Shown here: positions 1 to 64,000 of the stretch, piece after piece | How positions within the stretch are numbered: the first letter of the stretch is position 1 | Layout: the number at the start of each line of letters is the position of its first letter | Source: Candidatus Thorarchaeota archaeon | GTDB lineage: Archaea; Asgardarchaeota; Thorarchaeia; Thorarchaeales; Thorarchaeaceae | Direction: 5' to 3' | Assembly (NCBI GenBank): GCA_048882045.1 | Contig: JBHLRZ010000002.1 | Span: 1 to 64,000, forward strand | Length of the DNA: 64,000 nucleotides | Notes under the pieces: model-generated | Seen by the model: only the letters and a program-made list of their open reading frames with translations | What the model was told of the DNA's origin: nothing | Databases searched by the model: none | Program-made: the position numbers and the translations under genes

Positions 1-375
1 GGTATCGAATGATTGGTTCAGTGCATCAACAAGTAGGTTTCCAGAGATGAAATCCATTAGAATAACACCATCTTCGGCCTTGATTATCTTTGGAACTGCC
101 AGTCCTTTATCCCAACTTGCTTTCAAAATACGCTGTTCAATATTGAACTTGTCTACAACGAACATCTTTGCTACGATATCGACTGGCTTCTCCACATCAA
201 TCTTCAAGTGGACTACGATGTTCTTCTTGCTTCTCAGACGCTCGACTGATTTGATCGATGCATTCTTTCCATACTTGTCTGAGAGCATCTTTTCCAGTGT
301 CGTAATTCGGTCTGGATGAAGTGATTTACCGTCAATACCAGTGGGAAGAGTGGGAAACCATTTCGAGATATCCAT
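1..375 (-). CDS. Protein kinase-like/phosphotransferase (APH/RIO/Bud32-like), N-terminal part; runs off the window
   Basis: Manual translation from ATG 375: MDISKWFPTL...SKKNIVVHLK...IVAKMF...EQRILKASWDKGLAVPKIIKAEDGVILMDFISG; VAK, E-helix and VPK..ILMD(F)I.G resemble a kinase N-lobe. Confidence 0.6.
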   Translation of the reverse strand, partial: MDISKWFPTLPTGIDGKSLHPDRITTLEKMLSDKYGKNASIKSVERLRSKKNIVVHLKIDVEKPVDIVAKMFVVDKFNIEQRILKASWDKGLAVPKIIKAEDGVILMDFISGNLLVDALNQSFDT

Positions 376-461
376 GTCATCTTGTGAACTGTATTTTGTT
401 GCTATTAGGATACCGACACGACCAATCAGGTTTTAACATCAATCCCTAAAATTCCATTGAA

Positions 462-680
462 ATGACCGGTAGAATTTGTAACGTAGAGAGGAACAGGGAA
501 AGATGCGGATGCACATATCCAGGATGTTCGAGAGCAGGATACTGTTGTGACTGTCTACAATATCACTGGAAACATCAGGAACTCCCAGGATGCATATTTC
601 CTCCTGAAGCTGAAAAGACGTACGATAGGTCACTGGCGTACTTTCTTGAGGTCTGGAATAAGAAGATGGGTAAGAGGTAA
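462..680 (+). CDS. Small Cys-rich protein, DUF6485-like
   Basis: CxCTY.GC.R.G.CC.C..YH....ELPGC.F....E.TYDRS pattern. Confidence 0.7.
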   Translation: MTGRICNVERNRERCGCTYPGCSRAGYCCDCLQYHWKHQELPGCIFPPEAEKTYDRSLAYFLEVWNKKMGKR

Positions 681-744
681 TTTTCCCTATAATCTAAGTA
701 AAAAAGGGGGGAGGAGGATATGTCAGGATTTCTCCTTTCATACC

Positions 745-1194
745 CTATGCACGCAAAAGTGGACATTCAAAGAATGTATCAGTAGGCGTGATTGTCAAAT
801 GTCCTAACATCATATGGTGAAGAACGGCATCATCACTGGTTAACTCAAAGTTTGCAATACCATCATTATCGAGATCATGAATTGACAGACCCAATGCGGT
901 AAATGTGACAGCTTGAACCCACCAGCGACCACCATTGTAGTCTTTCTCATATGGAGCTGCTTCAGCTACAGGTCTTTGTCCACCTAGGTTGGTGAACACG
1001 TATAACTTGTCAACTGATTTCAAGTTATTCGGGGGCTTAAATGTGGCTGACGTAAGTATAGTGTCCCAAGCATAACCATCAGCAAGTATGTGATTTTCGG
1101 CTCGCGTAGCACGCGTCGCTGCTCCTGTTGGTACCATTAGTGTTAGGAATAGTCCTACTAGTCCTAAATACACAGCATATTTGTATTTCTTCAT
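745..1194 (-). CDS. Secreted hypothetical protein
   Basis: Basic + hydrophobic signal peptide (MKKYKYAVYLGLVGLFLTLMVPTGAA); VAEAAP...DYNGGRW and terminal FECPLL motifs. Confidence 0.65.
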   Translation of the reverse strand: MKKYKYAVYLGLVGLFLTLMVPTGAATRATRAENHILADGYAWDTILTSATFKPPNNLKSVDKLYVFTNLGGQRPVAEAAPYEKDYNGGRWWVQAVTFTALGLSIHDLDNDGIANFELTSDDAVLHHMMLGHLTITPTDTFFECPLLRA

Positions 1195-1526
1195 TAGGCA
1201 TCACCAACATATGTTATTAACTATTGTTAATTTCTTTATAACGTTATAGGTCTGACTTTAATGATTTCATTCGGGGTGCGTAGTCTAGTTTAGTTAACGT
1301 ACTGAGAGAATGTATGATAGAATACTAGATTACTTCCTCAAAATCTGGGACAGGAAGAGAGGAAAGAGATAGTATTTGATTCTGAATCAATCAAATATGG
1401 AACTATTTCACGAGATCTGACACTTGAATGTGCTTAGAAGTTAGTTAGCATTTCAACAGAAAACGAGTATTTAATACATGGATGAGGCTCGTTGTCTACC
1501 ACTTCGCAATAGACGAGGCGAAAAAG

Positions 1527-2345
1527 ATGGTTTTCAACCTATTTGACATACTAGGATTTCCTGGTTTGGATATCGTCTGGGATATTATCGCATTCTTCAT
1601 CTCATTGATTGTTATTCTGATGCTAGTTCAGATTAACGCTAAAATAGAGCAGAGTGGAAAACTATCAACAGATGTAACCAGGAAAATAATCCACATCTTT
1701 GCAGCTCCATTATGGATTCTGACATGGATGTTGTTTTCTGGAGGGTTCTTCAGTAGATATCTTGCAATAATCGTACCCCTCTTCTTTGTCCTTCAGTTCG
1801 TGGCAATCGGTACTGGTAGGGTCCAGAATCAGGACTTTGTTGATTCAATGTCACGAAGCGGAGACCCAAAGGAGCTTCTGGGTGGAACTCTCTACTATGC
1901 ATTTCTCATGATTGTTTTTGGTATCACTAGCTTCTATGTAGGCGATCCCCTCTACACAACTACTACTCCATTAGCAATCATAGTCTTTGCATGTCTTGCA
2001 GGTGGAGATGGACTGGCAGATGTGATTGGTAGAAAATATGGTGGCGAGAAGAAATTTGGAATTATGGGATCCGAGAGGACCTTGGCTGGTACAATTGGGA
2101 TGTTCATTGGTTCATTTCTCTTCATGTTCGTCCTGATGTTCTTCTTCTCATTTGAAATCAACGCATGGAATCCAATTCCATTACTCGTTCCGCTACTTGT
2201 AATCAGTTTCGTTGCTACAATTGTTGAGGCTCTTTCACCAAAAGGTCTGGATAATTGGACAGTACCAATCATTGTAGCTGTGCTATTGATTTTCATAGTC
2301 TACATTTTCCCTGTATGGACCTTCCCAAATCAGACTCTCTGGTAG
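1527..2345 (+). CDS. Polyprenol/phytol/dolichol kinase family (CTP-dependent), integral membrane protein
   Basis: RKIIHI, MSRSGDPKELLGGTLYY, GGDGLADVIGRKYG, RTLAG and LDN motifs; start placed at ATG 1527. Confidence 0.85.
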   Translation: MVFNLFDILGFPGLDIVWDIIAFFISLIVILMLVQINAKIEQSGKLSTDVTRKIIHIFAAPLWILTWMLFSGGFFSRYLAIIVPLFFVLQFVAIGTGRVQNQDFVDSMSRSGDPKELLGGTLYYAFLMIVFGITSFYVGDPLYTTTTPLAIIVFACLAGGDGLADVIGRKYGGEKKFGIMGSERTLAGTIGMFIGSFLFMFVLMFFFSFEINAWNPIPLLVPLLVISFVATIVEALSPKGLDNWTVPIIVAVLLIFIVYIFPVWTFPNQTLW

Positions 2346-2363
2346 CAACAGAGGTATGAAACA

Positions 2364-3182
2364 TTGGCGAAAGAACTGACGGTACTCAAATTGGGCGGAG
2401 CCCTAATCACTGACAAATCTAAACCATATTCATTCAGACCTGAAGTCCTGAACTCTGCCACACATGAAATTAGAGAGTGTATGGATGATGGATTGATTGA
2501 ATCACTGGTCCTTGTTCAAGGGGTAGGCTCATTTGGTCATCCGCCAGTTCTAGAACATAAACTTCACAAGGGGTTCAAAGGTCCCGAACAATTACTGCCT
2601 CTGACATTTGCTCAAAAGAGTGTAGCCGAGCTAAGAACTCATGTAGTGCAAGCATGTTATGATGCAGGAATCCCTGCATGTCTGATGTATCCATCTTCAA
2701 TGATGGTATCAGAGAAAATGCAGATTGTTCGGTATTTCCTAGAGCCCCTTGAACGTTTTTTGTCACTAGGGATGGTTCCTCTCATTGGAGGAGATATTCT
2801 TGTGGATACTGTTATGGGATTCTCAGTTGGAAGTGGGGATCCAATGCTAACTCTCATTGCTCGTGAATTCGGTGCAAAGAGGATACTATATGCCTCAGAT
2901 GTGTCTGGAATTTATGATAGTGATCCAAAGACGAATCCAGATGCAGTTCTTTTTGACGAAATTGACCTCAGCAATTTGGATGACGCCATTAAGAAAATGG
3001 GAAAGGCTGGAGTTGAAGATGCAAGTGGTGCAATGCGGGGTAAAGTTGCTTCTATTGAACCAGTTACTGACCTCATTAAGGAAGGTCTCGAGGTATCAAT
3101 TCTGTCTATGATGGAATATGGTTCTTTGAAGGCCTTGTTGAACGGTGATACTTCCAAATCCACACAGATTGTTGTGAAGTAA
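2364..3182 (+). CDS. Isopentenyl phosphate kinase family, paralog 1
   Basis: LKLGGALITDK, GxGSFGH (His signature), SGD, SDVSGIYDSDPK, DASGAMRGK. Confidence 0.85.
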   Translation: MAKELTVLKLGGALITDKSKPYSFRPEVLNSATHEIRECMDDGLIESLVLVQGVGSFGHPPVLEHKLHKGFKGPEQLLPLTFAQKSVAELRTHVVQACYDAGIPACLMYPSSMMVSEKMQIVRYFLEPLERFLSLGMVPLIGGDILVDTVMGFSVGSGDPMLTLIAREFGAKRILYASDVSGIYDSDPKTNPDAVLFDEIDLSNLDDAIKKMGKAGVEDASGAMRGKVASIEPVTDLIKEGLEVSILSMMEYGSLKALLNGDTSKSTQIVVK

Positions 3183-3186
3183 TGAA

Positions 3187-3264
3187 TGGCGGGCACGGCA
3201 GGATTCGAACCTGCGACATCTTGCTCCGAAGGCAAGCACCCTATCCGGACTAGATTACGTGCCC
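3187..3264 (-). tRNA. tRNA-Arg(TCG), no intron, CCA encoded
   Basis: Cloverleaf GGGCACG...CTTGC-CT-TCG-GA-GCAAG...GTTCGAATC...CGTGCCC-G-CCA. Confidence 0.97.
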
Positions 3265-3334
3265 GGCCGTTTGTGAGTGTATTCGTTCTTAAGCCCTTCT
3301 ATAGCATGACGATTCTGTTACAGTAAGTCATACT

Positions 3335-3877
3335 TCATTTTCTAATTCGTGTATAGTAGCTCTTTACTAGATTTTCATTGAGCGATTCGGTTTTCTTATG
3401 ACTGAAATGTAATCTTTGGGAGAGTTTGCCAAAAAGAGGAATACCATCCCCAAGGAGAATCGGAATTCTGGTTATTATCATTTCATCTATCAAGTCCTCT
3501 TCAAGAAAACCTTGAATTGTTGTCCCACCATCGATATACAAGTTCTGATATCCCAACTCATTCAAGTGTTCAACAATCTTCTTCGAAGTCCCAGTAAGAG
3601 ATTCTACCTTGTCCTCCAAGTTTCGTGGTACGTTAATCTTGCTTCTACTAAGAACGAATACAGGTTTTGTATATGGCCAAACTTCGAAGGTCATGACCTT
3701 TTCGAAAGTCCTGCGACCCATAACTATAGCGTCAATGTCACTCATGAACTCAGAAAAGCCATAGTCGTTATTTTCTGGATTTGGATTCTCGTTGAGCCAA
3801 TCAAGATCGCCTTCATTTGTTGCGATAAAACCATCCAGACTTGTAGCTATATAGACATAGTTTGTCATGGGTATCAC
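3335..3877 (-). CDS. Dihydrofolate reductase/RibD C-terminal family protein
   Basis: YIATSLDGFIA, MGRRTFE, YIDGG, LIDEMIITRIPILLGDGIPLF. Confidence 0.9.
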   Translation of the reverse strand: MIPMTNYVYIATSLDGFIATNEGDLDWLNENPNPENNDYGFSEFMSDIDAIVMGRRTFEKVMTFEVWPYTKPVFVLSRSKINVPRNLEDKVESLTGTSKKIVEHLNELGYQNLYIDGGTTIQGFLEEDLIDEMIITRIPILLGDGIPLFGKLSQRLHFSHKKTESLNENLVKSYYTRIRK

Positions 3878-3902
3878 GAGTCCTTCTCAAGAATTAGTAT
3901 TT

Positions 3903-4952
3903 CTAGTCCTGTTCGAAGAGTTTTCGCATTTTTGCTTCTGTTGGATTCTTGACCACACCTCTGTCAGTGATAATGGCATCAACCAACTCAGGGGGAGTCA
4001 TGTCAAATGCAGGATTGTATACCTTGGCGTCTGGAACTGTGATGTATTCTCCGTTTATGATACGGATTTCGTCTGGGTCACGCTCTTCAATGATTACATC
4101 TTCTGGATCCGTTTCCATATCAATTGTTGATACTGGAACAACTGAGTAGAATGGAATCTTGTGATATTTCGCCGTGATTGCCATGGTATAGGTTCCAATC
4201 TTGTTAATCACATGACCTGTTCGAAGAATCCTATCCGCACCTACGACACAACAGTCAACTCGACCCTCACGGAACACTGTACCAATCATTCCATCTGTAA
4301 TCAGAGTTGTATCGATATTGTCCTCCATGAACTCATAGACAGTTAGTTTTGCACCTTGTTGACGGGGTCTAGTTTCTGCAGCATAGACTTTGATATCACC
4401 ATTGTATTTTTCGTGAGCTACCCTGATAACTGCACCAACAGTGCCTAGATGGACTGTGGCAAGAGAACCTGCATTACATATGGTCTGGATAGTGTAACCT
4501 GGTTTTATGAGCTGGAGCGCCTGTTCGCCCATGTTCCTGCTCATTCTGACATCTTCTTCAGCAATCTCCTTGGCTTCGTCGATCAGTTTCTGAACTACTT
4601 CATCGACATTTCCTGTAGTTTCAATAGTGTTATTGGCTACATCTAACATACGAGCAGTAGCCCATGTCAGGTTGACTGCTGTTGGTCTTGTGTTTAGGGT
4701 GTCAGATGCCTTCTTGAGATACTCTATCAGCTCTCCGGGTGTTCGGGCCCTGCTCTCGATTGCTGCGAGTGCCATTCCCATTCCAGCAGCAGCACCAATT
4801 GCAGGAGCTCCACGAATCTCCATGATTTTAATGGATTTTGCAATGCGTTCGTGGCTTTTTGTCACAACATGCTCCAAAGTCAAAGGTAGTTTTGTCTGGT
4901 CAACAAGTCTGACCTCTGATGTGTCATCTAACCATTCTATTGTCCTGTACAT
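3903..4952 (-). CDS. mtnA: S-methyl-5-thioribose-1-phosphate isomerase (eIF2B-like family)
   Basis: DQTKLP, IRGAPAIG, TRPTAVNL, TICNAGSLAT, ETRP..QG, GADRI, NKIGTY, NPAFD.TP. Confidence 0.92.
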   Translation of the reverse strand: MYRTIEWLDDTSEVRLVDQTKLPLTLEHVVTKSHERIAKSIKIMEIRGAPAIGAAAGMGMALAAIESRARTPGELIEYLKKASDTLNTRPTAVNLTWATARMLDVANNTIETTGNVDEVVQKLIDEAKEIAEEDVRMSRNMGEQALQLIKPGYTIQTICNAGSLATVHLGTVGAVIRVAHEKYNGDIKVYAAETRPRQQGAKLTVYEFMEDNIDTTLITDGMIGTVFREGRVDCCVVGADRILRTGHVINKIGTYTMAITAKYHKIPFYSVVPVSTIDMETDPEDVIIEERDPDEIRIINGEYITVPDAKVYNPAFDMTPPELVDAIITDRGVVKNPTEAKMRKLFEQD

Positions 4953-5102
4953 CTTGTTCTAACCTCGCATGTGTTGTTTCAGTATTTTTCCTCGAAACCA
5001 GTCACAACAATGAGGTCATCCCAATCCGGCTATAGTTCTTGTGGCCCGGTCGAAGGGTTTTTCACAATAACAGCGAGGCTAGACCTTGTAGGCGATATAC
5101 AG

Positions 5103-5726
5103 TTGTCAGATGAAAATGACGAATTTCCCAACCAAGATGCGGTTGAAGACTTAGAAATTGAGATAGAAGAGGAAGAAGTAGATGAAGAGCCAGCTCCAGT
5201 CATTTTTGAGAAAGGAAAAGGATATGTCGCCAGTGAGAACTCTGATAGAATCTCCCAACAGGGATTTTATGGAAATCGTATCGATGGGAATAGACTTGAG
5301 TTGGAACCTGTTGAACTACTTCATCTCATCGAACGAAAGAGAGTGATAGTTGAAACACCAGATGGAAAGGATGTTGGTCCAGATTATATTGTGAAAGAGC
5401 TGCTAGATGAAGACCCAGATCTTTGGACTCGTTATCTTGTATTCAGAGACCTACGAAGTAGAGGTTATGCAGTTAGACAAGGTTTTGGAGGGGGCATAGG
5501 TTTTAGGGTATATGCACGAGGCGACAAACCAGGATCCTCCAGTGCCAACCAGCTAGTCTATGTGCTAAAAGAAGGTGTGCCGATATCACTCACTGATTTA
5601 GACATGGTGACGCAGACAGCATCAGGTTCAAGAAAAGCCCTCGTATTCGCACTTGTGGATCAGAATGGTGAAGTGAATTTCTATCGAGTTGCCCAAGCAA
5701 AACTGAAGGAACGCGGACGTGATTAG
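5103..5726 (+). CDS. endA: tRNA splicing endonuclease subunit, probably the structural (beta-type) subunit
   Basis: GFYG...L.LEPVELLHL, YLVFRDLRSRGY, FRVYARG, RK.LVFA; catalytic His apparently absent; TTG start at 5103 inferred. Confidence 0.85.
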   Translation: MSDENDEFPNQDAVEDLEIEIEEEEVDEEPAPVIFEKGKGYVASENSDRISQQGFYGNRIDGNRLELEPVELLHLIERKRVIVETPDGKDVGPDYIVKELLDEDPDLWTRYLVFRDLRSRGYAVRQGFGGGIGFRVYARGDKPGSSSANQLVYVLKEGVPISLTDLDMVTQTASGSRKALVFALVDQNGEVNFYRVAQAKLKERGRD

Positions 5727-5727
5727 A

Positions 5728-6990
5728 ATGAAGAACAATGACGACAAAGATGAACTTCTTACTCTTGATGCATTCTTTGATGAACACACAATGAGTGTAC
5801 ATCTGGTAGAAAACAATCCACCACGTGCAAAAAGGGGAGAGCCTGGTAATTGGGAGTTGGTGGAGCTCTCTGATAGACTTCTCACATTTGATGAATTGGA
5901 TACGCTAGCAGATGCAATAATGGAATCCGCGGAGAATGACAGTGATTCCTTCATTGAGATTGAGGAGGAGAGTGCTGCTGTGGTACAGTTGAGGAACCTT
6001 CGAATAGCAATTGCAAGACGCCCATTCGCTGATAAAATGGAGATTTCTGCTATTCGACCAATAGTCAAATTGAATCTAAGTGATTATGAACTTAGTACAA
6101 AGCTGATGAAGAGACTAGAATCAAGAGCAGAAGGAATTCTTGTGTCCGGATCTCCAGGTTCAGGAAAAAGCACATTTGCTGCAGCTCTGGCTGAGTTTTA
6201 CGGTAGCAAGGGAAATGTTGTAAAGACATTGGAACAACCGAGAGACCTTCAAGTAGAAGAGGCGATTGTTCAGTATTCACCTCTCGATGGAAGTATGGAG
6301 AAAGCTGCTGACATTCTCCTTCTTGTTAGACCTGATTTTGTGATATATGACGAACTTAGGAAGAACTCTGATTTCCAAGCATATTCGGATCTTCGTTCAG
6401 CCGGAGTAGGAATGGTTGGAGTAGTACATGCAGGATCGGCTATTGATGCACTTCAGAGACTGTTGTTGGGAGGACGTGTTGAACTCGGTCAGGTACCAAG
6501 TACTGTAGATACGATTGTTCACATAGAGGATGGTCGTGTTGCCAAGGTGTCAGCCCTTTCACTAAAAGTGAAACTCCCAACTGGAATGGGTGGTACACAG
6601 AGAGACCTCGCTCGTCCAGTCGTGGAGGTACGTGACTTTGAACGCGGAGTGCTCGAATATGAGATTTTTACATTTGGTGGTGAAAAGGTCGTTGTTCCAG
6701 TAAGAGCTATCGCACCGAGTGTGAGAGGTGACGGACGTCCTGTGGGGAAAGGTGTTCCTGGTGAAACTGTCCCTGTTTCTGTAAGTTATAGCAAGAAGAA
6801 AGTAACAATTTACACAGGAAGAAAGTACTCAAAACAGAGAATAGAGATATTTGCTGATGATTTGTACTTATTCACAACAGTAGTAGGACGTAATGGAGAA
6901 AGCTCGATTCGAATTAAGACTCGGCAGGGAAGCATGCTTGTTGATGCTATGGAAGAAGGAGCAAGCATCACTGCAAAGATTGCAGAATGA
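5728..6990 (+). CDS. PINA/MJ1533-like (PilT-family) ATPase lacking the PIN domain
   Basis: FFDEHTMSVHL, Walker A GSPGSGKS, KTLEQPRDLQV, LLLVRPDFVIYDELR, DLRSAGVGMVGVVHA. Confidence 0.85.
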   Translation: MKNNDDKDELLTLDAFFDEHTMSVHLVENNPPRAKRGEPGNWELVELSDRLLTFDELDTLADAIMESAENDSDSFIEIEEESAAVVQLRNLRIAIARRPFADKMEISAIRPIVKLNLSDYELSTKLMKRLESRAEGILVSGSPGSGKSTFAAALAEFYGSKGNVVKTLEQPRDLQVEEAIVQYSPLDGSMEKAADILLLVRPDFVIYDELRKNSDFQAYSDLRSAGVGMVGVVHAGSAIDALQRLLLGGRVELGQVPSTVDTIVHIEDGRVAKVSALSLKVKLPTGMGGTQRDLARPVVEVRDFERGVLEYEIFTFGGEKVVVPVRAIAPSVRGDGRPVGKGVPGETVPVSVSYSKKKVTIYTGRKYSKQRIEIFADDLYLFTTVVGRNGESSIRIKTRQGSMLVDAMEEGASITAKIAE

Positions 6991-7041
6991 TTGAACTCTG
7001 CAAAAGCTTTAACAACAGACATCTCACACGCTCATTTCCAA

Positions 7042-7146
7042 GGGCCCGTGGCCTAGCCTGGGCTTAGGGTGAAGTCTCTAAGAGGCTCATAGGGCACTAG
7101 CCTCCTAAGTTAGTAATCCCCGGTTCGAATCCGGGCGGGCCCGCCA
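7042..7146 (+). tRNA. tRNA-Arg(CCT) with 27-nt D-loop intron (19/20; 7062-7088)
   Basis: Perfect BHB: CCTA-GCCT-[GGG]-CTTAGGG / CTCTAAG-AGGC-[TCA]-TAGG; the spliced product is a canonical cloverleaf with CCA. Confidence 0.95.
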
Positions 7147-7208
7147 TAAATTTCGTAGCCAAAATATCCAAATCCTATAATGACAATACCAAATATGGAG
7201 ACAAATGG

Positions 7209-8315
7209 ATGAGTGATGAAAATCACCCGCCCTATGAATTCTTACCTGGGTTGGATCTGAGCGAGGCCTTCTACAAAGAGGCCGTGAAACCTGTTTTGGA
7301 CAAGCATTTCCCCCAACTTTCCTATTCTGCAGCACGTATAGGACAGGGGTCTGATGTGTTGGGTTATGACACAGCACAGTCAATGGACTATAACTGGGGA
7401 CCAAAGTTGCAGATATTCCTGAACGATTCTGACTACGGATCATTAAAGGAAGAGATTGATGAAGTGTTGCGTCAGAACCTTCCTTTTGAGATACGAGGAT
7501 TTCCTACTAACTTTGAGTATAATGAAGATGGCACAGCAAGGATGCATCGTACAAACACTAGACCTGTTAACCATGGAGTCACCATCAATACAGTCAATGG
7601 TTTCTTCTTTGAGTATCTCGGTTTCAATCCTTCAGAAGACTTGCGGATAATTGACTGGTTGGTTCTTCCGCAACAGGTACTTCTGAGTATTGGAAATGGA
7701 CGAGTATTCCATGATGGTCTCGAAAAGCTAAAGCCCATTGTGTCCAAGTTGGAATACTATCCTAAAGATTTGTGGCTGTATCTGTTGTCAAACCAGTGGA
7801 GAAGAATAGCTCAAGAAGTCGCTTTCATGGGGAGATCTGGTCAGGTCGGAGATGAGCTTGGCTCTCGTATTATTGCAACTCGAATTGTTCGAGATGTGAT
7901 GCTGCTCTGTTTCCTGATGGAACGCAAATATGCCCCATATATCAAGTGGTTTGGCACAGCATTTTCCAAGCTTAAGAGTGCTGTGGACCTCACACCGCTG
8001 TTCATGCAGACTCTGGATGCACAGACTTGGCAGAATAGGCAGGATTACCTGTCTATAATCTATGAGTATATTGCAAAGGTGCACAATTCGTTGGAAATCA
8101 CAGAACCCATGGAAACGTCTGTTTCACAGTTTCACAATAGACCATTTATGATAATCCATGCTGATAGTTTTGCAGATGCAATTCATGCTGAAATCAATGA
8201 TGAGGAAGTTAAACAACTGCCAAAGTTTCTAGGTGGAATCAATCAGTACGTCGACTCGACTGATGTACTGTCAAACACGGAGAAGTTCCGTAGATTCTGG
8301 TCGATGTATCAATGA
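7209..8315 (+). CDS. DUF4037 domain-containing protein (nucleotidyltransferase-like N-terminus)
   Basis: ARIG.GSDVLGYD...S.D.NWGP, G.VFHD.L, YYP.D.W, YAPY.KW. Confidence 0.8.
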   Translation: MSDENHPPYEFLPGLDLSEAFYKEAVKPVLDKHFPQLSYSAARIGQGSDVLGYDTAQSMDYNWGPKLQIFLNDSDYGSLKEEIDEVLRQNLPFEIRGFPTNFEYNEDGTARMHRTNTRPVNHGVTINTVNGFFFEYLGFNPSEDLRIIDWLVLPQQVLLSIGNGRVFHDGLEKLKPIVSKLEYYPKDLWLYLLSNQWRRIAQEVAFMGRSGQVGDELGSRIIATRIVRDVMLLCFLMERKYAPYIKWFGTAFSKLKSAVDLTPLFMQTLDAQTWQNRQDYLSIIYEYIAKVHNSLEITEPMETSVSQFHNRPFMIIHADSFADAIHAEINDEEVKQLPKFLGGINQYVDSTDVLSNTEKFRRFWSMYQ

Positions 8316-8317
8316 AT

Positions 8318-9001
8318 CTATCGCTTCAGAATGTCAACACCATCCTCTTTACCCACATGCACTTCATCAGCCATTCCCACAAATAGGCCAGTTTCTACAA
8401 CACCTGGTATCATCTTTAGGTCTGTTGCAATTTTTGCTGGACTCTCAATTGGTTCTGGAAATTTCAGATCTAGAATGAAGTTTCCATTGTCGGTAACAAC
8501 TGGTCCCATCTTCTTCTGGGCTTGCCTCACAGATGGATCGATTCCCATGCTCTTGATTTTCCTATGAACTACACCTAGAGAGAACGGAAGAACCTCAACT
8601 GGAATCAGAAACTTGGATGCAAGCCTGTCGACAAGTTTGGATTCGTCTATGATGATTATTAACTTCTTTGAGGCAGAGGCAACGACCTTTTCCTGAAATA
8701 GTGCTCCTCCTCCTCCTTTCGTCAGATTGAGATTCTTGTCAACCTCATCAGCACCATCAACTGTGATTATCAATTCAGGGCTGATATCAAGATTCGTCAG
8801 AGGAATCTGATATTTCACAGCTAGCTGATAAGCTTGGTAAGAGCTTGGTACAACAGAGATGTCGTTCTCTCCTTTGGATATGAGCCGACCAAGTTCTTTT
8901 GCAAAAATAGCTACTGTAGAACCACTGCCAAGGCCAATGGGGCCAGTCTTGGGTATCCTCTCTAGTGCACTTTTGGCAGCATTCAGTTTCACTTTTGACA
9001 T
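8318..9001 (-). CDS. rpiA: Ribose-5-phosphate isomerase A
   Basis: GLGSGST, DGADEVD, KGGGGAL..EK, TDNGNFILD, PGVVETGLF. Confidence 0.97.
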   Translation of the reverse strand: MSKVKLNAAKSALERIPKTGPIGLGSGSTVAIFAKELGRLISKGENDISVVPSSYQAYQLAVKYQIPLTNLDISPELIITVDGADEVDKNLNLTKGGGGALFQEKVVASASKKLIIIIDESKLVDRLASKFLIPVEVLPFSLGVVHRKIKSMGIDPSVRQAQKKMGPVVTDNGNFILDLKFPEPIESPAKIATDLKMIPGVVETGLFVGMADEVHVGKEDGVDILKR

Positions 9002-9067
9002 GGTACGGTCTCCTATAAGTGTAGATGACTTGTGAACTAAGCTTCCCAAAAGCCTTCCGAGAGGAGA

Positions 9068-9271
9068 TTATACAACACCATATGGACAAAGAGTTCCTGT
9101 TTTTGGTCGCCAGTATACTGCCCATCTTCCATCTTCTGTTTTGACAATGGAAATAGCGCAGTTATCCTCAATTGATTTTGCAAGTACTTCGGCATTTTCT
9201 CTAGTGTGAAGCACATCTACCAGACGATATACTTGACCGTCTACTAACTGCCATCTTGAAGGCTTCATCAT
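9068..9271 (-). CDS. Small hypothetical protein, paralog of 13295..13507
   Basis: Shares W.LV.G.VYRL..V....A...A......KT.D..W.VY.RPK...C with the second copy. Confidence 0.75.
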   Translation of the reverse strand: MMKPSRWQLVDGQVYRLVDVLHTRENAEVLAKSIEDNCAISIVKTEDGRWAVYWRPKTGTLCPYGVV

Positions 9272-9274
9272 GAA

Positions 9275-9308
9275 ATACTGTCATGTTCTTGCCTAATAAT
9301 GACAGTAT
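9275..9308. promoter_or_regulatory. Perfect 10-bp inverted repeat flanking a TATA-like box (putative operator)
   Basis: ATACTGTCAT (9275-9284) N14 ATGACAGTAT (9299-9308); TTATTAGG on the minus strand lies between the arms. Confidence 0.55.
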
Positions 9309-9369
9309 GGTAAAACTAGTCGATGGTTTCACCTAGGAATGAAAAATACTGACAATTGATTCTTGGTTT

Positions 9370-10359
9370 TCAGTCGCCACCCATGAGGGCTTTGAGTCGT
9401 TCCATCTCAGCCAACATTTCTGATTGGAGTGAACTCTTACCGCCAGCTGGCTTTGGAGTTGCAGCAGCTGGAGCTGTACCACCTGGAGGACCACCTAGAG
9501 CATCTCCACTTGGAGTTGCACCGCCTGGAGGAGCTCCACCCGGAGGACCGTCACTGGGAGCTTCACCACCTGGAGGAGCTCCACCCGGAGGACCGCCACT
9601 GGGAGCTCCACCGCCTGGAGGGCCACCTCCTGGGGGTCCGCCACCCGGAGGACCGCCACTTGGGGGACCACCACCTGGAGGGCCACCTCCTGGGGGTCCA
9701 GCACTTGGGGGGGCAGTATCTGAAGAAACGTCGCTTGGGGGAGCAGTTGTAACCTTGTCAGGCATCCCGACTCTTTCAGGTCCAGCAGCAGTTGTATCAT
9801 CTTCAACAGCAGTTCCAGACATTGCTGCGAGCTTTGCTAGGTAGTCAGATCGGGCTCTGTCAACAGCAGATGATGTGTCAACTATCTCTTTGAGCTGTTC
9901 ATCTTTTGCTAGAGCACCTTTGACTGTGGTTAGACGAGCTTGATAGGCTCCAGCAAGCTTGTCCTTTATTGACTCATCTATGTCACCCTGCTGGTGATAG
10001 TAATCAATTGCAGACAAGGCCTGTTGGATAGCATTCTCTTCAACTTTGAGAAAGACGAGTGCCTGTGCTGGGGTCTTGAGGAACTTCAGTTTCTTTGCAC
10101 CAGCCATTCCGACTGAGACATCACCAGTCGATGCAATGATCTTCCTAATCCCTTCACTCACATCGCCTCCAGATGCAACACGTCGTCCACGTACTACCAG
10201 TAGGACTATGATTAGAAACAATGGAGTAAATGCGATGATAACGAACCATGCTAGTGGTCCAAAAGGAATGCCCATTGGAATCAGGGCATCTGATAGTCCC
10301 TTGAATAGATTGTATATGAATCTCGTGAAATCTTGATAGATTGTTTGCAATTGGTTCAC
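9370..10359 (-). CDS. Membrane-anchored Pro/Gly-rich protein with C-terminal amphipathic helix
   Basis: N-terminal TM segment, helical middle, ~80-aa GGPPGGGPP low-complexity tract, C-terminal SSLQSEMLAEMERLKALM. Confidence 0.85.
   Translation of the reverse strand: MNQLQTIYQDFTRFIYNLFKGLSDALIPMGIPFGPLAWFVIIAFTPLFLIIVLLVVRGRRVASGGDVSEGIRKIIASTGDVSVGMAGAKKLKFLKTPAQALVFLKVEENAIQQALSAIDYYHQQGDIDESIKDKLAGAYQARLTTVKGALAKDEQLKEIVDTSSAVDRARSDYLAKLAAMSGTAVEDDTTAAGPERVGMPDKVTTAPPSDVSSDTAPPSAGPPGGGPPGGGPPSGGPPGGGPPGGGPPGGGAPSGGPPGGAPPGGEAPSDGPPGGAPPGGATPSGDALGGPPGGTAPAAATPKPAGGKSSLQSEMLAEMERLKALMGGD
9470..9712. repeat. GC-rich imperfect tandem repeats encoding (G)GPPGG units
   Basis: Recurrent CCTGGAGG/CCACCCGGAGGACCG units with ~15-nt period. 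Confidence 0.85.
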
Positions 10360-10472
10360 CTACTGGTACTAGTACGTCGTCCTGATGCGTCTCTGAGTCT
10401 TATTTTACTTTTCTAGTAAGGATTAGGGTTTGTAAGACACACATGTGACAAGGATTCATCACTTTTGGATGC

Positions 10473-10549
10473 GGTCCTTATCAGTTACTTGGACATAGGT
10501 ACTCATAAACATGTCCGTGACTGATGTAGTTTTCCAACTATTTTGGACC
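10473..10549 (+). ncRNA. Possible small structured RNA (three-way junction)
   Basis: GGTCC/GGACC closing stem; ATCAGTTAC/GTGACTGAT + GGACAT/ATGTCC hairpin; GTAGTT/AACTAT hairpin; T-tracts downstream. Confidence 0.35.
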
Positions 10550-10637
10550 TTTTGATAACGGTTTTTTGGCTATAGTCCAACACAATTTGTCTTAATTGGA
10601 TTCACATAAATTGTATCAGGTATCATGGTGATGTAGT

Positions 10638-11180
10638 ATGAGTCTTATAGACCCGTCAGTTGAGTATTATGTGATGCATGAGAAAGTGTGGAAATTTGGT
10701 GGTGGAGATATCTATAATCCTCAGGGTGAAAAGATTGGTTCAATGAGAAGAAAGCTCATTTCTATGAGAGCTGAGATTGAACTAAGGAATCCTGACGAAT
10801 CGATTATCTGCATCATTAACAAGAAGTTGATGAGTGCCAGACCAATCTATGATGTAAAGACTCCTGATGGCGTCTTGATTGGTCGCGGAAAAAGACCTAT
10901 GATTGCTTTTAGAGGAGCTATTGACATGTATGACCCCGAAGAGAGAATGATATACAAAGCTCAGGGTGGTGTCATGAAATGGAATTTCAGAATAACAGAT
11001 CCGACTGATAAAAACAAGATTTACGCAGTTATTGAGAAAAGCGATAAATTTAGGGATATTTTCGCACCAATGTTCAATTTCAAAGATAGATATGTAATTC
11101 ATATTGTTGATCCAATGGCACCTCGAATGATGCTACTTGCATATGCAATAATCATAGACAATGTGTATCACGATAAGTGA
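10638..11180 (+). CDS. LURP-one/scramblase (tubby C-terminal-like) family protein
   Basis: Repeated I.D.DG..IG...RK...R beta units; QGGVMKWNFRI; DRY.IHI; terminal LLAYAIIID helix. Confidence 0.8.
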   Translation: MSLIDPSVEYYVMHEKVWKFGGGDIYNPQGEKIGSMRRKLISMRAEIELRNPDESIICIINKKLMSARPIYDVKTPDGVLIGRGKRPMIAFRGAIDMYDPEERMIYKAQGGVMKWNFRITDPTDKNKIYAVIEKSDKFRDIFAPMFNFKDRYVIHIVDPMAPRMMLLAYAIIIDNVYHDK

Positions 11181-11234
11181 GCTAGGGCTACTGCGAAAAC
11201 TCTATAATATGTTCAAGGGTGTCGTGCAGTTCGT

Positions 11235-11310
11235 GCCCCAGTGGCTTAGTGGCTATAGCGGCTGACTTGTAATCAGCAGGTCGCGAGTTCAACTCTCGCC
11301 TGGGGCTCCA
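11235..11310 (+). tRNA. tRNA-Thr(TGT), no intron, CCA encoded
   Basis: GCCCCAG...GCTGA-CT-TGT-AA-TCAGC...GTTCAACTC...CTGGGGC-T-CCA. Confidence 0.97.
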
Positions 11311-11336
11311 TTAATTCTTAATACTGATATGATGTA

Positions 11337-11672
11337 TTACACGAAATACAGATGCCAGTATATAGCTTGCATCTCTAACCAATAGAGAAACAGTGACGTA
11401 ATCAGTCCCAAAACAATGACAAATTGGAAGAGTGCCTTTCTTGTTTTATGGCGGAAACCAAACATTCCAATGATTAGGCCAATCGCACCACCAATGAAGC
11501 CAAAGGCAAACAATGTGGCTTCACTGACTCTCCATCCATCATTTCTCGCTCTCCTCTTGTCCCACCACATAGTACTGAGTGCGAGAAAATTGATTAAGAC
11601 TAGATATCCGGCAAAAATCCAAACTGTTGGGGGAAGGCTTAGCCAGATAATGAGTTCTTGTAGAAGCTGCAT
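11337..11672 (-). CDS. DUF1294 family membrane protein
   Basis: WWDKRRA....WRVSEATL.....GG..G.......FRHKTRK. Confidence 0.9.
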   Translation of the reverse strand: MQLLQELIIWLSLPPTVWIFAGYLVLINFLALSTMWWDKRRARNDGWRVSEATLFAFGFIGGAIGLIIGMFGFRHKTRKALFQFVIVLGLITSLFLYWLEMQAIYWHLYFV

Positions 11673-11673
11673 T

Positions 11674-12885
11674 CTATGTATCCATCCTCTGAGCTGCAGC
11701 CTCTAGAGCCAATACAAGATCTAGCTTCTTGCCTGTCAGGAAATTGATTGTTGCTCCCCCGCCAGTGCTGATGTGCGAAATACGATTATCTAGTGTCAGC
11801 TTCTTGGCCATTGCACCCATATGTCCGCCACCGACGACGGTTATTCCTTTGCAGTCTGCAATTGCATTCAGGACATCGATTGTTCCCTTGGCAAAGATTT
11901 CTTTCTCAAAGTAGCCCATGGGACCATTTGCGAAAACAACAGCAGACTCCTTGATTAGTTGTGTGAACTTCTCCACTGTCTTCAGACCAATATCCAAGAA
12001 AACATCGTTGTTCATCTCGGCAAATTCACAGTCATGTCGTTCACTATCTCTTTCGACTGCTGCATCCTCTGGAAGAACTATCACATCGGAATATTTCTCT
12101 AATAGTCTTCGTGCTGTTTCTATTGCTGACTCAAAGCCCTTGATTGGTTTCGAATAGTCTTCTGACACTTTCTCTGCTGCAATAAGAAAAAGTGTGCCTA
12201 CAAGTCCTCCGAGCAGTGCGTGATCTACTCTGTCTGTAGATAAGAGCCTATCAAGGGTCGTCACTTTGTCTTCTACTTTGCTTCCACCTAGAACAAGTGT
12301 CCAAGGATGTTGATCAGTGGCTGTTGCTGATGTTAAAGTTCGAATCTCTTTTTCAACGAGTCTACCGGCAACAGAAGGTAATACTGTTGTGAATCCTACT
12401 AGTGATGCTTGAGAACGATGCGCTGCTCCAAATGCATCGTTTACAAAGAAATCGAAGAGAGGATAGAGCTCTTGGACTAGTGCCTCTTGAGCCACCTCTT
12501 CAGCGGGCGCTTTCTTCAGTTCCCCATCAAAATAACGGACATTTTGTAGAACCAGAATCTCGCCATCTTTCACCTGAGCAATTGCGTCTTTTGCCTTCTG
12601 TCCAAAGATGTCATCCACAAAACTAGCATTGAACCCGAGATTCCTCAAAGCCTCTGTATGTTGTTCTAGAGAGATAAAATCGTCACTTCCAGGTCGACCT
12701 TGATGAGCCATTAACACTACCTTGCAAGTAGACAGTTCTTGTAGCGTTGGCTGTATAGCCTCAATACGTGATATGTCTGTAATCCGTTTAGTTTCAGGGT
12801 CCACAGAGCAGTTTATGTCTACTCGAATCAGTACCCGTTTTCCAGCATAGTCAATATCATCAAGTGTCTTGAATGTGAGACTCAT
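11674..12885 (-). CDS. pgk: Phosphoglycerate kinase
   Basis: GKRVLIRVDIN, AHQGRPG, NDAFGAAHR, LGGSKVEDK, NGPMGYFE, HISTGGGA. Confidence 0.97.
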   Translation of the reverse strand: MSLTFKTLDDIDYAGKRVLIRVDINCSVDPETKRITDISRIEAIQPTLQELSTCKVVLMAHQGRPGSDDFISLEQHTEALRNLGFNASFVDDIFGQKAKDAIAQVKDGEILVLQNVRYFDGELKKAPAEEVAQEALVQELYPLFDFFVNDAFGAAHRSQASLVGFTTVLPSVAGRLVEKEIRTLTSATATDQHPWTLVLGGSKVEDKVTTLDRLLSTDRVDHALLGGLVGTLFLIAAEKVSEDYSKPIKGFESAIETARRLLEKYSDVIVLPEDAAVERDSERHDCEFAEMNNDVFLDIGLKTVEKFTQLIKESAVVFANGPMGYFEKEIFAKGTIDVLNAIADCKGITVVGGGHMGAMAKKLTLDNRISHISTGGGATINFLTGKKLDLVLALEAAAQRMDT

Positions 12886-12937
12886 TCTCCATCTCCATTC
12901 TTGACAGAACGTGATTCCAATAAAGAGGTTACCGAAT

Positions 12938-13252
12938 TCACCATTCTCCGGAAACTATGGCCTCTGCAAGGGATTCCATCATGGGTCCTTTTGGATAACG
13001 AACAGGCATGAAATACCTAGTGCCATCCTTTATTGTGATTCTTAGCTCTTCATCTGCACAGACTTTGAGCAATGCTTTGACAGCCTCGAGAGTCCATCCC
13101 GTGACATCGACAACACCAGAGAATATTGAGGAGTGTAAAAGCTTCTCAAACTGGCTTCGGTTGACCTTTGAGATTATACGACCCAATGTCTGTACTCTGA
13201 TCAATCTATCATCGAAATCAGTGAAATCTGTAATGTGTGGGTCGAGGCTCAT
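12938..13252 (-). CDS. Hypothetical protein
   Basis: ATG-initiated 104-aa ORF filling the gap between co-oriented genes. Confidence 0.65.
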   Translation of the reverse strand: MSLDPHITDFTDFDDRLIRVQTLGRIISKVNRSQFEKLLHSSIFSGVVDVTGWTLEAVKALLKVCADEELRITIKDGTRYFMPVRYPKGPMMESLAEAIVSGEW

Positions 13253-13294
13253 ATTCCCATGTCAGTATGGTTGCTATTAAGCACCAATAGAGTG

Positions 13295-13507
13295 TCACAC
13301 AATACTGTAGAACTTGGAGGTACATTCGATTTCTGGATCTTTTGGTCTGTAATACACTAGCCACTGGGCATCATCTGTCTTTGATAGGAATACTCGATTC
13401 TCTTCTTTGAGCTCTCTTGCCCTATTTGCCGCGTCAGTAATGTTGTCAAAGACTTGTGCGAGTCTATAGACACGACCTCCTACCAATTTCCATTTCTCTA
13501 TCTTCAT
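13295..13507 (-). CDS. Small hypothetical protein, paralog of 9068..9271
   Basis: Full-length similarity to 9068..9271; similar CCTAATAA upstream box. Confidence 0.75.
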   Translation of the reverse strand: MKIEKWKLVGGRVYRLAQVFDNITDAANRARELKEENRVFLSKTDDAQWLVYYRPKDPEIECTSKFYSIV

Positions 13508-13558
13508 GATGTTCAGTACTGACTATTCCTAATAACCCCGTCATAGTAGAACTTCAAG

Positions 13559-13729
13559 TGGTGCCGCAGGAGGGACAGTCGTCCCATCTCGGAATGTGAT
13601 GAGATTTCGAGCCCTCGACTTCGAGATGCCTCATCTGAGGTCGGGCCGAGATTATGACCCCGTAATTTTGACTGGGAACTCCAGTCAGATTATGAGTCTC
13701 GCGCCCTAACCAGGCTAGGCCACTGCGGC
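13559..13729 (-). tRNA. tRNA-Met(CAT), elongator type, with two introns (37/38: 13628-13690, 63 nt; 59/60: 13576-13605, 30 nt)
   Basis: BHB1 CTCA/TGAG with TAA and GCA bulges; BHB2 GAGGG-CTCG-[AAA]-TCTCATC / GATGGGA-CGAC-[TGT]-CCCTC; spliced cloverleaf has G1-C72 and CCA. Confidence 0.9.
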
Positions 13730-13800
13730 ATGAGTTATGCTCGAATTGAAGTCTGGCAACGGAGGCTCACTGACTACCTCTAATTAACCTTGTCCTTAAT

Positions 13801-15717
13801 TTATGGATTGAGAACTTTCTGAATCTCTTTTCTGAGTAGTTCATTGACCATTTTACCATCGGCCTTTCCGCGAAGTTCCTTCATTGCAGCACCCATGAGA
13901 GCACCTATTGAACGGTCACCCTGTTTTTGAATGAAGTCTTCACGATCCTTGACCAATCTTTTGATTATCCTCTCAACTTCAGCAGTACTTGCCATTCCTA
14001 GACCAGTGGCTTCAATTGCTGTTCGGACATCTGATTTTGGATTATTAGCCAAGTATGTAAGTACTTCTGGAATAGCTTCTGAAGAAATCTGGTTTTGAGA
14101 TATTGACTGGAACAACTCAAGAAAATGTTGATCCATGAGATTATCAGTCGGAACACGGTTTCTATAGAGGCTAACAATCGTATTCTCCAATGTAGCTGCA
14201 ACTAGTGTTGGAGATACATCAATTTCTTCAACAATCTGTTCGAAAAGATTGAGATTCACAGAGCGTGTTATTTGATAGGAGAGATCACTACTCAGCCCAT
14301 AGTCTTTAACGAACCGCTTTTCCCGTTCATCGATTGTGTCAGGCATGTTTTTCTTAATCGTCTTTAGTCGAGATGCAGTAATTTGGACCGGTCTCACATC
14401 AGTTTCAGGATACATTCGTGACGAGCCAGGTCGAGGCCGTGCATACTTCGATGTACCGTTTGGTAGAGGTGTTCTGGTTTCAGCAGGGACTCCTTTCACA
14501 GCTTCTTTTGCTCGATCAACCACTGCAATGAGTGCATCTCTACATTGTTCTTTGGGAGCTGCTACAAGAACAACAGCGTCTTGCTCTCCTGCCTGTACCG
14601 ATTTGCGGAGCTTTGAAACATCTGTATCGGTTATTCCATACTTGGGAAGTTCGTCAGTATGGAAGATACCACCAACGTCACCCCAGAATTTTGCATAATC
14701 AGAGAATTCGGTTCCGAGTCGACGCTCGGGTTGTATCTCCCTTCCAATGAGCCCTGCAAACCCTGGTAGTTTGACCGCATGAACAGAACCTCCTGATTTT
14801 ACAGCATTTTTGATGACTTTGGACTCGCTTTTTGTGAAGATATCTGTAATATCTACAATCTCCTTCTTGATGTCATTCGGTTTGATCCCACGAGTCTTCA
14901 GTTCATCCCGAATTTCGAGCAGGGTTGCTTGTCTTTGTGCTTCGAATTCTACTAACTCGGACAACATGTCAAGCTGTTGGAATCCCTTGATTTCGATGAT
15001 TGCACCATCCTTGATTGATACGTTGACATCCTGACGGATTGTACCCAGTCCACGCTTGACTCGACCCGTAGATCGAAGCAGCAGACCAATAGCAAGGGCA
15101 ACTTCTTGTGCTTCATCAGGTGTGCGTATGTCTGGATCAGTTGCTACTTCAATCAGGGGAATTCCGAGACGATCGAGTCTGTATATTCTCATGTTGTTCT
15201 TGTCGTCATCAGCAATCTTCCTTGCAGCATCCTCTTCGAGACAAATAGTCTGAATTCCTATCGTTTTAGTACCAACAACAACATCTCCACCATTCGCTAT
15301 GATGCATGTGCGTTGAAATCCAGTTGTGTTTGATCCATCTATCACAATCTTTCTCATAGGGTGGATTTCATCAACGGGTTTTGAGTTGACAAACATAGCT
15401 GTAGTCAGGCAGATGTCAATGGCTTCATCGCACAAATCATGTGGTGGCTCTTCATCCGCTTCTACCAGACATGTAGTGTCATTGTAATACTCGTAACAGA
15501 ATCGTTTCTGTTTCTGAAACTCAAACAATGCAGCAGGATCTATTTCTCCCATTTCACTCTGGGTTGGGCGTAGTCTTCTGATGAAATTACCATCAGGTTC
15601 ATCATCACGAACAATAGTGTCACAATGACAGAACAGTTTTCGTTCAGTGTCTAGCTGTTGGTGGAGTTCGAGACCAACCATGAGACCTAGTTCTTCATAT
15701 TTGCCCTCCTTGGCCAG
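13801..15717 (-). CDS. gatE: Glu-tRNA(Gln) amidotransferase subunit E
   Basis: YEELGLMVGLELHQQL, KLFC, MRKIVIDGSNTTGFQRT, RLDRLGIPLIE, RMYPETD; CTG start inferred. Confidence 0.97.
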   Translation of the reverse strand: MAKEGKYEELGLMVGLELHQQLDTERKLFCHCDTIVRDDEPDGNFIRRLRPTQSEMGEIDPAALFEFQKQKRFCYEYYNDTTCLVEADEEPPHDLCDEAIDICLTTAMFVNSKPVDEIHPMRKIVIDGSNTTGFQRTCIIANGGDVVVGTKTIGIQTICLEEDAARKIADDDKNNMRIYRLDRLGIPLIEVATDPDIRTPDEAQEVALAIGLLLRSTGRVKRGLGTIRQDVNVSIKDGAIIEIKGFQQLDMLSELVEFEAQRQATLLEIRDELKTRGIKPNDIKKEIVDITDIFTKSESKVIKNAVKSGGSVHAVKLPGFAGLIGREIQPERRLGTEFSDYAKFWGDVGGIFHTDELPKYGITDTDVSKLRKSVQAGEQDAVVLVAAPKEQCRDALIAVVDRAKEAVKGVPAETRTPLPNGTSKYARPRPGSSRMYPETDVRPVQITASRLKTIKKNMPDTIDEREKRFVKDYGLSSDLSYQITRSVNLNLFEQIVEEIDVSPTLVAATLENTIVSLYRNRVPTDNLMDQHFLELFQSISQNQISSEAIPEVLTYLANNPKSDVRTAIEATGLGMASTAEVERIIKRLVKDREDFIQKQGDRSIGALMGAAMKELRGKADGKMVNELLRKEIQKVLNP

Positions 15718-15718
15718 T

Positions 15719-17068
15719 TCAGTTCCCTCCAATGTTTGATTTGTATTCAGCAGCCTCGCTGCGCATGTCAATTTCACCAGCAATGGGTTTCAACAGTATT
15801 TCTTTCGCGGCCTCAGCAGTCCTACTGTTGCCTAATGCCCACATGAGCTTAACCAGAGCTGTTTCAGGCAACATGTCCTCACAGCAAACAACTCCAATAT
15901 CGAGAAGTACAACACCTGAACGATAGACGTTCATATCTGTACGACCAAAAAGGCACTGACTAGTCATACCAACGACGAGACCTTCATCAATTGCTCTTCT
16001 GATTGCAGGTTGTAATCTATCTGGAGCATGTCCAAGGCCGGTTCCTTCAATTATTATTCCACGGTACCCAGTATCTGTGAGATGATCAATCTGTGCTCCT
16101 TCTACTCCAGGACTGGTCTTAAGAAGTGCTACTTTCTCCTCGAATTTTGGTTTTAAAATCAGTTTGCGGTCCTTGTTTCTACGTAGTAATGGAGCCCTAA
16201 GTTCTTCAACTTCAGTTTCAACCACCTTGAAAATGGGATATTCGTTGACCGATTGAAAAGCATCACGACGGCTTGTGTGAAACTTCCGTACTCTTGTACC
16301 CCTGTGTGCATGTAGATAACTATCTCCAGTTTCAGCATGCATCTGAACAAATACCTCAGCGGCATCAGCCTTTGTCGCCAAGTTTATGGCGCCTATGAGG
16401 TTCATTGCAGCATCTGATGATGGTCTGTCTGAGGATCTCTGTGAACCTACGAGAACGACAGGAACTGGGAGATTTTGAAGCGCAAAAGAAAGTGCTGCGG
16501 ATGTTACTGCAAGTGTGTCTGTACCGTGTGCAATCACAACACCGTCGGTTTCATTCTTAATTTCTGAAGCTACACTCTTTGCGATTTTCGACCAATCTGG
16601 GGGTCTAATGTTCTCAGAGAGCACGCTCATTATAACTTTAGCACGGACATTGGCATGATTCTTGAGTTCTGGAACAGTGTCATAGAGATCTTGAGCAGTA
16701 AGAGCGGGATTGACAGCTCCAGTCCGATAGTCGACCTTACTAGCAATGGTACCACCTGTGCTCAAGATTGATGCAGTTGGTAGGTCCTTATTCATAGATT
16801 CAGATTCTGATTGAGCAGCTGGCTTTTTCTTTCCAGCTTTGATCTTGTGGATTTTGGCGTCTTGATTTAGCCGGATTCCAATGTTGTAACCACTCTCCAG
16901 TTTGATAATGACATGAAAAGTGTCACTCCCAACCTGGCTTCTGGGCATGAGCACTCCAACTTGCTCCTCTCCATTCTGTGTGATACTGATTATATCACCT
17001 ATTTTGACATTGGAACTGGAGAGCTTTTCTAGAGCCAGACCACTATAACCTGATTCATCTAGACCCAT
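15719..17068 (-). CDS. gatD: Glu-tRNA(Gln) amidotransferase subunit D
   Basis: KLESGYNIG, STGGTIASKVDYRTG, HGTDT, GSQRSSDRPSSD, GTGLGH, DMLPETALVKL. Confidence 0.97.
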   Translation of the reverse strand: MGLDESGYSGLALEKLSSSNVKIGDIISITQNGEEQVGVLMPRSQVGSDTFHVIIKLESGYNIGIRLNQDAKIHKIKAGKKKPAAQSESESMNKDLPTASILSTGGTIASKVDYRTGAVNPALTAQDLYDTVPELKNHANVRAKVIMSVLSENIRPPDWSKIAKSVASEIKNETDGVVIAHGTDTLAVTSAALSFALQNLPVPVVLVGSQRSSDRPSSDAAMNLIGAINLATKADAAEVFVQMHAETGDSYLHAHRGTRVRKFHTSRRDAFQSVNEYPIFKVVETEVEELRAPLLRRNKDRKLILKPKFEEKVALLKTSPGVEGAQIDHLTDTGYRGIIIEGTGLGHAPDRLQPAIRRAIDEGLVVGMTSQCLFGRTDMNVYRSGVVLLDIGVVCCEDMLPETALVKLMWALGNSRTAEAAKEILLKPIAGEIDMRSEAAEYKSNIGGN

Positions 17069-17130
17069 TGTTCATCCTCACCGTCAAGTTCGAACTTCAC
17101 GATGATATCAGAGTCATAAAGCCTTCGTCA

Positions 17131-17694
17131 TTATAGAATACCCAATACTACGAGGACACCAAACAAGATGAAGACGAGTCCTACTACTTTCTTCACAGTC
17201 TGAATTGGAATTTTTGCAGCCACACGGTTTCCAGCCCATGCACCTATAGTATTTACAATGAGGAACCCGATTATCGATCCAACGAAGACAATGATTGCAA
17301 ATGGGCTTTGGGTTGCTAGTGCAAGAATAGTAATTTGACTCTTATCTCCCAATTCGGACATCAATACAAGTGAAAACATTCCAAATAAGGTTCCAGGATT
17401 ATCACATGTGTCTGGAATCTCTGAATTTGATGTAGCTAGGGTATAGATTCCTAGTACAATGAAAAGAACAGCCGAAATGTATGTTATTAGTTCGATTGGG
17501 AGGGTAGTTGAAAGAATATAACCAATAATGACTGCAATCAATGATGAAGTAGCAAGTGCAATCATTGTAGCGAGAAGTACTAACCAAGGCCGTCTGTATT
17601 GTGCGCTCAAACACATTGTTGTTAGCATGGTTTTGTCCCCAAGCTCCATCAATAGGACTAGACCAACCGACGACACCAAGGTTTCTATGGGCAT
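17131..17694 (-). CDS. TMEM165/GDT1 (UPF0016) family Ca2+/Mn2+ transporter
   Basis: Two ELGDK(T/S) motifs, 6 TM segments. Confidence 0.92.
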   Translation of the reverse strand: MPIETLVSSVGLVLLMELGDKTMLTTMCLSAQYRRPWLVLLATMIALATSSLIAVIIGYILSTTLPIELITYISAVLFIVLGIYTLATSNSEIPDTCDNPGTLFGMFSLVLMSELGDKSQITILALATQSPFAIIVFVGSIIGFLIVNTIGAWAGNRVAAKIPIQTVKKVVGLVFILFGVLVVLGIL

Positions 17695-17750
17695 GATACT
17701 GGATTTCCTGTTGAGTTTGTTTTAGAAGTTTTCATGTGTTTAAGAAAAAC

Positions 17751-17872
17751 TGGTGCGGGAGGTGGGGTTCGAACCCACGAACTCCTACGAGAGTGGATAT
17801 CTTATCCACTTGACCCCGTGTCTTGGTGCGATCTTAAGTCCACCGCCTTTGACCTGGCTTGGCTACTCCCGC
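17751..17872 (-). tRNA. tRNA-Leu(TAA) with 34-nt canonical intron (17799-17832)
   Basis: GTGGA-CT-TAA-G[intron]A-TCCAC; BHB CTTA/TAAG; long variable arm; CCA. Confidence 0.95.
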
Positions 17873-17976
17873 TTGCCTAGTCAGACGAGAACAATTCCAC
17901 TCTTTTTCTAGGAACTCACCGCATTTTTCTTTGCTAGTGTTCCGACTCTTCAACTCTTTGGTATTGAGGTGAAAAG

Positions 17977-18086
17977 TGGTGGGCCGCGCCGGATTTGAAC
18001 CAGCGACCTTCGATACCAATAAGCGCGGGGCTCGATTGGATTCTCGGTGTAAACGAGACATCATAGCCGGGCTAGACTAGCGGCCC
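17977..18086 (-). tRNA. tRNA-Val(TAC) with ~32-nt intron at the anticodon-stem/variable-loop junction (~44/45; ~18009-18040)
   Basis: TCTCG-TT-TAC-AC-CGAGA, then a 32-nt insert with CCAAT/ATTGG hairpin, then AGGTC-GCTGG-TTCAAAT; relaxed BHB, junction ambiguous by a few nt. Confidence 0.9.
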
Positions 18087-18123
18087 TAAACAAGTGGCTT
18101 TGGACATTCAAATAAAAAGTTGC

Positions 18124-18804
18124 TTACATGTGATATGCTACTATATGAACCTCATGTCGTGATTCATCAAGACAAAATTCACGGATTTGTTCGTATCCCA
18201 TTTGAGAGATAGTGTCCTTGACCATGTCCATTGTTTCTTTGTCGTCACAATTACACTTGAGAGCTGCCAACATTCGACCTTTCTCTTTTAGAAGAGGTGT
18301 GAATCTTTCTACGAGTTTCAGTGTCCCCTCTGGTTCTGTCGTGACATCTACAAGTAATAGATCGATGGCTCTTGGTGTGGCTATGATTGCTGGATCTATG
18401 TCAAAAGCATCGGCAATGATTACTGAAATTTGGGGGTATTCTTCAGTTATTTTGTGTAGGTCCTCAGTAAATCTCTCCGAAACCTCAATTCCAACAGCAG
18501 TTGCTCCTTTTCTTGCTAGATATAATAGAAAACCTCCAGCAGAACTACCAATATCCAGAACCAGATATGAAGGGCAAACCATACCTTCTCTGAGTTTTTC
18601 ATCGATTTCTCTTAGTTTTTTATAGCCAAGGGGAAAATCAACATCGTCACTCAAGATTTCGATTATGTCTTTCTCAGAAACCTGTTTCGAAGGTTTACAT
18701 TCACTTCCATTTACAATGACAAGGCCATCCTTGATAGCTCGTTTTGCAGCTTGGCGTGATGAGAACTGTTCTGTATCCACCAACCATACATCAAGCCTTG
18801 GCAT
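18124..18804 (-). CDS. S4 domain + FtsJ/TlyA-like RNA methyltransferase
   Basis: RLDVWL...SSRQAAKRAIKDG.V.VNG (S4); VLDIGSSAGGF. Confidence 0.88.
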   Translation of the reverse strand: MPRLDVWLVDTEQFSSRQAAKRAIKDGLVIVNGSECKPSKQVSEKDIIEILSDDVDFPLGYKKLREIDEKLREGMVCPSYLVLDIGSSAGGFLLYLARKGATAVGIEVSERFTEDLHKITEEYPQISVIIADAFDIDPAIIATPRAIDLLLVDVTTEPEGTLKLVERFTPLLKEKGRMLAALKCNCDDKETMDMVKDTISQMGYEQIREFCLDESRHEVHIVAYHM

Positions 18805-19558
18805 TTTGCCTCTCCTCAAGTTCTTTGGGTATGAACAAATGCATAGGGACTCCTCTTAGGTGAGGTCCAATTGCGGCTAGTATACCAGAAGCACGAGTGC
18901 TTCTCTTACATCTCAGTGAAAACTCGAATTTTCCAAGTTGCTCAGTTTCATAGATGTCTTCCCTATGACTTGTCTTCTTCAGAGAGGAATCAATCTGTTC
19001 ATGATTGGCGCCAAACACTAGGAGTCTTTCATGATCATCCTTGAGCCAAGATGTCAGTCTTGATAGGAGTTCTTGATCAAATTCAGCCTCAATCTTACTA
19101 TTGTAGAGGTCTATACTGGTCAGTCTTACTTTGACAGGGAGATAGTCTACAAGCACAAATGCTTCGGCAAGAAACCTCAGAGGTCCAACTAGATTGATTT
19201 GTTCGCGGATTTTATGAAGGGGAATTAAAGCATCCATCCTTGGAGAATCGATGATTCCGATATCAACATAGAGACCGTATCCAACCTTTCCGACATCCAC
19301 CAGACGTCCGGAATATGTTGTGTTGAGAGTCATGTCTTTTGAGGAGAGAGTATTTCCGTATTCTTTGGCGAGTGCGTTACTGATGAATTCTTCATCTTCA
19401 CCTTCGATATTCACCACGATTCGTTCTTTCTTGTCAGTACCCAAACTAATCAATCGTGCATCAAGTTCCGATATCATCGTGGTTATTTCAGATCTGATTT
19501 TTTCAAGCAGTTTTCCCCGATATGCACCATATGCTTTCGAGAGTAGTATTATCTTCAA
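18791..19558 (-). CDS. DUF2110 family protein
   Basis: VGKVGYGLYVDIG, H..DI...E.LG..E..L.CK..T.A.G; conserved neighbour of tfe. Confidence 0.8.
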   Translation of the reverse strand: MKIILLSKAYGAYRGKLLEKIRSEITTMISELDARLISLGTDKKERIVVNIEGEDEEFISNALAKEYGNTLSSKDMTLNTTYSGRLVDVGKVGYGLYVDIGIIDSPRMDALIPLHKIREQINLVGPLRFLAEAFVLVDYLPVKVRLTSIDLYNSKIEAEFDQELLSRLTSWLKDDHERLLVFGANHEQIDSSLKKTSHREDIYETEQLGKFEFSLRCKRSTRASGILAAIGPHLRGVPMHLFIPKELEERQNAKA

Positions 19559-19630
19559 TCATGAACCTCTGATGTGATTCAAGATACATGTGCTAAGTAC
19601 CTTTTGTAGTTGAAAAAGAATGAAAGAAAA

Positions 19631-20164
19631 CTAGGAAGAGGCCTCCAGATCAGCCTTCAGCTCTTCGACACGCTTTCTGAGGAATGAGATGGCCCTTTCA
19701 TTGTCAACAAATTCGAGTTGGCCATTACATGTTGGACATCGGAAAGAGAGATTCATTGCTTCTTCGAATGGTACAGGTGAAGAATCACGGTTGACACAGG
19801 TGTAGAGGTCGTTGTTGCTTTCGTGCTCTAATCTTTGTTCGAGTAGGTTGAGTACCATTCGTTTCTTTCTGTTGACCAGGGCTTGTGCTTTCTTGGGATC
19901 AATTTTCCAGTAATAAAGGAACCAACCAGTATTTGCATCTCTAATTCGTCTATACGATGCAAGATGATTGTCATGGAGTTTGTATAGAATTCTTCGGACA
20001 ATATTCAACTTGAGATCTGTCTTGGTTGCAATTTCTTCGTCAGTGGTTTCTTCTGCATTGACCAATACAGTCGAAACATCAACCCCTTCTTTTCCTGCTA
20101 TTTCTTCGACAACAAGTCGGAAGAGATCGTGATTGAAGTTAGTATGCACCATTGACGAAATCAC
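19631..20164 (-). CDS. tfe: Transcription factor E (TFE alpha)
   Basis: TDEEIA......NIVRRILYKL, R.RD..TGW..YYW, F.CP.C Zn ribbon. Confidence 0.95.
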   Translation of the reverse strand: MISSMVHTNFNHDLFRLVVEEIAGKEGVDVSTVLVNAEETTDEEIATKTDLKLNIVRRILYKLHDNHLASYRRIRDANTGWFLYYWKIDPKKAQALVNRKKRMVLNLLEQRLEHESNNDLYTCVNRDSSPVPFEEAMNLSFRCPTCNGQLEFVDNERAISFLRKRVEELKADLEASS

Positions 20165-20322
20165 CTAGGTATGTAATAGACAGATAATTGGCTAGTCGAT
20201 TGATCTTTCTTTATAATAGCGAAAACATCCGCAGTGGAAATTTACACCTGTAGTATTATACGACTAAATAGTATATAAGAGCTGTTCTTAGGCTCACGAA
20301 ATTCAAATGCGCAAATCGATAT

Positions 20323-20904
20323 TTAATCCCCTTCAACTTCATCTTGGCGTGCTTTTTGAGACATCTTTTTCTTCACAATTACTCTATCTCCAAGAGTTGG
20401 ACCAGCCCCAGACACACCTTTACTTGCCTTTATTGGTACTGCTCCTACAGCTTCTAAGAGTGATATCTCTAACTCTCTTTCGAGACCCCTAATCGTCTTG
20501 CCTGTTGGTTTCAGTCGACCCGATTCAATAGATTGTAGAGTTGAGATTCGCTCCCCAATTTTCTGAGCAAGCTCTTCTTGGGATAGATTCTTTTTTTGCC
20601 TCGCACTTCGGATGACTTTTGCATAATCCTCAATCAGTTCCAAATCATCGAGGAGAACCCCACCGGATTTTGGTTTTGGTTTTGATGAGGTTACTTTTCT
20701 GGGTCTGGAAGGTATAGGTCTTTCTGGACTACCAATCCAAGAAGGCTTTGTTTGTGGAGCAGAAGATGCGCGCGTTCCAGAGGAAATTGACTGACCTCCG
20801 AACCTAGCTGCGCATTGAAGGCAAACAAGCATTGATGCTCCTTCTATGACTACATTACGGCCTCGACCTTTCATTCCTCTACCGCATAGTTCACAACTAG
20901 GCAC
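20323..20904 (-). CDS. mbf1: Archaeal multiprotein bridging factor aMBF1
   Basis: N-terminal CELCG...VCLQC Zn ribbon, Cro-HTH, TLGD motif. Confidence 0.93.
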   Translation of the reverse strand: MPSCELCGRGMKGRGRNVVIEGASMLVCLQCAARFGGQSISSGTRASSAPQTKPSWIGSPERPIPSRPRKVTSSKPKPKSGGVLLDDLELIEDYAKVIRSARQKKNLSQEELAQKIGERISTLQSIESGRLKPTGKTIRGLERELEISLLEAVGAVPIKASKGVSGAGPTLGDRVIVKKKMSQKARQDEVEGD

Positions 20905-21079
20905 TGGAAAATCCCTCTTTTTGTATTTGATTCTCGGGGTGCTGATAAAGATTACCGACTAGACATATTAGTAGAGGGTGATGGTTCATGGTAATATCGC
21001 GGTTTTATCAGGTAATGTTGGTTCCAACAAAGGAATCCTTAAAACATCTGCAGTTGATGAAGTCCTGAGGTGCCATCTA

Positions 21080-22330
21080 TTGCCAGGGACTACAGATGCC
21101 AAAGACGATGGTAGTGTTGATGACTCATCATACTCGCAGAGCTACACGCGGCATCTAGAGCGCAGACTTCGTGCGCTTGAAACTGAAAAACAGATACTTC
21201 AAGCTGAACGTAGTCGACTCGAAAAAGAAACTCAAACTCTGAGGACTGAGCTCGAAAAGCTTAGGCAGTCTCCACTCATCACTGCAACAATTGTTGACAT
21301 GTTAGAAGATGGTCGGGCTATAGTGAAGAGCTCGACAGGTCCGAACTTTGTGGTTCATGTTTCATCATCTATTCAGACGGACAAATTGGAACCTGGCGCT
21401 CTTGTGGCACTGAACCAACGATCCTTTGCTGTTACACAAGAGCTTCCTCCCTCACGAGACCCAATGATTCGTGCGATGGAAATTGAGGAAAAACCAGATG
21501 TATCATACCAAGATATCGGTGGATTGAGAGATCAACTTAGAGAAGTCCGGGAAACTGTTGAGATACCACTCACAGACCCTTTGTTGTTCAATGCGATTGG
21601 TATTGAGCCTCCAAACGGAATTCTATTGACTGGTCCTCCGGGCACAGGGAAGACACTAGTCGCACGGGCAGTCGCACATCAGACAAATGCTACATTTATC
21701 CGAGTTATCGGATCAGAGCTTGTTCAGAAGTTCATAGGTGAAGGTGCGAGATTGGTCCGAGAGATTTTCATGCTGGCTAGTGAGAAAGCACCCGCGATAA
21801 TATTCATTGATGAGCTTGATGCCGTAGGATCGCACAGACTAGACATTGCCACCTCTGGAGACCGAGAAGTACAACGCACTCTCATGCAATTGCTGAGTGA
21901 ATTAGATGGTTTCTCAAAGAGAGGACAAGTAGCGATTATAGGTGCAACCAACAGACCTGACATTCTTGATCCTGCACTTCTAAGACCAGGTAGGTTTGAC
22001 AGAATTATCGATTTCAAGATTCCTGACTCAGATAGTCAGATAGAGATATTCAAGATCCATACACGATCTATGAAGCTTCATGACAACGTCAAGTTTGAAC
22101 TACTGGTTGAAAATGAGAAGATGACTGGTGCAGACATTAAAGCGATTTGTACAGAAGCAGGAATGTTTGCGATTCGTGAAGCCCTTGACAAAGCATCACA
22201 AGAAGGAAGAGATCTGGCAGAGGTCCTTAAAGATAGAGATACCTGTGTGAAGCAGGAGCACCTACGTGAGGCCAAGAGCAAGGTCCAGGAACGTCAAGGG
22301 GACAAAGCTCACGAGAATTTGTATGGCTGA
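21080..22330 (+). CDS. pan: Proteasome-activating nucleotidase
   Basis: Coiled coil + OB ([10 protein letters not shown]), [36 protein letters not shown]-terminal LYG; TTG start after GAGGTG. Confidence 0.96.
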
Positions 22331-22363
22331 TTGTACTACAAGAAATACGCATGTTGGATTGAC

Positions 22364-23197
22364 ATGAGGTATAGAGATTATCTTGAGAGTAGACTTGGGG
22401 AGAGTATACCACAAGATATCGTATTTCCGAGAAAATTCCATGTCGTAGGACATGTTGCCCTAGTACATCTGAATTTGAGAACGATGGAATACGCCAAACA
22501 GATTGGAGATTTGACGTTAGAATTTGATAAACGTCTCAAATCAGTTGCAGTTAAAAGAGGACCCACAAGAGGAAAAAACAGACTACCCTCCTACACTGTC
22601 GTATCAGGCGACCGTAATACAACTACTACACATACAGAAAGAGGTGTGAAATTCAGAGTAGATCCAGTTCGTCTTACGTTTTCAGGAGGAAACAAGAGAG
22701 AACGAATTCGTATGGCAAAAAATGCTAAATCAAGAGAGAATGTTGTGGATATGTTTTCGTGTGTCGGTCAGTTCGCCTTACATATCGCTTATGCTGCCAA
22801 TGTCCATGTCACTGCAATAGAAATCAATCCTGAAGCATTTGAATTCCTGATTGAAAACATCGAGCTGAATGGATTAGAGAACAGAGTGGTAGCAATACTA
22901 GGAGATTGCCGTGAGGTTAGTCCCAAGGGAGTAGCAGATCGTGTCATCATGGGATATTTACATGATACGATTTCGTACCTACCTACTGCTATTGAATCTT
23001 TGAATGAGAATGGTGGCATGGTTCACATGCACATGTCGATTCCCGAATTTGATGTGCCCCAAATCATAGAAAGAATTGATACGGTGAGTGAGAACTATGG
23101 ATTTGAATCTAGTACACAAGTCCATCGGGTAAAGAATTACTCACCTGGTATCGAGCACTTTGTTTTTGATATATTTCTAGAACGAAACAAAGCGTAA
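22364..23197 (+). CDS. Trm5/TYW2 (Taw2)-family SAM-dependent tRNA modification enzyme
   Basis: HTE.GVKF.VD, FSGGN..ER.R, DMFSCVGQF, EINP.A, ADRVIMGY. Confidence 0.88.
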   Translation: MRYRDYLESRLGESIPQDIVFPRKFHVVGHVALVHLNLRTMEYAKQIGDLTLEFDKRLKSVAVKRGPTRGKNRLPSYTVVSGDRNTTTTHTERGVKFRVDPVRLTFSGGNKRERIRMAKNAKSRENVVDMFSCVGQFALHIAYAANVHVTAIEINPEAFEFLIENIELNGLENRVVAILGDCREVSPKGVADRVIMGYLHDTISYLPTAIESLNENGGMVHMHMSIPEFDVPQIIERIDTVSENYGFESSTQVHRVKNYSPGIEHFVFDIFLERNKA

Positions 23198-23246
23198 TCG
23201 TTTTATCTGCAGAAAAGAGGATTTGGATTATCAGAGATGTGATACT

Positions 23247-23639
23247 ATGGGTTTCAGAGGAATGTCACCTAAGCAAATGGCTCGAATGATGAAAAAGATG
23301 GGTATCGAGCAGAAAGAGATTGATGGTGTACGAGAAGTAATCATTCGTTTTGATAACAAAGAATGGGTTATTTCAAACGCTCAAGTCACAATGATCAAAC
23401 AAGCAGGTAGTGAGTCATTTCAGGTATCTGGGACCAAGAATGAACGTGAGTTGACTGGAAGTACACCTGTAAGGACCGACGAACCTGCTGAAGTTGAAGT
23501 TGAGAAGAAAATCGAGATTCCTATGGAAGATGCCGCCTTGGTCGCAAGTCAGACAGGTGTGAACATTGAAGTAGCAAAGCAGGCTCTTGAAGAAACCGGA
23601 GGAGATCTCGCAGCCGCAATTCTCAAACTCAGACATTGA
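23247..23639 (+). CDS. nac: Nascent polypeptide-associated complex protein
   Basis: M.RMMKKMGI, V.EVIIR, FQV.G, C-terminal UBA-like ALEETGGDLAAAI. Confidence 0.95.
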   Translation: MGFRGMSPKQMARMMKKMGIEQKEIDGVREVIIRFDNKEWVISNAQVTMIKQAGSESFQVSGTKNERELTGSTPVRTDEPAEVEVEKKIEIPMEDAALVASQTGVNIEVAKQALEETGGDLAAAILKLRH

Positions 23640-23664
23640 TTCATTGTATTACCAGTAATACGAT

Positions 23665-24312
23665 TCAATGTTCTTCTTCCTGCGTAATCCAGTCTCGAAC
23701 CATTTTTAGTCGAACAAAATCTTCTCGTTCACGTTCTTCTAAGGCAAGCTTGACAAAACGTGCAGTTGCATCCAATCGAGGAATCACGACTGTTTCAAGT
23801 GCAGAAACCCGGCGTTTTGTTTTTTCAATCTCAAGAGCTAAACGTTTCACGGTTGATTCTATTTCAGCGAGACGTACAATGGCATTCAGTGCTTCCTTGA
23901 ATTTCTCTCCCATGACATCAAACTTTGTACTAGAATCGGCTAATGAATAGGGTAATTCTGGAGAACTCTGTTCAACCGACAGAATCGGAACTCGAACACC
24001 CATCATAGATCTAGTGGATATACTAAGATTTGCTTCAAACTTACTGGCATATGCAAACTCGACAACTCGAGCAGGCCCCATGATCATTTTTGCTTGAGTA
24101 AGTGCTGAGAAAGCTTCGGACAAAGCACTGTCGACTTTCTCTCGGGCTTCTTTGATTTCAGCTATAGCGTTGAAAAACTCCATGATGAGTGAGTCTCTCT
24201 TTTCACGTAGTAAATCATGGCCCCTTTCAGCAAGCCGCATGCGGTTCTTCAAGGCGAGGAGTTCCATGCGTGTGGTCTTTGTGCCAGGTAAGATTTTGCT
24301 CATGGTCATCAC
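23665..24312 (-). CDS. atpD: A/V-type ATP synthase subunit D (stand-alone)
   Basis: TRMELL.LK.R..LAERGHDLL..KRD.L, EIEKTKRRV.ALE...IP, EEREREDF.RLK. Confidence 0.96.
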   Translation of the reverse strand: MMTMSKILPGTKTTRMELLALKNRMRLAERGHDLLREKRDSLIMEFFNAIAEIKEAREKVDSALSEAFSALTQAKMIMGPARVVEFAYASKFEANLSISTRSMMGVRVPILSVEQSSPELPYSLADSSTKFDVMGEKFKEALNAIVRLAEIESTVKRLALEIEKTKRRVSALETVVIPRLDATARFVKLALEEREREDFVRLKMVRDWITQEEEH

Positions 24313-24367
24313 GTTTTCTAGCTGGGTAAGTCAAAAACATAGCTATTCTAAACTCTTACGTTTCATA

Positions 24368-24661
24368 CTAGTAGAATGTGAACGCAATTGCGCTGATGAT
24401 GATTCCAACTGTGCAGATGACTAGCCAGTCACGAAGATACTTTGCTGTCAGTTGTGGTCTGTCACTGATTTGACCGTTAGTTATGAAGGTGACAATGGAT
24501 ATGAAAAGGAACGCAAAAGGGAGTGACACGCTTGTATGGGTCAACGGAACATCAGTAATCATAATGATTCCTATAAGGCCTCCACAGATCAGAAGAGAGA
24601 GAAACATCAGCGAGTTCATGATGTGCTTTATTCGTTCTACATCCATTTTGTGTATCTCCAT
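24368..24661 (-). CDS. Small 3-TM membrane protein
   Basis: Three hydrophobic segments; divergent from the AAA ATPase gene. Confidence 0.7.
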   Translation of the reverse strand: MEIHKMDVERIKHIMNSLMFLSLLICGGLIGIIMITDVPLTHTSVSLPFAFLFISIVTFITNGQISDRPQLTAKYLRDWLVICTVGIIISAIAFTFY

Positions 24662-24776
24662 GAATTTGCCATCGTAACGAGATTGACTTCCAGCCAGTCC
24701 ATTCTCTTCAAAAAGGTTGTGTCTTGATGACAGATTTTACCATACACTTTATATCCGAATGGCGTGTCCCAAAATT

Positions 24777-24801
24777 GTATTACAAGCACTACTTGTGATA
24801 C
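24777..24801. promoter_or_regulatory. Three GTA(A/T)TAC-like heptads in 9-bp phase between TATA and start of the AAA-RHH operon
   Basis: GTATTAC-AA-GCACTAC-TT-GTGATAC; TTTATAT box at ~24748. Confidence 0.65.
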
Positions 24802-24822
24802 CAGCCTCTAGAGGTCCACAAA

Positions 24823-25797
24823 ATGACGATTGCGATCCATGAGAGTGCACTGATTCGTCACTTTAACACACGCAAGGAAGTTTTGCGAGCGTGGGAAGAA
24901 AAGATCGGTGCTAGATTCTCACCATTTCGTGGTTTTAAGATGCCTGATAGTCGTCTATACATAGAGGACAGTGATTTTCTTGATTCAATTGTTGACTTGA
25001 TTATCACAAATGAAAGGCATGTCTTCATCCGAGGACCAGTAGGATCCGGAAAGAGCACTCTGATGTTGTTAGCGCTGAGAGATTTACCAACTCTTGCTGA
25101 TCGTAAAGGTAACAAATTCATTACAGGATATGTAGGGATGACAGGTCTCTACGAAAAACAGATGGCATCAGCTATTGCAGATTCTTTAAGGATAAAGTAC
25201 AGAAGATCATGGGAGTCCAGCCAGATTATTGATGCAGTTGCGAAGGAAAGTCTTCGTAGATATCTTGAGGAGAAAAGCCGTACTGCATTGTTCATCGAAG
25301 ATGTTGCAGACAATCAAGAGGCAGCTTTTCACAAATTGAGATTCCTAGCTGATTTACCAACTGAAGAGATGATTGATGCATACTCAGGAGCACTTGACGA
25401 GCCTATCTTCACATTGGTAATGTCTGGAACATTGATATATTGGAATGCAATGCTTTCATTCTTACCACAGATAGCAGATCGAACTGAACCACTTGATGTG
25501 CCACCACTCAATAACGCAAAAGCTAGAGAATTCATAGGTCGACGGATTGCCTATGCACAAAACAAGATTGATATCTTTGACCCAGAAAATTTCAGTATAT
25601 ATCCATTTTCGGAAAGTGCAGTAGAGGTCATTAATACTGCAGCTAAAGGGAATCCACGAGACATACGAATGCTCGCACGCGGATGTCAACAAGTAGCAGC
25701 TGAGAATCTTAGAAATACTGGAAATCCGGATGTTACCAAGGATATTGCTGTACTTGTTTCTGAGGCATATGCTACTCTACTCAGGGAGGTTCAATAA
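24823..25797 (+). CDS. ExeA/TnsC-like (AAA_22-type) AAA+ ATPase
   Basis: Walker A GPVGSGKS, Walker B variant LFIEDVA, sensor-I VMSGT, QIADR, FIGRRI, PFSESAV, sensor-II GNPRDI. Confidence 0.8.
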   Translation: MTIAIHESALIRHFNTRKEVLRAWEEKIGARFSPFRGFKMPDSRLYIEDSDFLDSIVDLIITNERHVFIRGPVGSGKSTLMLLALRDLPTLADRKGNKFITGYVGMTGLYEKQMASAIADSLRIKYRRSWESSQIIDAVAKESLRRYLEEKSRTALFIEDVADNQEAAFHKLRFLADLPTEEMIDAYSGALDEPIFTLVMSGTLIYWNAMLSFLPQIADRTEPLDVPPLNNAKAREFIGRRIAYAQNKIDIFDPENFSIYPFSESAVEVINTAAKGNPRDIRMLARGCQQVAAENLRNTGNPDVTKDIAVLVSEAYATLLREVQ

Positions 25798-25798
25798 A

Positions 25799-26092
25799 GT
25801 GAGTCTACTTGGAAAATACAGAAAAGAAGCAGAAAAAGAAGACGAAGAACCAAGGGCTGTAGTCAGAGAAACCGATTCTGTATCAAAACAGAGCGAGCTC
25901 TTATCATCCGTACCTAACAAAGAACGTAAGAGCCCCATCGTTTCCTTCTCTATTCCGACCGATCTCAGAGCCTGCCTAAAGGCTATACGTAAAACAAAGG
26001 CGATTAACCTTAGTATGTGGGTTGAGAAACAGCTCCGTGAAGCAGTGGCACAAGAGTTTCCACAAATTGCAGAAGAATTCCTTGAAAATTAA
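25799..26092 (+). CDS. Putative ribbon-helix-helix DNA-binding protein with charged N-terminal tail
   Basis: GTG 1 nt after the ATPase stop, preceded by GGAGGT; IVSFSIPTDLRACLKAI...INLSMWVEKQLREAV fits RHH strand-helix-helix. Confidence 0.72.
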   Translation: MSLLGKYRKEAEKEDEEPRAVVRETDSVSKQSELLSSVPNKERKSPIVSFSIPTDLRACLKAIRKTKAINLSMWVEKQLREAVAQEFPQIAEEFLEN

Positions 26093-26124
26093 CTGTAATA
26101 CGAGTATTATAAAAAGGACCTGCA

Positions 26125-27510
26125 TTATCGAGTGCGAAATCTTGCATACTTTGTAATTCGAGATATGCAAAGAGCTGCCAATGAGGGATCATCATAACAA
26201 GGGATCCTATTCATCTCTAAGAGATCCTTTCCGGGTTTTCCAACATCTCCTGCAAGCCAGACTCCAACCACTGGTTTATTTGAAGCAGCAGATCTTACTC
26301 CTTCAAGTGTACCAGCTGCATGTTCAGTCTGAGTCATCCCTGCAAAAGTAGGAACAGCGCATATGACTAGCAGAGTGTCGACATTCTTGTCATTTAGTAA
26401 CAACTCTGTGGCAATCTTGTATTCTCGTCTACCTCCACTAGCGACAACATCGATTGGATTGTTCACAGAAGCCATGGGTGGGAGAACTTGACGAAGTTCT
26501 TCTGTCGTATTATCTTCAAGGTTTGGAATTTCTAGACCTATCTTTGCTGCTGCATCAGTAGCTAGAACTCCTGCACCACCTGTATTACTAATAATACCAA
26601 TACGTTGCCCCTTTGGGAGTGGTTGATAATCAAAGAGTTTGCATATTTCAAATAGTGTGTCAAGGGATGGTGCTGTGACACAACCGGCTTGGCGAATCAT
26701 TCCATCAAAGACCTTTGCCGAACCTGCAAGAGACCCTGTGTGTGATTGTGTAGCACGACTGCCAGCCTCACTCTGGCCTCCCTTCAAAACTACAACTGGT
26801 TTCTTCTTGGCCGCATTGTACAGCGACTCAAACATTTCTCGACCTTCATCCACACCTTCGATGTATGCAGCAATGACTGTTGATTTTGTGTCCTCTCGAA
26901 AGTAGTCGAAGATTTCGACAAAACCTACATCTGCTGAATTACCAATGCTGGCAAACTTACTCATACCAATTCTCTTTGATCGGGTTGTGTATATTATCAT
27001 TCCACCAAGAGCACCACTCTGAGAAACGAATGCAATATTTCCTCTCTCAGGCATCATAGTGAATGTGCCATTGAAGAGTCGGCTGTTTGAAACGCCGACA
27101 CAATTAGGACCAATGATGCGTACCCCTGCATCATTTGCTGCTTGAACTAGAAATTTTTCCAATTCAGCACCTTCAGGTCCGGTTTCACTGAAACCTCCTG
27201 AGATGATCACTGCATTCCTTGCTCCAGCTTTCCTTACTTCAGACATCAGTGGGGGACAATATTTGGCTGCTACTACAATTATGGCAAGGTCAACAGGCTT
27301 TGGTATGTCAGTCAAGCTTTTGTATGCAGGTACACCAAGCACACGGTCTCGACTATGAGTTATGGGGTAGACTTCTATCTCTGATGCTAACAGGTTCATC
27401 ATGATTGAGTTGCCCAATTTTCGATAGTCTGCTGAAGCTCCCACTAGAGCAACTCTTGTGGGATTGAAGAAAGGATCTATACTCTTCACAAGTTTCTGAG
27501 AACCTGTCAT
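26125..27510 (-). CDS. acdA: Acetate-CoA ligase (ADP-forming) alpha subunit
   Basis: FFNP..VALVGAS, IISGGFSE, IIGPNCVG, SQSGALG, SHTGSLAG, NNPID. Confidence 0.92.
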   Translation of the reverse strand: MTGSQKLVKSIDPFFNPTRVALVGASADYRKLGNSIMMNLLASEIEVYPITHSRDRVLGVPAYKSLTDIPKPVDLAIIVVAAKYCPPLMSEVRKAGARNAVIISGGFSETGPEGAELEKFLVQAANDAGVRIIGPNCVGVSNSRLFNGTFTMMPERGNIAFVSQSGALGGMIIYTTRSKRIGMSKFASIGNSADVGFVEIFDYFREDTKSTVIAAYIEGVDEGREMFESLYNAAKKKPVVVLKGGQSEAGSRATQSHTGSLAGSAKVFDGMIRQAGCVTAPSLDTLFEICKLFDYQPLPKGQRIGIISNTGGAGVLATDAAAKIGLEIPNLEDNTTEELRQVLPPMASVNNPIDVVASGGRREYKIATELLLNDKNVDTLLVICAVPTFAGMTQTEHAAGTLEGVRSAASNKPVVGVWLAGDVGKPGKDLLEMNRIPCYDDPSLAALCISRITKYARFRTR

Positions 27511-27569
27511 GAACTCACGGCAAAGGCGAAGTCGATTTATGTCTGTCGAGTGTCATGACAAGAGCTGTA

Positions 27570-28820
27570 CTACTGGTAATACACACCTCTTTCCTTGAGA
27601 AGTGCTCGTTGAAGACTGAGGAGTTTTCCTCGATTCATACAATCTCTATCGAGTTGTGTTTCTATAACGTAATCAGTTTCAGGACACCGTTTGTGTACAT
27701 TTCTTATCGAACGAATCGCTGTGTCTATGATTTCCTGTTTCTTGTTTGTACACAAAATCTCAACTAATGACGACACAGCTGATTCGTGATAGAAATTCCC
27801 GATAGCTAAGATTGCCATTGTTGCCACACGGTTGTCAGTCATCTCGGACGCTTTTTCTAGTACCATAAGGGAATCAATGGCACGCACAGTGACATGAACC
27901 TGGATATGTTGTAAGATAGCATTGAATGCAGTGGCTGATTGAGTTTCACTATATTGAGAAATCGATTCGTCGAGAAGTGCATTTAGTGTTGGTAAGGCAT
28001 GTTTACTTGCCAGACGACTGAGTCCTTCTATGTCTTGTTGGATTATCTGATCCAGCAACTCTTTGTACAATTTGTTTGCAGGACTAAGATAGTCATCATT
28101 ATTGCGTGGATATGGATTCAGATTCTCTTGTAATGAAACTGGTTCTTGTATTACTGATAATACACGACTCAAGATATCAGGAGTTACTTGGTTTCCTCTT
28201 ATCCCTAGACTAGTCAGTGTGACACGTCCCTGTTCACAGTACCAAAGTGGACTAATGTTGATAATGGATTCATCTTGTACCAGAGAGATAGCACGAAGCT
28301 TCTCGCTTCTCATTCGCTGAAGCAGGTCTATAGTTTTTTGAGATATGGTAGTACTGTCTGAGAAATCATAGAACAGGGTATCGCCACTTTTGATCTGTGT
28401 GACGGCAAGATTTTCGAGTCTAGTAGCAAGGGCGTTTGAAGCGTCTATCAATGACTTCTCAGAATCAAGCTCACTAAGTAGTACTGATGTATCAACAGGA
28501 ACTGGTTCAAGACCTGAACATGAAAGAAGATTAAAAACAACTTCTCTGTACTTCAGCTGTTCTAGCTCTGCTTCAGTTTTGCCTAAAGTCATCGATAAGG
28601 AATATTTTTGGTCTTGTGCTTTCCGAAGATAACCAAGTACTGAAGACCAACCCTCATCCTGTTCAATTTGTGCTATGACATCTACAAGATCTCTATCACG
28701 GCGGTCTCCTATGGTATTTGCAATCATTCGGACTCGTTCACGTTCATCAGATTCCTTGACTCTTCTTTTGACTGCCTTGAGGATTCGATCACGACTTGTT
28801 TTGTCAGTCAAGGGAATCAC
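27570..28820 (-). CDS. Helical hypothetical protein with C-terminal HEAT-like repeats
   Basis: 416-aa ORF; ATMAILAIGN...SAVSSLVEIL...IIDTAIRSI. Confidence 0.65.
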   Translation of the reverse strand: MIPLTDKTSRDRILKAVKRRVKESDERERVRMIANTIGDRRDRDLVDVIAQIEQDEGWSSVLGYLRKAQDQKYSLSMTLGKTEAELEQLKYREVVFNLLSCSGLEPVPVDTSVLLSELDSEKSLIDASNALATRLENLAVTQIKSGDTLFYDFSDSTTISQKTIDLLQRMRSEKLRAISLVQDESIINISPLWYCEQGRVTLTSLGIRGNQVTPDILSRVLSVIQEPVSLQENLNPYPRNNDDYLSPANKLYKELLDQIIQQDIEGLSRLASKHALPTLNALLDESISQYSETQSATAFNAILQHIQVHVTVRAIDSLMVLEKASEMTDNRVATMAILAIGNFYHESAVSSLVEILCTNKKQEIIDTAIRSIRNVHKRCPETDYVIETQLDRDCMNRGKLLSLQRALLKERGVYYQ

Positions 28821-28997
28821 AGCTCTATAGATGATTGTTCATTGAACCCGAAGAAGACGATTAAGGTTTCTTGGGTTACCCTGAAGATTGTATTTCTTGT
28901 ATTACATGTATCAAATAATGAAAGAAAGCGCCAAATCAATGTCAAAAAAAGTCGTTCTATGATTAGAACTATGTATACTTGAGACCATGTAATGTAT

Positions 28998-29180
28998 GAG
29001 TGTGTCGTACAATGGCAAGTAGGCCACGTCGACGAGGACACCTCTCCGACGTGCCAGGCGTTCGTCATTGACGTCATCTCTATCTCCTCAAACAAACCTC
29101 CAGGATGACCTAATGGTTGCCTTGGTGATGGAGAAGGAAGCACTCGCATGCGTTGGAATACTTCGCAGTGCGACACGCTC
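28998..29180 (+). ncRNA. Unassigned structured ncRNA (~185 nt, multibranch)
   Basis: 13-bp closing stem GAGTGTGTCGTAC (28998-29010)/GTGCGACACGCTC (29168-29180) with 2 G-U pairs; 3-4 internal hairpins; TATGTATA at 28970-28977; T-tract 29187-29200. Confidence 0.7.
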
Positions 29181-29186
29181 GAGCCG

Positions 29187-29200
29187 TTTATTTTTTCTTT
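29187..29200 (+). terminator. Oligo-T terminator of the putative ncRNA
   Basis: TTTATTTTTTCTTT just downstream of the closing stem. Confidence 0.6.
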
Positions 29201-29745
29201 CATTCAGATTTTCTTCTAGAGATTTCTGACTTCAAGGCAAGTGATGTAGAGAGTTCATCGAGAGCAGACATGATTGTCCGTTCAGTGACTCTGATACTTT
29301 CTAGTTCTTCTGTTGTCAGTTCTTTCTTCCCTGCAAGTATGTCTCGAATCCTTCTGTAGTCACCGATCCTAGCCGCAACTTCTTCAAACGGTCTGAAGAT
29401 AGTAAACTCGAATAGACCCAGATATGCGAGAAGTAGCATTGTGTAGAAACATCGTGTGAGGTTTCTCCTAGCTTGCATGAGCGTCCGGTTGAATGCTCCT
29501 CTGGACACACCACGTGATCTAGTCCCTTCTTTAGATCGAAAAGATGCCTTGTCTTCGTATGTAATATGAGATCCATAGGAGTCTTCTACTACTAAGTCTA
29601 TGAGAAGAGTTTCGATTTGTGCCTCACTTAGAAAAGATCCTTCTTGGAGTTTTTTCAGTATTGGTTCTTTCAGAACTTGTTTTGCACCTGATGTCAGCTG
29701 TTTCACTTTGTCCTTTCCTTCACTTTGTTTTGGGTTCAAAGTCAA
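29200..29745 (-). CDS. Conserved archaeal HTH-type protein
   Basis: LSEAQIETLL..., YEDKASFR...GVSRGAFNRTLMQARRNL (sigma-region-4-like HTH). Confidence 0.7.
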   Translation of the reverse strand: MTLNPKQSEGKDKVKQLTSGAKQVLKEPILKKLQEGSFLSEAQIETLLIDLVVEDSYGSHITYEDKASFRSKEGTRSRGVSRGAFNRTLMQARRNLTRCFYTMLLLAYLGLFEFTIFRPFEEVAARIGDYRRIRDILAGKKELTTEELESIRVTERTIMSALDELSTSLALKSEISRRKSE

Positions 29746-29937
29746 ATCACTCTCTATCTGGCTTTTTAGACTACTCGCTCCAGAAGGCTCAGGAATGCCA
29801 TAGAATGCATTTCTTCGAAGCGTGTAATTGTCCTTATGGGCGGATACAACTTTGTATACAAAAATCAGTTTGATATGGAGCTTAAGAAGGTTAAGGTCAA
29901 GTTTGAATGTGATAATTGTAATACAATGAAACAGTGT

Positions 29938-30348
29938 CTATCTTTTTGAAAGAGTCCATTCAGATTCTGGGGTCATAGCTACAAATCCCAAAATTAAATT
30001 TCCACGGATCTCATCAAACTTGTACACTCCAAATACATTCCTTCCCGAGTCGTCAGTCCATTCAACACGACCACGTAGTAAGTAATGCTGGAACACAACA
30101 CGACTCTGTTTTCTAACAGATGCGAAGAGATTTTTGTATCTCCTACGTTGGGAAGGTCTGATTCCCCATCTAACAAAAATGAATCTGTTAGTGAGACTGT
30201 TACTGGAGATTAGAACAGACTTTCTACCTCGAGTATTGATGGCTTCCTTGAGTGCGTTTCTAAGACACTCAGGTATAGAAGCCAATATGGATGGAGTTGG
30301 ATCGGGTTCACGAACGAGCTGTCGAGTACGTACACTGCGGTCTGTCAC
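29938..30348 (-). CDS. Basic hypothetical protein, possibly winged-helix nucleic-acid binding
   Basis: 136 aa, very Arg-rich, helices followed by a beta-hairpin ending VYKF. Confidence 0.6.
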   Translation of the reverse strand: MTDRSVRTRQLVREPDPTPSILASIPECLRNALKEAINTRGRKSVLISSNSLTNRFIFVRWGIRPSQRRRYKNLFASVRKQSRVVFQHYLLRGRVEWTDDSGRNVFGVYKFDEIRGNLILGFVAMTPESEWTLSKR

Positions 30349-30520
30349 GTTGGTTCAATACTTTTTTCCGATAGGAGCCTTAAGAGGTCCTACAAAGTTT
30401 GTCACTTCATTGAATTATTATCATGGATGCCATTGAATACGGCGAAGGTGTTGACCCTTTGATGGAGCAAGCTGTGATTGATTTAGTTGATAAATAGTTG
30501 TAATACAAGTATTAGATGGG

Positions 30521-31135
30521 TTACAATGTAGATTTGACTTGTTCAAGTCCTAATTTTGTTGCATCAATATTGATCTTCTCGAACTTCTTTGGAAATGCGT
30601 CTTTTACCACATTGATTGCTTCGTCTTCAGAAATTGGAATGATATCTGTACCAATTATAGCACCTAACATAACCATGTTGAGAGCTCGGGTACTACCAGC
30701 CTTCACTGCCAACTCCATTGCATCGAACTCTATGATTTTGTCTGTGAATTCATTCATTCTCTTTATGATTTCATCATGACTAGGGTATTCCGCTTTACCC
30801 ATTGAAACTGCAACAGGATGTTGAATATGTGAACTCATGAGAACAAAACCACCTTTCTTCACAAGATGAATTTCTCTGAGAGTTTCAACAGGTTCGAATC
30901 CAACGAGAATGTGTGCAGTGCCAGGATCTATGATAGGACCCTTGGCATCTTCGCCAACTCTGACTGTGCAGACAACATGTCCTCCTCTTTGAGCCATTCC
31001 ATGGATTTCACCCACACGAACATTGAGCCCACAGTGAAGAGCAGCTCTTGCAAGGATTTCAGCAAGCGAAAGAACTCCTTGACCACCCACTCCAGTGATG
31101 GCGACATTGATTGTATTACCATTATTACCAGTCAT
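30521..31135 (-). CDS. iorB: Indolepyruvate:ferredoxin oxidoreductase beta subunit
   Basis: GVGGQG, EIHGMAQRGG.V...VR, NMVMLGA. Confidence 0.95.
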   Translation of the reverse strand: MTGNNGNTINVAITGVGGQGVLSLAEILARAALHCGLNVRVGEIHGMAQRGGHVVCTVRVGEDAKGPIIDPGTAHILVGFEPVETLREIHLVKKGGFVLMSSHIQHPVAVSMGKAEYPSHDEIIKRMNEFTDKIIEFDAMELAVKAGSTRALNMVMLGAIIGTDIIPISEDEAINVVKDAFPKKFEKINIDATKLGLEQVKSTL

Positions 31136-33028
31136 CTATGGTTCCTCCTGTTTGATTGCGCCCTGAGGACACACTGAAACACAAGTACCACATAGGTTGC
31201 ATAGTGTTTCATCAATCACAGCCTGTTCGGTTTCAGGATCCATATACATTGCTGGACAAGAAAGTCTGTTGAGACAACGTTTGCATGCATTACAAATCTC
31301 TGAGTCTACATAGTACTTTGGCGGGAACTCTCCAGTTCGTTGACGATCAGCAGCTGTAAGGAGAGCACAAGGTTCCTTTGAAATCAATACAGCAGGACTG
31401 TGATTATCTCGAGTCCACTTGACCATCTCACGGACTTCTGCAACAAGGGTAGCCATGGATTCAAACGGTTCAACAGTCTTGGTGTATTTGACTCCTAGTC
31501 CTTTGCATACTTCTTCGATATCAATTGGTGGAACTTCCTTTTGCATACCAGTCAAACCTGTACCTGGATGAGGCTGATGACCAGTCATCGCAGTTGTCCT
31601 GTTGTCAAGTACTACAAGAGCAATCCGATGTTGATTATATACAGCATTAGCAATACCAGGTAGACCAGATGCAAAGAACGTACTATCACCTATTGTTGCT
31701 ACAACATCTTGGTCAGTGACCTCTGCAATTCCACATGCAGTCGTGATTGACGATCCCATATCAAACAAGATGTCAGCTGTTTCTAGGGGTGGAGCAATAC
31801 TCAATGTGTAGCATCCGATGTCAGAAGGATAGATGGCCTTTCCTCTCGTTGCCGTTCTGATTGCATAGTAGGTTGCACGATGTGGACATCCCGCACAGAG
31901 GAGTGGCGGTCTCGGTGGGAGTTCGGGGAGTTTCTCTGTCTTTTTGTCAATTTCTTCCCAGTTAATAGGTGTATTACATGTAGTAATCTTGCTCAATGCG
32001 TCCATTACGATTCTCGGACTGAACTCGTACGTTCGTGCAAAGTAACCTTGCTCTTTCCCAAGGATGTCAACATCGATCTTGTTGAGTTGTGCCAGTCTTC
32101 TTGCATGAGTTTCGAGATACGGTTCAAGCTCTTCAACAACCAGGACTTGTGCGTGTCGCGAAAGGAAATCCATAATCATCTTTTCAGGAATTGGATGAGT
32201 TATTCCAAGCTTCAGTACTTCTGCTTTGACACCTATGGTTGATAATGCTTCAACGACATAATTGTAGGATACACCACTTGTGATTATTCCAAGATCTCCC
32301 TTGCCTTCTGTATAGTTCAGTGGACTCTTCTCAGAGAATTCACGTGCAAGTTCTATCTGACCAAGGAGCCAAGGATGTCGTTTCCTTGCAACAGAAGGAA
32401 CAGGCACAAACCGAAATGGTTCCTTTTCGAACTCTACCTTGCTTGGACGAGGTAGTATCTTTCCGAATTCTATAGGAGCTCGTGTGTGATTGACTCGAGT
32501 TGTAGTACGGAACAAGACTGGAAGTTCAAATTGTTCAGAAAACTTGTAGGCTTCAAGGAGCATTGACTTTGCTTCTATTGGATCAGCTGGTTCCATCATT
32601 GGCATGTTTCCCATCAGTGCATAATACCTGCTGTCATTCTCGTTCTGGGAACTCCACATACTGGGATCATCGGCGACTACTATCACCATTCCAGCACGAA
32701 CACCGACATAGCTCAGTGAGAAGAATGGGTCTGCAGCAACGTTTAGTCCTGGACCCTTACAGACCATCATTGATCTCACACCAGATACTGCGGCTGCACC
32801 CGCTACTTCCAATGCAACCTTTTCGTTCGTACTGAATTCAAAATAGAAGTCTGGAATGTGTGGTGCCATGGAAGTCAGGTTGTTACCAATTTCACTACTC
32901 GGCGTTCCAGGATATAGGGCAACAAGCCGTACACCTGCTTCCAACACTCCGCGTGCTATAGCTTCATTGGCAAGAAGAAGTATTTTCTTTCCTGGTTTGT
33001 CCTCAAGAAGTTCCTTGGGTTTGGCCAA
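31136..33028 (-). CDS. iorA: Indolepyruvate:ferredoxin oxidoreductase alpha subunit
   Basis: YPGTPSSEI, NEKVALE, RPPLLCAGCPHR, DIGCY, GDSTFF, C-terminal 2x[4Fe-4S]. Confidence 0.96.
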   Translation of the reverse strand: MAKPKELLEDKPGKKILLLANEAIARGVLEAGVRLVALYPGTPSSEIGNNLTSMAPHIPDFYFEFSTNEKVALEVAGAAAVSGVRSMMVCKGPGLNVAADPFFSLSYVGVRAGMVIVVADDPSMWSSQNENDSRYYALMGNMPMMEPADPIEAKSMLLEAYKFSEQFELPVLFRTTTRVNHTRAPIEFGKILPRPSKVEFEKEPFRFVPVPSVARKRHPWLLGQIELAREFSEKSPLNYTEGKGDLGIITSGVSYNYVVEALSTIGVKAEVLKLGITHPIPEKMIMDFLSRHAQVLVVEELEPYLETHARRLAQLNKIDVDILGKEQGYFARTYEFSPRIVMDALSKITTCNTPINWEEIDKKTEKLPELPPRPPLLCAGCPHRATYYAIRTATRGKAIYPSDIGCYTLSIAPPLETADILFDMGSSITTACGIAEVTDQDVVATIGDSTFFASGLPGIANAVYNQHRIALVVLDNRTTAMTGHQPHPGTGLTGMQKEVPPIDIEEVCKGLGVKYTKTVEPFESMATLVAEVREMVKWTRDNHSPAVLISKEPCALLTAADRQRTGEFPPKYYVDSEICNACKRCLNRLSCPAMYMDPETEQAVIDETLCNLCGTCVSVCPQGAIKQEEP

Positions 33029-33149
33029 TCACAGATCCTCCGTTCATGGATATTTCGAGTGAGATTATGAACGATGTATCAGTTTTGTGGTACTGGACAA
33101 GTATCATAACGTTTGGAACACGTGTTCTAGTTAGTATTGCGCACATAAG

Positions 33150-33316
33150 ACCCCTTCATTTCCACTGGAAGAGATCTATGGAAAAGTCTACGGCGGGCGT
33201 GTGTGTATGCATTATAAAAATGGAGATAAAGAACGGCTGCATAAACGATTATAAATACTTTTGGATATTTTACCGATTAGACATATTTGAATAGTTTCTA
33301 GTGGAAACAAGGGGGT
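33150..33316. other. Putative replication origin: inverted ORB pair flanking an AT-rich spacer
   Basis: Minus 33172-33150 TCTTCCAGTGGAAATGAAGGGGT; plus 33294-33316 GTTTCTAGTGGAAACAAGGGGGT; both match the archaeal ORB (TTCCAGTGGAAA + G-string); 121-bp spacer. Confidence 0.8.
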
Positions 33317-33402
33317 TCAATTGTCATTAGAACACATGTTCTAAGCCATTTTTGAAGATCCTATTGTGTGTATTACAATTAATAGAATCTGGAACACGTG
33401 TT

Positions 33403-33702
33403 CTAAAAGATTTCTTCAACTACTTCAAAGATCTTGATTTTTAGAATGTCTTCATACATCTCAAAGAGAGCATCAAATACGATTCGATGTTCCACTGGAA
33501 CTAGGATTGCTGAATCAGCAACAGCTTTTGCTCCTGGACACTCATCTAGAAGACCAGGCTTCTTTTTCTTTTTGATACCAGATTTGGTTCTCCATGAATA
33601 CACAAATCCATAGAGCTCCTTTGTAAAAGAAACACGTCGTGCGTTACTACGTCTTGCCTGTCGACAATCATAGAGATACAGATATGCTGTCACTCGAATC
33701 AA
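33403..33702 (-). CDS. Small basic Cas2/PaaX-like ferredoxin-fold protein
   Basis: YLYLYD, R..F.KELYG, K.PGLL, DSAILVP pattern; no cas genes nearby. Confidence 0.6.
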   Translation of the reverse strand: MIRVTAYLYLYDCRQARRSNARRVSFTKELYGFVYSWRTKSGIKKKKKPGLLDECPGAKAVADSAILVPVEHRIVFDALFEMYEDILKIKIFEVVEEIF

Positions 33703-33835
33703 CCAGACAAAAGAACACGTGTTCTGATTTTGAGTGCTAGTAATACATGGCCTGCACGGAAAAGTTAAAGCGTATGTAGCTCGGCCCTCGAGTCTGTCAA
33801 CGAGGACATCCGACAGCAGATCAGGAGGACAATCA

Positions 33836-35128
33836 ATGAACCGGATTGGTCTTAGGAAAGAAGAAAAAGCGTATGAAACCCGAGTTCCATTGGTACCTGA
33901 TCATGTAAAATTACTACATGACAAACACGGTATTGAGTTTGTTCTTGAACCAAGCAATCAACGTGCTTTCAAGGAAGATGAGTACCATGCTGAAGTCCTA
34001 CCCCTAAAAGGAAGCAACACTCCAGTTGTATTGGGTATCAAAGAGATGCCAGCAGATTTCTTTGAAAAGAACGTAGTCTATGTATTCTTCAGTCACACTA
34101 TCAAAGGACAAGACTACAATATGCCTATGCTCAAACGTATCTTGGATGTCGGAGCCACATTGATTGACTATGAAAAAGTAGTTGACGATAAAGGTCGAAG
34201 GCTGATATTCTTTGGAAACTGGGCAGGGATGGCTGGTATTTCTGATACACTCCGCATGCTTGGCGATCGTCTAGAAGTCCTAGGTATAACACCTAATCCA
34301 TTTGCTCAGATGAATCCCACTCTTGAACTAGGTGGAGTCGAACAACTGAAACATGAGTTCGCAGAGCTTGGCAAACGTATCAAAGAACAAGGCCTACCCG
34401 AAAAACTCACTCCTTTTGTGCTTGGTTTCGCTGGTTATGGTAATGTATCAAGAGGAGCTCAGACAATATTTGACATCCTCCCACACAAAACCATCGAACC
34501 AGAAGAAATCGAAAAGGTCACTCAAGAATCACACTTGATCTACAAATGTGTCTTCAAAGAGGAACATATGGTTGAACCCCGAGATTCATCTCAACAGTTT
34601 GATCTCCAAGATTACTACATGAATGGTAAAGCAAAGTACGTCGGTGTATTTCACAAGTACATCCCATACATCACTGTGTTGATGAACTGTATCTACTGGA
34701 CTAGCAAATACCCCCGACTGGTCACAAAGGAGTTTATTCAGAACCATTGGAAACAGAAGTCCCGAAGACTACAGATTGTGGGAGATATTTCCTGTGATGT
34801 AGAAGGTGCTATCGAATTCACCCTAAAATGTACAAAACCAGATAACCCTGCATTCACCTACATTGTTGATGAAGATCGAGCCGAACTGGGTATCAAAGGC
34901 AATGGCCCAGTGGTGATGTCAGTTGATAACCTTCCAGCAGAACTTCCACGTGAATCATCCACATCATTCAGTGAAACACTTCTTGATTTCATACCTGCAC
35001 TTGCAAGAACTGACTTCACTGTTCAATTCTCTGAGCTTGACTTACCTCGGGAGCTCAAAGATGCCATAATCGTTTACAAAGGTAAACTAACTGAGAACTA
35101 TCAGTATCTCACTCAATATATCCAATAG
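33836..35128 (+). CDS. Lysine-ketoglutarate reductase-like (AlaDH/PNT fold; LKR half of AASS)
   Basis: ETRVPLVP, LGIKE.P, FFSHTIKGQ.YNM, LIDYEK, GYGNVSRGAQ, NCIYW...YPRL, DISCD, VDNLPAELP; GGAGG SD. Confidence 0.88.
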   Translation: MNRIGLRKEEKAYETRVPLVPDHVKLLHDKHGIEFVLEPSNQRAFKEDEYHAEVLPLKGSNTPVVLGIKEMPADFFEKNVVYVFFSHTIKGQDYNMPMLKRILDVGATLIDYEKVVDDKGRRLIFFGNWAGMAGISDTLRMLGDRLEVLGITPNPFAQMNPTLELGGVEQLKHEFAELGKRIKEQGLPEKLTPFVLGFAGYGNVSRGAQTIFDILPHKTIEPEEIEKVTQESHLIYKCVFKEEHMVEPRDSSQQFDLQDYYMNGKAKYVGVFHKYIPYITVLMNCIYWTSKYPRLVTKEFIQNHWKQKSRRLQIVGDISCDVEGAIEFTLKCTKPDNPAFTYIVDEDRAELGIKGNGPVVMSVDNLPAELPRESSTSFSETLLDFIPALARTDFTVQFSELDLPRELKDAIIVYKGKLTENYQYLTQYIQ

Positions 35129-35139
35129 GAGGACAACGA

Positions 35140-36456
35140 ATGAAGAATATATTATGTCTGGGTGCAGGCCTAGTCGCCCGCCCATACATCCAATATCTCT
35201 CAGACAATGGTTTCCATGTCACTGTTGCAAGTCGTACTGTGAGTAAAGCTGAACGTCTGATTGAGGGATGCAAAAATACAGAAGCAGTAGCTTTCAATAT
35301 AGGAGATGATGATGAGCTCCTTGAGGAACTTACCAAAAAATCTGACCTTGTCTGTTCTCTGCTACCCTATACATACCATGTTAAGGCTGCTAAGGTAGCA
35401 ATTAAACACAAGACCCATTTCTGTACAACGTCATACATTTCAGATGAGATGAAAGCACTAGATGACGATGCCAAGAAAGCTGGTATACTTCTTCTGAACG
35501 AGTGCGGAGTCGATCCAGGTATCGATCATATGAGTGCAATGAAGATTATCGATGAGGCTCACAACAACAATGGAAAGATTGTAAGTTTCACTTCATTCAC
35601 AGGTGGTCTTCCAGCACCTGATGCGAACAACAATCCATATGGTTACAAACTTTCATGGAGTCCACGAGGAGTACTACTTGCTGGTCGCAATGATGCACAT
35701 TTTCTCCGTGACGGAAAAGAAGTAATGATTCCTGGCCCTGAACTTTTCCAGAACTATGACCTCATGGAGGTCCCTGGAATAGGCACGTTTGAAGGGTATC
35801 CCAATCGTGACAGCCTTTCCTATATTGATATCTACAATATTCAAGAAACAGAAACAATGCTTCGTGGGACATATAGGAATGTGGGCTGGTGCGACACACT
35901 TGACAAGATAGCCGACTTGGGTCTTTTGAGTATCGAAGAAAGGACTTTCGATGGAATGACATACGGTGATCTCATACGAGAACTGACATCAACCAGCGAA
36001 TCAGATGTGAAATCTGCTGTTGCCAAGTTCTGCGGTTTCGAAATCGAAAATCCTATCATGAAACGTCTAGAATGGCTGGGCTTGTTTGAAGAGAATGAGA
36101 TTCCTTCAGGTATCAACACAATCCTGGATTCTGTCTGTAACCTCTTTGAAGAGAAGCTACAATATGCACCTGGCGAGCGTGACATGATTGTTATGCACCA
36201 CGAATTCTTAATTCAATTTCCAGACAAGAAGCAAAGGGTGACTTCTACTCTCATCGACTATGGCATCCCAAATGGGGACAGCTCAATGTCAAGGACCGTA
36301 GCCTTACCTGTTGCCATAGCAAGTAGAATGATTCTAGATGGAAAAATCACTCTGACTGGAGTTCATAGACCTATCATCCCTGAAATCTACGAACCAATTC
36401 TCAAGGAACTAGAATCACTAGACATCAAGATGGACGAGAAAACATTTGATTTGTAA
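35140..36456 (+). CDS. Saccharopine dehydrogenase (L-glutamate-forming; Lys9/SDH half of AASS)
   Basis: LGAGLV, SLLPY..H, TTSY, NECGVDPGIDHM, YKLSWSPRG, YPNRDS, RGT.R, SSMSRTV. Confidence 0.92.
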   Translation: MKNILCLGAGLVARPYIQYLSDNGFHVTVASRTVSKAERLIEGCKNTEAVAFNIGDDDELLEELTKKSDLVCSLLPYTYHVKAAKVAIKHKTHFCTTSYISDEMKALDDDAKKAGILLLNECGVDPGIDHMSAMKIIDEAHNNNGKIVSFTSFTGGLPAPDANNNPYGYKLSWSPRGVLLAGRNDAHFLRDGKEVMIPGPELFQNYDLMEVPGIGTFEGYPNRDSLSYIDIYNIQETETMLRGTYRNVGWCDTLDKIADLGLLSIEERTFDGMTYGDLIRELTSTSESDVKSAVAKFCGFEIENPIMKRLEWLGLFEENEIPSGINTILDSVCNLFEEKLQYAPGERDMIVMHHEFLIQFPDKKQRVTSTLIDYGIPNGDSSMSRTVALPVAIASRMILDGKITLTGVHRPIIPEIYEPILKELESLDIKMDEKTFDL

Positions 36457-36486
36457 AAGATTGAGGAATGGGGTTTGAACTTGAGT

Positions 36487-37113
36487 TCATTCCCCAACTC
36501 GCATCTGTATTGCAGCTAGAATCTCTTCAGCTCTATCGGTTTCTTTCTGAACTTCTGCAATCTCAGTCCGGAGTCTGTACGTATAACCAGAACGGTTTCC
36601 ATAACGCTCGAGATGTCCCTTTCCATTATTCCACATTCTTGCAAGGTATGTTGAAGCAGTACTCTTTGGTAGGTCTTCATTGAAAGAATCTTGGTAGATT
36701 TCAGTCACGTCCAATGAGGAGAACTTTCCATGCTTGAATGATGCATAGATGATCACCTGCATCTTGTCATAGTTACTCATCGACTCAAATCGAGTGTCAT
36801 CTAATCCGACTTCTGTGACCTCTTCACTAATTGGCTTGAAGATGAATCCAGTGCTTGTTTCCAAAAAAACCTTGAATTTGACAAACATCTCTTCGATGCT
36901 GCCACCTTTGACCTGAAAACTTGATTCTTCTCCCATCGTTTCGTCTGATACAACAATTTTGAAGTCGAACGGTGATTCTGTGAGAGCCAATATTTTCCGG
37001 AATCTGTTGAGGGCTTCATCAGGTTTGACATACTTGCACTGAAAGATCTCACGAAGACCAGGCGCCGAGCTATATGTGAATTCGTATACATAGTTAGTCC
37101 GGTCTTCAGTCAA
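36487..37113 (-). CDS. Winged-helix DNA-binding protein
   Basis: C-terminal FSSLDVTEIYQDSFNEDLPKSTASTYLARM...HLERYGNRSGYTYRL wHTH. Confidence 0.78.
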   Translation of the reverse strand: MTEDRTNYVYEFTYSSAPGLREIFQCKYVKPDEALNRFRKILALTESPFDFKIVVSDETMGEESSFQVKGGSIEEMFVKFKVFLETSTGFIFKPISEEVTEVGLDDTRFESMSNYDKMQVIIYASFKHGKFSSLDVTEIYQDSFNEDLPKSTASTYLARMWNNGKGHLERYGNRSGYTYRLRTEIAEVQKETDRAEEILAAIQMRVGE

Positions 37114-37140
37114 ACATCATATCTCCTATCTTCTTGATTA

Positions 37141-37580
37141 TTCACAATCCACTACATTCACTTTGCAAATAAGTGTGAGTATGTGAATTGTGTATACCAT
37201 GATAAGAGCTACATAGTGCGTCTATACACATATAGGACTCGTCCACCCCGTTTTTGCTGTGCTGACGTCCTGTGAAGTCCATTTGACTACAAAAAAGGGT
37301 TATGCATCCTTATTTGAACAAATGAACACGATTCTCCTTTTGTTTCACTATTCACTAATTTATGGCCCTTGTGAATGAGTGTGTAAGTATTTCATATGTC
37401 TTCTTACTTGTTTCCAATGGAAACGAAGGGGTGTGTTCATTCACAGGCTTCATCGCACTTATCATCACCCCGTTCCATCCTTAAAGCAATAAGATGCTTG
37501 TTTTTTCTAGAGTATTCACAATATTGGCGCCATTCACAAGAGAAAAGTGTGAACTGATGTAGATATGAACAACCAGTGAA
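37141..37580. repeat. ~12 TTCAC/GTGAA iteron-like repeats plus one ORB
   Basis: TTCAC at 37141,37157,37344,37351,37440,37515,37533; GTGAA at 37183,37272,37371,37549,37576; ORB GTTTCCAATGGAAACGAAGGGGT at 37410-37432. Confidence 0.72.
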
Positions 37581-37593
37581 TCAGAAAGATACC

Positions 37594-38601
37594 CTATCCG
37601 AGAGGAATCAAGTAGTCTTCGGGACGTTCTCCTAAGATGAGATGCGAGTACTGACTACCAGTTCTATGATCTGTGACCAGCTCCATTCTTCCAAGTGCTT
37701 CAAACTGATCACCTGCAGAAACTTGTTCAGTGAATCGTCCGCGATAGCTTGTAAGTTCTTCAATTCCTATACGTTCATCATCACACTCAACATGGTATTC
37801 ACAGGGTGTGAATATCGAGTCCTGACTACTCAACACTTTTCCAGACACTTTCTGATACTTCATCATTTGATATGACAAATCTCCATAGACAAAGTCTAGA
37901 TCACTTGGAGTCTTTACTAGTCTAATGAAGAAGTGATATTCTCCAACCAGTCCCTGTAGCAACTTCTCTCTCTCAATTTCTAGAAGAACAGGACGTAAAT
38001 CAGTCTGTTGTCCCCATCTGAATGAAACATGTTCTTCAAGCAGTTGTCCTGAATATCTGGTTATTTCCGGAATGTTGTCAATTACTGAGCTGAGTCTAGA
38101 GTAAAACTGTCTGCATGCTTTCAATCCATAGATGACTAGATCGATGTCTGAGCCTTCGCGTGCTATACCCACTAATTGAGACCCTGTGAGTCCGATGTCA
38201 TTCCATTCGATTCCAGTCATTTCAATAAGTTTCTCTGATAATAAAATTGTACTATGTTGAAGAGGTGTCAATTCATCCAAGGTTTGCAGGTGAGTCAGAA
38301 ATTCCACAGGATGGAGAATTGTCGATACTTTTTCTCTTGGTACTGACTGCACAATTCTTCCGTGTGAATCACTGGTCCACAAGTACTCAGGATATCTCTC
38401 TCTGAGATAGATTTCTCGTTCACCAAGATCATACACTTTTTTGAATCCAGTACTTGAATCAGACGAAGGGACATATCGAAGATATGCAATAATTCGGTCT
38501 TTGGGGTGAATCACACCTTTCACTTCAAATACAAGACCTTCTGTTGTTATGACAAAAAATCCTTCAATAGGATCTTCGAGCACTGTAATCAACACAATCA
38601 A
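37594..38601 (-). CDS. Archaeal predicted nucleotidyltransferase (COG1665-like)
   Basis: F.VKG..HP.DRIIAYLRYVP, GLTGS.L.G......SDIDLVIYG, SYRGRF.EQ. Confidence 0.82.
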   Translation of the reverse strand: MIVLITVLEDPIEGFFVITTEGLVFEVKGVIHPKDRIIAYLRYVPSSDSSTGFKKVYDLGEREIYLRERYPEYLWTSDSHGRIVQSVPREKVSTILHPVEFLTHLQTLDELTPLQHSTILLSEKLIEMTGIEWNDIGLTGSQLVGIAREGSDIDLVIYGLKACRQFYSRLSSVIDNIPEITRYSGQLLEEHVSFRWGQQTDLRPVLLEIEREKLLQGLVGEYHFFIRLVKTPSDLDFVYGDLSYQMMKYQKVSGKVLSSQDSIFTPCEYHVECDDERIGIEELTSYRGRFTEQVSAGDQFEALGRMELVTDHRTGSQYSHLILGERPEDYLIPLG

Positions 38602-38645
38602 TGTATAGCATGGTATTAAAGCCGCTCGTCCTATGATAAATCATC

Positions 38646-39854
38646 ATGACTGACACACTTGACATCAAGCAAGATTTCCATATTTTTGATCAGTATCCAG
38701 ATTTGGTCTATCTTGATTCTGCAAGTACTACACTTGTTCCAAAACCTGCTGTAGATGCTACAGCAAACTTTCTGAACTCTATAGTAGTGTCTACTCGTCG
38801 AGGAGCACACAACCTTGCAGTAAAAGGTGGAGCAATTGTCGAAGATGTCAGAAAATCCTTGGCCAAATTTCTGACTACCGAAGGACCACAGATATCATTC
38901 CAAAAGTCGATTCCTAGTGCTATTGCATCAATCGTTTATGGCTATGATTGGAAAACAATGAACAAGAACAAAATCATAGTTACCCAAAGCGAAGAGAACT
39001 CTGTTCTTGTTGCACTACTACGAGCTGCTGAAGTACTCGGTCTCACAGTTGAAACAATTCCCATTGACACTGAAGGTATCATGTCTCTCAAAGTGTTGGA
39101 AGCGACAATAGATGATGAAACTGGTCTTGTAGCAGTCGGTCATGTAACACCAGGACTTGGAGTATACAACCCAATCAAGAAGGTAGCAAAAATTGTTCAC
39201 AAGACTGATGCACTTCTACTTACAGATGCAACTCGATCTGTAGGATTCTATGATTCGATTTTATCATTAGGTTCTGACATATTGATTTTCTCAGCCAACA
39301 TAGGCCTAATGGGACCTCCTGGCTTGGCTCTTCAATGGATAGACAAGTCACTAGGAGAGAAAATTCGTCCTGGAATACTTGGGGGTTCTGCAGTTTCTGA
39401 TGTTCAAACAAATTCCTTTGAGCCAGCGTTACAACCTGACAAATTTGAACCAGGTTTCTTGAACATACCTGCAGTAGCTGGACTGGGTGTTTCCTTGGAT
39501 TATCTCACAAACCTGTATTCTATTGGATTCTACACTCATATGAAGGTCCTATCAGAATACATGCAAAAAAGACTGACAGAAGTTCCTGATATCGTTATAT
39601 ATGGCTCACCTAATGAGAAAACGACTATCTTTGGATTTAACTTGAGTCCAGAGGTCGTAAACTGTCATGACATCGCTCTGTTCCTTGACGAATCAAACAT
39701 TGCAGTCCGGAGTGGTCTTATTTGTGCTCATCCATCGGTTCAAGCAGTAGCTAACGAGGGATTAATCCAGGCATCGCTTCATGCTTACAACTCAATTGAA
39801 GACATTGATCGTCTTGTAGACACACTCATAGTGATATCCAATCAGCTTCTATAA
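38646..39854 (+). CDS. SufS/aminotransferase class V-like protein with degenerate PLP site
   Basis: YLDSASTT, RGAH, D.TRS.G, GPPG, FEPG..N, AVRSG..CA; FSANIG replaces FSGHK. Confidence 0.85.
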   Translation: MTDTLDIKQDFHIFDQYPDLVYLDSASTTLVPKPAVDATANFLNSIVVSTRRGAHNLAVKGGAIVEDVRKSLAKFLTTEGPQISFQKSIPSAIASIVYGYDWKTMNKNKIIVTQSEENSVLVALLRAAEVLGLTVETIPIDTEGIMSLKVLEATIDDETGLVAVGHVTPGLGVYNPIKKVAKIVHKTDALLLTDATRSVGFYDSILSLGSDILIFSANIGLMGPPGLALQWIDKSLGEKIRPGILGGSAVSDVQTNSFEPALQPDKFEPGFLNIPAVAGLGVSLDYLTNLYSIGFYTHMKVLSEYMQKRLTEVPDIVIYGSPNEKTTIFGFNLSPEVVNCHDIALFLDESNIAVRSGLICAHPSVQAVANEGLIQASLHAYNSIEDIDRLVDTLIVISNQLL

Positions 39855-40097
39855 TGTAAATACAGGTGGATAGAAAACGAAGTACTGAACAATGATAGCA
39901 AGAAGAATACCACTAAAGACCAACCCTTTTCCTCTCTTATCGTTCACTCCAGTGAACCACAGAATGGCTCCTACAAGGACGACAACGAAAGCAGAGATAT
40001 TCCCGATAAAGATTAAGAAATCCCAGATTTCCATGAAGTACCCTGCAATTAGATTGGCAAAATCAGTCAGAGGACTTAGAATTGTATACATCCACAT
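39849..40097 (-). CDS. Small two-TM protein, TrbC/VirB2 (CedA1-like) pilin-like
   Basis: Helix-TM-short basic loop (NDKRGKG)-TM: VVVLVGAILWFTG....GKGLVFSGILLAII. Confidence 0.5.
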   Translation of the reverse strand: MWMYTILSPLTDFANLIAGYFMEIWDFLIFIGNISAFVVVLVGAILWFTGVNDKRGKGLVFSGILLAIIVQYFVFYPPVFTL

Positions 40098-40141
40098 TGG
40101 TTTCACACAATGATTTACCAGTCCTGCTGAATTTAAGGACC

Positions 40142-41965
40142 TCAAAGAACTGTAACTGACTTAGCAAGATTGCGGGGCTTGTCTGGATCATAATCTTTTC
40201 TTAGTGCCATATAGTAACTGAAGAGCTGCAAAGGAACAATATAAGGCAAGATAGAAAATTCAGGTTCCATTTCCATTGGGATTGTGAATGAATAATCAGA
40301 CAGATTTGCCAAGTCGTCATCGTTCTTTTGAATGACTGAAATGATAGTAGCTCCTCTAGCCTTCATCTCCATAATGTTTCCAATTATCCTGTTTCGAGTA
40401 TCATCGTTTGGAGCAATAAAGATGACAGGATATTCATCTTGGACGAGTGCAATAGGTCCATGCTTGGATTCCCCAGCAGAATAAGCTTCAGCATGATTGT
40501 ACGCTATTTCTTTGAGTTTGAGTGCACCTTCCTCAGCAGTTGCCATCGAGATACCCCGACCTAGGAACAAAAGACTTGGTCTATCATAGAAGAGGCCTGC
40601 GAAACTCCTTGCTTTCTCCTCGTTCCGTGAAATGACATCAGAAACAAGTTCGGGCATATTATACAAGGAATCACGTTTTCTCTTGATGGTTGATGCATCA
40701 CTGATTCCTGTTATTTCACCTAATGCTAGAGCGATTAATGCAAGAGAGGTCAATTGTACCATGAAGGTTTTTGTTGCTGCGACTCCAATCTCTGGTCCTG
40801 CCTGAGTAATTATTGTATGGTCAGCATAACGAGTAATCGAGCTTCCTACAACATTGGTAATCGCTACAACCTTTGTACCAAATTCTTTGGCGTATTTTAC
40901 TGCGGTAATCGTATCTGTGGTTTCACCTGATTGTGTAATAGCAATAATACAATCTTTCTTAGACAAGGATCCATAAACAGTATCCGAAAAGTCACTTGCT
41001 AATTCAAAAGTAGGGACTATCCCAGCAATTGATGCAAACATATGTCTTCCAGCCATTGCTGCATGACCAGATGTTCCCATTGCCAACATGTATACTTTCT
41101 CAGATGAGCTAATTATCTTAGCAGCTTCATTGATAGTTTCCGGACGAAGTCTTAGTGTGTTCCTAATCGATTCTGGCTGTTCATGAATCTCTTTCAACAT
41201 AAAATGAGGGTAACCACTTTTCTGTGCTTGATCTGCAGTCCAACTTATCTTGATTGTATCCCGTTCTACTGATGATCCGTCAGAGAGCTTTTCTATTCTA
41301 ATGTCATCTGTTGTCAGGGTTGCCAGTTCACCATCCAACAACAGAATCATGTCATTGGTCATCGGAAGAAAGGCAGGAATATCTGACGACACATATGAAA
41401 CCCCAGATTTTGTTCCAATGACTAGAGGATTACCATCACGTGTACATACCATCTTCCCATCTTCTTTCGTTGACATCGCTACTATAGCATATGTTCCTTC
41501 TATTCTCTTTGAAACTTCTTTTAGAGCCTCAGCAAGACCAAGCCCGTCTTTCATATAATCCTCAAGCATATGTGGGATTATCTCGGTATCCGTTTCCGAG
41601 TTGAACTTGTGTCCTTTCTCGTTCAGCTCTAATCTTAGTTCCATGAAATTATCAATCACACCATTATGAACAACAGCAATCTCATTGTGACAATCAAAGT
41701 GTGGATGAGAATTGAGCATAGATGGGGCACCATGAGTTGCCCAGCGTGTGTGGCCAATACCAATGAATCCTGGCATCTCATCAAGATTCAGTCTTTTGTG
41801 TACTTCCTCAATTTTCCCCTTGTCCTTCTTGACGTGTAGTTTGGCATCTGAAATAGTTGTTACTCCAACAGAATCGTAACCCCTGTATTCAAGACGTTTC
41901 AGTGCTTGGTGTAGAAATGGTGCCACAACACCTCGTTTCTGCACAACACCAATTATGCCACACAT
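40142..41965 (-). CDS. glmS: Glutamine-fructose-6-phosphate aminotransferase
   Basis: MCGIIG, LEYRGYDS, GHTRWATHG, SQSGET-like TQSGET, EGALKLKE, PRNLAKSVTV. Confidence 0.98.
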   Translation of the reverse strand: MCGIIGVVQKRGVVAPFLHQALKRLEYRGYDSVGVTTISDAKLHVKKDKGKIEEVHKRLNLDEMPGFIGIGHTRWATHGAPSMLNSHPHFDCHNEIAVVHNGVIDNFMELRLELNEKGHKFNSETDTEIIPHMLEDYMKDGLGLAEALKEVSKRIEGTYAIVAMSTKEDGKMVCTRDGNPLVIGTKSGVSYVSSDIPAFLPMTNDMILLLDGELATLTTDDIRIEKLSDGSSVERDTIKISWTADQAQKSGYPHFMLKEIHEQPESIRNTLRLRPETINEAAKIISSSEKVYMLAMGTSGHAAMAGRHMFASIAGIVPTFELASDFSDTVYGSLSKKDCIIAITQSGETTDTITAVKYAKEFGTKVVAITNVVGSSITRYADHTIITQAGPEIGVAATKTFMVQLTSLALIALALGEITGISDASTIKRKRDSLYNMPELVSDVISRNEEKARSFAGLFYDRPSLLFLGRGISMATAEEGALKLKEIAYNHAEAYSAGESKHGPIALVQDEYPVIFIAPNDDTRNRIIGNIMEMKARGATIISVIQKNDDDLANLSDYSFTIPMEMEPEFSILPYIVPLQLFSYYMALRKDYDPDKPRNLAKSVTVL

Positions 41966-42068
41966 CTCTAGGATACCTCATAAACTGTAGAAGTCCAATG
42001 TAGAATAGTGCAAAAAGGGTTTGTATCGTGTCACAATTGAACTGTACGACAGTTTGTATCAGAAAAAA

Positions 42069-42380
42069 CTAGCCAGTCAACTCAATTTCTATGTACACAG
42101 AGTCAGGAATTCGAACTCGCATTATCTGTCGGATCGCTCTTTCGTCAGCATCGATATCAATTAGACGTTTGTGAACCCTCATTTCCCATTTGTCCCATGA
42201 CTCAGAACCCTGACCACAAGGTGTCTTCCTAGTAGGAATCACCATTCTACGAGTGGGAAGTGGAATCGGACCTGCCATACGGACTCCTGTCTTACGAGTA
42301 ATCCTCTTGATTTGATTACAAACACCATCTAGATGTTCAGTGCTTGTGCTTGATAGTCTGATTCTTGCTCTTTGAGTCAT
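42069..42380 (-). CDS. rps10: 30S ribosomal protein S10 (uS10)
   Basis: [36 protein letters not shown]. Confidence 0.98.
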
Positions 42381-42522
42381 ATGGAATATCCCTCACAGTA
42401 GGGGGTGTCCGAGGCTTCCCAAATGTGAACCGGATAAAAACCTTGTCTTGTGTAGGAGGAACTCTCAAGTTGGAGTAAAAGTAATGTCCATAAGGAATGC
42501 TCACAGTTGGACCTGTAAGTGA

Positions 42523-43323
42523 ATGCAATTGAAAGGTCTCACACTTGTGAAACTTGGTGGATCAGTCATAACACACAAAGGAGCATCTCCACCCACAATA
42601 AATGAAGAGAATATCATTCGTATTGCCGAGGAACTATCAACACACAAAGATGGTCTGATTGTGGTTCTAGGAGGGGGTGCTCATGGACATCAAGTCGCCC
42701 ACTCTTATGGTTTTGGAAATTCTTCCACAAAAAGTGAACGATTACTGATGGGAATCCCACATATACGTCACAACATGTCGATTCTAGCAATGGAGGTTGA
42801 ATCAGTACTAAATGACAAGGGAATACCCACAGTCGTGATTCCTCCATTTACTGTTTCGATATTAAAGAATAGAAAAGTCAAAACCTTCTCGACTACAATA
42901 ATGGAAAAAGTGCTAGAAAGTAAATCCGTAGTACTGACTCATGGAGACGTGTGCTTTGATGAGGAGAGGGATGCTTCTATACTAAGTGGTGACACAATCG
43001 CAGTATATCTTGCCAAGACACTTGCTACGAAATCAGTGTACATTGGAACCGATGTTGATGGAGTTCTAGATGACGATCCATCATTGAATCCATCTGCAAA
43101 GTGTATTCCGATTATAAATCAAACTAACAAAGATGAAATCTTGAAAAAAACAGGTCCTTCCAAGAACACCGATGTCACAGGCGGTATGTCAAAGAAGGTT
43201 AACGAGCTCCTTGAATTGGCAAAACATGATATCGATGTCGTCATTTTCAATTTGACTGTACCTGGTCGTCTAACATCCCTGTTATCTGGAAAACCAACTA
43301 TCTGTACAAGGATAATGCCGTAA
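42523..43323 (+). CDS. Isopentenyl phosphate kinase family, paralog 2
   Basis: VKLGGSVITHK, GGGAHGH, HGDV, ILSGD, TDVDGV, DVTGGM..K. Confidence 0.88.
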   Translation: MQLKGLTLVKLGGSVITHKGASPPTINEENIIRIAEELSTHKDGLIVVLGGGAHGHQVAHSYGFGNSSTKSERLLMGIPHIRHNMSILAMEVESVLNDKGIPTVVIPPFTVSILKNRKVKTFSTTIMEKVLESKSVVLTHGDVCFDEERDASILSGDTIAVYLAKTLATKSVYIGTDVDGVLDDDPSLNPSAKCIPIINQTNKDEILKKTGPSKNTDVTGGMSKKVNELLELAKHDIDVVIFNLTVPGRLTSLLSGKPTICTRIMP

Positions 43324-43324
43324 T

Positions 43325-46300
43325 TTATGAAATCAGTGTTGACACATTGTCGTCCATTGTCTTCACAATCAGATTGCTAGGTGTAGTAACATTGTCTTCG
43401 AGATATTCTGACGCAGTCAGAACACAGACAACCTTTGTAGATTTACACGTTCTACAAGCCACATCGCTGTGTAGATGAAGCAACGTATTCAGTTGCTGCT
43501 GATTTGGAAATATCACAAAAGATGTATCTCCAACACATAGATCATAGTATCCATGGTCTCTAGATACTCTCTCGTTTCGTTCTTTTAGAGCCATTTCTAT
43601 AACATGGACAGCACTTCTCTTCAAATTCTGTAGAACTGAGGAATTAACCAACCAAAGACCCTCATCAAGCTCTACAAATTGAGAACCATTTTCAACACGG
43701 AGTGCGATTAGGACTTCATCAGCCAACAGCTCTGTTAAAGCTCTCTTACCCTCCTCAATATTCAATGGAGCTGCTCTGCCTTTGAGAGACTGCAAAGCAG
43801 TTGTTTCAATGAATTCCAATAGGTCTTCCCATTTCACCTGACCGTTTGAGATATCAACCAAATCCTGAATCAGACCGAACCATAGTCTAATCTGAATTGC
43901 ACGATTTGTTGCTGATCCCACTTCATGCATGGCCTCAATCAGATCCGTTTTGTTTGTAGATTCAGTATCCTCTGTTAATTTGGATTGGACAGTAGATTCA
44001 CTGGAAAGATCGGAAGTACCACTCAAACCCTCGAGAATCGAATCAAGGGAGCTAGGAAATGCCGAAACTACGCTAACTTCATTGAACTCCTCAGAAGTGT
44101 CCATCATCTCTCTCAATTTTGCTGCCGCAACACTTCCTCTAACAATAACAAATAGTTCTCTTACACCATTTTGGAGTCTTCTCATCTGGTTCTTTATCTC
44201 ATCCAAAGTTGACTCCATTGAAGAAGCTCTCAGATGCTCTGGAATAATCACTATTGCTTTATCTTCAATGATGATATCCGGAAATTCTTGTATATCTGAT
44301 GATGTGATATCTTCTATCCCAAGCTTTTCATAGATGTATTCGACGATAACACGTCTTACTGCATTCAGAGCTTGCCCAGGAAGAGTAAACACAAATCCTC
44401 CCGGTACTAATGCCAAGGCCTCCCTTTCTACTGTTCCTAATGAAACAAGATTTCGAATAACTTCTGAAATATCATCATCCAAATTACTTGGATCTAACGT
44501 CGATAGTAGATTTCGAATCTCTTCCTCGGTCGCCCAACCTTCAGCAGCTAGAAAAGCCACTACATGTCTTCCCAATTTGTCAAGTCTATTGAACACGAGT
44601 GTCTGAGCTTCAACCACATGGGCTGGTTTATCATCATCCTTGGGTGAATCTACCGCATCATTAGCAGTTTCATTATAATCCAATATCGTTTCTTCACTTT
44701 GTGGTAGTACTACAGCCAGCGACTCGGTTTCTGATGGAACGATGAAAGGTTTGGTAGCAATTTCAAATGTTTGAGTATGCGGAATGCTCATCAATGCTCT
44801 TCCTCGTTTTAAGACTCGTAGATACCGTTCCTGTTGATCATCTATTGATAGAAACCTAGCACCAACCTGACTATCATAGGGCAGTCTGAACACAATCTTC
44901 GTTGAAGTGTTTGCGAGAATATTAGAAGATATGTTAGGTCGAGTTGATATCACAACTACTCCCTGTCCAGTTGCACGTTGGAGCATCACCATGGATTCTC
45001 CTGTAGTCACATCTGCAGCTGAATGCCTAGTATAGCTCTCAGGAACAAGATTACTGGCTTCTTCTAGAACTACAACATGGTGCAATCCATCAGATATTCC
45101 TCGTTTCATAGAACTGTCAAAGATTCTTTTGGCAACGAGATTGTAGAATAATCGGGCAGCATCCATTCCTCCAGTCCTTGCTATGAAACTCAAATCGAGA
45201 ATTACTCGTTTCTCGAGGAAACTCGAAATCTTTACAGCTTCAGATCCTCCTCGTAGTATAGACCCCAGAGGTTCTCTACTTAGAACCTCAAGCCGATTGA
45301 GAAGTGCGTCTCTCGTCATACTTCCTGTTCTGTCTTTACTAGCTAGTTCAGAAACCTTACGAAGAAGGGCCTGCACTGAATTGTCCTTATCTAATGAATT
45401 CACGACAGCACTTACTGAATCCCTGAGTAGTTTTTCCATTGCTGGTGAGAGTTCAGAGGAGTCCCCTCTCTCATTGAGTAGTTCCTTTAGAATGACGAAG
45501 GTCGAATGAGCACAATTTTCATCACCCCTCAGTTCAGGATCAATAAGATCTATAGTGAATGAACTGTCATGCCCCGGCTTCAAGACCGAAACTTCGGAGT
45601 CACTCAAGCTCACTAAATCATAATACTCTGATCCCTTGACATCGAAAATCCACCAAGGTATGTTTGTCTGACTACTCAACTGTGCCATAAGATGTTTCAC
45701 TAATGTGGTCTTTCCAGTTCCTGTAGCTCCTAAGACTGCAACGTGCTCCCTTAGCCACTCTGTTCTCAGTCCAACACTGGATAATTTGCGACCTCCAAAG
45801 ACAGTTTCTGCTATGACTAAATCATTATCCATCAGTTCCTTAGCCGGTACTGGAAATACTGGAGTAATGGCTGGTGCGATAACAGGTAGCTGTTGCATTG
45901 GAGTATTAACAAATGATGTTAAATTGGTTAAATGCAATCGCTGGCTCTTCAAATGTCTTCTAGAAAGCAACCTGAAAGCAGTACGTTTTCTGATTTTCCT
46001 GATGGCCAGTTTTATTGAATCACTTCCTCCCCAGATGGAGTACACAAGCCCAATGACACCATCCAAATCATGGGTAGTCTTTCTGTTGAGAGGGGATTTT
46101 ACAATGAAATACACAGTTGTATCAAACCAACCCACGCTGTCTTGGATTTCCTCATACCTAGTCAATAATCTCTTCTTAACTGCATGATCTTGAAGTGATT
46201 CCTCTCTTCGTCGTTCCTTATCCTGAATGCTTCTCCATTGTCCTTCCAGATTTCTCTTTTCTTTACCTGGTTTTGCAGCTGAAAAGACACATGTCATACA

Positions 46301-47104
46301 GGCCGTATATCCTTGTCTAAGTGCAGTAAAGATGAAGGTGCCAACCTGTGTTGTGTCGATTGATGGATAGGTTCGAGGATTTCCTTCTAGAAGCAACAGA
46401 GTTGAAGATTCAGAGTCTTCTACTGATTTATAATCGTCATTATTGAGAATACCATGGACGTGACTCGCAGCAACTTCCAGTAATTGATCACCCTCGAGGA
46501 GATTCAATTCAACATTGTTTAGAGATGCCAATAGAATGGCTTCAGTTCTAGTTGCTTCTCTTTGTAGAATATCCTTAATCTGTTTTACAGAATGACCTGT
46601 TGTTGTAATGAAGATACGTAAATAGGGCTCTCCTTTTGAAACTCCAGCTTCAAAAGCCATGTTGACTGACTTGTTCATTCCTGCACGCATAGCCAATAAC
46701 ATAGTTTCATTGTATCTTGGTTTGCCATTCTCATCTACATAGACAGAACCTGAAACAGACACAATATCCAAGCAACAAGTTCCGATGACATAATCATCCA
46801 GCTGAATTTGTAGGACATTACCATCTACAGAGATTAAAGGCGTCTGAAAACGAATTTTTCGAATAGTCAATAATGAACCTGTTAGAAGAGGTAGTATACA
46901 GATTATCATCTCTATTGACATCTTAAGAGGGATTTGAGGTTGTGCGACCATTCCAATGAGGGGTAGCAAATATACCACAAACAAATAGAACAGAACGATT
47001 GTTGTTTCAATCATCCAACTCAATCTTATCAAAGACCAAATTCTGGTCCTTCTGGAAGAAGAATCTGTTTTTGATTCATCTGCACTCGATAAGTAAAGTG
47101 GCAT
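43325..47104 (-). CDS. Large membrane-anchored HerA/VirB4/TraG-like ATPase
   Basis: Two N-terminal TMs; HVAVLGATGTGKTT; IFDVKGSEY; VVLEEA; ISTRP..S.ILANT.TKIVFRL; long C-terminal extension. Confidence 0.85.
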   Translation of the reverse strand: MPLYLSSADESKTDSSSRRTRIWSLIRLSWMIETTIVLFYLFVVYLLPLIGMVAQPQIPLKMSIEMIICILPLLTGSLLTIRKIRFQTPLISVDGNVLQIQLDDYVIGTCCLDIVSVSGSVYVDENGKPRYNETMLLAMRAGMNKSVNMAFEAGVSKGEPYLRIFITTTGHSVKQIKDILQREATRTEAILLASLNNVELNLLEGDQLLEVAASHVHGILNNDDYKSVEDSESSTLLLLEGNPRTYPSIDTTQVGTFIFTALRQGYTACMTCVFSAAKPGKEKRNLEGQWRSIQDKERRREESLQDHAVKKRLLTRYEEIQDSVGWFDTTVYFIVKSPLNRKTTHDLDGVIGLVYSIWGGSDSIKLAIRKIRKRTAFRLLSRRHLKSQRLHLTNLTSFVNTPMQQLPVIAPAITPVFPVPAKELMDNDLVIAETVFGGRKLSSVGLRTEWLREHVAVLGATGTGKTTLVKHLMAQLSSQTNIPWWIFDVKGSEYYDLVSLSDSEVSVLKPGHDSSFTIDLIDPELRGDENCAHSTFVILKELLNERGDSSELSPAMEKLLRDSVSAVVNSLDKDNSVQALLRKVSELASKDRTGSMTRDALLNRLEVLSREPLGSILRGGSEAVKISSFLEKRVILDLSFIARTGGMDAARLFYNLVAKRIFDSSMKRGISDGLHHVVVLEEASNLVPESYTRHSAADVTTGESMVMLQRATGQGVVVISTRPNISSNILANTSTKIVFRLPYDSQVGARFLSIDDQQERYLRVLKRGRALMSIPHTQTFEIATKPFIVPSETESLAVVLPQSEETILDYNETANDAVDSPKDDDKPAHVVEAQTLVFNRLDKLGRHVVAFLAAEGWATEEEIRNLLSTLDPSNLDDDISEVIRNLVSLGTVEREALALVPGGFVFTLPGQALNAVRRVIVEYIYEKLGIEDITSSDIQEFPDIIIEDKAIVIIPEHLRASSMESTLDEIKNQMRRLQNGVRELFVIVRGSVAAAKLREMMDTSEEFNEVSVVSAFPSSLDSILEGLSGTSDLSSESTVQSKLTEDTESTNKTDLIEAMHEVGSATNRAIQIRLWFGLIQDLVDISNGQVKWEDLLEFIETTALQSLKGRAAPLNIEEGKRALTELLADEVLIALRVENGSQFVELDEGLWLVNSSVLQNLKRSAVHVIEMALKERNERVSRDHGYYDLCVGDTSFVIFPNQQQLNTLLHLHSDVACRTCKSTKVVCVLTASEYLEDNVTTPSNLIVKTMDDNVSTLIS

Positions 47105-47160
47105 AAATTATTCCTCTTTGATAGCCTCTGGAACCAAGACATCGTACTTGTGCTCACCAT

Positions 47161-48921
47161 ATGAACACCCCTCAAATGTTCAATGTGAAGTCCACACACT
47201 ATAGGAGAATAAAAACCTACAATCAGACTGAATATCTGACTATTGCCCAGGGGGTGTCCATCATCAGAAGGTCACATTGGTTTCCAGTATTGTTAGCAAT
47301 CATTATTCCTCTTCTCTATGTTTCAATGACATCTGATTTTGTGACAGCTGATGATGAAATACAGGTGTTTCGAGGTAGTACAATAAGAATACAGGTCACG
47401 ATTCTTCAGAATGGTAGTTATGGTGAGCCTGTCCTAAATCAGCCAATCTATTACTTCGACCAAACTTATAACATGTATCTAGGTTTTTCAATCTCTGACC
47501 AATACGGGATTACATGGATTGATTGGGAAATACCATTGAATCATCCTCTTGGACTCACAGTTCTTAATGCAACCTTCTATGGGAATGCAACCTTCTCTTT
47601 GGCACCCTCTTTCCAACAAGTAACCATATCAGTCGGGGCTCGAACTCACCTAGAAATTGACCAGATCCCCACAGAACTCTCACTAGGAGATGTGTTGTCA
47701 TTCGATGTCCGACTAGAAGATGACATGAATATCTCTCTTCAAAATCAGATTCTCGAGGTAACTTTAGATGATTCTCACCTTTCTTTCATCACTACAAATA
47801 GCTCAGGAATGGCTCACTTCAATACGATTATTGATGAGAGATTTTCATTAGGAATCCAATCACTGAAAATCAACTATGCTGGATCACAAAACTACTCAGA
47901 ATCATCTTTTGAAGTCTTTACAGAAATTAGTAGTCCTATCTCGATTGCTGTACTTATATCAGATACTGCTGTAATTGGATCAAACTTGCTCATCGAAGCC
48001 ACAATAACAGACTTTCTTAACAGGTCTCTCTTAGATTCGACACTTCACTTCACAGATACGACCTCAAATCATAGTTTCTCTGTTCGAGTAGATGACGAAG
48101 AAAAAGTCACTTTTCAGTATCTAATTCAAGGACCTCCAGGATTGCATCAAATTGTCATAGATATCTTGGACAATCCGTTTATATCTAACAATCAATATAC
48201 ACTGAACTTTACTGCATGGTCAAAATCTGAGATAGTTCTGGTGAACTCTAATGTAGAACACTATGCTTCTCCAAGTCAAGAAGTAACACTTGAAGTCAGA
48301 CTTACGGACTGGTATGGAAATGGCTCTTTGAAAGACCTTCATCTGTTCATTGATAGTGAAGCACAAATATCAAGAACTACCAATAGTGAGGGATTAGCAA
48401 TCTTTTCCTTTAAAGCTTCTATGATTGAATCACAGTACAACATATCCATTTTCTACGCTGGTAACACTAGTCGATTCGAACTTCCTACAAATTACAATTA
48501 CATCCTTTTTGTCACTACTCTGATGCCTATAACAATCAATCTGGACTCGTATGAGATAGTTGCACCTTTGCATCAGATATCGATACAGCTTATAGTAAAA
48601 GGTTTCAATGGAACATTACTGAGAGGAGTATGGGTGAATTTCAATTGGCTCTCCTCCAATTTCAATGCTGAAAGTACTGAAAGAGGGTTAATAGTTCTTC
48701 AAATTGCAATTCCACCAGTGAGTGGAAGTTACTATTTGGATTATGAATCAAAACCTACGAGTTTTGTTGATACGACATCTGGTTCCATATTGATTGAAGT
48801 GGAATCAAGTGACATCAGCTCAATTGAAGGAGTCGGAATTACGGGAATGATATTTGCCTTATGTGCATCAATAGGATTGATAGCTGTTCCAGTTATTAGA
48901 CGTAGGTATCTTGTAGGCTAA
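47161..48921 (+). CDS. Secreted Ig-like repeat surface protein with C-terminal membrane anchor
   Basis: Signal peptide (start probably GTG 47254); repeated T(D/N)..G.A.F / F.YAG...Y units; C-terminal TM + RRR. Confidence 0.8.
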   Translation: MNTPQMFNVKSTHYRRIKTYNQTEYLTIAQGVSIIRRSHWFPVLLAIIIPLLYVSMTSDFVTADDEIQVFRGSTIRIQVTILQNGSYGEPVLNQPIYYFDQTYNMYLGFSISDQYGITWIDWEIPLNHPLGLTVLNATFYGNATFSLAPSFQQVTISVGARTHLEIDQIPTELSLGDVLSFDVRLEDDMNISLQNQILEVTLDDSHLSFITTNSSGMAHFNTIIDERFSLGIQSLKINYAGSQNYSESSFEVFTEISSPISIAVLISDTAVIGSNLLIEATITDFLNRSLLDSTLHFTDTTSNHSFSVRVDDEEKVTFQYLIQGPPGLHQIVIDILDNPFISNNQYTLNFTAWSKSEIVLVNSNVEHYASPSQEVTLEVRLTDWYGNGSLKDLHLFIDSEAQISRTTNSEGLAIFSFKASMIESQYNISIFYAGNTSRFELPTNYNYILFVTTLMPITINLDSYEIVAPLHQISIQLIVKGFNGTLLRGVWVNFNWLSSNFNAESTERGLIVLQIAIPPVSGSYYLDYESKPTSFVDTTSGSILIEVESSDISSIEGVGITGMIFALCASIGLIAVPVIRRRYLVG

Positions 48922-48928
48922 GAAGAAA

Positions 48929-49037
48929 TGGTGCTCCGGCCGGGATTTGAACCCGGGTCGGGGGATCGAGAGTCCCCCATGCTGGGCCGGACTACAATCG
49001 GTATCATTGCAGGAATTCTACAACATTCTACCGGAGC
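48929..49037 (-). tRNA. tRNA-Glu(CTC) with 31-nt intron at 10/11 (48997-49027)
   Basis: BHB CGGT-[AGA]...ACCG-[ATT]; spliced GCTCCGGTAGTGTAGTCCGG...GGGGA-CT-CTC-GA-TCCCC; CCA. Confidence 0.93.
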
Positions 49038-49123
49038 CAGGTATGGTATGCCAGTCCGGAGCGCAAGAGCCCCCTTTTGAGCTCTACAAATAAGCCTTTC
49101 TCAATGGATAAACAAGATTCTTG

Positions 49124-49333
49124 CTATGGTGTACCAAATAGCTGAGTTAGGCTACTCCAACTGTCCTGCAAGAGTTGAAGTAATCCTTCTACAACATCCT
49201 GTGCCCATCCTGTTGCTTGGAGGATGACAGCAATCACAATAGAAACGGTCACGACAGCTAGACCTAGAAGAAGACTTTCTTCAACTAACGGTCCGCCTCT
49301 CTCATCTTGGATTAAACCGGCATCCTCTGTCAT
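49124..49333 (-). CDS. Flp-like type IV pilin
   Basis: Class III signal DERG|GPLVE (E at +5) followed by a hydrophobic helix; 69 aa; directly downstream of the TadA/VirB11 gene. Confidence 0.75.
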   Translation of the reverse strand: MTEDAGLIQDERGGPLVEESLLLGLAVVTVSIVIAVILQATGWAQDVVEGLLQLLQDSWSSLTQLFGTP

Positions 49334-49383
49334 AGACTCTTGTTTGTCTTCGTCCTTTTAAAGCCCCCAAAGAATTGAAAACC

Positions 49384-51072
49384 CTATGATTCGGTTCCAA
49401 TGAAGTTCAGTGGATGGCCCTTGGACCACATACGTTCGTTAAGCAATTCCAAATCTGACCTATAGGATCCTGCCGTCAATATCTCAGTCAGACTCCCAAG
49501 AGCTGACACATGGCTCTCGAATCCCGAATCTCTGGCATAGGATAGAAATGCGCCATCATGAGCCCAGCTACCATGACCAGTTCTGGAGTCATAGACTACA
49601 TTGAGTCCAGAGAACTGTAAAAGCCCATTTACTTTCTTTCTGCGAATTTCAACAATTTCTTTTACTCTGCGTTTGGAATCACCAGGTATTGGTCTTTCAA
49701 GGGTGACAATTAGATCCATCATTGACAAACTGGTATCCTGTATTCCATGGTTTAGTTTCCATCGAGAAATGAGACTGGATGATGAACTACTATGACAGGT
49801 CTGCATGGTTCGAAGACCTGCTGCAATTGCCTGAAAAAGTGCATTACTGTGTTCTGCTGTCTGAATCTCACCCAGAATCAGGTAGTCCGGAGACCTATGT
49901 AGACACTTGACAATCTCACTACTTTTGTCAGATCTATTCGATTGTTCATCTACAGGATTTACTCTGAACCTAACCTGATGATGCTTATCTTGATATCTAC
50001 TTTCTAAAGCGTCTTCAATGTAGATTTTTCTCCACCAACGGGGTGTTGTTAAATCTAAAGCATTAAGAAGTGTCGTCTTGCCAGTACCTGGTCCTCCTGT
50101 TATTGTAATATTGAACCGACACGCAACTGCAAGAAGTAGAATAGATGCTATCTCAGGTGTGATTGTTTCATTTGAAATTAAATCTGCTATCGTAAACGGA
50201 CGATTCCTTGCACGACGTATTTCAAGATGCAGTCCGTCTGGACTAAGCGGAGGAATACTAACTGAAAACCGTAATGAAGCTCCAAGAATCTCAAACTCCA
50301 TCTTCAGAGAAGGATTACTCCTGTCTAGGTGAAGATTACTTTCAGCACGAACAAACGTGATAATCTTGGGTACGTCACTCTTGGATAACGTAATAGTCGT
50401 ATCACATCTTCCTAGCTTTTGATGGTCAAAGTACAGACATGCTTCAGGACTATCAAGATAGATTTCTTCTACCTTGTCATCTAGGATAATTGGGATTATT
50501 GGTCCAAGAACACTCCTTCGCTGAGCAACGATCTCAGATAGACTTCTTCTAGTAGTTTCATTTATCTCAGGGATTAGCTTCAAAATATGTTCAGAGATAA
50601 TATCAGTAGTATCTTCAAGTCGCTGAGTGATTTTCTGTCTTCTTGAAACCGAGTTCTGTTCGAAGCCATTCTCCGAATCACTCAACTCTTTTACTAATGA
50701 GAATTCAAGAGCTGTTCTTACAATTGGAATGGAATGATATTGCACTCTTCCTTCTTTACCTTTGAACAGAGCCAGATATGACTGGACCTTGTAGATTTCT
50801 AGAAAATCATCTAACTCCTCAAAAAGCGGATTGTTCCCTCCTATGAACACAGTTTCCCATTCATCCACATACCATGGAGGATTTGGTTGGTACAATTTCC
50901 CAATGTCACAAAAGTGAAGAAAGCCGCGTTCTGCTTCAATCAACATAACACGACTTTCACTCGATGACGACTTCATAACCTGTTTGAGAATACGACATCC
51001 TGAATCAAATCTATCAGGGCAACCCTCACATCTGCCAACTGGGCATCTGATAAAATTCGTTTCTGAATTCAT
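49384..51072 (-). CDS. Type II/IV secretion ATPase (VirB11/TadA/CpaF family)
   Basis: DDKVEEIY, GGPGTGKTTLLNAL, IED..E, PDYLILGEI, QTCHS; N-terminal 4-Cys cluster. Confidence 0.9.
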   Translation of the reverse strand: MNSETNFIRCPVGRCEGCPDRFDSGCRILKQVMKSSSSESRVMLIEAERGFLHFCDIGKLYQPNPPWYVDEWETVFIGGNNPLFEELDDFLEIYKVQSYLALFKGKEGRVQYHSIPIVRTALEFSLVKELSDSENGFEQNSVSRRQKITQRLEDTTDIISEHILKLIPEINETTRRSLSEIVAQRRSVLGPIIPIILDDKVEEIYLDSPEACLYFDHQKLGRCDTTITLSKSDVPKIITFVRAESNLHLDRSNPSLKMEFEILGASLRFSVSIPPLSPDGLHLEIRRARNRPFTIADLISNETITPEIASILLLAVACRFNITITGGPGTGKTTLLNALDLTTPRWWRKIYIEDALESRYQDKHHQVRFRVNPVDEQSNRSDKSSEIVKCLHRSPDYLILGEIQTAEHSNALFQAIAAGLRTMQTCHSSSSSSLISRWKLNHGIQDTSLSMMDLIVTLERPIPGDSKRRVKEIVEIRRKKVNGLLQFSGLNVVYDSRTGHGSWAHDGAFLSYARDSGFESHVSALGSLTEILTAGSYRSDLELLNERMWSKGHPLNFIGTES

Positions 51073-51145
51073 CTAGTTAATCACCTTTCTAGGATTCCAA
51101 TTATTGTCCAGACGATTCAAAGATAATCTCATAGCAAAATGAGAA

Positions 51146-52207
51146 CTATTGAACTGCTTCATGAGACAGTTCAATTATCTTCTTCATCATTCCAAAGTGA
51201 TCACGAATGCTATACTCTGCAACCTTTGTTGCATTTGATGCAAGCTTTTGAGTAAGAACTGCACGCCTATTGTGTTGAATTGCTATCACTCTATCACTTG
51301 CATAGGCTACTGAAACCGTGAATATGAAAGGATTCCGTCCACCCCGTTTGGATGCTGGTATCATATCAAGAACCTCCAATACTTTGTTTCTTAGAGCGCT
51401 TTCGTACTCCTTTACATTCCACCCTCTTGCTTGTACCTTACTTGCCACTTTTGGGTCGTTCATCAGCATTGATATCACTCTTGGGACATAGTCCTCTGGC
51501 TTTCGGATTTTAGGAGAATATCCGGTCAATGATTTCAGTCTAAGTGCCTCTCTTACAATCGCTCTAACATTAACGCGGTGTCCACATTTTTCGAAGACTT
51601 CAGCTATCTCATCAAGGGTTATTGGTGCCTCATTTTCAAACTCTCTTACAGCCATCAAAAGACACACCGCTATCAACAGTATGTTGTTACTCACTCTATG
51701 AGGCGATTCCGACACCACTTTCTTGTACAGATATGCTGTACGATCCCGGACCTGTTCATTTAGCATAAGAAGTTTGGACACATGGTTCAGTGTCCTGAGA
51801 GCCCGGTATTTCGCCTCGTTCTTTCCAATTCGGATTCTGGTACTATAGATTGTTTTCAGCCGTTTGAACTTCTTCTGCATTCTTCCTGACAATGCTTGGC
51901 CTTGTGCATCTTGGAAATATTTGTCCTTGTGAAAACCAATGTAGCTGCCAAGTCCATCTACGATATGCATTCGATTTCCTAATGATACATAGACACTAGC
52001 ATCAGGAGAGTCGTCATTAGGTCGTTGTCCCATCTGATATGTTGGCAAAACGTACTCTCTTGAAAGTACTAAACCACATTCAGCGCATACTATGTGTCCC
52101 TGACTGGTGATTAGAAAACCACTGCAGTCCGGACAGGATTTCAAACCTATCGTTTGAGATTCACATATTCCATTAGTCAAAACCACACCCATTAAAGAGA
52201 TGTACAA
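51146..52207 (-). CDS. tfb: Transcription initiation factor IIB paralog
   Basis: CPDC...VCAECGLV Zn ribbon, GLGS.IG, cyclin repeats (TL.EIA; PEDYVPR; GRNP; LTQK..S....VAEYSIR). Confidence 0.85.
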   Translation of the reverse strand: MYISLMGVVLTNGICESQTIGLKSCPDCSGFLITSQGHIVCAECGLVLSREYVLPTYQMGQRPNDDSPDASVYVSLGNRMHIVDGLGSYIGFHKDKYFQDAQGQALSGRMQKKFKRLKTIYSTRIRIGKNEAKYRALRTLNHVSKLLMLNEQVRDRTAYLYKKVVSESPHRVSNNILLIAVCLLMAVREFENEAPITLDEIAEVFEKCGHRVNVRAIVREALRLKSLTGYSPKIRKPEDYVPRVISMLMNDPKVASKVQARGWNVKEYESALRNKVLEVLDMIPASKRGGRNPFIFTVSVAYASDRVIAIQHNRRAVLTQKLASNATKVAEYSIRDHFGMMKKIIELSHEAVQ

Positions 52208-52339
52208 TCACTCCTAACTAACTTTCAGATATTATATATACACTCACACGGACTACTAGTTCATCCGAATGGATTCTTGTCGACATAGAACAGGTCCTGT
52301 CGGCTTGGTCAGAAAGAGATAGCCGAAAGTATTCTCATA

Positions 52340-52705
52340 TCACATAATTGCTAAGAAAAATTTGTCAGAACTAAAAGTGCTAATTTGACTCGTAGTAGGT
52401 TTTCCAAGGGAAAAAATCAGTCTTAGTCCTCCTATAGACCCGATAACTTCCAACCCTTCTTTCAGATTCTTCTTGAATACACCACCTTCCACATAGAGCT
52501 TGGCCTGGTCTCCTTTGGGAATGGACTTTGAATCAATAACAACACTGATCGAATCGTTAGTATTCAGTGTATCACAAAGTGCATCGGGTAATTCCAATGT
52601 GAATGTAGCACCTTCACTTTTCGAAGATACCTTTAACAACTTCAATCTTCTAGTTTCTGTTTCATCAATAGAATCAATGATTGCATCTTTGAGTCGAATC
52701 ACCAT
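52340..52705 (-). CDS. rpo8: RNA polymerase subunit Rpo8 (RpoG/RPB8-like)
   Basis: OB-fold size and pattern, G.VF...SIGGLRL, terminal KFFLAI. Confidence 0.68.
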   Translation of the reverse strand: MVIRLKDAIIDSIDETETRRLKLLKVSSKSEGATFTLELPDALCDTLNTNDSISVVIDSKSIPKGDQAKLYVEGGVFKKNLKEGLEVIGSIGGLRLIFSLGKPTTSQISTFSSDKFFLAIM

Positions 52706-52829
52706 TTGAAATACACACTCTATCTTGTTAGACTCTTTGATTGACGGCTAGTCGATGCGAATTAAACCTACCGTTGAAACCATGTGCTGTTTTTTAGGAA
52801 GGAAAATGACAGTCTTTTGGTGTAGATAG

Positions 52830-54641
52830 GTGAAGAAAAGGAAGCGCGCACTAATCCCTATGTCTCTTTTACTCATAACATGTCTTATTGTCCCAGTCAA
52901 TGCCTTCTACTTCAATTTCGAGTACTTTGAAACTGACAAGCTTGTATACGAGGTTGGCGAAACGATAAACATGGTAGCAAAATTGACTGCAGATTTTAGC
53001 CCTGAGGGTTGGTGCTATGTTTCATTTGCCGTAGTTACAGATCTTGGTCCAGCATTTGCTGATGAATATTTTATTTCACCTTCTCCTGATGTTCGTTATC
53101 TGAACTCATCGTATATTATCTCACCAGACCATACTGCTCCGAACATTACCGGAGTCCAGTCATTTGTTCTCTTCAACGTCGAAATATTCGATACTGTTTC
53201 ACAAGGTGCAGGTGATAACATCGAAATCACGATATTACGAGGACAACTAGATGTGGTCCCAGTGTCACTTCTCTCTATTCAGGCTGGGATTGACAGTTCC
53301 CTCATATTCAATGTGGAGAGTGTACACAATAGCGGCATAGTCTATGCCAACGATATGGTCCATCTCCATATAGAAAACGAAAGTTCTCAGACTATTCTTG
53401 ACATTGATACAACAACAAATACAATGGGACAAACAACATTGAACTGGACTGATTCATTTGGGCCTCCAGGATTGTATAATGTTACCATTTCCAGTGTTGG
53501 AAACGAGGATTTCTTGCCTTTCTCAGAATCATTCCAGGTCACTGTTTTACCAGCTCTATCAAACTTGTCTATAGTTTCTGTGCCATCATCAGTTCACTGT
53601 CAATCACCTGATGGAACTTACATAGATCAAGCAGATATTACTGTTGAACACATCAATTTAGACTCAGTCCCTGTTAATGACAGTTTGGTCATTTGGGAAA
53701 CAAGTTTTGGAAGCGGTTTTATGACGAGCCAAGGGGGAGGAGAGTATGCTGCTACTATTCCATTTCAGACTAGTCCAGGGAGTCATTTGGTCAACATCAC
53801 AGCTACCAATCCAAGATATCAAACCGTCCAAAGATCAGTTCTTGTTGATGTCCTTGCCAACACTTTGTTGTTCACACCAACTCAAACTACTTGGAGTATA
53901 ACAAGGGGAATGAATGCTACAATTGGTTTTTTTGTTGAATCCGAAATCGACTGGAATCAATCCGTGCGGATAAAATTCACTGATGAGAACAACGGATTTT
54001 CTTTTGAGTCAGATATCCTTCCTGGATTCACAAGTTATCTCGAAATATCCACTTCGTCTGATTTCTCGGTGGGTACTCACACCTTCAATGTATCCTCTGA
54101 AAGTATCTACTATTCGTTTCAAAACAGTCCCCAAATAGACCTAGAAATAATAGGGTTTCTGGGTATGACAACATCTATTGATTCTGCATTCTATGGAGAA
54201 ACCTTGAACTTGTCTCTCAGCATTCATGATGACGCAAATGATACCGTTGAATTGGTCGATATCTATGTATACTACGGTAACAGTCTATTACCATTCTCGA
54301 TAATTAGTGACGCCAACGTAAGTATACAACAATGCTTTGCTCTTCCTACATGGATTTCTCCTGGTCTACATAACATTACAATCCGAATTGAAAGCGCCTT
54401 CTATCATCAAATAAACCAGACAATTACTGTTCAGGTCTGGATGCGAACAAACATTACAATCGTAATTACGCTCAACCATGAAAGCAGCCATAGTCAAGCG
54501 GTTGATTGGAGAAGTTCATCTGGTTCTATCATTCGTCCTCCTCCTATTTTACTGAGCGGAATGACTTCAGCTGAACCTTCTACTGCTCTTTCTACTTCCC
54601 TTGAAAGTTGTCCAAGATTAAGTTCAGGAACTAATATCTGA
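52830..54641 (+). CDS. Secreted Ig-like repeat protein
   Basis: Signal peptide KKRKRALIPMSLLLITCLIVPVNA; TDKLVY.VGE, PGLYNVTI, PGSHLVNI, PGLHNITI repeats. Confidence 0.78.
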   Translation: MKKRKRALIPMSLLLITCLIVPVNAFYFNFEYFETDKLVYEVGETINMVAKLTADFSPEGWCYVSFAVVTDLGPAFADEYFISPSPDVRYLNSSYIISPDHTAPNITGVQSFVLFNVEIFDTVSQGAGDNIEITILRGQLDVVPVSLLSIQAGIDSSLIFNVESVHNSGIVYANDMVHLHIENESSQTILDIDTTTNTMGQTTLNWTDSFGPPGLYNVTISSVGNEDFLPFSESFQVTVLPALSNLSIVSVPSSVHCQSPDGTYIDQADITVEHINLDSVPVNDSLVIWETSFGSGFMTSQGGGEYAATIPFQTSPGSHLVNITATNPRYQTVQRSVLVDVLANTLLFTPTQTTWSITRGMNATIGFFVESEIDWNQSVRIKFTDENNGFSFESDILPGFTSYLEISTSSDFSVGTHTFNVSSESIYYSFQNSPQIDLEIIGFLGMTTSIDSAFYGETLNLSLSIHDDANDTVELVDIYVYYGNSLLPFSIISDANVSIQQCFALPTWISPGLHNITIRIESAFYHQINQTITVQVWMRTNITIVITLNHESSHSQAVDWRSSSGSIIRPPPILLSGMTSAEPSTALSTSLESCPRLSSGTNI

Positions 54642-55609
54642 TCGACAGATTTTCCCAAACTTTTGACTGCATCATCCGGGAATGGCCATAGAGTCCTTAA
54701 TCTCAAAGATCTATACTTGGATCCAGCACTGCTAGCTAAGAGTTCTTCAACTGAGCGAGAAGTAGAACCATATGATACAATTCCCCATTCAGCTGAAACC
54801 GGTCCAGAAATAAGGTAGTCTTCTATGGCATCCTTAGCATTCCTAATCTTTTCTGAAAGTCTCCTAACCAACTCATCATGAACCTGTGGATCAGCAGTTT
54901 TTCTGAATCCTTGGTTGTTATGAGTAGAACCAGTCACAAGTAGGTCATGACCATCTCCAAATCTAGGCATCAGTGCATGACCTTCTGAATCAACACCTCC
55001 AAAGGGTTGAGTTCCAGATTTAGCAAACCTCCTCTTTACTGTGACATCCAATGTTTGATCAACAACAACTTTCTCCCGAGAGTGTGCGACTACCTCATCG
55101 GACAATAGAATCACTGGATGTCTGAGTCTTTCAGATAGTGAAAAAGCCTTGATTGTCAACTCGTAGGTGTCCTGTGCAGAATTAGGTGCTAGAACTACAC
55201 TTTCATAGTCCCCATGAGACCCCCACCTAGCTTGCATGAAATCGCCTTGAGCAGCCTTGGTGGCTTGTCCAGTACTAGGACCTGCTCTTTGAACATCCAC
55301 TATGACACAGGGTGTTTCAGTCATTATTGCATACCCGATATTTTCCTGCATAAGACTAAACCCTGGCCCGGAAGTGGCGGTCATTGAAAGCTTTCCTCCC
55401 CATGAGCTTCCAATGACAGCAGAAATTGCAGCTATTTCATCTTCCATCTGGAGATATACTCCATCTACTTTGGGGAGTTTTAACGACATTATTTCTGCAA
55501 TTTCTGAAGCAGGTGTAATCGGATAACCTGCAAAAAACCTACATCCCGCAGCAAGGGCCGCTTCCGCACATGCCTGATTTCCCTGCCAAAATCCGATGGT
55601 CTTAGTCAT
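54494..55609 (-). CDS. korA: 2-oxoacid (2-oxoglutarate):ferredoxin oxidoreductase alpha subunit
   Basis: GN.A.AEAA..AGC.FFAGYPITP, QMEDEIAA, TATSGPGFSLMQE, QRAGPSTG, ELNLGQ. Confidence 0.93.
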   Translation of the reverse strand: MTKTIGFWQGNQACAEAALAAGCRFFAGYPITPASEIAEIMSLKLPKVDGVYLQMEDEIAAISAVIGSSWGGKLSMTATSGPGFSLMQENIGYAIMTETPCVIVDVQRAGPSTGQATKAAQGDFMQARWGSHGDYESVVLAPNSAQDTYELTIKAFSLSERLRHPVILLSDEVVAHSREKVVVDQTLDVTVKRRFAKSGTQPFGGVDSEGHALMPRFGDGHDLLVTGSTHNNQGFRKTADPQVHDELVRRLSEKIRNAKDAIEDYLISGPVSAEWGIVSYGSTSRSVEELLASSAGSKYRSLRLRTLWPFPDDAVKSLGKSVDQILVPELNLGQLSREVERAVEGSAEVIPLSKIGGGRMIEPDELLQSTA

Positions 55610-55716
55610 GATTCAGGTCACCAAACTTGCAATGACTAGATGTTCAAGATAAGTATAGTCTTACGGTCCTATTTGCCGATAGTCTTTTATCAAATACCAC
55701 TCGGATGAGTCATACT

Positions 55717-55793
55717 GCGACCGTGGTCTAGCCTGGTTAGGACGGAAGCCTCCCAAGCTTCCAAGCCGGGTTCAAATCCCGGCGGTCGCACCA
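55717..55793 (+). tRNA. tRNA-Gly(CCC), no intron, CCA encoded
   Basis: GCGACCG...GAAGC-CT-CCC-AA-GCTTC...GTTCAAATC...CGGTCGC-A-CCA. Confidence 0.97.
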
Positions 55794-55822
55794 CTACATT
55801 GCAGAATTGTTAATCTCAGTGT

Positions 55823-56404
55823 TCAAGAGATGGGTTGAGCAAGGACGCTTGCTCGCATTGCATTTTGAAACAGATATTGGAAGGCTTCTACTATATTATA
55901 ACCCTCTCGTGCAATGCTCATGAACACAGGTACGGAATTTGGGATTTTCAGATGAGTTCTAAGCTGGTCTTCTCCTATTGCTCCTAGGATGTCTTGCTTG
56001 TTTAAACAGACAATTAGTGGGAGTGGTCTTTCCTCTTCTTCTATCATTGACATGAGCTCGTTCCAACTAGCCAAATTCTCATCTTGGAGATGTTCTTGTG
56101 AATCTGCAACAAAGATTACACCATCGGCTCCAACAAGCACGACCTCTCTGGTCGATCTATAGAAGTCTTGACCAGTTGCAGACCAAACATGTGCGTTTAT
56201 CGTCCAGCTATTACTAAGAGAGAATGGAATAGTACCAAAGTCACAGAACATCGTACGGCCCACGGTGTTTTCTATTGACGTGAGTTTCTCAGCATAATCA
56301 AGTGTTGAAAACAACCAACGAATGGAAGTGGTCTTTCCACTCATAGCTGGTCCAAAGAAGACGATTTTCAATCCCACTGTTCGATTTCCATAGTCAATAA
56401 TCAA
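55823..56404 (-). CDS. MglA-type small GTPase
   Basis: KIVFFGPAMSGKTT, GRTMFCDF, ATGQDFY, GADGVIFVADS, NKQD. Confidence 0.9.
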   Translation of the reverse strand: MIIDYGNRTVGLKIVFFGPAMSGKTTSIRWLFSTLDYAEKLTSIENTVGRTMFCDFGTIPFSLSNSWTINAHVWSATGQDFYRSTREVVLVGADGVIFVADSQEHLQDENLASWNELMSMIEEEERPLPLIVCLNKQDILGAIGEDQLRTHLKIPNSVPVFMSIAREGYNIVEAFQYLFQNAMRASVLAQPIS

Positions 56405-56419
56405 CTTCTAGAATTCCTC

Positions 56420-57340
56420 CTATGTTCCCCACATACTGTCTACCCATGCGCCTAGTCCTGAAAGCGCACCACTTTTTACACAATCAGAGAAGTCCTCATG
56501 CCACTCAGCCCTGATGAACTGGATGAGGGCTGGTAATTCACCACCATCCCATCCAATAGCCTCATAGAGGTTCCTTTCTGTGAGTGTAGTAGATGCACCA
56601 AGTTCCCGTGCTAGACGAATTCGTGATAATAGAGTAACAGCTCTTCTAGCAGCATGAACATAGTTGTTAATCTCCTCCTCGAAGACGTCTTGTGTGAGCT
56701 TTTCAGACTCATCATCAAGTTTCAGTACAGCAGCTAGGATATGCTCGGAAACATTAAGTCCACGAAGGGACTTTGTCAAGAGTCTTCTTATTCTCTCAAG
56801 TGATTGTTTCTTACGGACTAGTATTTTACTCACAATTTTCTTCTCGACCTCAAGACTATTGTTTGAAGTTTTGACAAGGGAGAATGTTATTGATGATGGT
56901 GAATTTACTCTCAAGATTCCACAGTCTCTCGAGTTCTTGAGGATATGTGCTGTGACATCTTGAAGTGTGTTTTCAGTCACTTGAACTCCTAGAACTGTGA
57001 ATCCAATGGGGACAGCCAGTACCCATCCTGCAAAGTATGTGATTCGATCCATTGCAAGTCTAAGATTCCCTGAGAGTCCACAGATGGCAGTTCTACTTAC
57101 CTCATAGTTGTGCTTCTCTTCTTCCCAAACTGAAAGAATCTCAGACTCTGACGTGAAATCTCGCCAAAACACCAATTTATGACGGTGTGGACTGAGAGTA
57201 ATAAGACTCTCAGTGATATCATCTACTAACTCAATATCTTCTCCAGCCACAATCACAGGCATTCGTTCCAAAATTGTGTTTAATAGAATCGGAAACTGAT
57301 CGTCCATTATCTCTATCATTCGCATGATTGAATATGTCAT
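56420..57340 (-). CDS. DENN-core-like protein
   Basis: LLNTILERMPVIVAGEDIELVDDITESLITLSP resembles the cDENN L.E..I.V.......L..L.P motif; lies in a Roadblock-GTPase operon. Confidence 0.55.
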   Translation of the reverse strand: MTYSIMRMIEIMDDQFPILLNTILERMPVIVAGEDIELVDDITESLITLSPHRHKLVFWRDFTSESEILSVWEEEKHNYEVSRTAICGLSGNLRLAMDRITYFAGWVLAVPIGFTVLGVQVTENTLQDVTAHILKNSRDCGILRVNSPSSITFSLVKTSNNSLEVEKKIVSKILVRKKQSLERIRRLLTKSLRGLNVSEHILAAVLKLDDESEKLTQDVFEEEINNYVHAARRAVTLLSRIRLARELGASTTLTERNLYEAIGWDGGELPALIQFIRAEWHEDFSDCVKSGALSGLGAWVDSMWGT

Positions 57341-58284
57341 GGTTCTCTCCTCGTTAGCATCAAACCGCCTTCAGAACCCCCGGACAACAACAGTTCCTTC
57401 AAATCATCTGGAACAGCAGGTTTGACCGCTGCAGCTGCTGCCAAGACTCGTCTTACCTCCTCAATGTAGTGTTTCAAGAGTAGTCTCATGAGACCTAGTT
57501 TTTGGCTGTCTTTGTCCACCCACAGACTGAACACACCATTTGGAACAGCATAGATGAAGTGGCGTGTGTCATCAGTTTCACAAAGGACAGTCTGAAGTGA
57601 ACTGTTCCGCAAAGTTCGCACTACTCTTTCTGAGGCATCATGAAGTGCAAAGGACATAGCGGCAAGTCTATCGTTTGTGAAACCTTCCAGTGACACTCGT
57701 ACACCTCCACTCAATGACAAGAACACCGAGCCAATATTGGGAATACAATCATGTACTTGACGTAACAAAGCTCTTAGACTGAGGGCTTGTGAGCGGTCCA
57801 AAGAAATCATTGATCGTGAAACGCCGTATGTAGTGTCCCTTCCCTCTGCCACTGCAAAGCCTTGGAGAACTTGTTGTGTTTCATCTCGGCTGTATGATCG
57901 AAGAGGCGGCAATCTGCCATCCACATGTTCCCTCAGGAGGAATGTGAGTCTAGATAGACTATCTTTCATTTCTATGAACAATGCAGCAAGATTAACCCTT
58001 GGCGCCGTGGTCACAGTTAGAAAATAGTCAGGATCATTTGGAAGCGACGCAAGAAACACCTTGGATGTGTCAGATTCCATAAGCAGATAGTTGAAATCTC
58101 CATGAATGAGTTTAGCAACGCCAAAGATGGCACATGTTGAAGAAGCTACAGCAAAGACTTCATCCTTGCTGAACCATACTCCAGCGCTAGCAACAGGAAG
58201 TCCATCCTTCTGAATTAGGACAACATTTTCAACACCGGTAATAGCCTTAACATTTTGCAGGGTTTCAGTTAATTCGTCGCTCAA
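57337..58284 (-). CDS. Tandem Roadblock/LC7 (MglB-like) domain protein
   Basis: L..V..ITGVENVVLIQKDGLPVAS...; second unit IPNIGSVFLS..GG.....RLAAMS...QKLGLMRL. Confidence 0.85.
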   Translation of the reverse strand: MSDELTETLQNVKAITGVENVVLIQKDGLPVASAGVWFSKDEVFAVASSTCAIFGVAKLIHGDFNYLLMESDTSKVFLASLPNDPDYFLTVTTAPRVNLAALFIEMKDSLSRLTFLLREHVDGRLPPLRSYSRDETQQVLQGFAVAEGRDTTYGVSRSMISLDRSQALSLRALLRQVHDCIPNIGSVFLSLSGGVRVSLEGFTNDRLAAMSFALHDASERVVRTLRNSSLQTVLCETDDTRHFIYAVPNGVFSLWVDKDSQKLGLMRLLLKHYIEEVRRVLAAAAAVKPAVPDDLKELLLSGGSEGGLMLTRREP

Positions 58285-58371
58285 GTCCTCAGCCCCGGAC
58301 GGATCGTTGGGTTCACAGTAGAATCCATCTCGTGACTATATAATCACCACACAGATTTTGTGAGGGCTAAA

Positions 58372-59667
58372 TCACATGTGAATAAGGGCTGTATCTGGGA
58401 CCTCTTGGAAGACTGAACGTGCAGCTTTACCTACCTTTATGCGATGCTTATCGAAGGTGTACACTCGAATCACATCTAGATATACCTTCATCATCTCTGC
58501 AATATTGGAGTACTCTGAGAGATTATGAGGGATTTTCTTTCCCTCGATGACTTCAAAGATATTAATTTCCATAGGATCAAGCTGATGTGGATTATAAGGA
58601 ACTGATGGTAAAGTAGGAACATCAACAATGACTTCCTCTTTATCAATACCAGCAATAGAAGCAATTTCCTCCTGAATGCTCTCACGGACTTTGCTCTTAG
58701 TGAGAATCTTGGAAACGAATCTGTCTTGGGTATGGAGTACCTTTTCAAAGGCTGATTTGTAGAGAACTCGTGAGTCAAGGAGGTTCACCATCCTTGTGGC
58801 TTCTGCTGCATCTTCAGACTCGGAAGGATCAATGTTTCGTATCTTAGAGATCAGTGACATGTCATCTAGCTCCAAGAATTCTTCTGGTGACGAAAAACTG
58901 GTAAGATTCAGTACATTGTCTGCAGCATTAATGAGTTTGACTAGCATCACCTCAACGCTTCGCACAGTTTTATGATAGTAGACATTTAGAAACATCTCAT
59001 ATCTTGCTACGAGGAACGACTCAAGGGCTCCCCTAGCAGCAATATCAAATTGCATCTTATACTCTTTCGAAATCTCAATACTATCAATAAGACGATGAAT
59101 ATCAACCAGTCCATAATTGACTCCGCAATAGAAAGAGTCACGAATCAAGTAATCCATTTTATCAGAGTCTATTTGTCCAGCTACAATCCCTGCAATAATT
59201 GAGTCCTTCTTTGTCTTTTGACGTCCTCGGACAAGATCCCCAATACGTTTCTTTGATATACCAGCAGTTTCTATCAAGTCACCAATTTCACTTTTGAGAA
59301 TAATCCACTCCGTAACATCTTCATGGTTCATCTCACGTTTCTCAAGCATGACTTCCTCAAAGACATGACTAAACGGTCCATGTCCAATATCATGAAGTAA
59401 GCCAGCTAGTCGCACTTCTTGGAGATTCTTGCCTCCCAGTCCCATTCGATCTAGGAGCCTCCTGCCACTTAGTCCTGCAAGGTACATCACGCCAATACAG
59501 TGAGCGAATCTTGTATGCTCAGCTGTTGGATAGACAAAGTGTCCACCTGAGAGTTGTTTGATTCTTCGTAATCTCTGATAGGGTTGTGAATTGATTATCT
59601 TGGCCTCAATATCTGTCAGACCGATGAAACCATGAATGGGATCGTTGATTTCCATTGTGAACTTCAT
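58372..59667 (-). CDS. HD-domain dNTP triphosphohydrolase (SAMHD1-like)
   Basis: DPIHG, QRLRRIKQL, HTRFAHCIGV, LLHDIGHGPFSH, DKMDYL.RD, VYYHKT. Confidence 0.93.
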   Translation of the reverse strand: MKFTMEINDPIHGFIGLTDIEAKIINSQPYQRLRRIKQLSGGHFVYPTAEHTRFAHCIGVMYLAGLSGRRLLDRMGLGGKNLQEVRLAGLLHDIGHGPFSHVFEEVMLEKREMNHEDVTEWIILKSEIGDLIETAGISKKRIGDLVRGRQKTKKDSIIAGIVAGQIDSDKMDYLIRDSFYCGVNYGLVDIHRLIDSIEISKEYKMQFDIAARGALESFLVARYEMFLNVYYHKTVRSVEVMLVKLINAADNVLNLTSFSSPEEFLELDDMSLISKIRNIDPSESEDAAEATRMVNLLDSRVLYKSAFEKVLHTQDRFVSKILTKSKVRESIQEEIASIAGIDKEEVIVDVPTLPSVPYNPHQLDPMEINIFEVIEGKKIPHNLSEYSNIAEMMKVYLDVIRVYTFDKHRIKVGKAARSVFQEVPDTALIHM

Positions 59668-59693
59668 TGAAAGTCACCTTTATTGGATGATTA

Positions 59694-60437
59694 TTACATC
59701 TGAGGATTAAACTGCCTGATATCACGAATCAATTCCTCAGCAGTTTCAATTTCTGATACACATAGAGGAATGTGAATACTATCAGCTATTTTTACAGCTA
59801 CAGAATCTATCTCTTTTACTCCTTGTAATATGACAACTGCTGGTTTTACTGCAACAGATGTTCCTATCTGACTGGCTTTTATCGCTACCATTGGGGATCT
59901 TCCTGTGGACACATTGGTAAGTATTGCCCCACGTTGAGTTGTACCACCATAGAGACGAAGCAACTGTTGAGGTGTTAGATTCACTATGGCTTTGATGCTG
60001 TCCAGAGCAGTATAACCATAGATGTCTCTATCCAATAGATTCCGGTGAGTGAGTACTTTGCAGTTAAGATGATCCACAAGCAGACGTGCAGGAATTGGGA
60101 CTCCAAATTCACGACTATCAAGAATTGCATCAGAGGCAATCTCTGGTGTAATCAGCTTTTCAAGTGCCATTGCCACCCTTCCTCCGTCGACTGCATCCAT
60201 CTCTATTAGTCCTTCAACAAACCGCTTAATGGTTTCTACACGAGGAGACTTCCTTCTACCACTTTCATAATCACTTATGACTGACGGAGAAACGCTGAGG
60301 TGTTTTGCAAGATTCTTTTGAGAGATATGAAATCGTTCACGCCAACGACGCATAATTGATCCAGGATCGTGTTCAGCAAGGCAAATCTCGCCAGCCATTG
60401 CCTCTGCAAGCCTCCGGAGTGCCTCACTATTGTCCAT
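59694..60437 (-). CDS. Archaeal XRE-family HTH regulator (COG1709-like)
   Basis: AGEI......PG..MRRWRE.F, SPSVISDYESGRRKSP, GYT..DS..AI, VSTGRSPMVAIK. Confidence 0.9.
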   Translation of the reverse strand: MDNSEALRRLAEAMAGEICLAEHDPGSIMRRWRERFHISQKNLAKHLSVSPSVISDYESGRRKSPRVETIKRFVEGLIEMDAVDGGRVAMALEKLITPEIASDAILDSREFGVPIPARLLVDHLNCKVLTHRNLLDRDIYGYTALDSIKAIVNLTPQQLLRLYGGTTQRGAILTNVSTGRSPMVAIKASQIGTSVAVKPAVVILQGVKEIDSVAVKIADSIHIPLCVSEIETAEELIRDIRQFNPQM

Positions 60438-60583
60438 AGATGGTTGCCCTCGGGAATCGCAGATAAGAGTTGTGTATCCGCCGATTTCAGATTCGTTGAC
60501 TGCCGACTGGCATTTTTGTACCAATATGAACTGTACCGAAGAACTCAAAGAGGGTTCTCAGACCATTCATGTTGTGGCTTTAG

Positions 60584-61348
60584 ATGTTCTTCACATTCAT
60601 TGTGGGTACAGCAGGGTCTGGTAAGTCTCTGCTTACTTCATCATTGGAAAAGTGGCTTGTTGGATCAGACTTGAGTGTCACCGTGGTCAATCTTGACCCT
60701 GGTGTTGATTCACCACCATACACAAGTGATGTGGATATCAGAGAATATGTTGACTATGGAGAAGTGATGAACTCTTTCAGCCTAGGACCAAATGGTGCTC
60801 TTGTTGCATCTTTGGACATGGCAATTAGCCATGTCAATGACTTACGGGATGAGATTATCGAAACAGAGCGAGACTATATTCTCGTAGACTGTCCGGGCCA
60901 GATGGAACTGTTTGCATATAGGAACTCAGGGCCTTTGATGGTGTCTAGTCTCAAAGGAGATGACCCAGCACTTTCACTCTATCTTCTTGATTCCAATATC
61001 GCTCGTACTCCGACGGGATATCTCTCATCCACACTCTTAGGAATTTCCATCAGTATTAGGTTTGGGCTTCCACAGTTGAACGTCCTTAGCAAGCCTGATA
61101 TTCTTAATAAAATCGAGCTGGAAGAAATTGTTGGATGGGGATCAGAACTGTATCTGCTTGAAGATGCCCTTGAAGCATCTGATGAAGGACTACGTAGAGA
61201 ATATTCGAGATCTATTCTTGAGATGCTGGAAACTCTTGACACAGCCACCGGTTGTATACCTGTTTCGGCCAAGAATATGACTGGGATTGACGTGTTGTAT
61301 GGTGAGATGCAACGAGTTTTTTCAGGCGGAGATAATCTATACGAGTAG
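60584..61348 (+). CDS. GPN-loop GTPase
   Basis: GTAGSGKS, NLDPG, LGPNGA, DCPGQMELF, SKPD. Confidence 0.95.
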   Translation: MFFTFIVGTAGSGKSLLTSSLEKWLVGSDLSVTVVNLDPGVDSPPYTSDVDIREYVDYGEVMNSFSLGPNGALVASLDMAISHVNDLRDEIIETERDYILVDCPGQMELFAYRNSGPLMVSSLKGDDPALSLYLLDSNIARTPTGYLSSTLLGISISIRFGLPQLNVLSKPDILNKIELEEIVGWGSELYLLEDALEASDEGLRREYSRSILEMLETLDTATGCIPVSAKNMTGIDVLYGEMQRVFSGGDNLYE

Positions 61349-61358
61349 TGATGTCTAG

Positions 61359-62381
61359 TTGACCAGATATTTCGTCCATACATCTGGCGAAAACAGCAGT
61401 ATTGCTCAAGCTGAAGTCAATACCCTAGTTCGTCTTTTGGATTTGAAACAACCCTTATGGAAAGGTCGTATAGGGCTAATCGATAGTGTGAAAGATCCTG
61501 TTCCTTTCTTACTTGATAGGGCTGCAATGGTCAAGGAAGCTGGAATTGTTCTTGCAACATCAACAGATATCGATTCGGTATTAGTAGATGTTTCTGATGA
61601 TGATTTGATGCGGTCTGTTCTTCGCACTGATACATTCTCAGTGAGGACTATACCACTGGGAAAAAAGAACGAATTCAGTTTGAGACAGGACATAGAAATA
61701 GCAGTAGGAGCTCATATCAAAAAAGTAACAGGCGCTCAGGTTTCCCTTAACAACCCACGAGTACGAATACTCATTTTTCTTTCTGAAATTGCTAATTGGG
61801 TTTGTGTGTCAAAAGCTTCCAAGCTTCGGTTTGAACTTCGCAATCGCGAACCCGGACAGAAGCCTTTCTTTCACCCGAGCATGATGAATGCATCCCTTGC
61901 AAGGGTCATGTGTAATCTTGCTGGTGTAATGCCTGATGAGGTTGTCCTAGATCCGTTTTGTGGAGGAGGAGGAATCCTATGTGAGGCATCTCTGATTGGA
62001 GCAAAAACAGTTGGTATTGATTTGAATTGGAGATTATTACGGGGAGGACTGAAAAATCTGGCCGCAATAGGAAACAATCATAGCTTTATTCAGGGTGATG
62101 TCCGGAAAATACCAATTAGTAAGTGTGATTGTATCGTAACTGATCCACCATACGGAAGGGCGAGTTCGACAAGAGGAGCACACTCTATCAATCTCATTGA
62201 AAGCCTAATGAAAAAAATCGATTCACTTCTCAGGAGGCGCGACGAGAGTTTGTGTATCTGTGGGGATATTGAAATGAATATTCAAAACATTGCAGAGTTG
62301 TATGGTCTTACTATCAATAAAGCGCTTCGGATTAGAGTGCATAGTGGACTTGTCAGAGAAGTATTGACAATCGGATTCTAG
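61359..62381 (+). CDS. trm11: tRNA (guanine-10-N2) methyltransferase, THUMP + MTase (Trm11/TrmG10)
   Basis: V.L.NP (THUMP), KPFFHPS.M...LAR.MCNL, LDPFCG.GG, TDPPYGR, RVHSGLVR. Confidence 0.9.
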   Translation: MTRYFVHTSGENSSIAQAEVNTLVRLLDLKQPLWKGRIGLIDSVKDPVPFLLDRAAMVKEAGIVLATSTDIDSVLVDVSDDDLMRSVLRTDTFSVRTIPLGKKNEFSLRQDIEIAVGAHIKKVTGAQVSLNNPRVRILIFLSEIANWVCVSKASKLRFELRNREPGQKPFFHPSMMNASLARVMCNLAGVMPDEVVLDPFCGGGGILCEASLIGAKTVGIDLNWRLLRGGLKNLAAIGNNHSFIQGDVRKIPISKCDCIVTDPPYGRASSTRGAHSINLIESLMKKIDSLLRRRDESLCICGDIEMNIQNIAELYGLTINKALRIRVHSGLVREVLTIGF

Positions 62382-62800
62382 GCAATTATACGCCCATTCT
62401 TTGTCGGAGGTGTAAACCAATGAAGAAACTCCTCGAATTGAGATTCGTCATTAAAGACAAGAACGATTTCGATGGTTCCCAAAGGTGGCAAAGTTTCACT
62501 GTCATCAATGACCCGCAATTTTCCAATGAATGCTGTTTGTTTGTCGAAATGAATTTGAGTGGATGTCCCATTCCAGTTCGATAACAGTCGCTTGCGTGCT
62601 ACATCGATTATTCTTTCATCATGGATTGACTGACGTACAAATCCAAGAGAATCCTTTTTAGAATCACTAAATACGAGTTCAGAAATCTCTTTGTATTCCT
62701 CATACAATATTTCGTGTGGTCCAATGATGTTCTTGATGGCTTGTTCGACTTTTTGTAAATCCTCTGTTGGGTTGACTGAACATCTGACCAAAATGTCCAT
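62378..62800 (-). CDS. DUF54/UPF0201 RNA-binding protein
   Basis: VNPTED..KV..AI.NI, I.D.AR..L, DKQ.AF.G, PLG.I. Confidence 0.88.
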   Translation of the reverse strand: MDILVRCSVNPTEDLQKVEQAIKNIIGPHEILYEEYKEISELVFSDSKKDSLGFVRQSIHDERIIDVARKRLLSNWNGTSTQIHFDKQTAFIGKLRVIDDSETLPPLGTIEIVLVFNDESQFEEFLHWFTPPTKNGRIIA

Positions 62801-62801
62801 C

Positions 62802-63341
62802 TCAAGTCAACCTCTTAACGAGTTCCACTGACAGTTTCTGAAATTCAGTTAACGTTCCATCATTGACAATCATTATGTCACTTAGTGCGATTACGCCTCC
62901 TAGTCCAACCGAGATCTCTCTTATGTCACGCTCTTTAAAAATCTCCCAAGTAGGAGGTGCGTCATCTCTGTTCCGTTCTTTTAGCCGTCTGAACCTTTCT
63001 TTTGGTGCAGAATGGACACAAACTATTACAACATCATCAGAATAGTCATCAAAGACTTCAACTTCTGCTATACTTCTACACCCCTCAATGACAACTATCT
63101 CTGTTTCAATTCTCTTCAACTCATCAACGCAGCATGATGCAACAGCTCCAGGACCACCTTTCTCTCGCAACTCCAACATGACTTTCTTGGTGTTCTCTGG
63201 ATCTGGCTCAAGACCGCGTCTCCTAGTTTCCTCGCGAATGACATCCCCCATCACAATTACTGGCACTCCGACATCATTGAATGCCTCTGCAATCCCACTC
63301 TTACCTGCTCCAGGCATTCCGGTCACAATTATCAGTTTCAA
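62802..63341 (-). CDS. UPF0200 P-loop kinase (dephospho-CoA kinase-like)
   Basis: TGMPGAGKS, MGDVIREE, EG.RS..E, RF.RL..R.R.D, RD.RE...G.G..IA. Confidence 0.88.
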   Translation of the reverse strand: MKLIIVTGMPGAGKSGIAEAFNDVGVPVIVMGDVIREETRRRGLEPDPENTKKVMLELREKGGPGAVASCCVDELKRIETEIVVIEGCRSIAEVEVFDDYSDDVVIVCVHSAPKERFRRLKERNRDDAPPTWEIFKERDIREISVGLGGVIALSDIMIVNDGTLTEFQKLSVELVKRLT

Positions 63342-63473
63342 TCTGTTTCTCCTCAGACCTGACTTTGCATGCGACCATTCGTTCTTGATGGTCCTTTAAG
63401 AATTCCCGTACTACTCCCAAGCGTTACCATAATATTGAGTTGGACACATCAAAACTCGTCAGGGTGGTATATT

Positions 63474-64000
63474 ATGAGTGACCTAGTAAGAGCATTTCTT
63501 AGTATCGATATTGATGATTCGTTATTGCTCTCTAAAATTGAACAAATTCAGCAGAGATTGGATCAACAGGCTGCTAAGATGAAACTTGTAGAAATCAATA
63601 ACATCCATTTCACTTTGCATTTCTTTGGTGATACTAGACAGGAAAGAATTAATGAAATCAGAAATCAACTTGGCAAGATTACAGTTGACCCTTTTGAAAT
63701 TGGAATTGAAGGAGTAGGAGCTTTCCCCAACATACGACGACCGAGAGTAGTATGGATTGGAGTGCAGAAAAACTGGGAACAAGTTCGTAATCTCAAGCTA
63801 CAAATCGATTCACTGCTCGAGGATATAGGGTATCAACCAGAGAAGAGAAAGTACACCCCTCATGCAACAATTGCAAGGGTACGTTACGTCAAAGACTCAA
63901 GTAAGGTTGTTGATAATCTTGAAGAGCTAGTCGACGAGTCGATAGGACTTATGAAAATTTCCGAGTTTACTATGAAGAAGAGTATTCTTACTCCAAAAGG
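63474..64000 (+). CDS. thpR: RNA 2',3'-cyclic phosphodiesterase (2H family), truncated by window end
   Basis: Manual translation: RAFLSIDI...NIHFTLHFFG...GVGAFP..RRPRVVWIG...YTPHATIAR (two HxT motifs). Confidence 0.93.
   Translation, partial: MSDLVRAFLSIDIDDSLLLSKIEQIQQRLDQQAAKMKLVEINNIHFTLHFFGDTRQERINEIRNQLGKITVDPFEIGIEGVGAFPNIRRPRVVWIGVQKNWEQVRNLKLQIDSLLEDIGYQPEKRKYTPHATIARVRYVKDSSKVVDNLEELVDESIGLMKISEFTMKKSILTPK

Follow-up and report, generated by a model that had tools for sequence, protein, structure and literature searches.

A predicted small RNA of Thorarchaeota with a near-invariant, anti-Shine-Dalgarno-like tip loop

Introduction

In Firmicutes, small RNAs with unpaired C-rich motifs pair through these motifs with Shine-Dalgarno (SD) sites (PMC3861533). 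Among archaea, sRNA162 of Methanosarcina mazei masks a ribosome-binding site with a single-stranded region (PMC3510493). Bacterial 6S RNA is defined by a central bubble, which mimics an open promoter (PMC4064990). Transcription regulators residing in the membrane have also been reviewed (PMC10269533). Our literature search found neither an Asgard-specific regulatory RNA family nor an archaeal description of translation initiation being controlled globally by an RNA that mimics the 16S 3' end.

Here, we describe a predicted RNA gene located in a 64,000-nt stretch of DNA from Candidatus Thorarchaeota archaeon (assembly GCA_048882045.1, contig JBHLRZ010000002.1, positions 1 to 64,000), referred to below as the window. 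A sequence-only reading of this DNA had proposed an unassigned, multibranched ncRNA of about 185 nt with its own promoter and terminator. The locus was compared with its homologues and with RNAs of known function.

Results

Identity and strand of the RNA gene

The RNA lies between a HEAT-repeat gene (27570-28820, minus strand) and a gene for a 181-aa HTH-like protein (29200-29745, minus strand). We annotate it as an ncRNA at 28996-29195 of the plus strand, with inferred ends and the shape of a single imperfect rod of ~190 nt. The segment 28990-29200 folds more stably than expected by chance (z -4.0; 0 of 200 shuffles). Among the homologues compared, 30 of 31 fold better on the plus strand (mean z -4.6 vs -2.3), and variation in the closing stem consists mostly of G-U changes, which would be A-C mismatches on the opposite strand and therefore support the plus strand. 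The strand chosen earlier from G-U wobbles agrees with this result.

The sequence-only reading had seen no signature of SRP RNA, RNase P RNA, tRNA or a familiar riboswitch, and the Rfam comparison bears this out: a covariance-model search of Rfam 15 gave no match for the element at E<=10, and eight diverse homologous loci gave none at E<=1. The genes for SRP RNA (C11:46113-46423; E 3e-18, under the cut-off) and RNase P RNA (C1:75143-75483) are located elsewhere in the genome. No paralogues of the RNA were found within its own genome, and a tRNA-like CCA end, also considered, is not conserved. The RNA family is new: neither Rfam nor the literature searched describes a member of it.

A 128-aa ORF of the minus strand crosses the gap between the two genes and has no match in a Pfam search. 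Of 85 homologues, only 14 have a minus-strand frame that continues uninterrupted through the RNA, and 6 have one on the plus strand; overlapping ORFs are not conserved, so a protein-coding gene was rejected and the proposed stand-alone ncRNA was upheld. A cis element or mini-ORF on a minus-strand transcript that covers the HTH gene and continues into the HEAT gene, in which the loop complement would serve as SD, spacer and AUG, was also weighed. On the minus strand of this genome, GAGGAG is indeed located 12 nt before an ATG, and the 128-aa ORF crosses the gap. However, a start codon is absent in 19 of 85 homologues, the peptide would range from 2 to 86 aa, and the frame across the RNA is rarely open. 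The G-U pairs, the promoter and the U-tract all point to the plus strand, and the unit in G107 has the reverse orientation with respect to the HTH gene. We give this minus-strand reading scarcely any chance. Judged by comparison of homologues, the element is very probably a real ncRNA gene of the plus strand.

Secondary structure

The closing stem of the rod (28997-29010 with 29168-29181) is conserved in sequence; across 31 homologues from many genera, 99% of its cells are paired, and two pairs show changes on both sides. Inside this stem, the 5' arm (29011-29070) pairs with 29111-29167, while the apical helix is formed by 29073-29079 and 29103-29109; the 3' arm extends over 29103-29167. Both arms vary in sequence and length, and the stem-to-stem length ranges from 144 to 198 nt. 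Helices of the 5' arm are 79-99% paired in the genus alignment, with two-sided changes. The apical helix is 100% paired in the genus, and other genera keep its pairing with changed letters. In nearly all homologues, the arm-arm duplex is more stable than the fold of either arm by itself.

An unbranched hairpin was predicted for 63 of 81 homologues, as compared to 19 of 620 arm-shuffled controls (3%). On the 35-member genus alignment, pairing reaches 92% for the rod, 17 of whose pairs have changed on both sides, and 81% for the multibranched fold; the alignment was built from sequence only and the rod was derived from it, which favours the rod in this comparison. Sliding the rod along the same alignment drops pairing to 31-41%.

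All segments named in the sequence-only reading are present at the positions given there, among them the closing stem (28998-29010/29168-29180), four inner hairpins, and AAGTA (29017-29021) with TACTT (29159-29163). Their multibranched arrangement, however, is the minimum-energy structure of this genome only (-77.8 kcal/mol vs -71.7 kcal/mol for the rod). Three inner helices fail on the 35-sequence alignment, namely TCTCTATC/GATGGAGA (71% paired, without any two-sided change), AACC/GGTT (80%) and TGCG/CGCA (54%), and GGCGT/ACGTC depends on an insertion found in 3 of 35 sequences. The supposed pseudoknot AAGTA/TACTT is a nested helix of the rod, and the TCGCA segment thought to compete with the closing stem occurs in only ~7-9 of 35 rows. 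Covariation, named earlier as the check on the fold, thus speaks for the rod and not for the multibranched inner helices, with the exception of a hairpin in the 5' arm (29025-29053). The latter covaries within the genus, and in some distant members a branch is seen at this place; overall, the hairpin is weak (mean z -0.8) and may represent an alternative fold.

Bacterial 6S RNA, with about 185-200 nt, belongs to the same size class and is likewise a rod whose 5' and 3' ends pair with each other and close it. A function as a 6S-like decoy for RNA polymerase is nevertheless hardly credible: the central bubble is absent, the largest two-sided internal loop being at most 6 nt in 41 of 42 homologues, conservation resides at the tip, and there is no Rfam match to 6S RNA. 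Archaeal C/D or H/ACA guide RNAs were rejected, since the GAUGA-like segment is part of the paired apical helix and varies across genera, no conserved complement was found in the rRNA of relatives, and Rfam gave no match. Y RNAs and bacterial Yrl RNAs possess paired 5' and 3' ends, a pyrimidine-rich loop and a U-tail. They were rejected as well; a Ro60 (TROVE) gene was present in 0 of 31 genomes searched (control rings in 2 of 14).

Tip loop and its complementarity to SD sites

The rod ends in a 23-nt tip loop (29080-29102, plus strand), which is composed of motif 1, CUAUCUCCUCA (29080-29090), an A-rich linker, and motif 2, AACCUCCA (29095-29102). Both motifs are anti-SD-like. The loop mostly measures 20-27 nt across homologues. 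Its core, AUCUCCUC, was present in all 42 representatives, and CUAUCUCCUC in 41 of 42; this set includes members found by the covariance model and not by pattern. The second motif, ACCUC or a one-letter variant of it, occurs in 28-35 of 42. CUCCUC is predicted to be unpaired with a mean probability of 0.84. Only the closing stem and this predicted single-stranded loop are conserved in sequence, as expected of a seed. Neither the near-invariant loop nor the conserved promoter palindrome described below appeared in the sequence-only reading.

Both loop motifs are complementary to the SD motifs of this genome; at about -16 to -11 of genes, these SD motifs show a 6-9-fold enrichment. The loop motifs also resemble the 16S 3' end of relatives (GGAUCACCUCCU); rRNA is unassembled in this genome, and that of relatives was compared instead.

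Distribution, gene neighbourhood and loss

Of the 36 family genomes searched at the DNA level, 33 contain a match, and the covariance model detected one copy per genome in 30 of 33 Thorarchaeota family genomes. A pattern scan that included metagenomes yielded 82 distinct true homologues, the carriers being Thorarchaeota wherever a lineage was given. Three pattern matches outside this group (L044, L079, and L081) lack the closing stem and were dismissed as chance. Among 118 other Asgard genomes, the covariance model made no real match and two marginal ones (E ~0.02); very distant relatives could escape this model, which has only 13 base pairs. The RNA was not found beside HTH orthologues of other Asgard families, and the viral contigs searched gave 0 matches. 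Three copies of the RNA promoter on contigs C7, C36 and C74 of G011, one assembly with 7% contamination, probably reflect mixed binning and not duplication.

The 181-aa HTH-like gene adjoins the RNA in every locus long enough to judge. It is the usual neighbour and not an obligate partner, as it also occurs in other Asgard families and in RNA-less Thorarchaeota. Bathyarchaeota and several Asgard families encode relatives of its product, frequently close to the same AAA+ gene. This gene and a further one of the minus strand (29938-30348), both uncharacterised, travel with the RNA. At 30349-30520, between the 136-aa gene and iorB, most relatives contain ~2.4 kb more than this genome.

In G029, G197, G198, and G203, the HEAT and HTH genes are ~90-100 bp apart, and the promoter and the RNA are both deleted. 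These four genomes form one clade with 99% support, which implies a single loss. Judged by this deletion, the RNA is dispensable.

Upstream of the promoter and outside the RNA unit, the window contains the heptad array noted previously (28889-28913). It belongs to 19 GTAWTAC sites, all those of the window, which fall within 22 kb (11334-33746; 4 expected) and several of which are inside genes. The same interval holds 6 of 8 genome-wide matches to a longer heptad pair, located around the AAA+ (24823-25797) and RHH (~25780-26092) genes. The distance between heptads and promoter is variable (41 to 97 nt), or heptads are absent, and heptad-like copies persist in the gap after deletion of the RNA. 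The suggested co-regulation with the AAA-RHH system by way of these heptads is therefore not borne out. In most genomes, the RNA is located inside this field at a distance of ~3 kb from the AAA-RHH operon, which would suit a DNA-level hairpin, or an RNA acting in an origin-side partition or replication field. We see a very slim chance for either, given that G-U covariation and the anatomy of promoter and terminator indicate an RNA, and that the AAA, RHH and HTH genes, like the heptad-like copies, outlast the RNA.

Promoter, terminator and putative regulator

The palindrome GTTCTA-N4-TAGAAC (28954-28969) is a probable transcription-factor site in the RNA promoter. It is directly followed by a TATA-like box, TATGTATA (28970-28977, plus strand), ~25 nt before the inferred start (~28996-28998). 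In 139 of 140 loci, 44±1 nt separate the start of the palindrome from the first G of the stem, and positions +16 to +21 of the element, which are TATA-like, are kept in 79-84 of 84 distinct promoters. The copy at 28954-28969 is the only perfect one in this genome. The U-tract at 29187-29200 (plus strand) is a probable archaeal terminator; at least six T in 8 nt, at most 22 nt from the stem, are found in 60 of 85 homologues. Termination at U-tracts is described for archaea (PMC8716108). The spacing of these elements across loci is consistent with the promoter and terminator proposed earlier, by which the RNA would be transcribed as an independent unit. A resemblance of the promoter element to a Bacillus dif site was considered and rejected, given that the symmetry centre is another one, that the distance to the promoter is fixed and that a gene is preceded by a second copy.

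Many genomes outside this genus possess a second perfect palindrome. Nineteen of 20 sites compared, from 19 genomes and 8 genera, occupy one orthologous place. A wHTH gene, whose product is HTH_20/ArsR-like and bears hydrophobic helices at its C-terminus, ends with its stop codon directly before this place, and the gene for a ~300-aa surface protein with a signal-like N-terminus and a C-terminal anchor follows, the topology of both proteins being read from sequence. This genome and the four g3 genomes inspected carry a degenerate form of the second site. The cassette itself, encoding the secreted anchored protein and the wHTH protein, is located here at C1:169850-171240 (minus strand) between korD/korA and hdrB, with the membrane-anchored regulator at C1:170785-171237. 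Most genomes encode several paralogues of this regulator.

In the RNA-less clade, the regulator and surface-protein genes are cleanly deleted and hdrB adjoins korD, while most RNA-bearing relatives retain both genes. This co-loss of the RNA and the cassette represents a single event. G172 keeps the RNA despite a frameshifted regulator and an absent surface gene; no regulator orthologue was found in the incomplete genomes G112 and G190. The common palindrome suggests that the RNA and the surface-protein gene are likely under a shared regulator. Tentatively, this regulator may be the membrane-anchored wHTH protein.

Candidate targets and possible function

Our preferred but still tentative explanation is that the element encodes a trans-acting sRNA of Thorarchaeota, which would mask ribosome-binding sites. 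It would be transcribed by itself on the plus strand, its promoter having a palindromic operator of its own, and would end at the U-tract. The paired ends of the rod would protect the RNA, and its tip would display two C/U-rich motifs. Through these motifs, a set of mRNAs may be bound at their SD regions (GAGGAG/GAGGUG/GGAGGU plus spacer), which would block 30S loading. Transcription would probably be set by the regulator shared with the surface-protein gene, for which the membrane-anchored wHTH protein beside the second operator is the likeliest candidate.

Among the start regions of the genome, the best match to the loop lies at C1:199862 and is complementary to it over 13 nt without a mismatch. 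This complement is perfect in three orthologues and differs by 1-2 changes in two, with a protein identity of 42-57%. The candidate target gene is present in only 5 of 24 genus members and, thus, cannot account for the family-wide invariance of the loop. No family-wide conserved target was found; in several genomes the 12-nt complement occurs only within the RNA gene itself. Predicted duplexes in start regions outnumber those in coding windows (337 vs 94), an excess that is circular in part, since SD strength was the criterion by which starts had been selected. The top predicted targets show no enrichment for membrane or secreted proteins (p about 0.4).

The candidate target (C1:199875-200501) encodes a patchily distributed 208-aa membrane or secreted protein that has a hydrophobic helix at its N-terminus and contains numerous repeats of the DFRLDPGE type; only 9 database relatives of it were found. 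TFB was rejected as a target, as its start region retains only an ordinary SD. A motif like CCGGGAGACTGTC is located ~60-70 nt upstream of the start of the TFB orthologue (C1:48574, minus strand) in many genera and is possibly a regulatory site or a leader element. A 17-nt complement in G176 was discarded; it lies inside a coding region (aIF2-gamma-like, by eye) and is absent from this genome. SRP and RNase P RNAs were rejected as loop targets.

The 11-nt near-invariant loop is stricter than wobble-tolerant pairing with many mRNAs requires, and its invariance suits recognition by a protein equally well as pairing with mRNA. The element could then be a protein-binding RNA, a decoy or scaffold to whose loop and closing stem proteins bind, such as a factor specific for the pyrimidine-rich 16S 3' tail, or an RNA-binding regulator, that the RNA would titrate. 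The near-invariance of the loop, for which no conserved mRNA target was found, its resemblance to the 16S tail, and the sequence conservation of both rod ends next to variable arms are all in favour of this function. Yet the loop does not keep GGAUCA, the part of the 16S tail that is read by KH-domain tail-binding proteins. Moreover, a co-occurring RNA-binding partner was not found, and the neighbouring HTH gene exists without the RNA. We regard a protein-binding function as less likely than SD masking, yet as a reading of appreciable weight.

Pairing of the loop with rRNA, as an assembly guide or an inhibitor of the ribosome, would also account for loop invariance. A 13-bp bulged duplex is predicted with the 16S segment GAGGAAGGUGGGGG; of three Thorarchaeota 16S genes, two give it a score of about -17 kcal/mol. 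This duplex, however, is rich in G-U pairs, is outscored by another site in the third 16S gene, and contains at most 9-10 contiguous pairs, which is the level of chance. Comparison of the 23S rRNA of relatives revealed no shared site, and the RNA is deleted in one clade, all of which makes pairing with rRNA highly unlikely. The 16S match in G035 (C2:589938-592348) measures ~2.4 kb as compared to ~1.5 kb in G030, which suggests insertions or introns.

A broader possibility, and a rather improbable one, is a general anti-SD RNA. The rod with its two 16S-tail-like motifs would compete with the ribosome, or titrate a 16S-tail-binding factor, across many SD-led mRNAs and would be switched by the membrane-anchored regulator. 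If true, this would amount to global control of translation initiation by an RNA mimic of the 16S 3' end and would explain an invariant loop without a single conserved target.

Discussion

The RNA is kept across the sampled genera of Thorarchaeota and offers sharp predicted ends, a candidate seed, a candidate regulator and a clade with a natural deletion. It allows a direct test of RNA control over translation initiation at SD sites in Asgard archaea. Being lineage-restricted and dispensable, it is unlikely to be the ancestor of a eukaryotic RNA.

Of the structured RNAs compared, bacterial 6S RNA shares the rod, the closing stem and the terminal loop with the Thorarchaeota RNA, but not the absence of a central bubble. 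Y and Yrl RNAs are about half as long, and neither an Rfam match nor a Ro60/TROVE gene of the host was found here. The regulon of E. coli sigmaE with MicA and RybB is an envelope-stress sRNA regulon. A common logic with such regulons is possible, in that a membrane sensor would control both a surface-protein gene and an sRNA. The link in Thorarchaeota consists of a shared DNA site and one co-loss, and the predicted targets show no envelope enrichment.

Closer parallels are provided by the sRNAs that mask SD sites. In sRNA162 of M. mazei the active region is an unstructured linker, which also acts in cis, whereas the candidate seed described here is a tip loop on a closed rod and is conserved family-wide. 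The RsaE family of S. aureus and hairpins H7, H13, and H14 of RNAIII carry conserved unpaired C-rich loop motifs complementary to SD sites, as is predicted for the RNA of Thorarchaeota. These Firmicutes sRNAs are independent transcription units, and the promoter elements and U-tract suggest the same for the archaeal RNA. The latter differs in being archaeal, in lacking sequence or Rfam similarity to them, and in presenting UCUCCUC/ACCUC in place of UCCC, with targets that are predicted. It is a long rod with both motifs in a single large tip loop, while the Firmicutes sRNAs consist of several small hairpins. In its likely mechanism, the Thorarchaeota RNA is a variant of an already known kind, that of SD-masking sRNAs with C-rich loops.

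What the first reader, a model, noticed from the sequence alone, without database searches (positions are those of the whole stretch)
33150..33316. ORB-defined replication origin with no adjacent cdc6/orc1 gene
Seen: two 23-bp elements matching the archaeal ORB consensus in inverted orientation, with G-strings pointing outward, around a 121-bp AT-rich spacer. A palindromic mini-ORB (GTTCCACTGGAAC, 33489-33501) lies inside the next gene. Known: ORB pairs flanking a DUE mark Orc1-1-type origins and usually sit beside their initiator gene. Here the flanks are iorA and a small Cas2-like gene, and no Cdc6 is encoded in 64 kb. Inference: an origin served in trans and surrounded by several dedicated DNA-binding genes.
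Basis: partly seen in the sequence, partly recalled or inferred. Interest (0 to 1): 0.8.

Follow-up and report, generated by a model that had tools for sequence, protein, structure and literature searches.

The report
Asgard replication origin split from orc1
This is very probably the chromosomal replication origin of a Thorarchaeota (Asgard) archaeon, built from classical Orc1-binding boxes; unlike nearly all other Asgard genomes sampled, its initiator gene lies about 129 kb away instead of next door.

Summary
Two ORB elements (33150-33172 minus, 33294-33316 plus) sit in inverted orientation, G-strings outward, around a 121-bp spacer whose right half is 78-80% AT.

With up to 3 mismatches, the 3.63-Mb assembly has only three full ORBs. 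They are this pair and a third at 37412-37432.

The pair, its spacing and four flanking GAACACGTGTTC palindromes recur in all 10 same-genus genomes aligned.

In other Asgard families the same ORBs lie within 3.5 kb of an Orc1-1-type gene in 41 of 43 same-contig cases. In this family they never do (54-152 kb in 7 of 7).

The cognate Orc1-1-type gene sits at 162 kb on the same contig and a second paralogue at 75.5 kb, so "no Cdc6 in 64 kb" is correct.

Cumulative GC skew peaks at the ORBs in a 179-kb sister contig. In a distant 1.42-Mb single-contig genome it forms one of two near-equal maxima there.

Corrections: the mini-ORB inside the 99-aa gene is not conserved. "Cas2-like" is only a generic ferredoxin-like fold. 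Only one neighbour is a clear DNA-binding (winged-helix) protein.

The scan's first-stage notes had already flagged this origin, the palindromes and the third ORB. Replication was not measured.

The parts
33150..33172 (-). ORB-L: origin recognition box, G-string pointing left (outward)
   Evidence: Sequence. One of only 3 ORBs in the genome. Conserved in 10 of 10 genus genomes.
33173..33293 (.). Spacer with the candidate duplex unwinding element; the least stable part is 33241-33300
   Evidence: 66% AT overall. 33241-33300 is 78-80% AT and in the 99.94-99.96th stability percentile. Spacer length is 123-126 bp in all 10 species. The content is conserved but reverse-complemented in 4 species.
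33294..33316 (+). ORB-R: origin recognition box, G-string pointing right (outward)
33115..33128 (.). PAL1: palindrome GAACACGTGTTC, 22 bp outside ORB-L and 88 bp upstream of iorA
   Evidence: 10 exact copies genome-wide against about 0.2 expected; 3 exact and 1 near copy lie here. Position conserved in the genus and in a same-order genome, G025.
33329..33342 (.). PAL2: palindrome with one mismatch (GAACACATGTTC), 13 bp outside ORB-R
33391..33404 (.). PAL3: palindrome at the 3' end of the 99-aa gene
33403..33702 (-). 99-aa conserved protein (small99) with a ferredoxin-like fold and unknown function; origin-linked in Asgards
   Evidence: 190 homologues, all unnamed, from Thorarchaeota. AF2 pLDDT 90.5. 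Only generic fold matches. Homologues sit beside ORBs in G025 and G026.
33489..33501 (.). Palindromic mini-ORB-like 13-mer inside small99; probably incidental
   Evidence: Present. Encodes VPVE. Absent from the 9 other species.
33712..33725 (.). PAL4: palindrome between the divergent small99 and AlaDH-like genes
36487..37113 (-). 208-aa protein (orf208) with a C-terminal winged helix; origin-linked across Asgards
   Evidence: 305 homologues; the 120 best listed are 86-100% identical. AF2 model. wH fold at Z 8-9, tied among PadR-type regulators and Cdc6/Orc wH domains. Homologues lie beside ORBs in G025, G027, G031 and G035.
37410..37432 (+). ORB3: third full ORB, about 300 bp upstream of orf208
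   Evidence: Invariant across the genus. The pair and ORB3 lie 4.1-4.3 kb apart throughout the family.
37139..37582 (.). Array of ATTCACA/TGTGAAT heptamers and a TTGGCGCCA palindrome around ORB3
   Evidence: 7 heptamers in about 460 bp against 0.11 expected per 500 bp. This is the densest cluster in the genome; the next best has 3. Conserved in the genus. Related motifs occur in G035, G031 and G025.
31136..33028 (-). iorA (indolepyruvate:ferredoxin oxidoreductase alpha), the left flank
   Evidence: Pfam TPP_enzyme_C, POR_N and Fer4.
33734..36456 (+). AlaDH/PNT-like and saccharopine dehydrogenase genes, lying between small99 and orf208 in this family
   Evidence: Pfam. Absent from that position in G025, where orf208 and small99 are adjacent.

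Best explanation
This is the oriC1-type chromosomal replication origin of a Thorarchaeota (Asgard) archaeon.

Inferred mechanism, by analogy with Sulfolobus, Aeropyrum and Pyrococcus:
- The Orc1-1-type initiator encoded at C2:162241-163491 diffuses to the site.
- It binds ORB-L and ORB-R as oppositely oriented monomers. The winged helix sits on the TTCCAGTGGAAA dyad and the AAA+ initiator-specific motif on the G-string.
- It loads MCM onto the AT-rich spacer between the boxes, giving bidirectional replication.

Shown here:
- The ORBs are genuine, unique in the genome, inverted around a low-stability spacer, and conserved.
- They are homologous to orc1-adjacent ORB pairs in other Asgard families.
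- They sit at a GC-skew extremum in relatives.
- A cognate-type initiator gene exists on the same contig.

The origin belongs to a larger conserved module. That module holds a winged-helix gene, a third ORB 4.1 kb away inside an ATTCACA-repeat array, and the 99-aa gene. The array and ORB3 are probably regulatory or accessory binding sites; this is inference.

The ancestral order survives in a same-order genome: orc1 | ORB3 | wHTH | small99 | ORB pair | iorA. In this family a rearrangement removed orc1 to 54-152 kb away and left the cis elements intact.
For: (1) Uniqueness. There are 3 ORBs with up to 3 mismatches in 3.63 Mb, all within 4.3 kb, and the reversed control gives 0. Shuffles give 0.00.

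(2) Footprinting. In 10 of 10 genus genomes the ORBs are conserved islands 144-147 bp apart start to start. The spacer is 123-126 bp, while the surrounding intergenic DNA diverges.

(3) Orientation-independent conservation. In 4 species the spacer matches G000 only as its reverse complement (scores 16-28, against -6 to -14 forward and at most 2 for shuffles). This fits a symmetric element better than a one-sided promoter.

(4) Low-stability spacer.

(5) Homology of context. Outside this family, ORBs lie within 3.5 kb of the Orc1-1 orthologue in 41 of 43 same-contig genomes. Most pairs there are also minus-then-plus.

(6) G025 shows the intermediate gene order, with iorA, small99 and orf208 beside orc1.

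(7) Initiator type. Cdc6B best matches Aeropyrum ORC1 bound to an ORB (2v1u, E 5e-101) and Sulfolobus Cdc6-1 (2qby_A, E 2e-98).

(8) Skew. The cumulative GC-skew maximum of G005 contig C69 (179 kb) falls at 112-116 kb, with the ORBs at 113.1 kb. In the 1.42-Mb single-contig G026 the only two ORBs (622.65-622.88 kb) lie 3 kb from a maximum at 626 kb. In G000 a plateau turns into a steady decline at about 36 kb. The same inverted skew polarity is documented for haloarchaeal origins (PMC1868953).
Against: - No replication data exist: no marker frequency, no binding assay, no ARS test.
- In G000 only 33 kb lie to the left of the site, so its own skew test is weak.
- The three same-genus skew curves share synteny and are not independent.
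- In G026 a second maximum at 1283 kb is marginally higher (3749 against 3731).
- The skew sign is opposite to bacteria and Pyrococcus.
- Genes to the right of the site mostly point towards it, so there is no co-orientation signal.
- Some archaea grow without using their origins, so a conserved origin need not be the main initiation site.
- Orc1 proteins also bind non-origin sites and act as transcription factors (PMC3607249).
Confidence: 0.8

Rival explanations
1. A dormant or secondary origin. The ORB module is a conserved binding platform, but most initiation happens elsewhere. Candidates are an unrecognised origin served by the second paralogue Cdc6A, or recombination-dependent replication.
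For: A second Orc1/Cdc6 paralogue lies at 75.5 kb. Dormant origins and origin-independent growth are documented in Haloferax and Thermococcus (abstracts of PMC4595724 and PMC5663688). G026 has a second skew maximum at 1283 kb.
Against: No repeat cluster or ORB lies beside either cdc6 gene. No other ORB-like cluster exists in the assembly. The element is tightly conserved across a family and across the phylum.
Confidence: 0.1
2. Transcriptional operator sites. An Orc1/Cdc6 paralogue acts as a transcription factor and uses the ORBs to regulate iorAB, the 99-aa gene and the wHTH gene, with no role in initiation.
For: Orc1/Cdc6 proteins bind non-origin sites and affect transcription in Sulfolobus (PMC3607249). 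The ORBs sit in promoter-bearing intergenic regions. ORB3 lies at a constant ~300 bp upstream of the wHTH gene in four lineages.
Against: An inverted pair around an AT-rich spacer of fixed length is the classical origin layout. Function seems independent of orientation. The same pairs are orc1-adjacent in 41 of 43 other Asgard genomes. They coincide with skew extrema.
Confidence: 0.07
3. Chance resemblance, or an origin of an integrated plasmid or virus.
For: None found beyond the absence of an adjacent initiator gene.
Against: Zero hits in shuffles and reversed controls. The site is embedded in conserved core-metabolic synteny in every genome of the family examined. No integrase or mobile-element genes were seen among the neighbours.
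Confidence: 0.01

Closest known systems
oriC1 / Orc1-1 origins of Sulfolobus, Aeropyrum, Pyrococcus and haloarchaea (ORB elements, Robinson et al. 2004; reviewed in PMC4010727)
   Same: Same ORB anatomy of mini-ORB dyad plus G-string, with an inverted pair flanking an AT-rich unwinding region. An Orc1-1-type initiator is present. As in Pyrococcus abyssi, a further ORB cluster lies within about 5 kb of the main origin (PMC1904270).
   Different: The initiator gene is not adjacent; it is 129 kb away here and 54-152 kb away across the family. The skew polarity is inverted, as in haloarchaea. Extra conserved elements (flanking GAACACGTGTTC palindromes, the ATTCACA array, a linked wHTH gene and a 99-aa gene) are not described for those origins.
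oriC3 / WhiP of Sulfolobus (an origin specified by a winged-helix, Cdt1-related protein encoded next to it)
   Same: A winged-helix protein gene is tightly and anciently linked to origin DNA carrying its own repeat array.
   Different: No sequence match to Cdt1 or WhiP families was obtained. Structural matches to the Cdt1 C-terminal wH (5meb, 3a4c) and to Cdc6/Orc wH domains tie with generic PadR/MarR regulators. Canonical ORBs are present here. Membership is not established.
Haloarchaeal origins with a downstream regulatory ORB cluster (Haloarcula hispanica model, PMC4010727 abstract)
   Same: An additional ORB lies at a distance from the DUE-flanking pair and could modulate origin activity.
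   Different: Here it is a single ORB inside a different heptamer array, 4.1 kb away with two metabolic genes in between. No genetic data exist.

Membership tests
Orc1-1/ORB (oriC1-type) archaeal replication origin | ORB elements: mini-ORB dyad (TTCC...GAA core) followed by a G-string | tested here: met
   Three elements each match 12 of 14 positions of the printed mini-ORB and carry GGGG(T). The TTCC and GAA core motifs defined in PMC1904270 are intact in ORB-L and ORB3. ORB-R keeps GAA but reads TTCT.
Orc1-1/ORB (oriC1-type) archaeal replication origin | At least two ORBs in inverted orientation flanking an AT-rich duplex unwinding element | tested here: met
   A minus/plus pair around a 121-bp spacer, whose 60-bp core is 78% AT and in the 99.96th instability percentile.
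Orc1-1/ORB (oriC1-type) archaeal replication origin | Clustering: ORBs confined to the origin region rather than scattered | tested here: met
   All 3 genome-wide hits lie within 4.3 kb. The same holds in G026, which has 2 hits, both at one site.
Orc1-1/ORB (oriC1-type) archaeal replication origin | Cognate Orc1-1-type initiator encoded in the genome | tested here: met
   Cdc6B matches 2v1u_A at 5e-101 and 2qby_A at 2e-98 and scores 418 bits on TIGR02928.
Orc1-1/ORB (oriC1-type) archaeal replication origin | Initiator gene adjacent to the origin (usual, not obligatory) | tested here: not met
   The nearest bona fide cdc6 is 42 kb away (paralogue A). The Orc1-1 type is 129 kb away. The same holds family-wide.
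Orc1-1/ORB (oriC1-type) archaeal replication origin | Nucleotide-skew inflection at the site | tested here: inconclusive
   Clear in sister contig G005 C69, and one of two near-equal maxima in distant G026. In G000 itself only a change of slope is seen, with 33 kb of left flank.
Orc1-1/ORB (oriC1-type) archaeal replication origin | Orc1 binding, MCM loading, and initiation in vivo (marker frequency, 2D gel, ARS) | not testable with these tools
   No reads, cultures or proteins were available.
Cas2 (for the 99-aa gene) | Sequence-profile or specific structural match to Cas2 | tested here: inconclusive
   No Pfam or NCBIfam hit. Cas2 chains appear only at Foldseek E >= 0.18 with TM 0.42-0.49, and at VIA Z 5.9-6.0, below unrelated ferredoxin-like folds at Z 7.4. 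The 10 neighbouring ORFs scanned between 28.8 and 38.6 kb gave no Cas family hit.
WhiP/Cdt1 winged-helix initiators (for orf208) | Homology to Cdt1/WhiP winged-helix domains | tested here: inconclusive
   Weak Foldseek hits to the Cdt1 C-terminal wH (E about 1e-2) tie with PadR/MarR regulators. VIA Z 7.8-8.5 to Cdc6/Orc wH domains ties with Pex/PadR at Z 9.1. The only Pfam matches fall below the curated cut-offs.

The most novel reading that the evidence does not exclude
Asgard archaea may share a composite origin module that goes beyond the classical ORB/Orc1 pair. Its parts would be the DUE-flanking ORB pair, a third ORB embedded in an ATTCACA iteron-like array, a dedicated and extremely conserved winged-helix protein that binds that array, and a small ferredoxin-like protein. 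In Thorarchaeota, symmetric operator palindromes of a metabolic regulon would also flank the pair.

In this reading the wHTH protein is a second origin factor, either a licensing or Cdt1-like factor or a negative regulator. The palindrome-binding regulator would couple origin firing to amino-acid catabolism. The Thorarchaeota family, where orc1 has left the module while every cis element stayed, would then be a natural experiment separating initiator-gene autoregulation from origin function.
Probability: 0.25. Interest if true: 0.8.

Novelty: new variant of a known kind. Interest (0 to 1): 0.62.

Why it matters
In the paper library I searched, I found no description of the cis-acting replication origins of Asgard archaea. 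[quoted passage not shown]

A sequence-defined origin gives a concrete target in three ways.
- Marker-frequency and growth-rate estimates from metagenomes.
- Biochemistry with Asgard Orc1 and MCM.
- Building replicating vectors for lineages that have no genetic system.

The family-wide separation of origin and initiator gene shows that the replicator-initiator linkage, almost universal in archaea, can be lost while the origin is kept.

The deeply conserved wHTH gene and repeat array beside the ORBs point to an unstudied origin-associated factor.

The data also suggest that skew-minimum-based origin calls in closed Asgard genomes may be at the wrong extremum.

Tried and rejected
- **ORBs or repeats beside the two cdc6 genes of G000:** none found. 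Cdc6B has no upstream intergenic space at all.
- **Mini-ORB at 33489-33501 as a functional element:** rejected. The 10-mer core occurs 9 times genome-wide, close to my own estimate of about 7 by chance. It encodes VPVE and is not conserved.
- **The GAACACGTGTTC palindrome as a replication regulon:** rejected. The other copies sit 64-103 bp upstream of a methyltransferase/CdhD-like gene, an MFS transporter, a LysW-like gene and others. Its symmetric placement around the ORB pair stays unexplained.
- **Cas2 identity of the 99-aa protein:** not supported.
- **Rfam scan of 32.5-38.8 kb:** only two sub-threshold chance hits. The conserved 37.1-37.6 kb region is therefore not a known RNA.
- **Pfam, NCBIfam and PDB profile searches of orf208:** no family assignment.
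- **Gene co-orientation with replication:** not seen in the ORF list.
- **Literature on Asgard ORB origins:** none found.
- **One paper (PMC4724246)** on Orc1 polarity could not be read. The statement about which protein domain faces the DUE therefore rests on general knowledge.

Full report
**What is there.** The window is the first 64 kb of contig C2 (202 kb) of a 3.63-Mb, 93-contig assembly. Homologues of two local proteins are named "Candidatus Thorarchaeota archaeon" by NCBI, so this is an Asgard archaeon.

At the stated coordinates lie two 23-mers. On the minus strand 33150-33172 reads TCTTCCAGTGGAAATGAAGGGGT, and 33294-33316 reads GTTTCTAGTGGAAACAAGGGGGT. They are inverted, with G-strings outward, around a 121-bp spacer.

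Each matches 12 of 14 positions of the printed mini-ORB core and carries the G-string. The consensus is GTTCCAGTGGAAAC-AAA----GGGGG (PMC1868953). The TTCC and GAA core motifs (PMC1904270) are intact in ORB-L and ORB3; ORB-R keeps GAA but reads TTCT.

**More than chance.**
- A strict pattern finds only these two sites in the whole assembly.
- A 21-mer consensus with up to 3 mismatches finds three sites: the pair and a third ORB at 37412-37432. The reversed control finds none.
- Shuffles of the window give 0.00 expected.
- The spacer is 66% AT against a genome average of 55.8%.
- The stretch 33241-33300 is 78-80% AT and ranks in the 99.94-99.96th percentile of least stable windows in the genome.

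**Initiator genes.** Two bona fide Orc1/Cdc6 genes exist, both on C2 and both outside the window.
- Cdc6A is at 75510-76721. It matches Pyrobaculum Cdc6 (1fnn) best.
- Cdc6B is at 162241-163491. It matches the ORB-bound Aeropyrum ORC1 (2v1u, 5e-101) and Sulfolobus Cdc6-1 (2qby_A, 2e-98) best, so it is the Orc1-1 type.
- Neither gene has ORBs or repeat clusters beside it.

**Conservation within the genus.** All ten same-genus genomes aligned keep one layout: iorA, palindrome, ORB(-), spacer, ORB(+), palindrome(s), the 99-aa gene, palindrome.
- The ORBs and palindromes are the conserved islands in otherwise diverged intergenic DNA.
- ORB starts are 144-147 bp apart, and the spacer is 123-126 bp in all ten.
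- In four species the spacer aligns to G000 only as its reverse complement. Scores are 16-28, against -6 to -14 forward and at most 2 for shuffles.
- The cassette has therefore flipped, probably between the flanking inverted repeats, while keeping its content. This fits a symmetric function.
- The mini-ORB inside the 99-aa gene appears only in G000 and spells V-P-V-E, so it is probably incidental.

**Conservation across Asgards, and the uncoupling.** I searched 121 genomes of the phylum for the Cdc6B orthologue and for the ORB 21-mer and computed distances.
- Outside this family, 54 genomes have both. In 43 they share a contig, and in 41 of those 43 the nearest ORB is within 3.5 kb of the gene. 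The other two are about 10 kb apart.
- Inside this family, 18 genomes have both. Seven share a contig, at 54-152 kb, and none is adjacent.
- Five further same-genus genomes give 63-76 kb, with Cdc6A 23-42 kb away on the same side.
- The same-order genome G025 shows the intermediate order: cdc6B, ORB within TGTGAAT repeats, wHTH gene, 99-aa gene, palindrome, degenerate ORB, AT-rich spacer, ORB, palindrome, iorA.
- So orc1 adjacency is ancestral. This family lost it by rearrangement and kept the cis elements. An AlaDH-like/saccharopine dehydrogenase pair now lies between the 99-aa gene and the wHTH gene.

**Skew.**
- G026 is a distant 1,418,269-bp single-contig genome. Its only two ORBs are at 622.65-622.88 kb, next to cdc6B. 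Cumulative GC skew has a maximum at 626 kb (3731), nearly equal to the global maximum at 1283 kb (3749). The minimum is at 93 kb.
- In sister contig G005 C69 (179 kb), the global maximum at 112-116 kb coincides with the ORBs at 113.1 kb.
- In G004 C1 a long rise stops at 88 kb, with the ORBs at 88.7 kb.
- In G000 C2 a plateau turns into a steady decline at about 36 kb.
- The genus curves share synteny and are not independent, and G000 has only 33 kb on one side.
- The polarity (origin at a maximum) is the one reported for haloarchaea (PMC1868953).

**The wider module.** ORB3 lies about 300 bp upstream of a 208-aa gene (36487-37113).
- The C-terminal half of that protein is a winged helix. The AF2 model has pLDDT 79, and wH matches reach Z 8-9, tied among PadR/Pex regulators and the wH domains of Cdc6/Orc proteins.
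- The protein is unusually conserved: the 120 best of 305 homologues are 86-100% identical.
- Relatives sit between ORBs in G025, G027, G031 and G035.
- The 480-bp region around ORB3 is almost invariant in the genus.
- It holds 7 ATTCACA heptamers, the densest cluster in the genome, where the next best has 3.
- It also holds a TATTCACAATATTGGCGCCATTCACA element, which recurs in recognisable form upstream of cdc6B in the distant G035.
- The pair and ORB3 are 4.1-4.3 kb apart throughout the family.

**Neighbours.**
- The 99-aa protein is real, with 190 homologues. It folds confidently (pLDDT 90.5) into a ferredoxin-like fold. Cas2 is only one of many weak matches.
- Other neighbours are iorAB, an ADP-forming acetyl-CoA synthetase subunit, cysteine desulfurase, PAN, Trm5, NAC and TFE.
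- The palindrome GAACACGTGTTC has 10 exact copies genome-wide. Outside this locus they sit upstream of metabolic and transport genes, so it looks like a transcription-factor operator.
- Its symmetric placement just outside both ORBs is also seen in G025 as AGAACATATGTTCT. This is unexplained.

**Interpretation.** The best reading is a functional oriC1-type origin served by a distantly encoded Orc1-1. Rival readings are a dormant origin, Orc1 operator sites only, and chance; they are weighed in their own sections. Binding, MCM loading and initiation are inferred from model archaea and not shown here.

**Literature.** Searches found no paper describing Asgard ORB origins. The 2025 Asgard replisome study treats proteins only. 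The closed Odinarchaeum genome paper chose a GC-skew minimum as a potential origin.

**Earlier notes of this scan.** First-stage notes had already flagged this origin, the palindromes and the ORB3/ATTCAC array on this same DNA. I reached ORB3, the palindromes and the heptamer array independently before reading them.

Noticed in passing
window 22614-33740: GTA(A/T)TAC heptads number 15 in 11.1 kb, against 193 in the whole genome (0.053 per kb). A 12-kb window here holds 13, while the best region elsewhere holds 5. The field ends at the origin. It could be an origin-proximal chromosome-organisation or partition signal.
   Followed up: partly
window 33173-33293 versus L038-L041 (G023, G007, G003, G017): The ORB-spacer-ORB cassette is reverse-complemented in one subgroup of the genus, with its conserved core ATAAAAATGGAGATAAA retained. 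The inversion probably occurred between the flanking inverted repeats.
   Followed up: yes
G026:C1:622652-625541 (L033, L087): This 1,418,269-bp single-contig genome has the size reported for Ca. Odinarchaeum yellowstonii LCB_4. That paper set +1 at a GC-skew minimum as a potential origin (PMC9246712). Here the only ORB pair and the Orc1-1 gene lie at 622.7-625.5 kb, at a skew maximum. The identity of G026 could not be verified.
   Followed up: partly
window 33115-33725; G000 C4:76641, C4:78973, C48:10961, C82:2251, C22:10181, C34:12157, C1:18608: The 12-bp palindrome GAACACGTGTTC, often extended to TTNGAACACGTGTTCNAA, has 10 exact copies against about 0.2 expected. Most lie 64-103 bp upstream of metabolic or transport genes. 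It is a candidate operator of an unidentified regulator.
   Followed up: partly
window 36487-37113: orf208 is more conserved across Thorarchaeota (86-100% identity in the listed hits) than iorA (83-89% identity in the same-genus loci). It has no family assignment. Its N-terminal domain has a beta-beta-alpha-beta-beta-alpha layout of unknown function.
   Followed up: partly
window 29200-29745: This 181-aa protein carries an HTH-like segment (GVSRGAFNRTLMQARRNL). Homologues lie 4-7 kb from the ORBs in G025, G026 and G035, so it is another origin-proximal conserved gene.
   Followed up: no
G000 C82:2251-2403 (L049): On a 4.4-kb contig, a GAACACGTGTTC palindrome lies 120 bp from an ORB-like 21-mer with 4 mismatches (CTCCATCGGAAACGAAGGGGG). 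This may be chance or a degenerate second site.
   Followed up: no
G000 C3:168757-169695: A third, distant Orc1/Cdc6-like AAA+ open frame (405 aa) scores 72 bits on TIGR02928, below the cut-off of 181.
   Followed up: no
window 37594-38601: This 335-aa protein has a weak nucleotidyltransferase motif. It occupies the position that cdc6B holds in the same-order genome G025.
   Followed up: no
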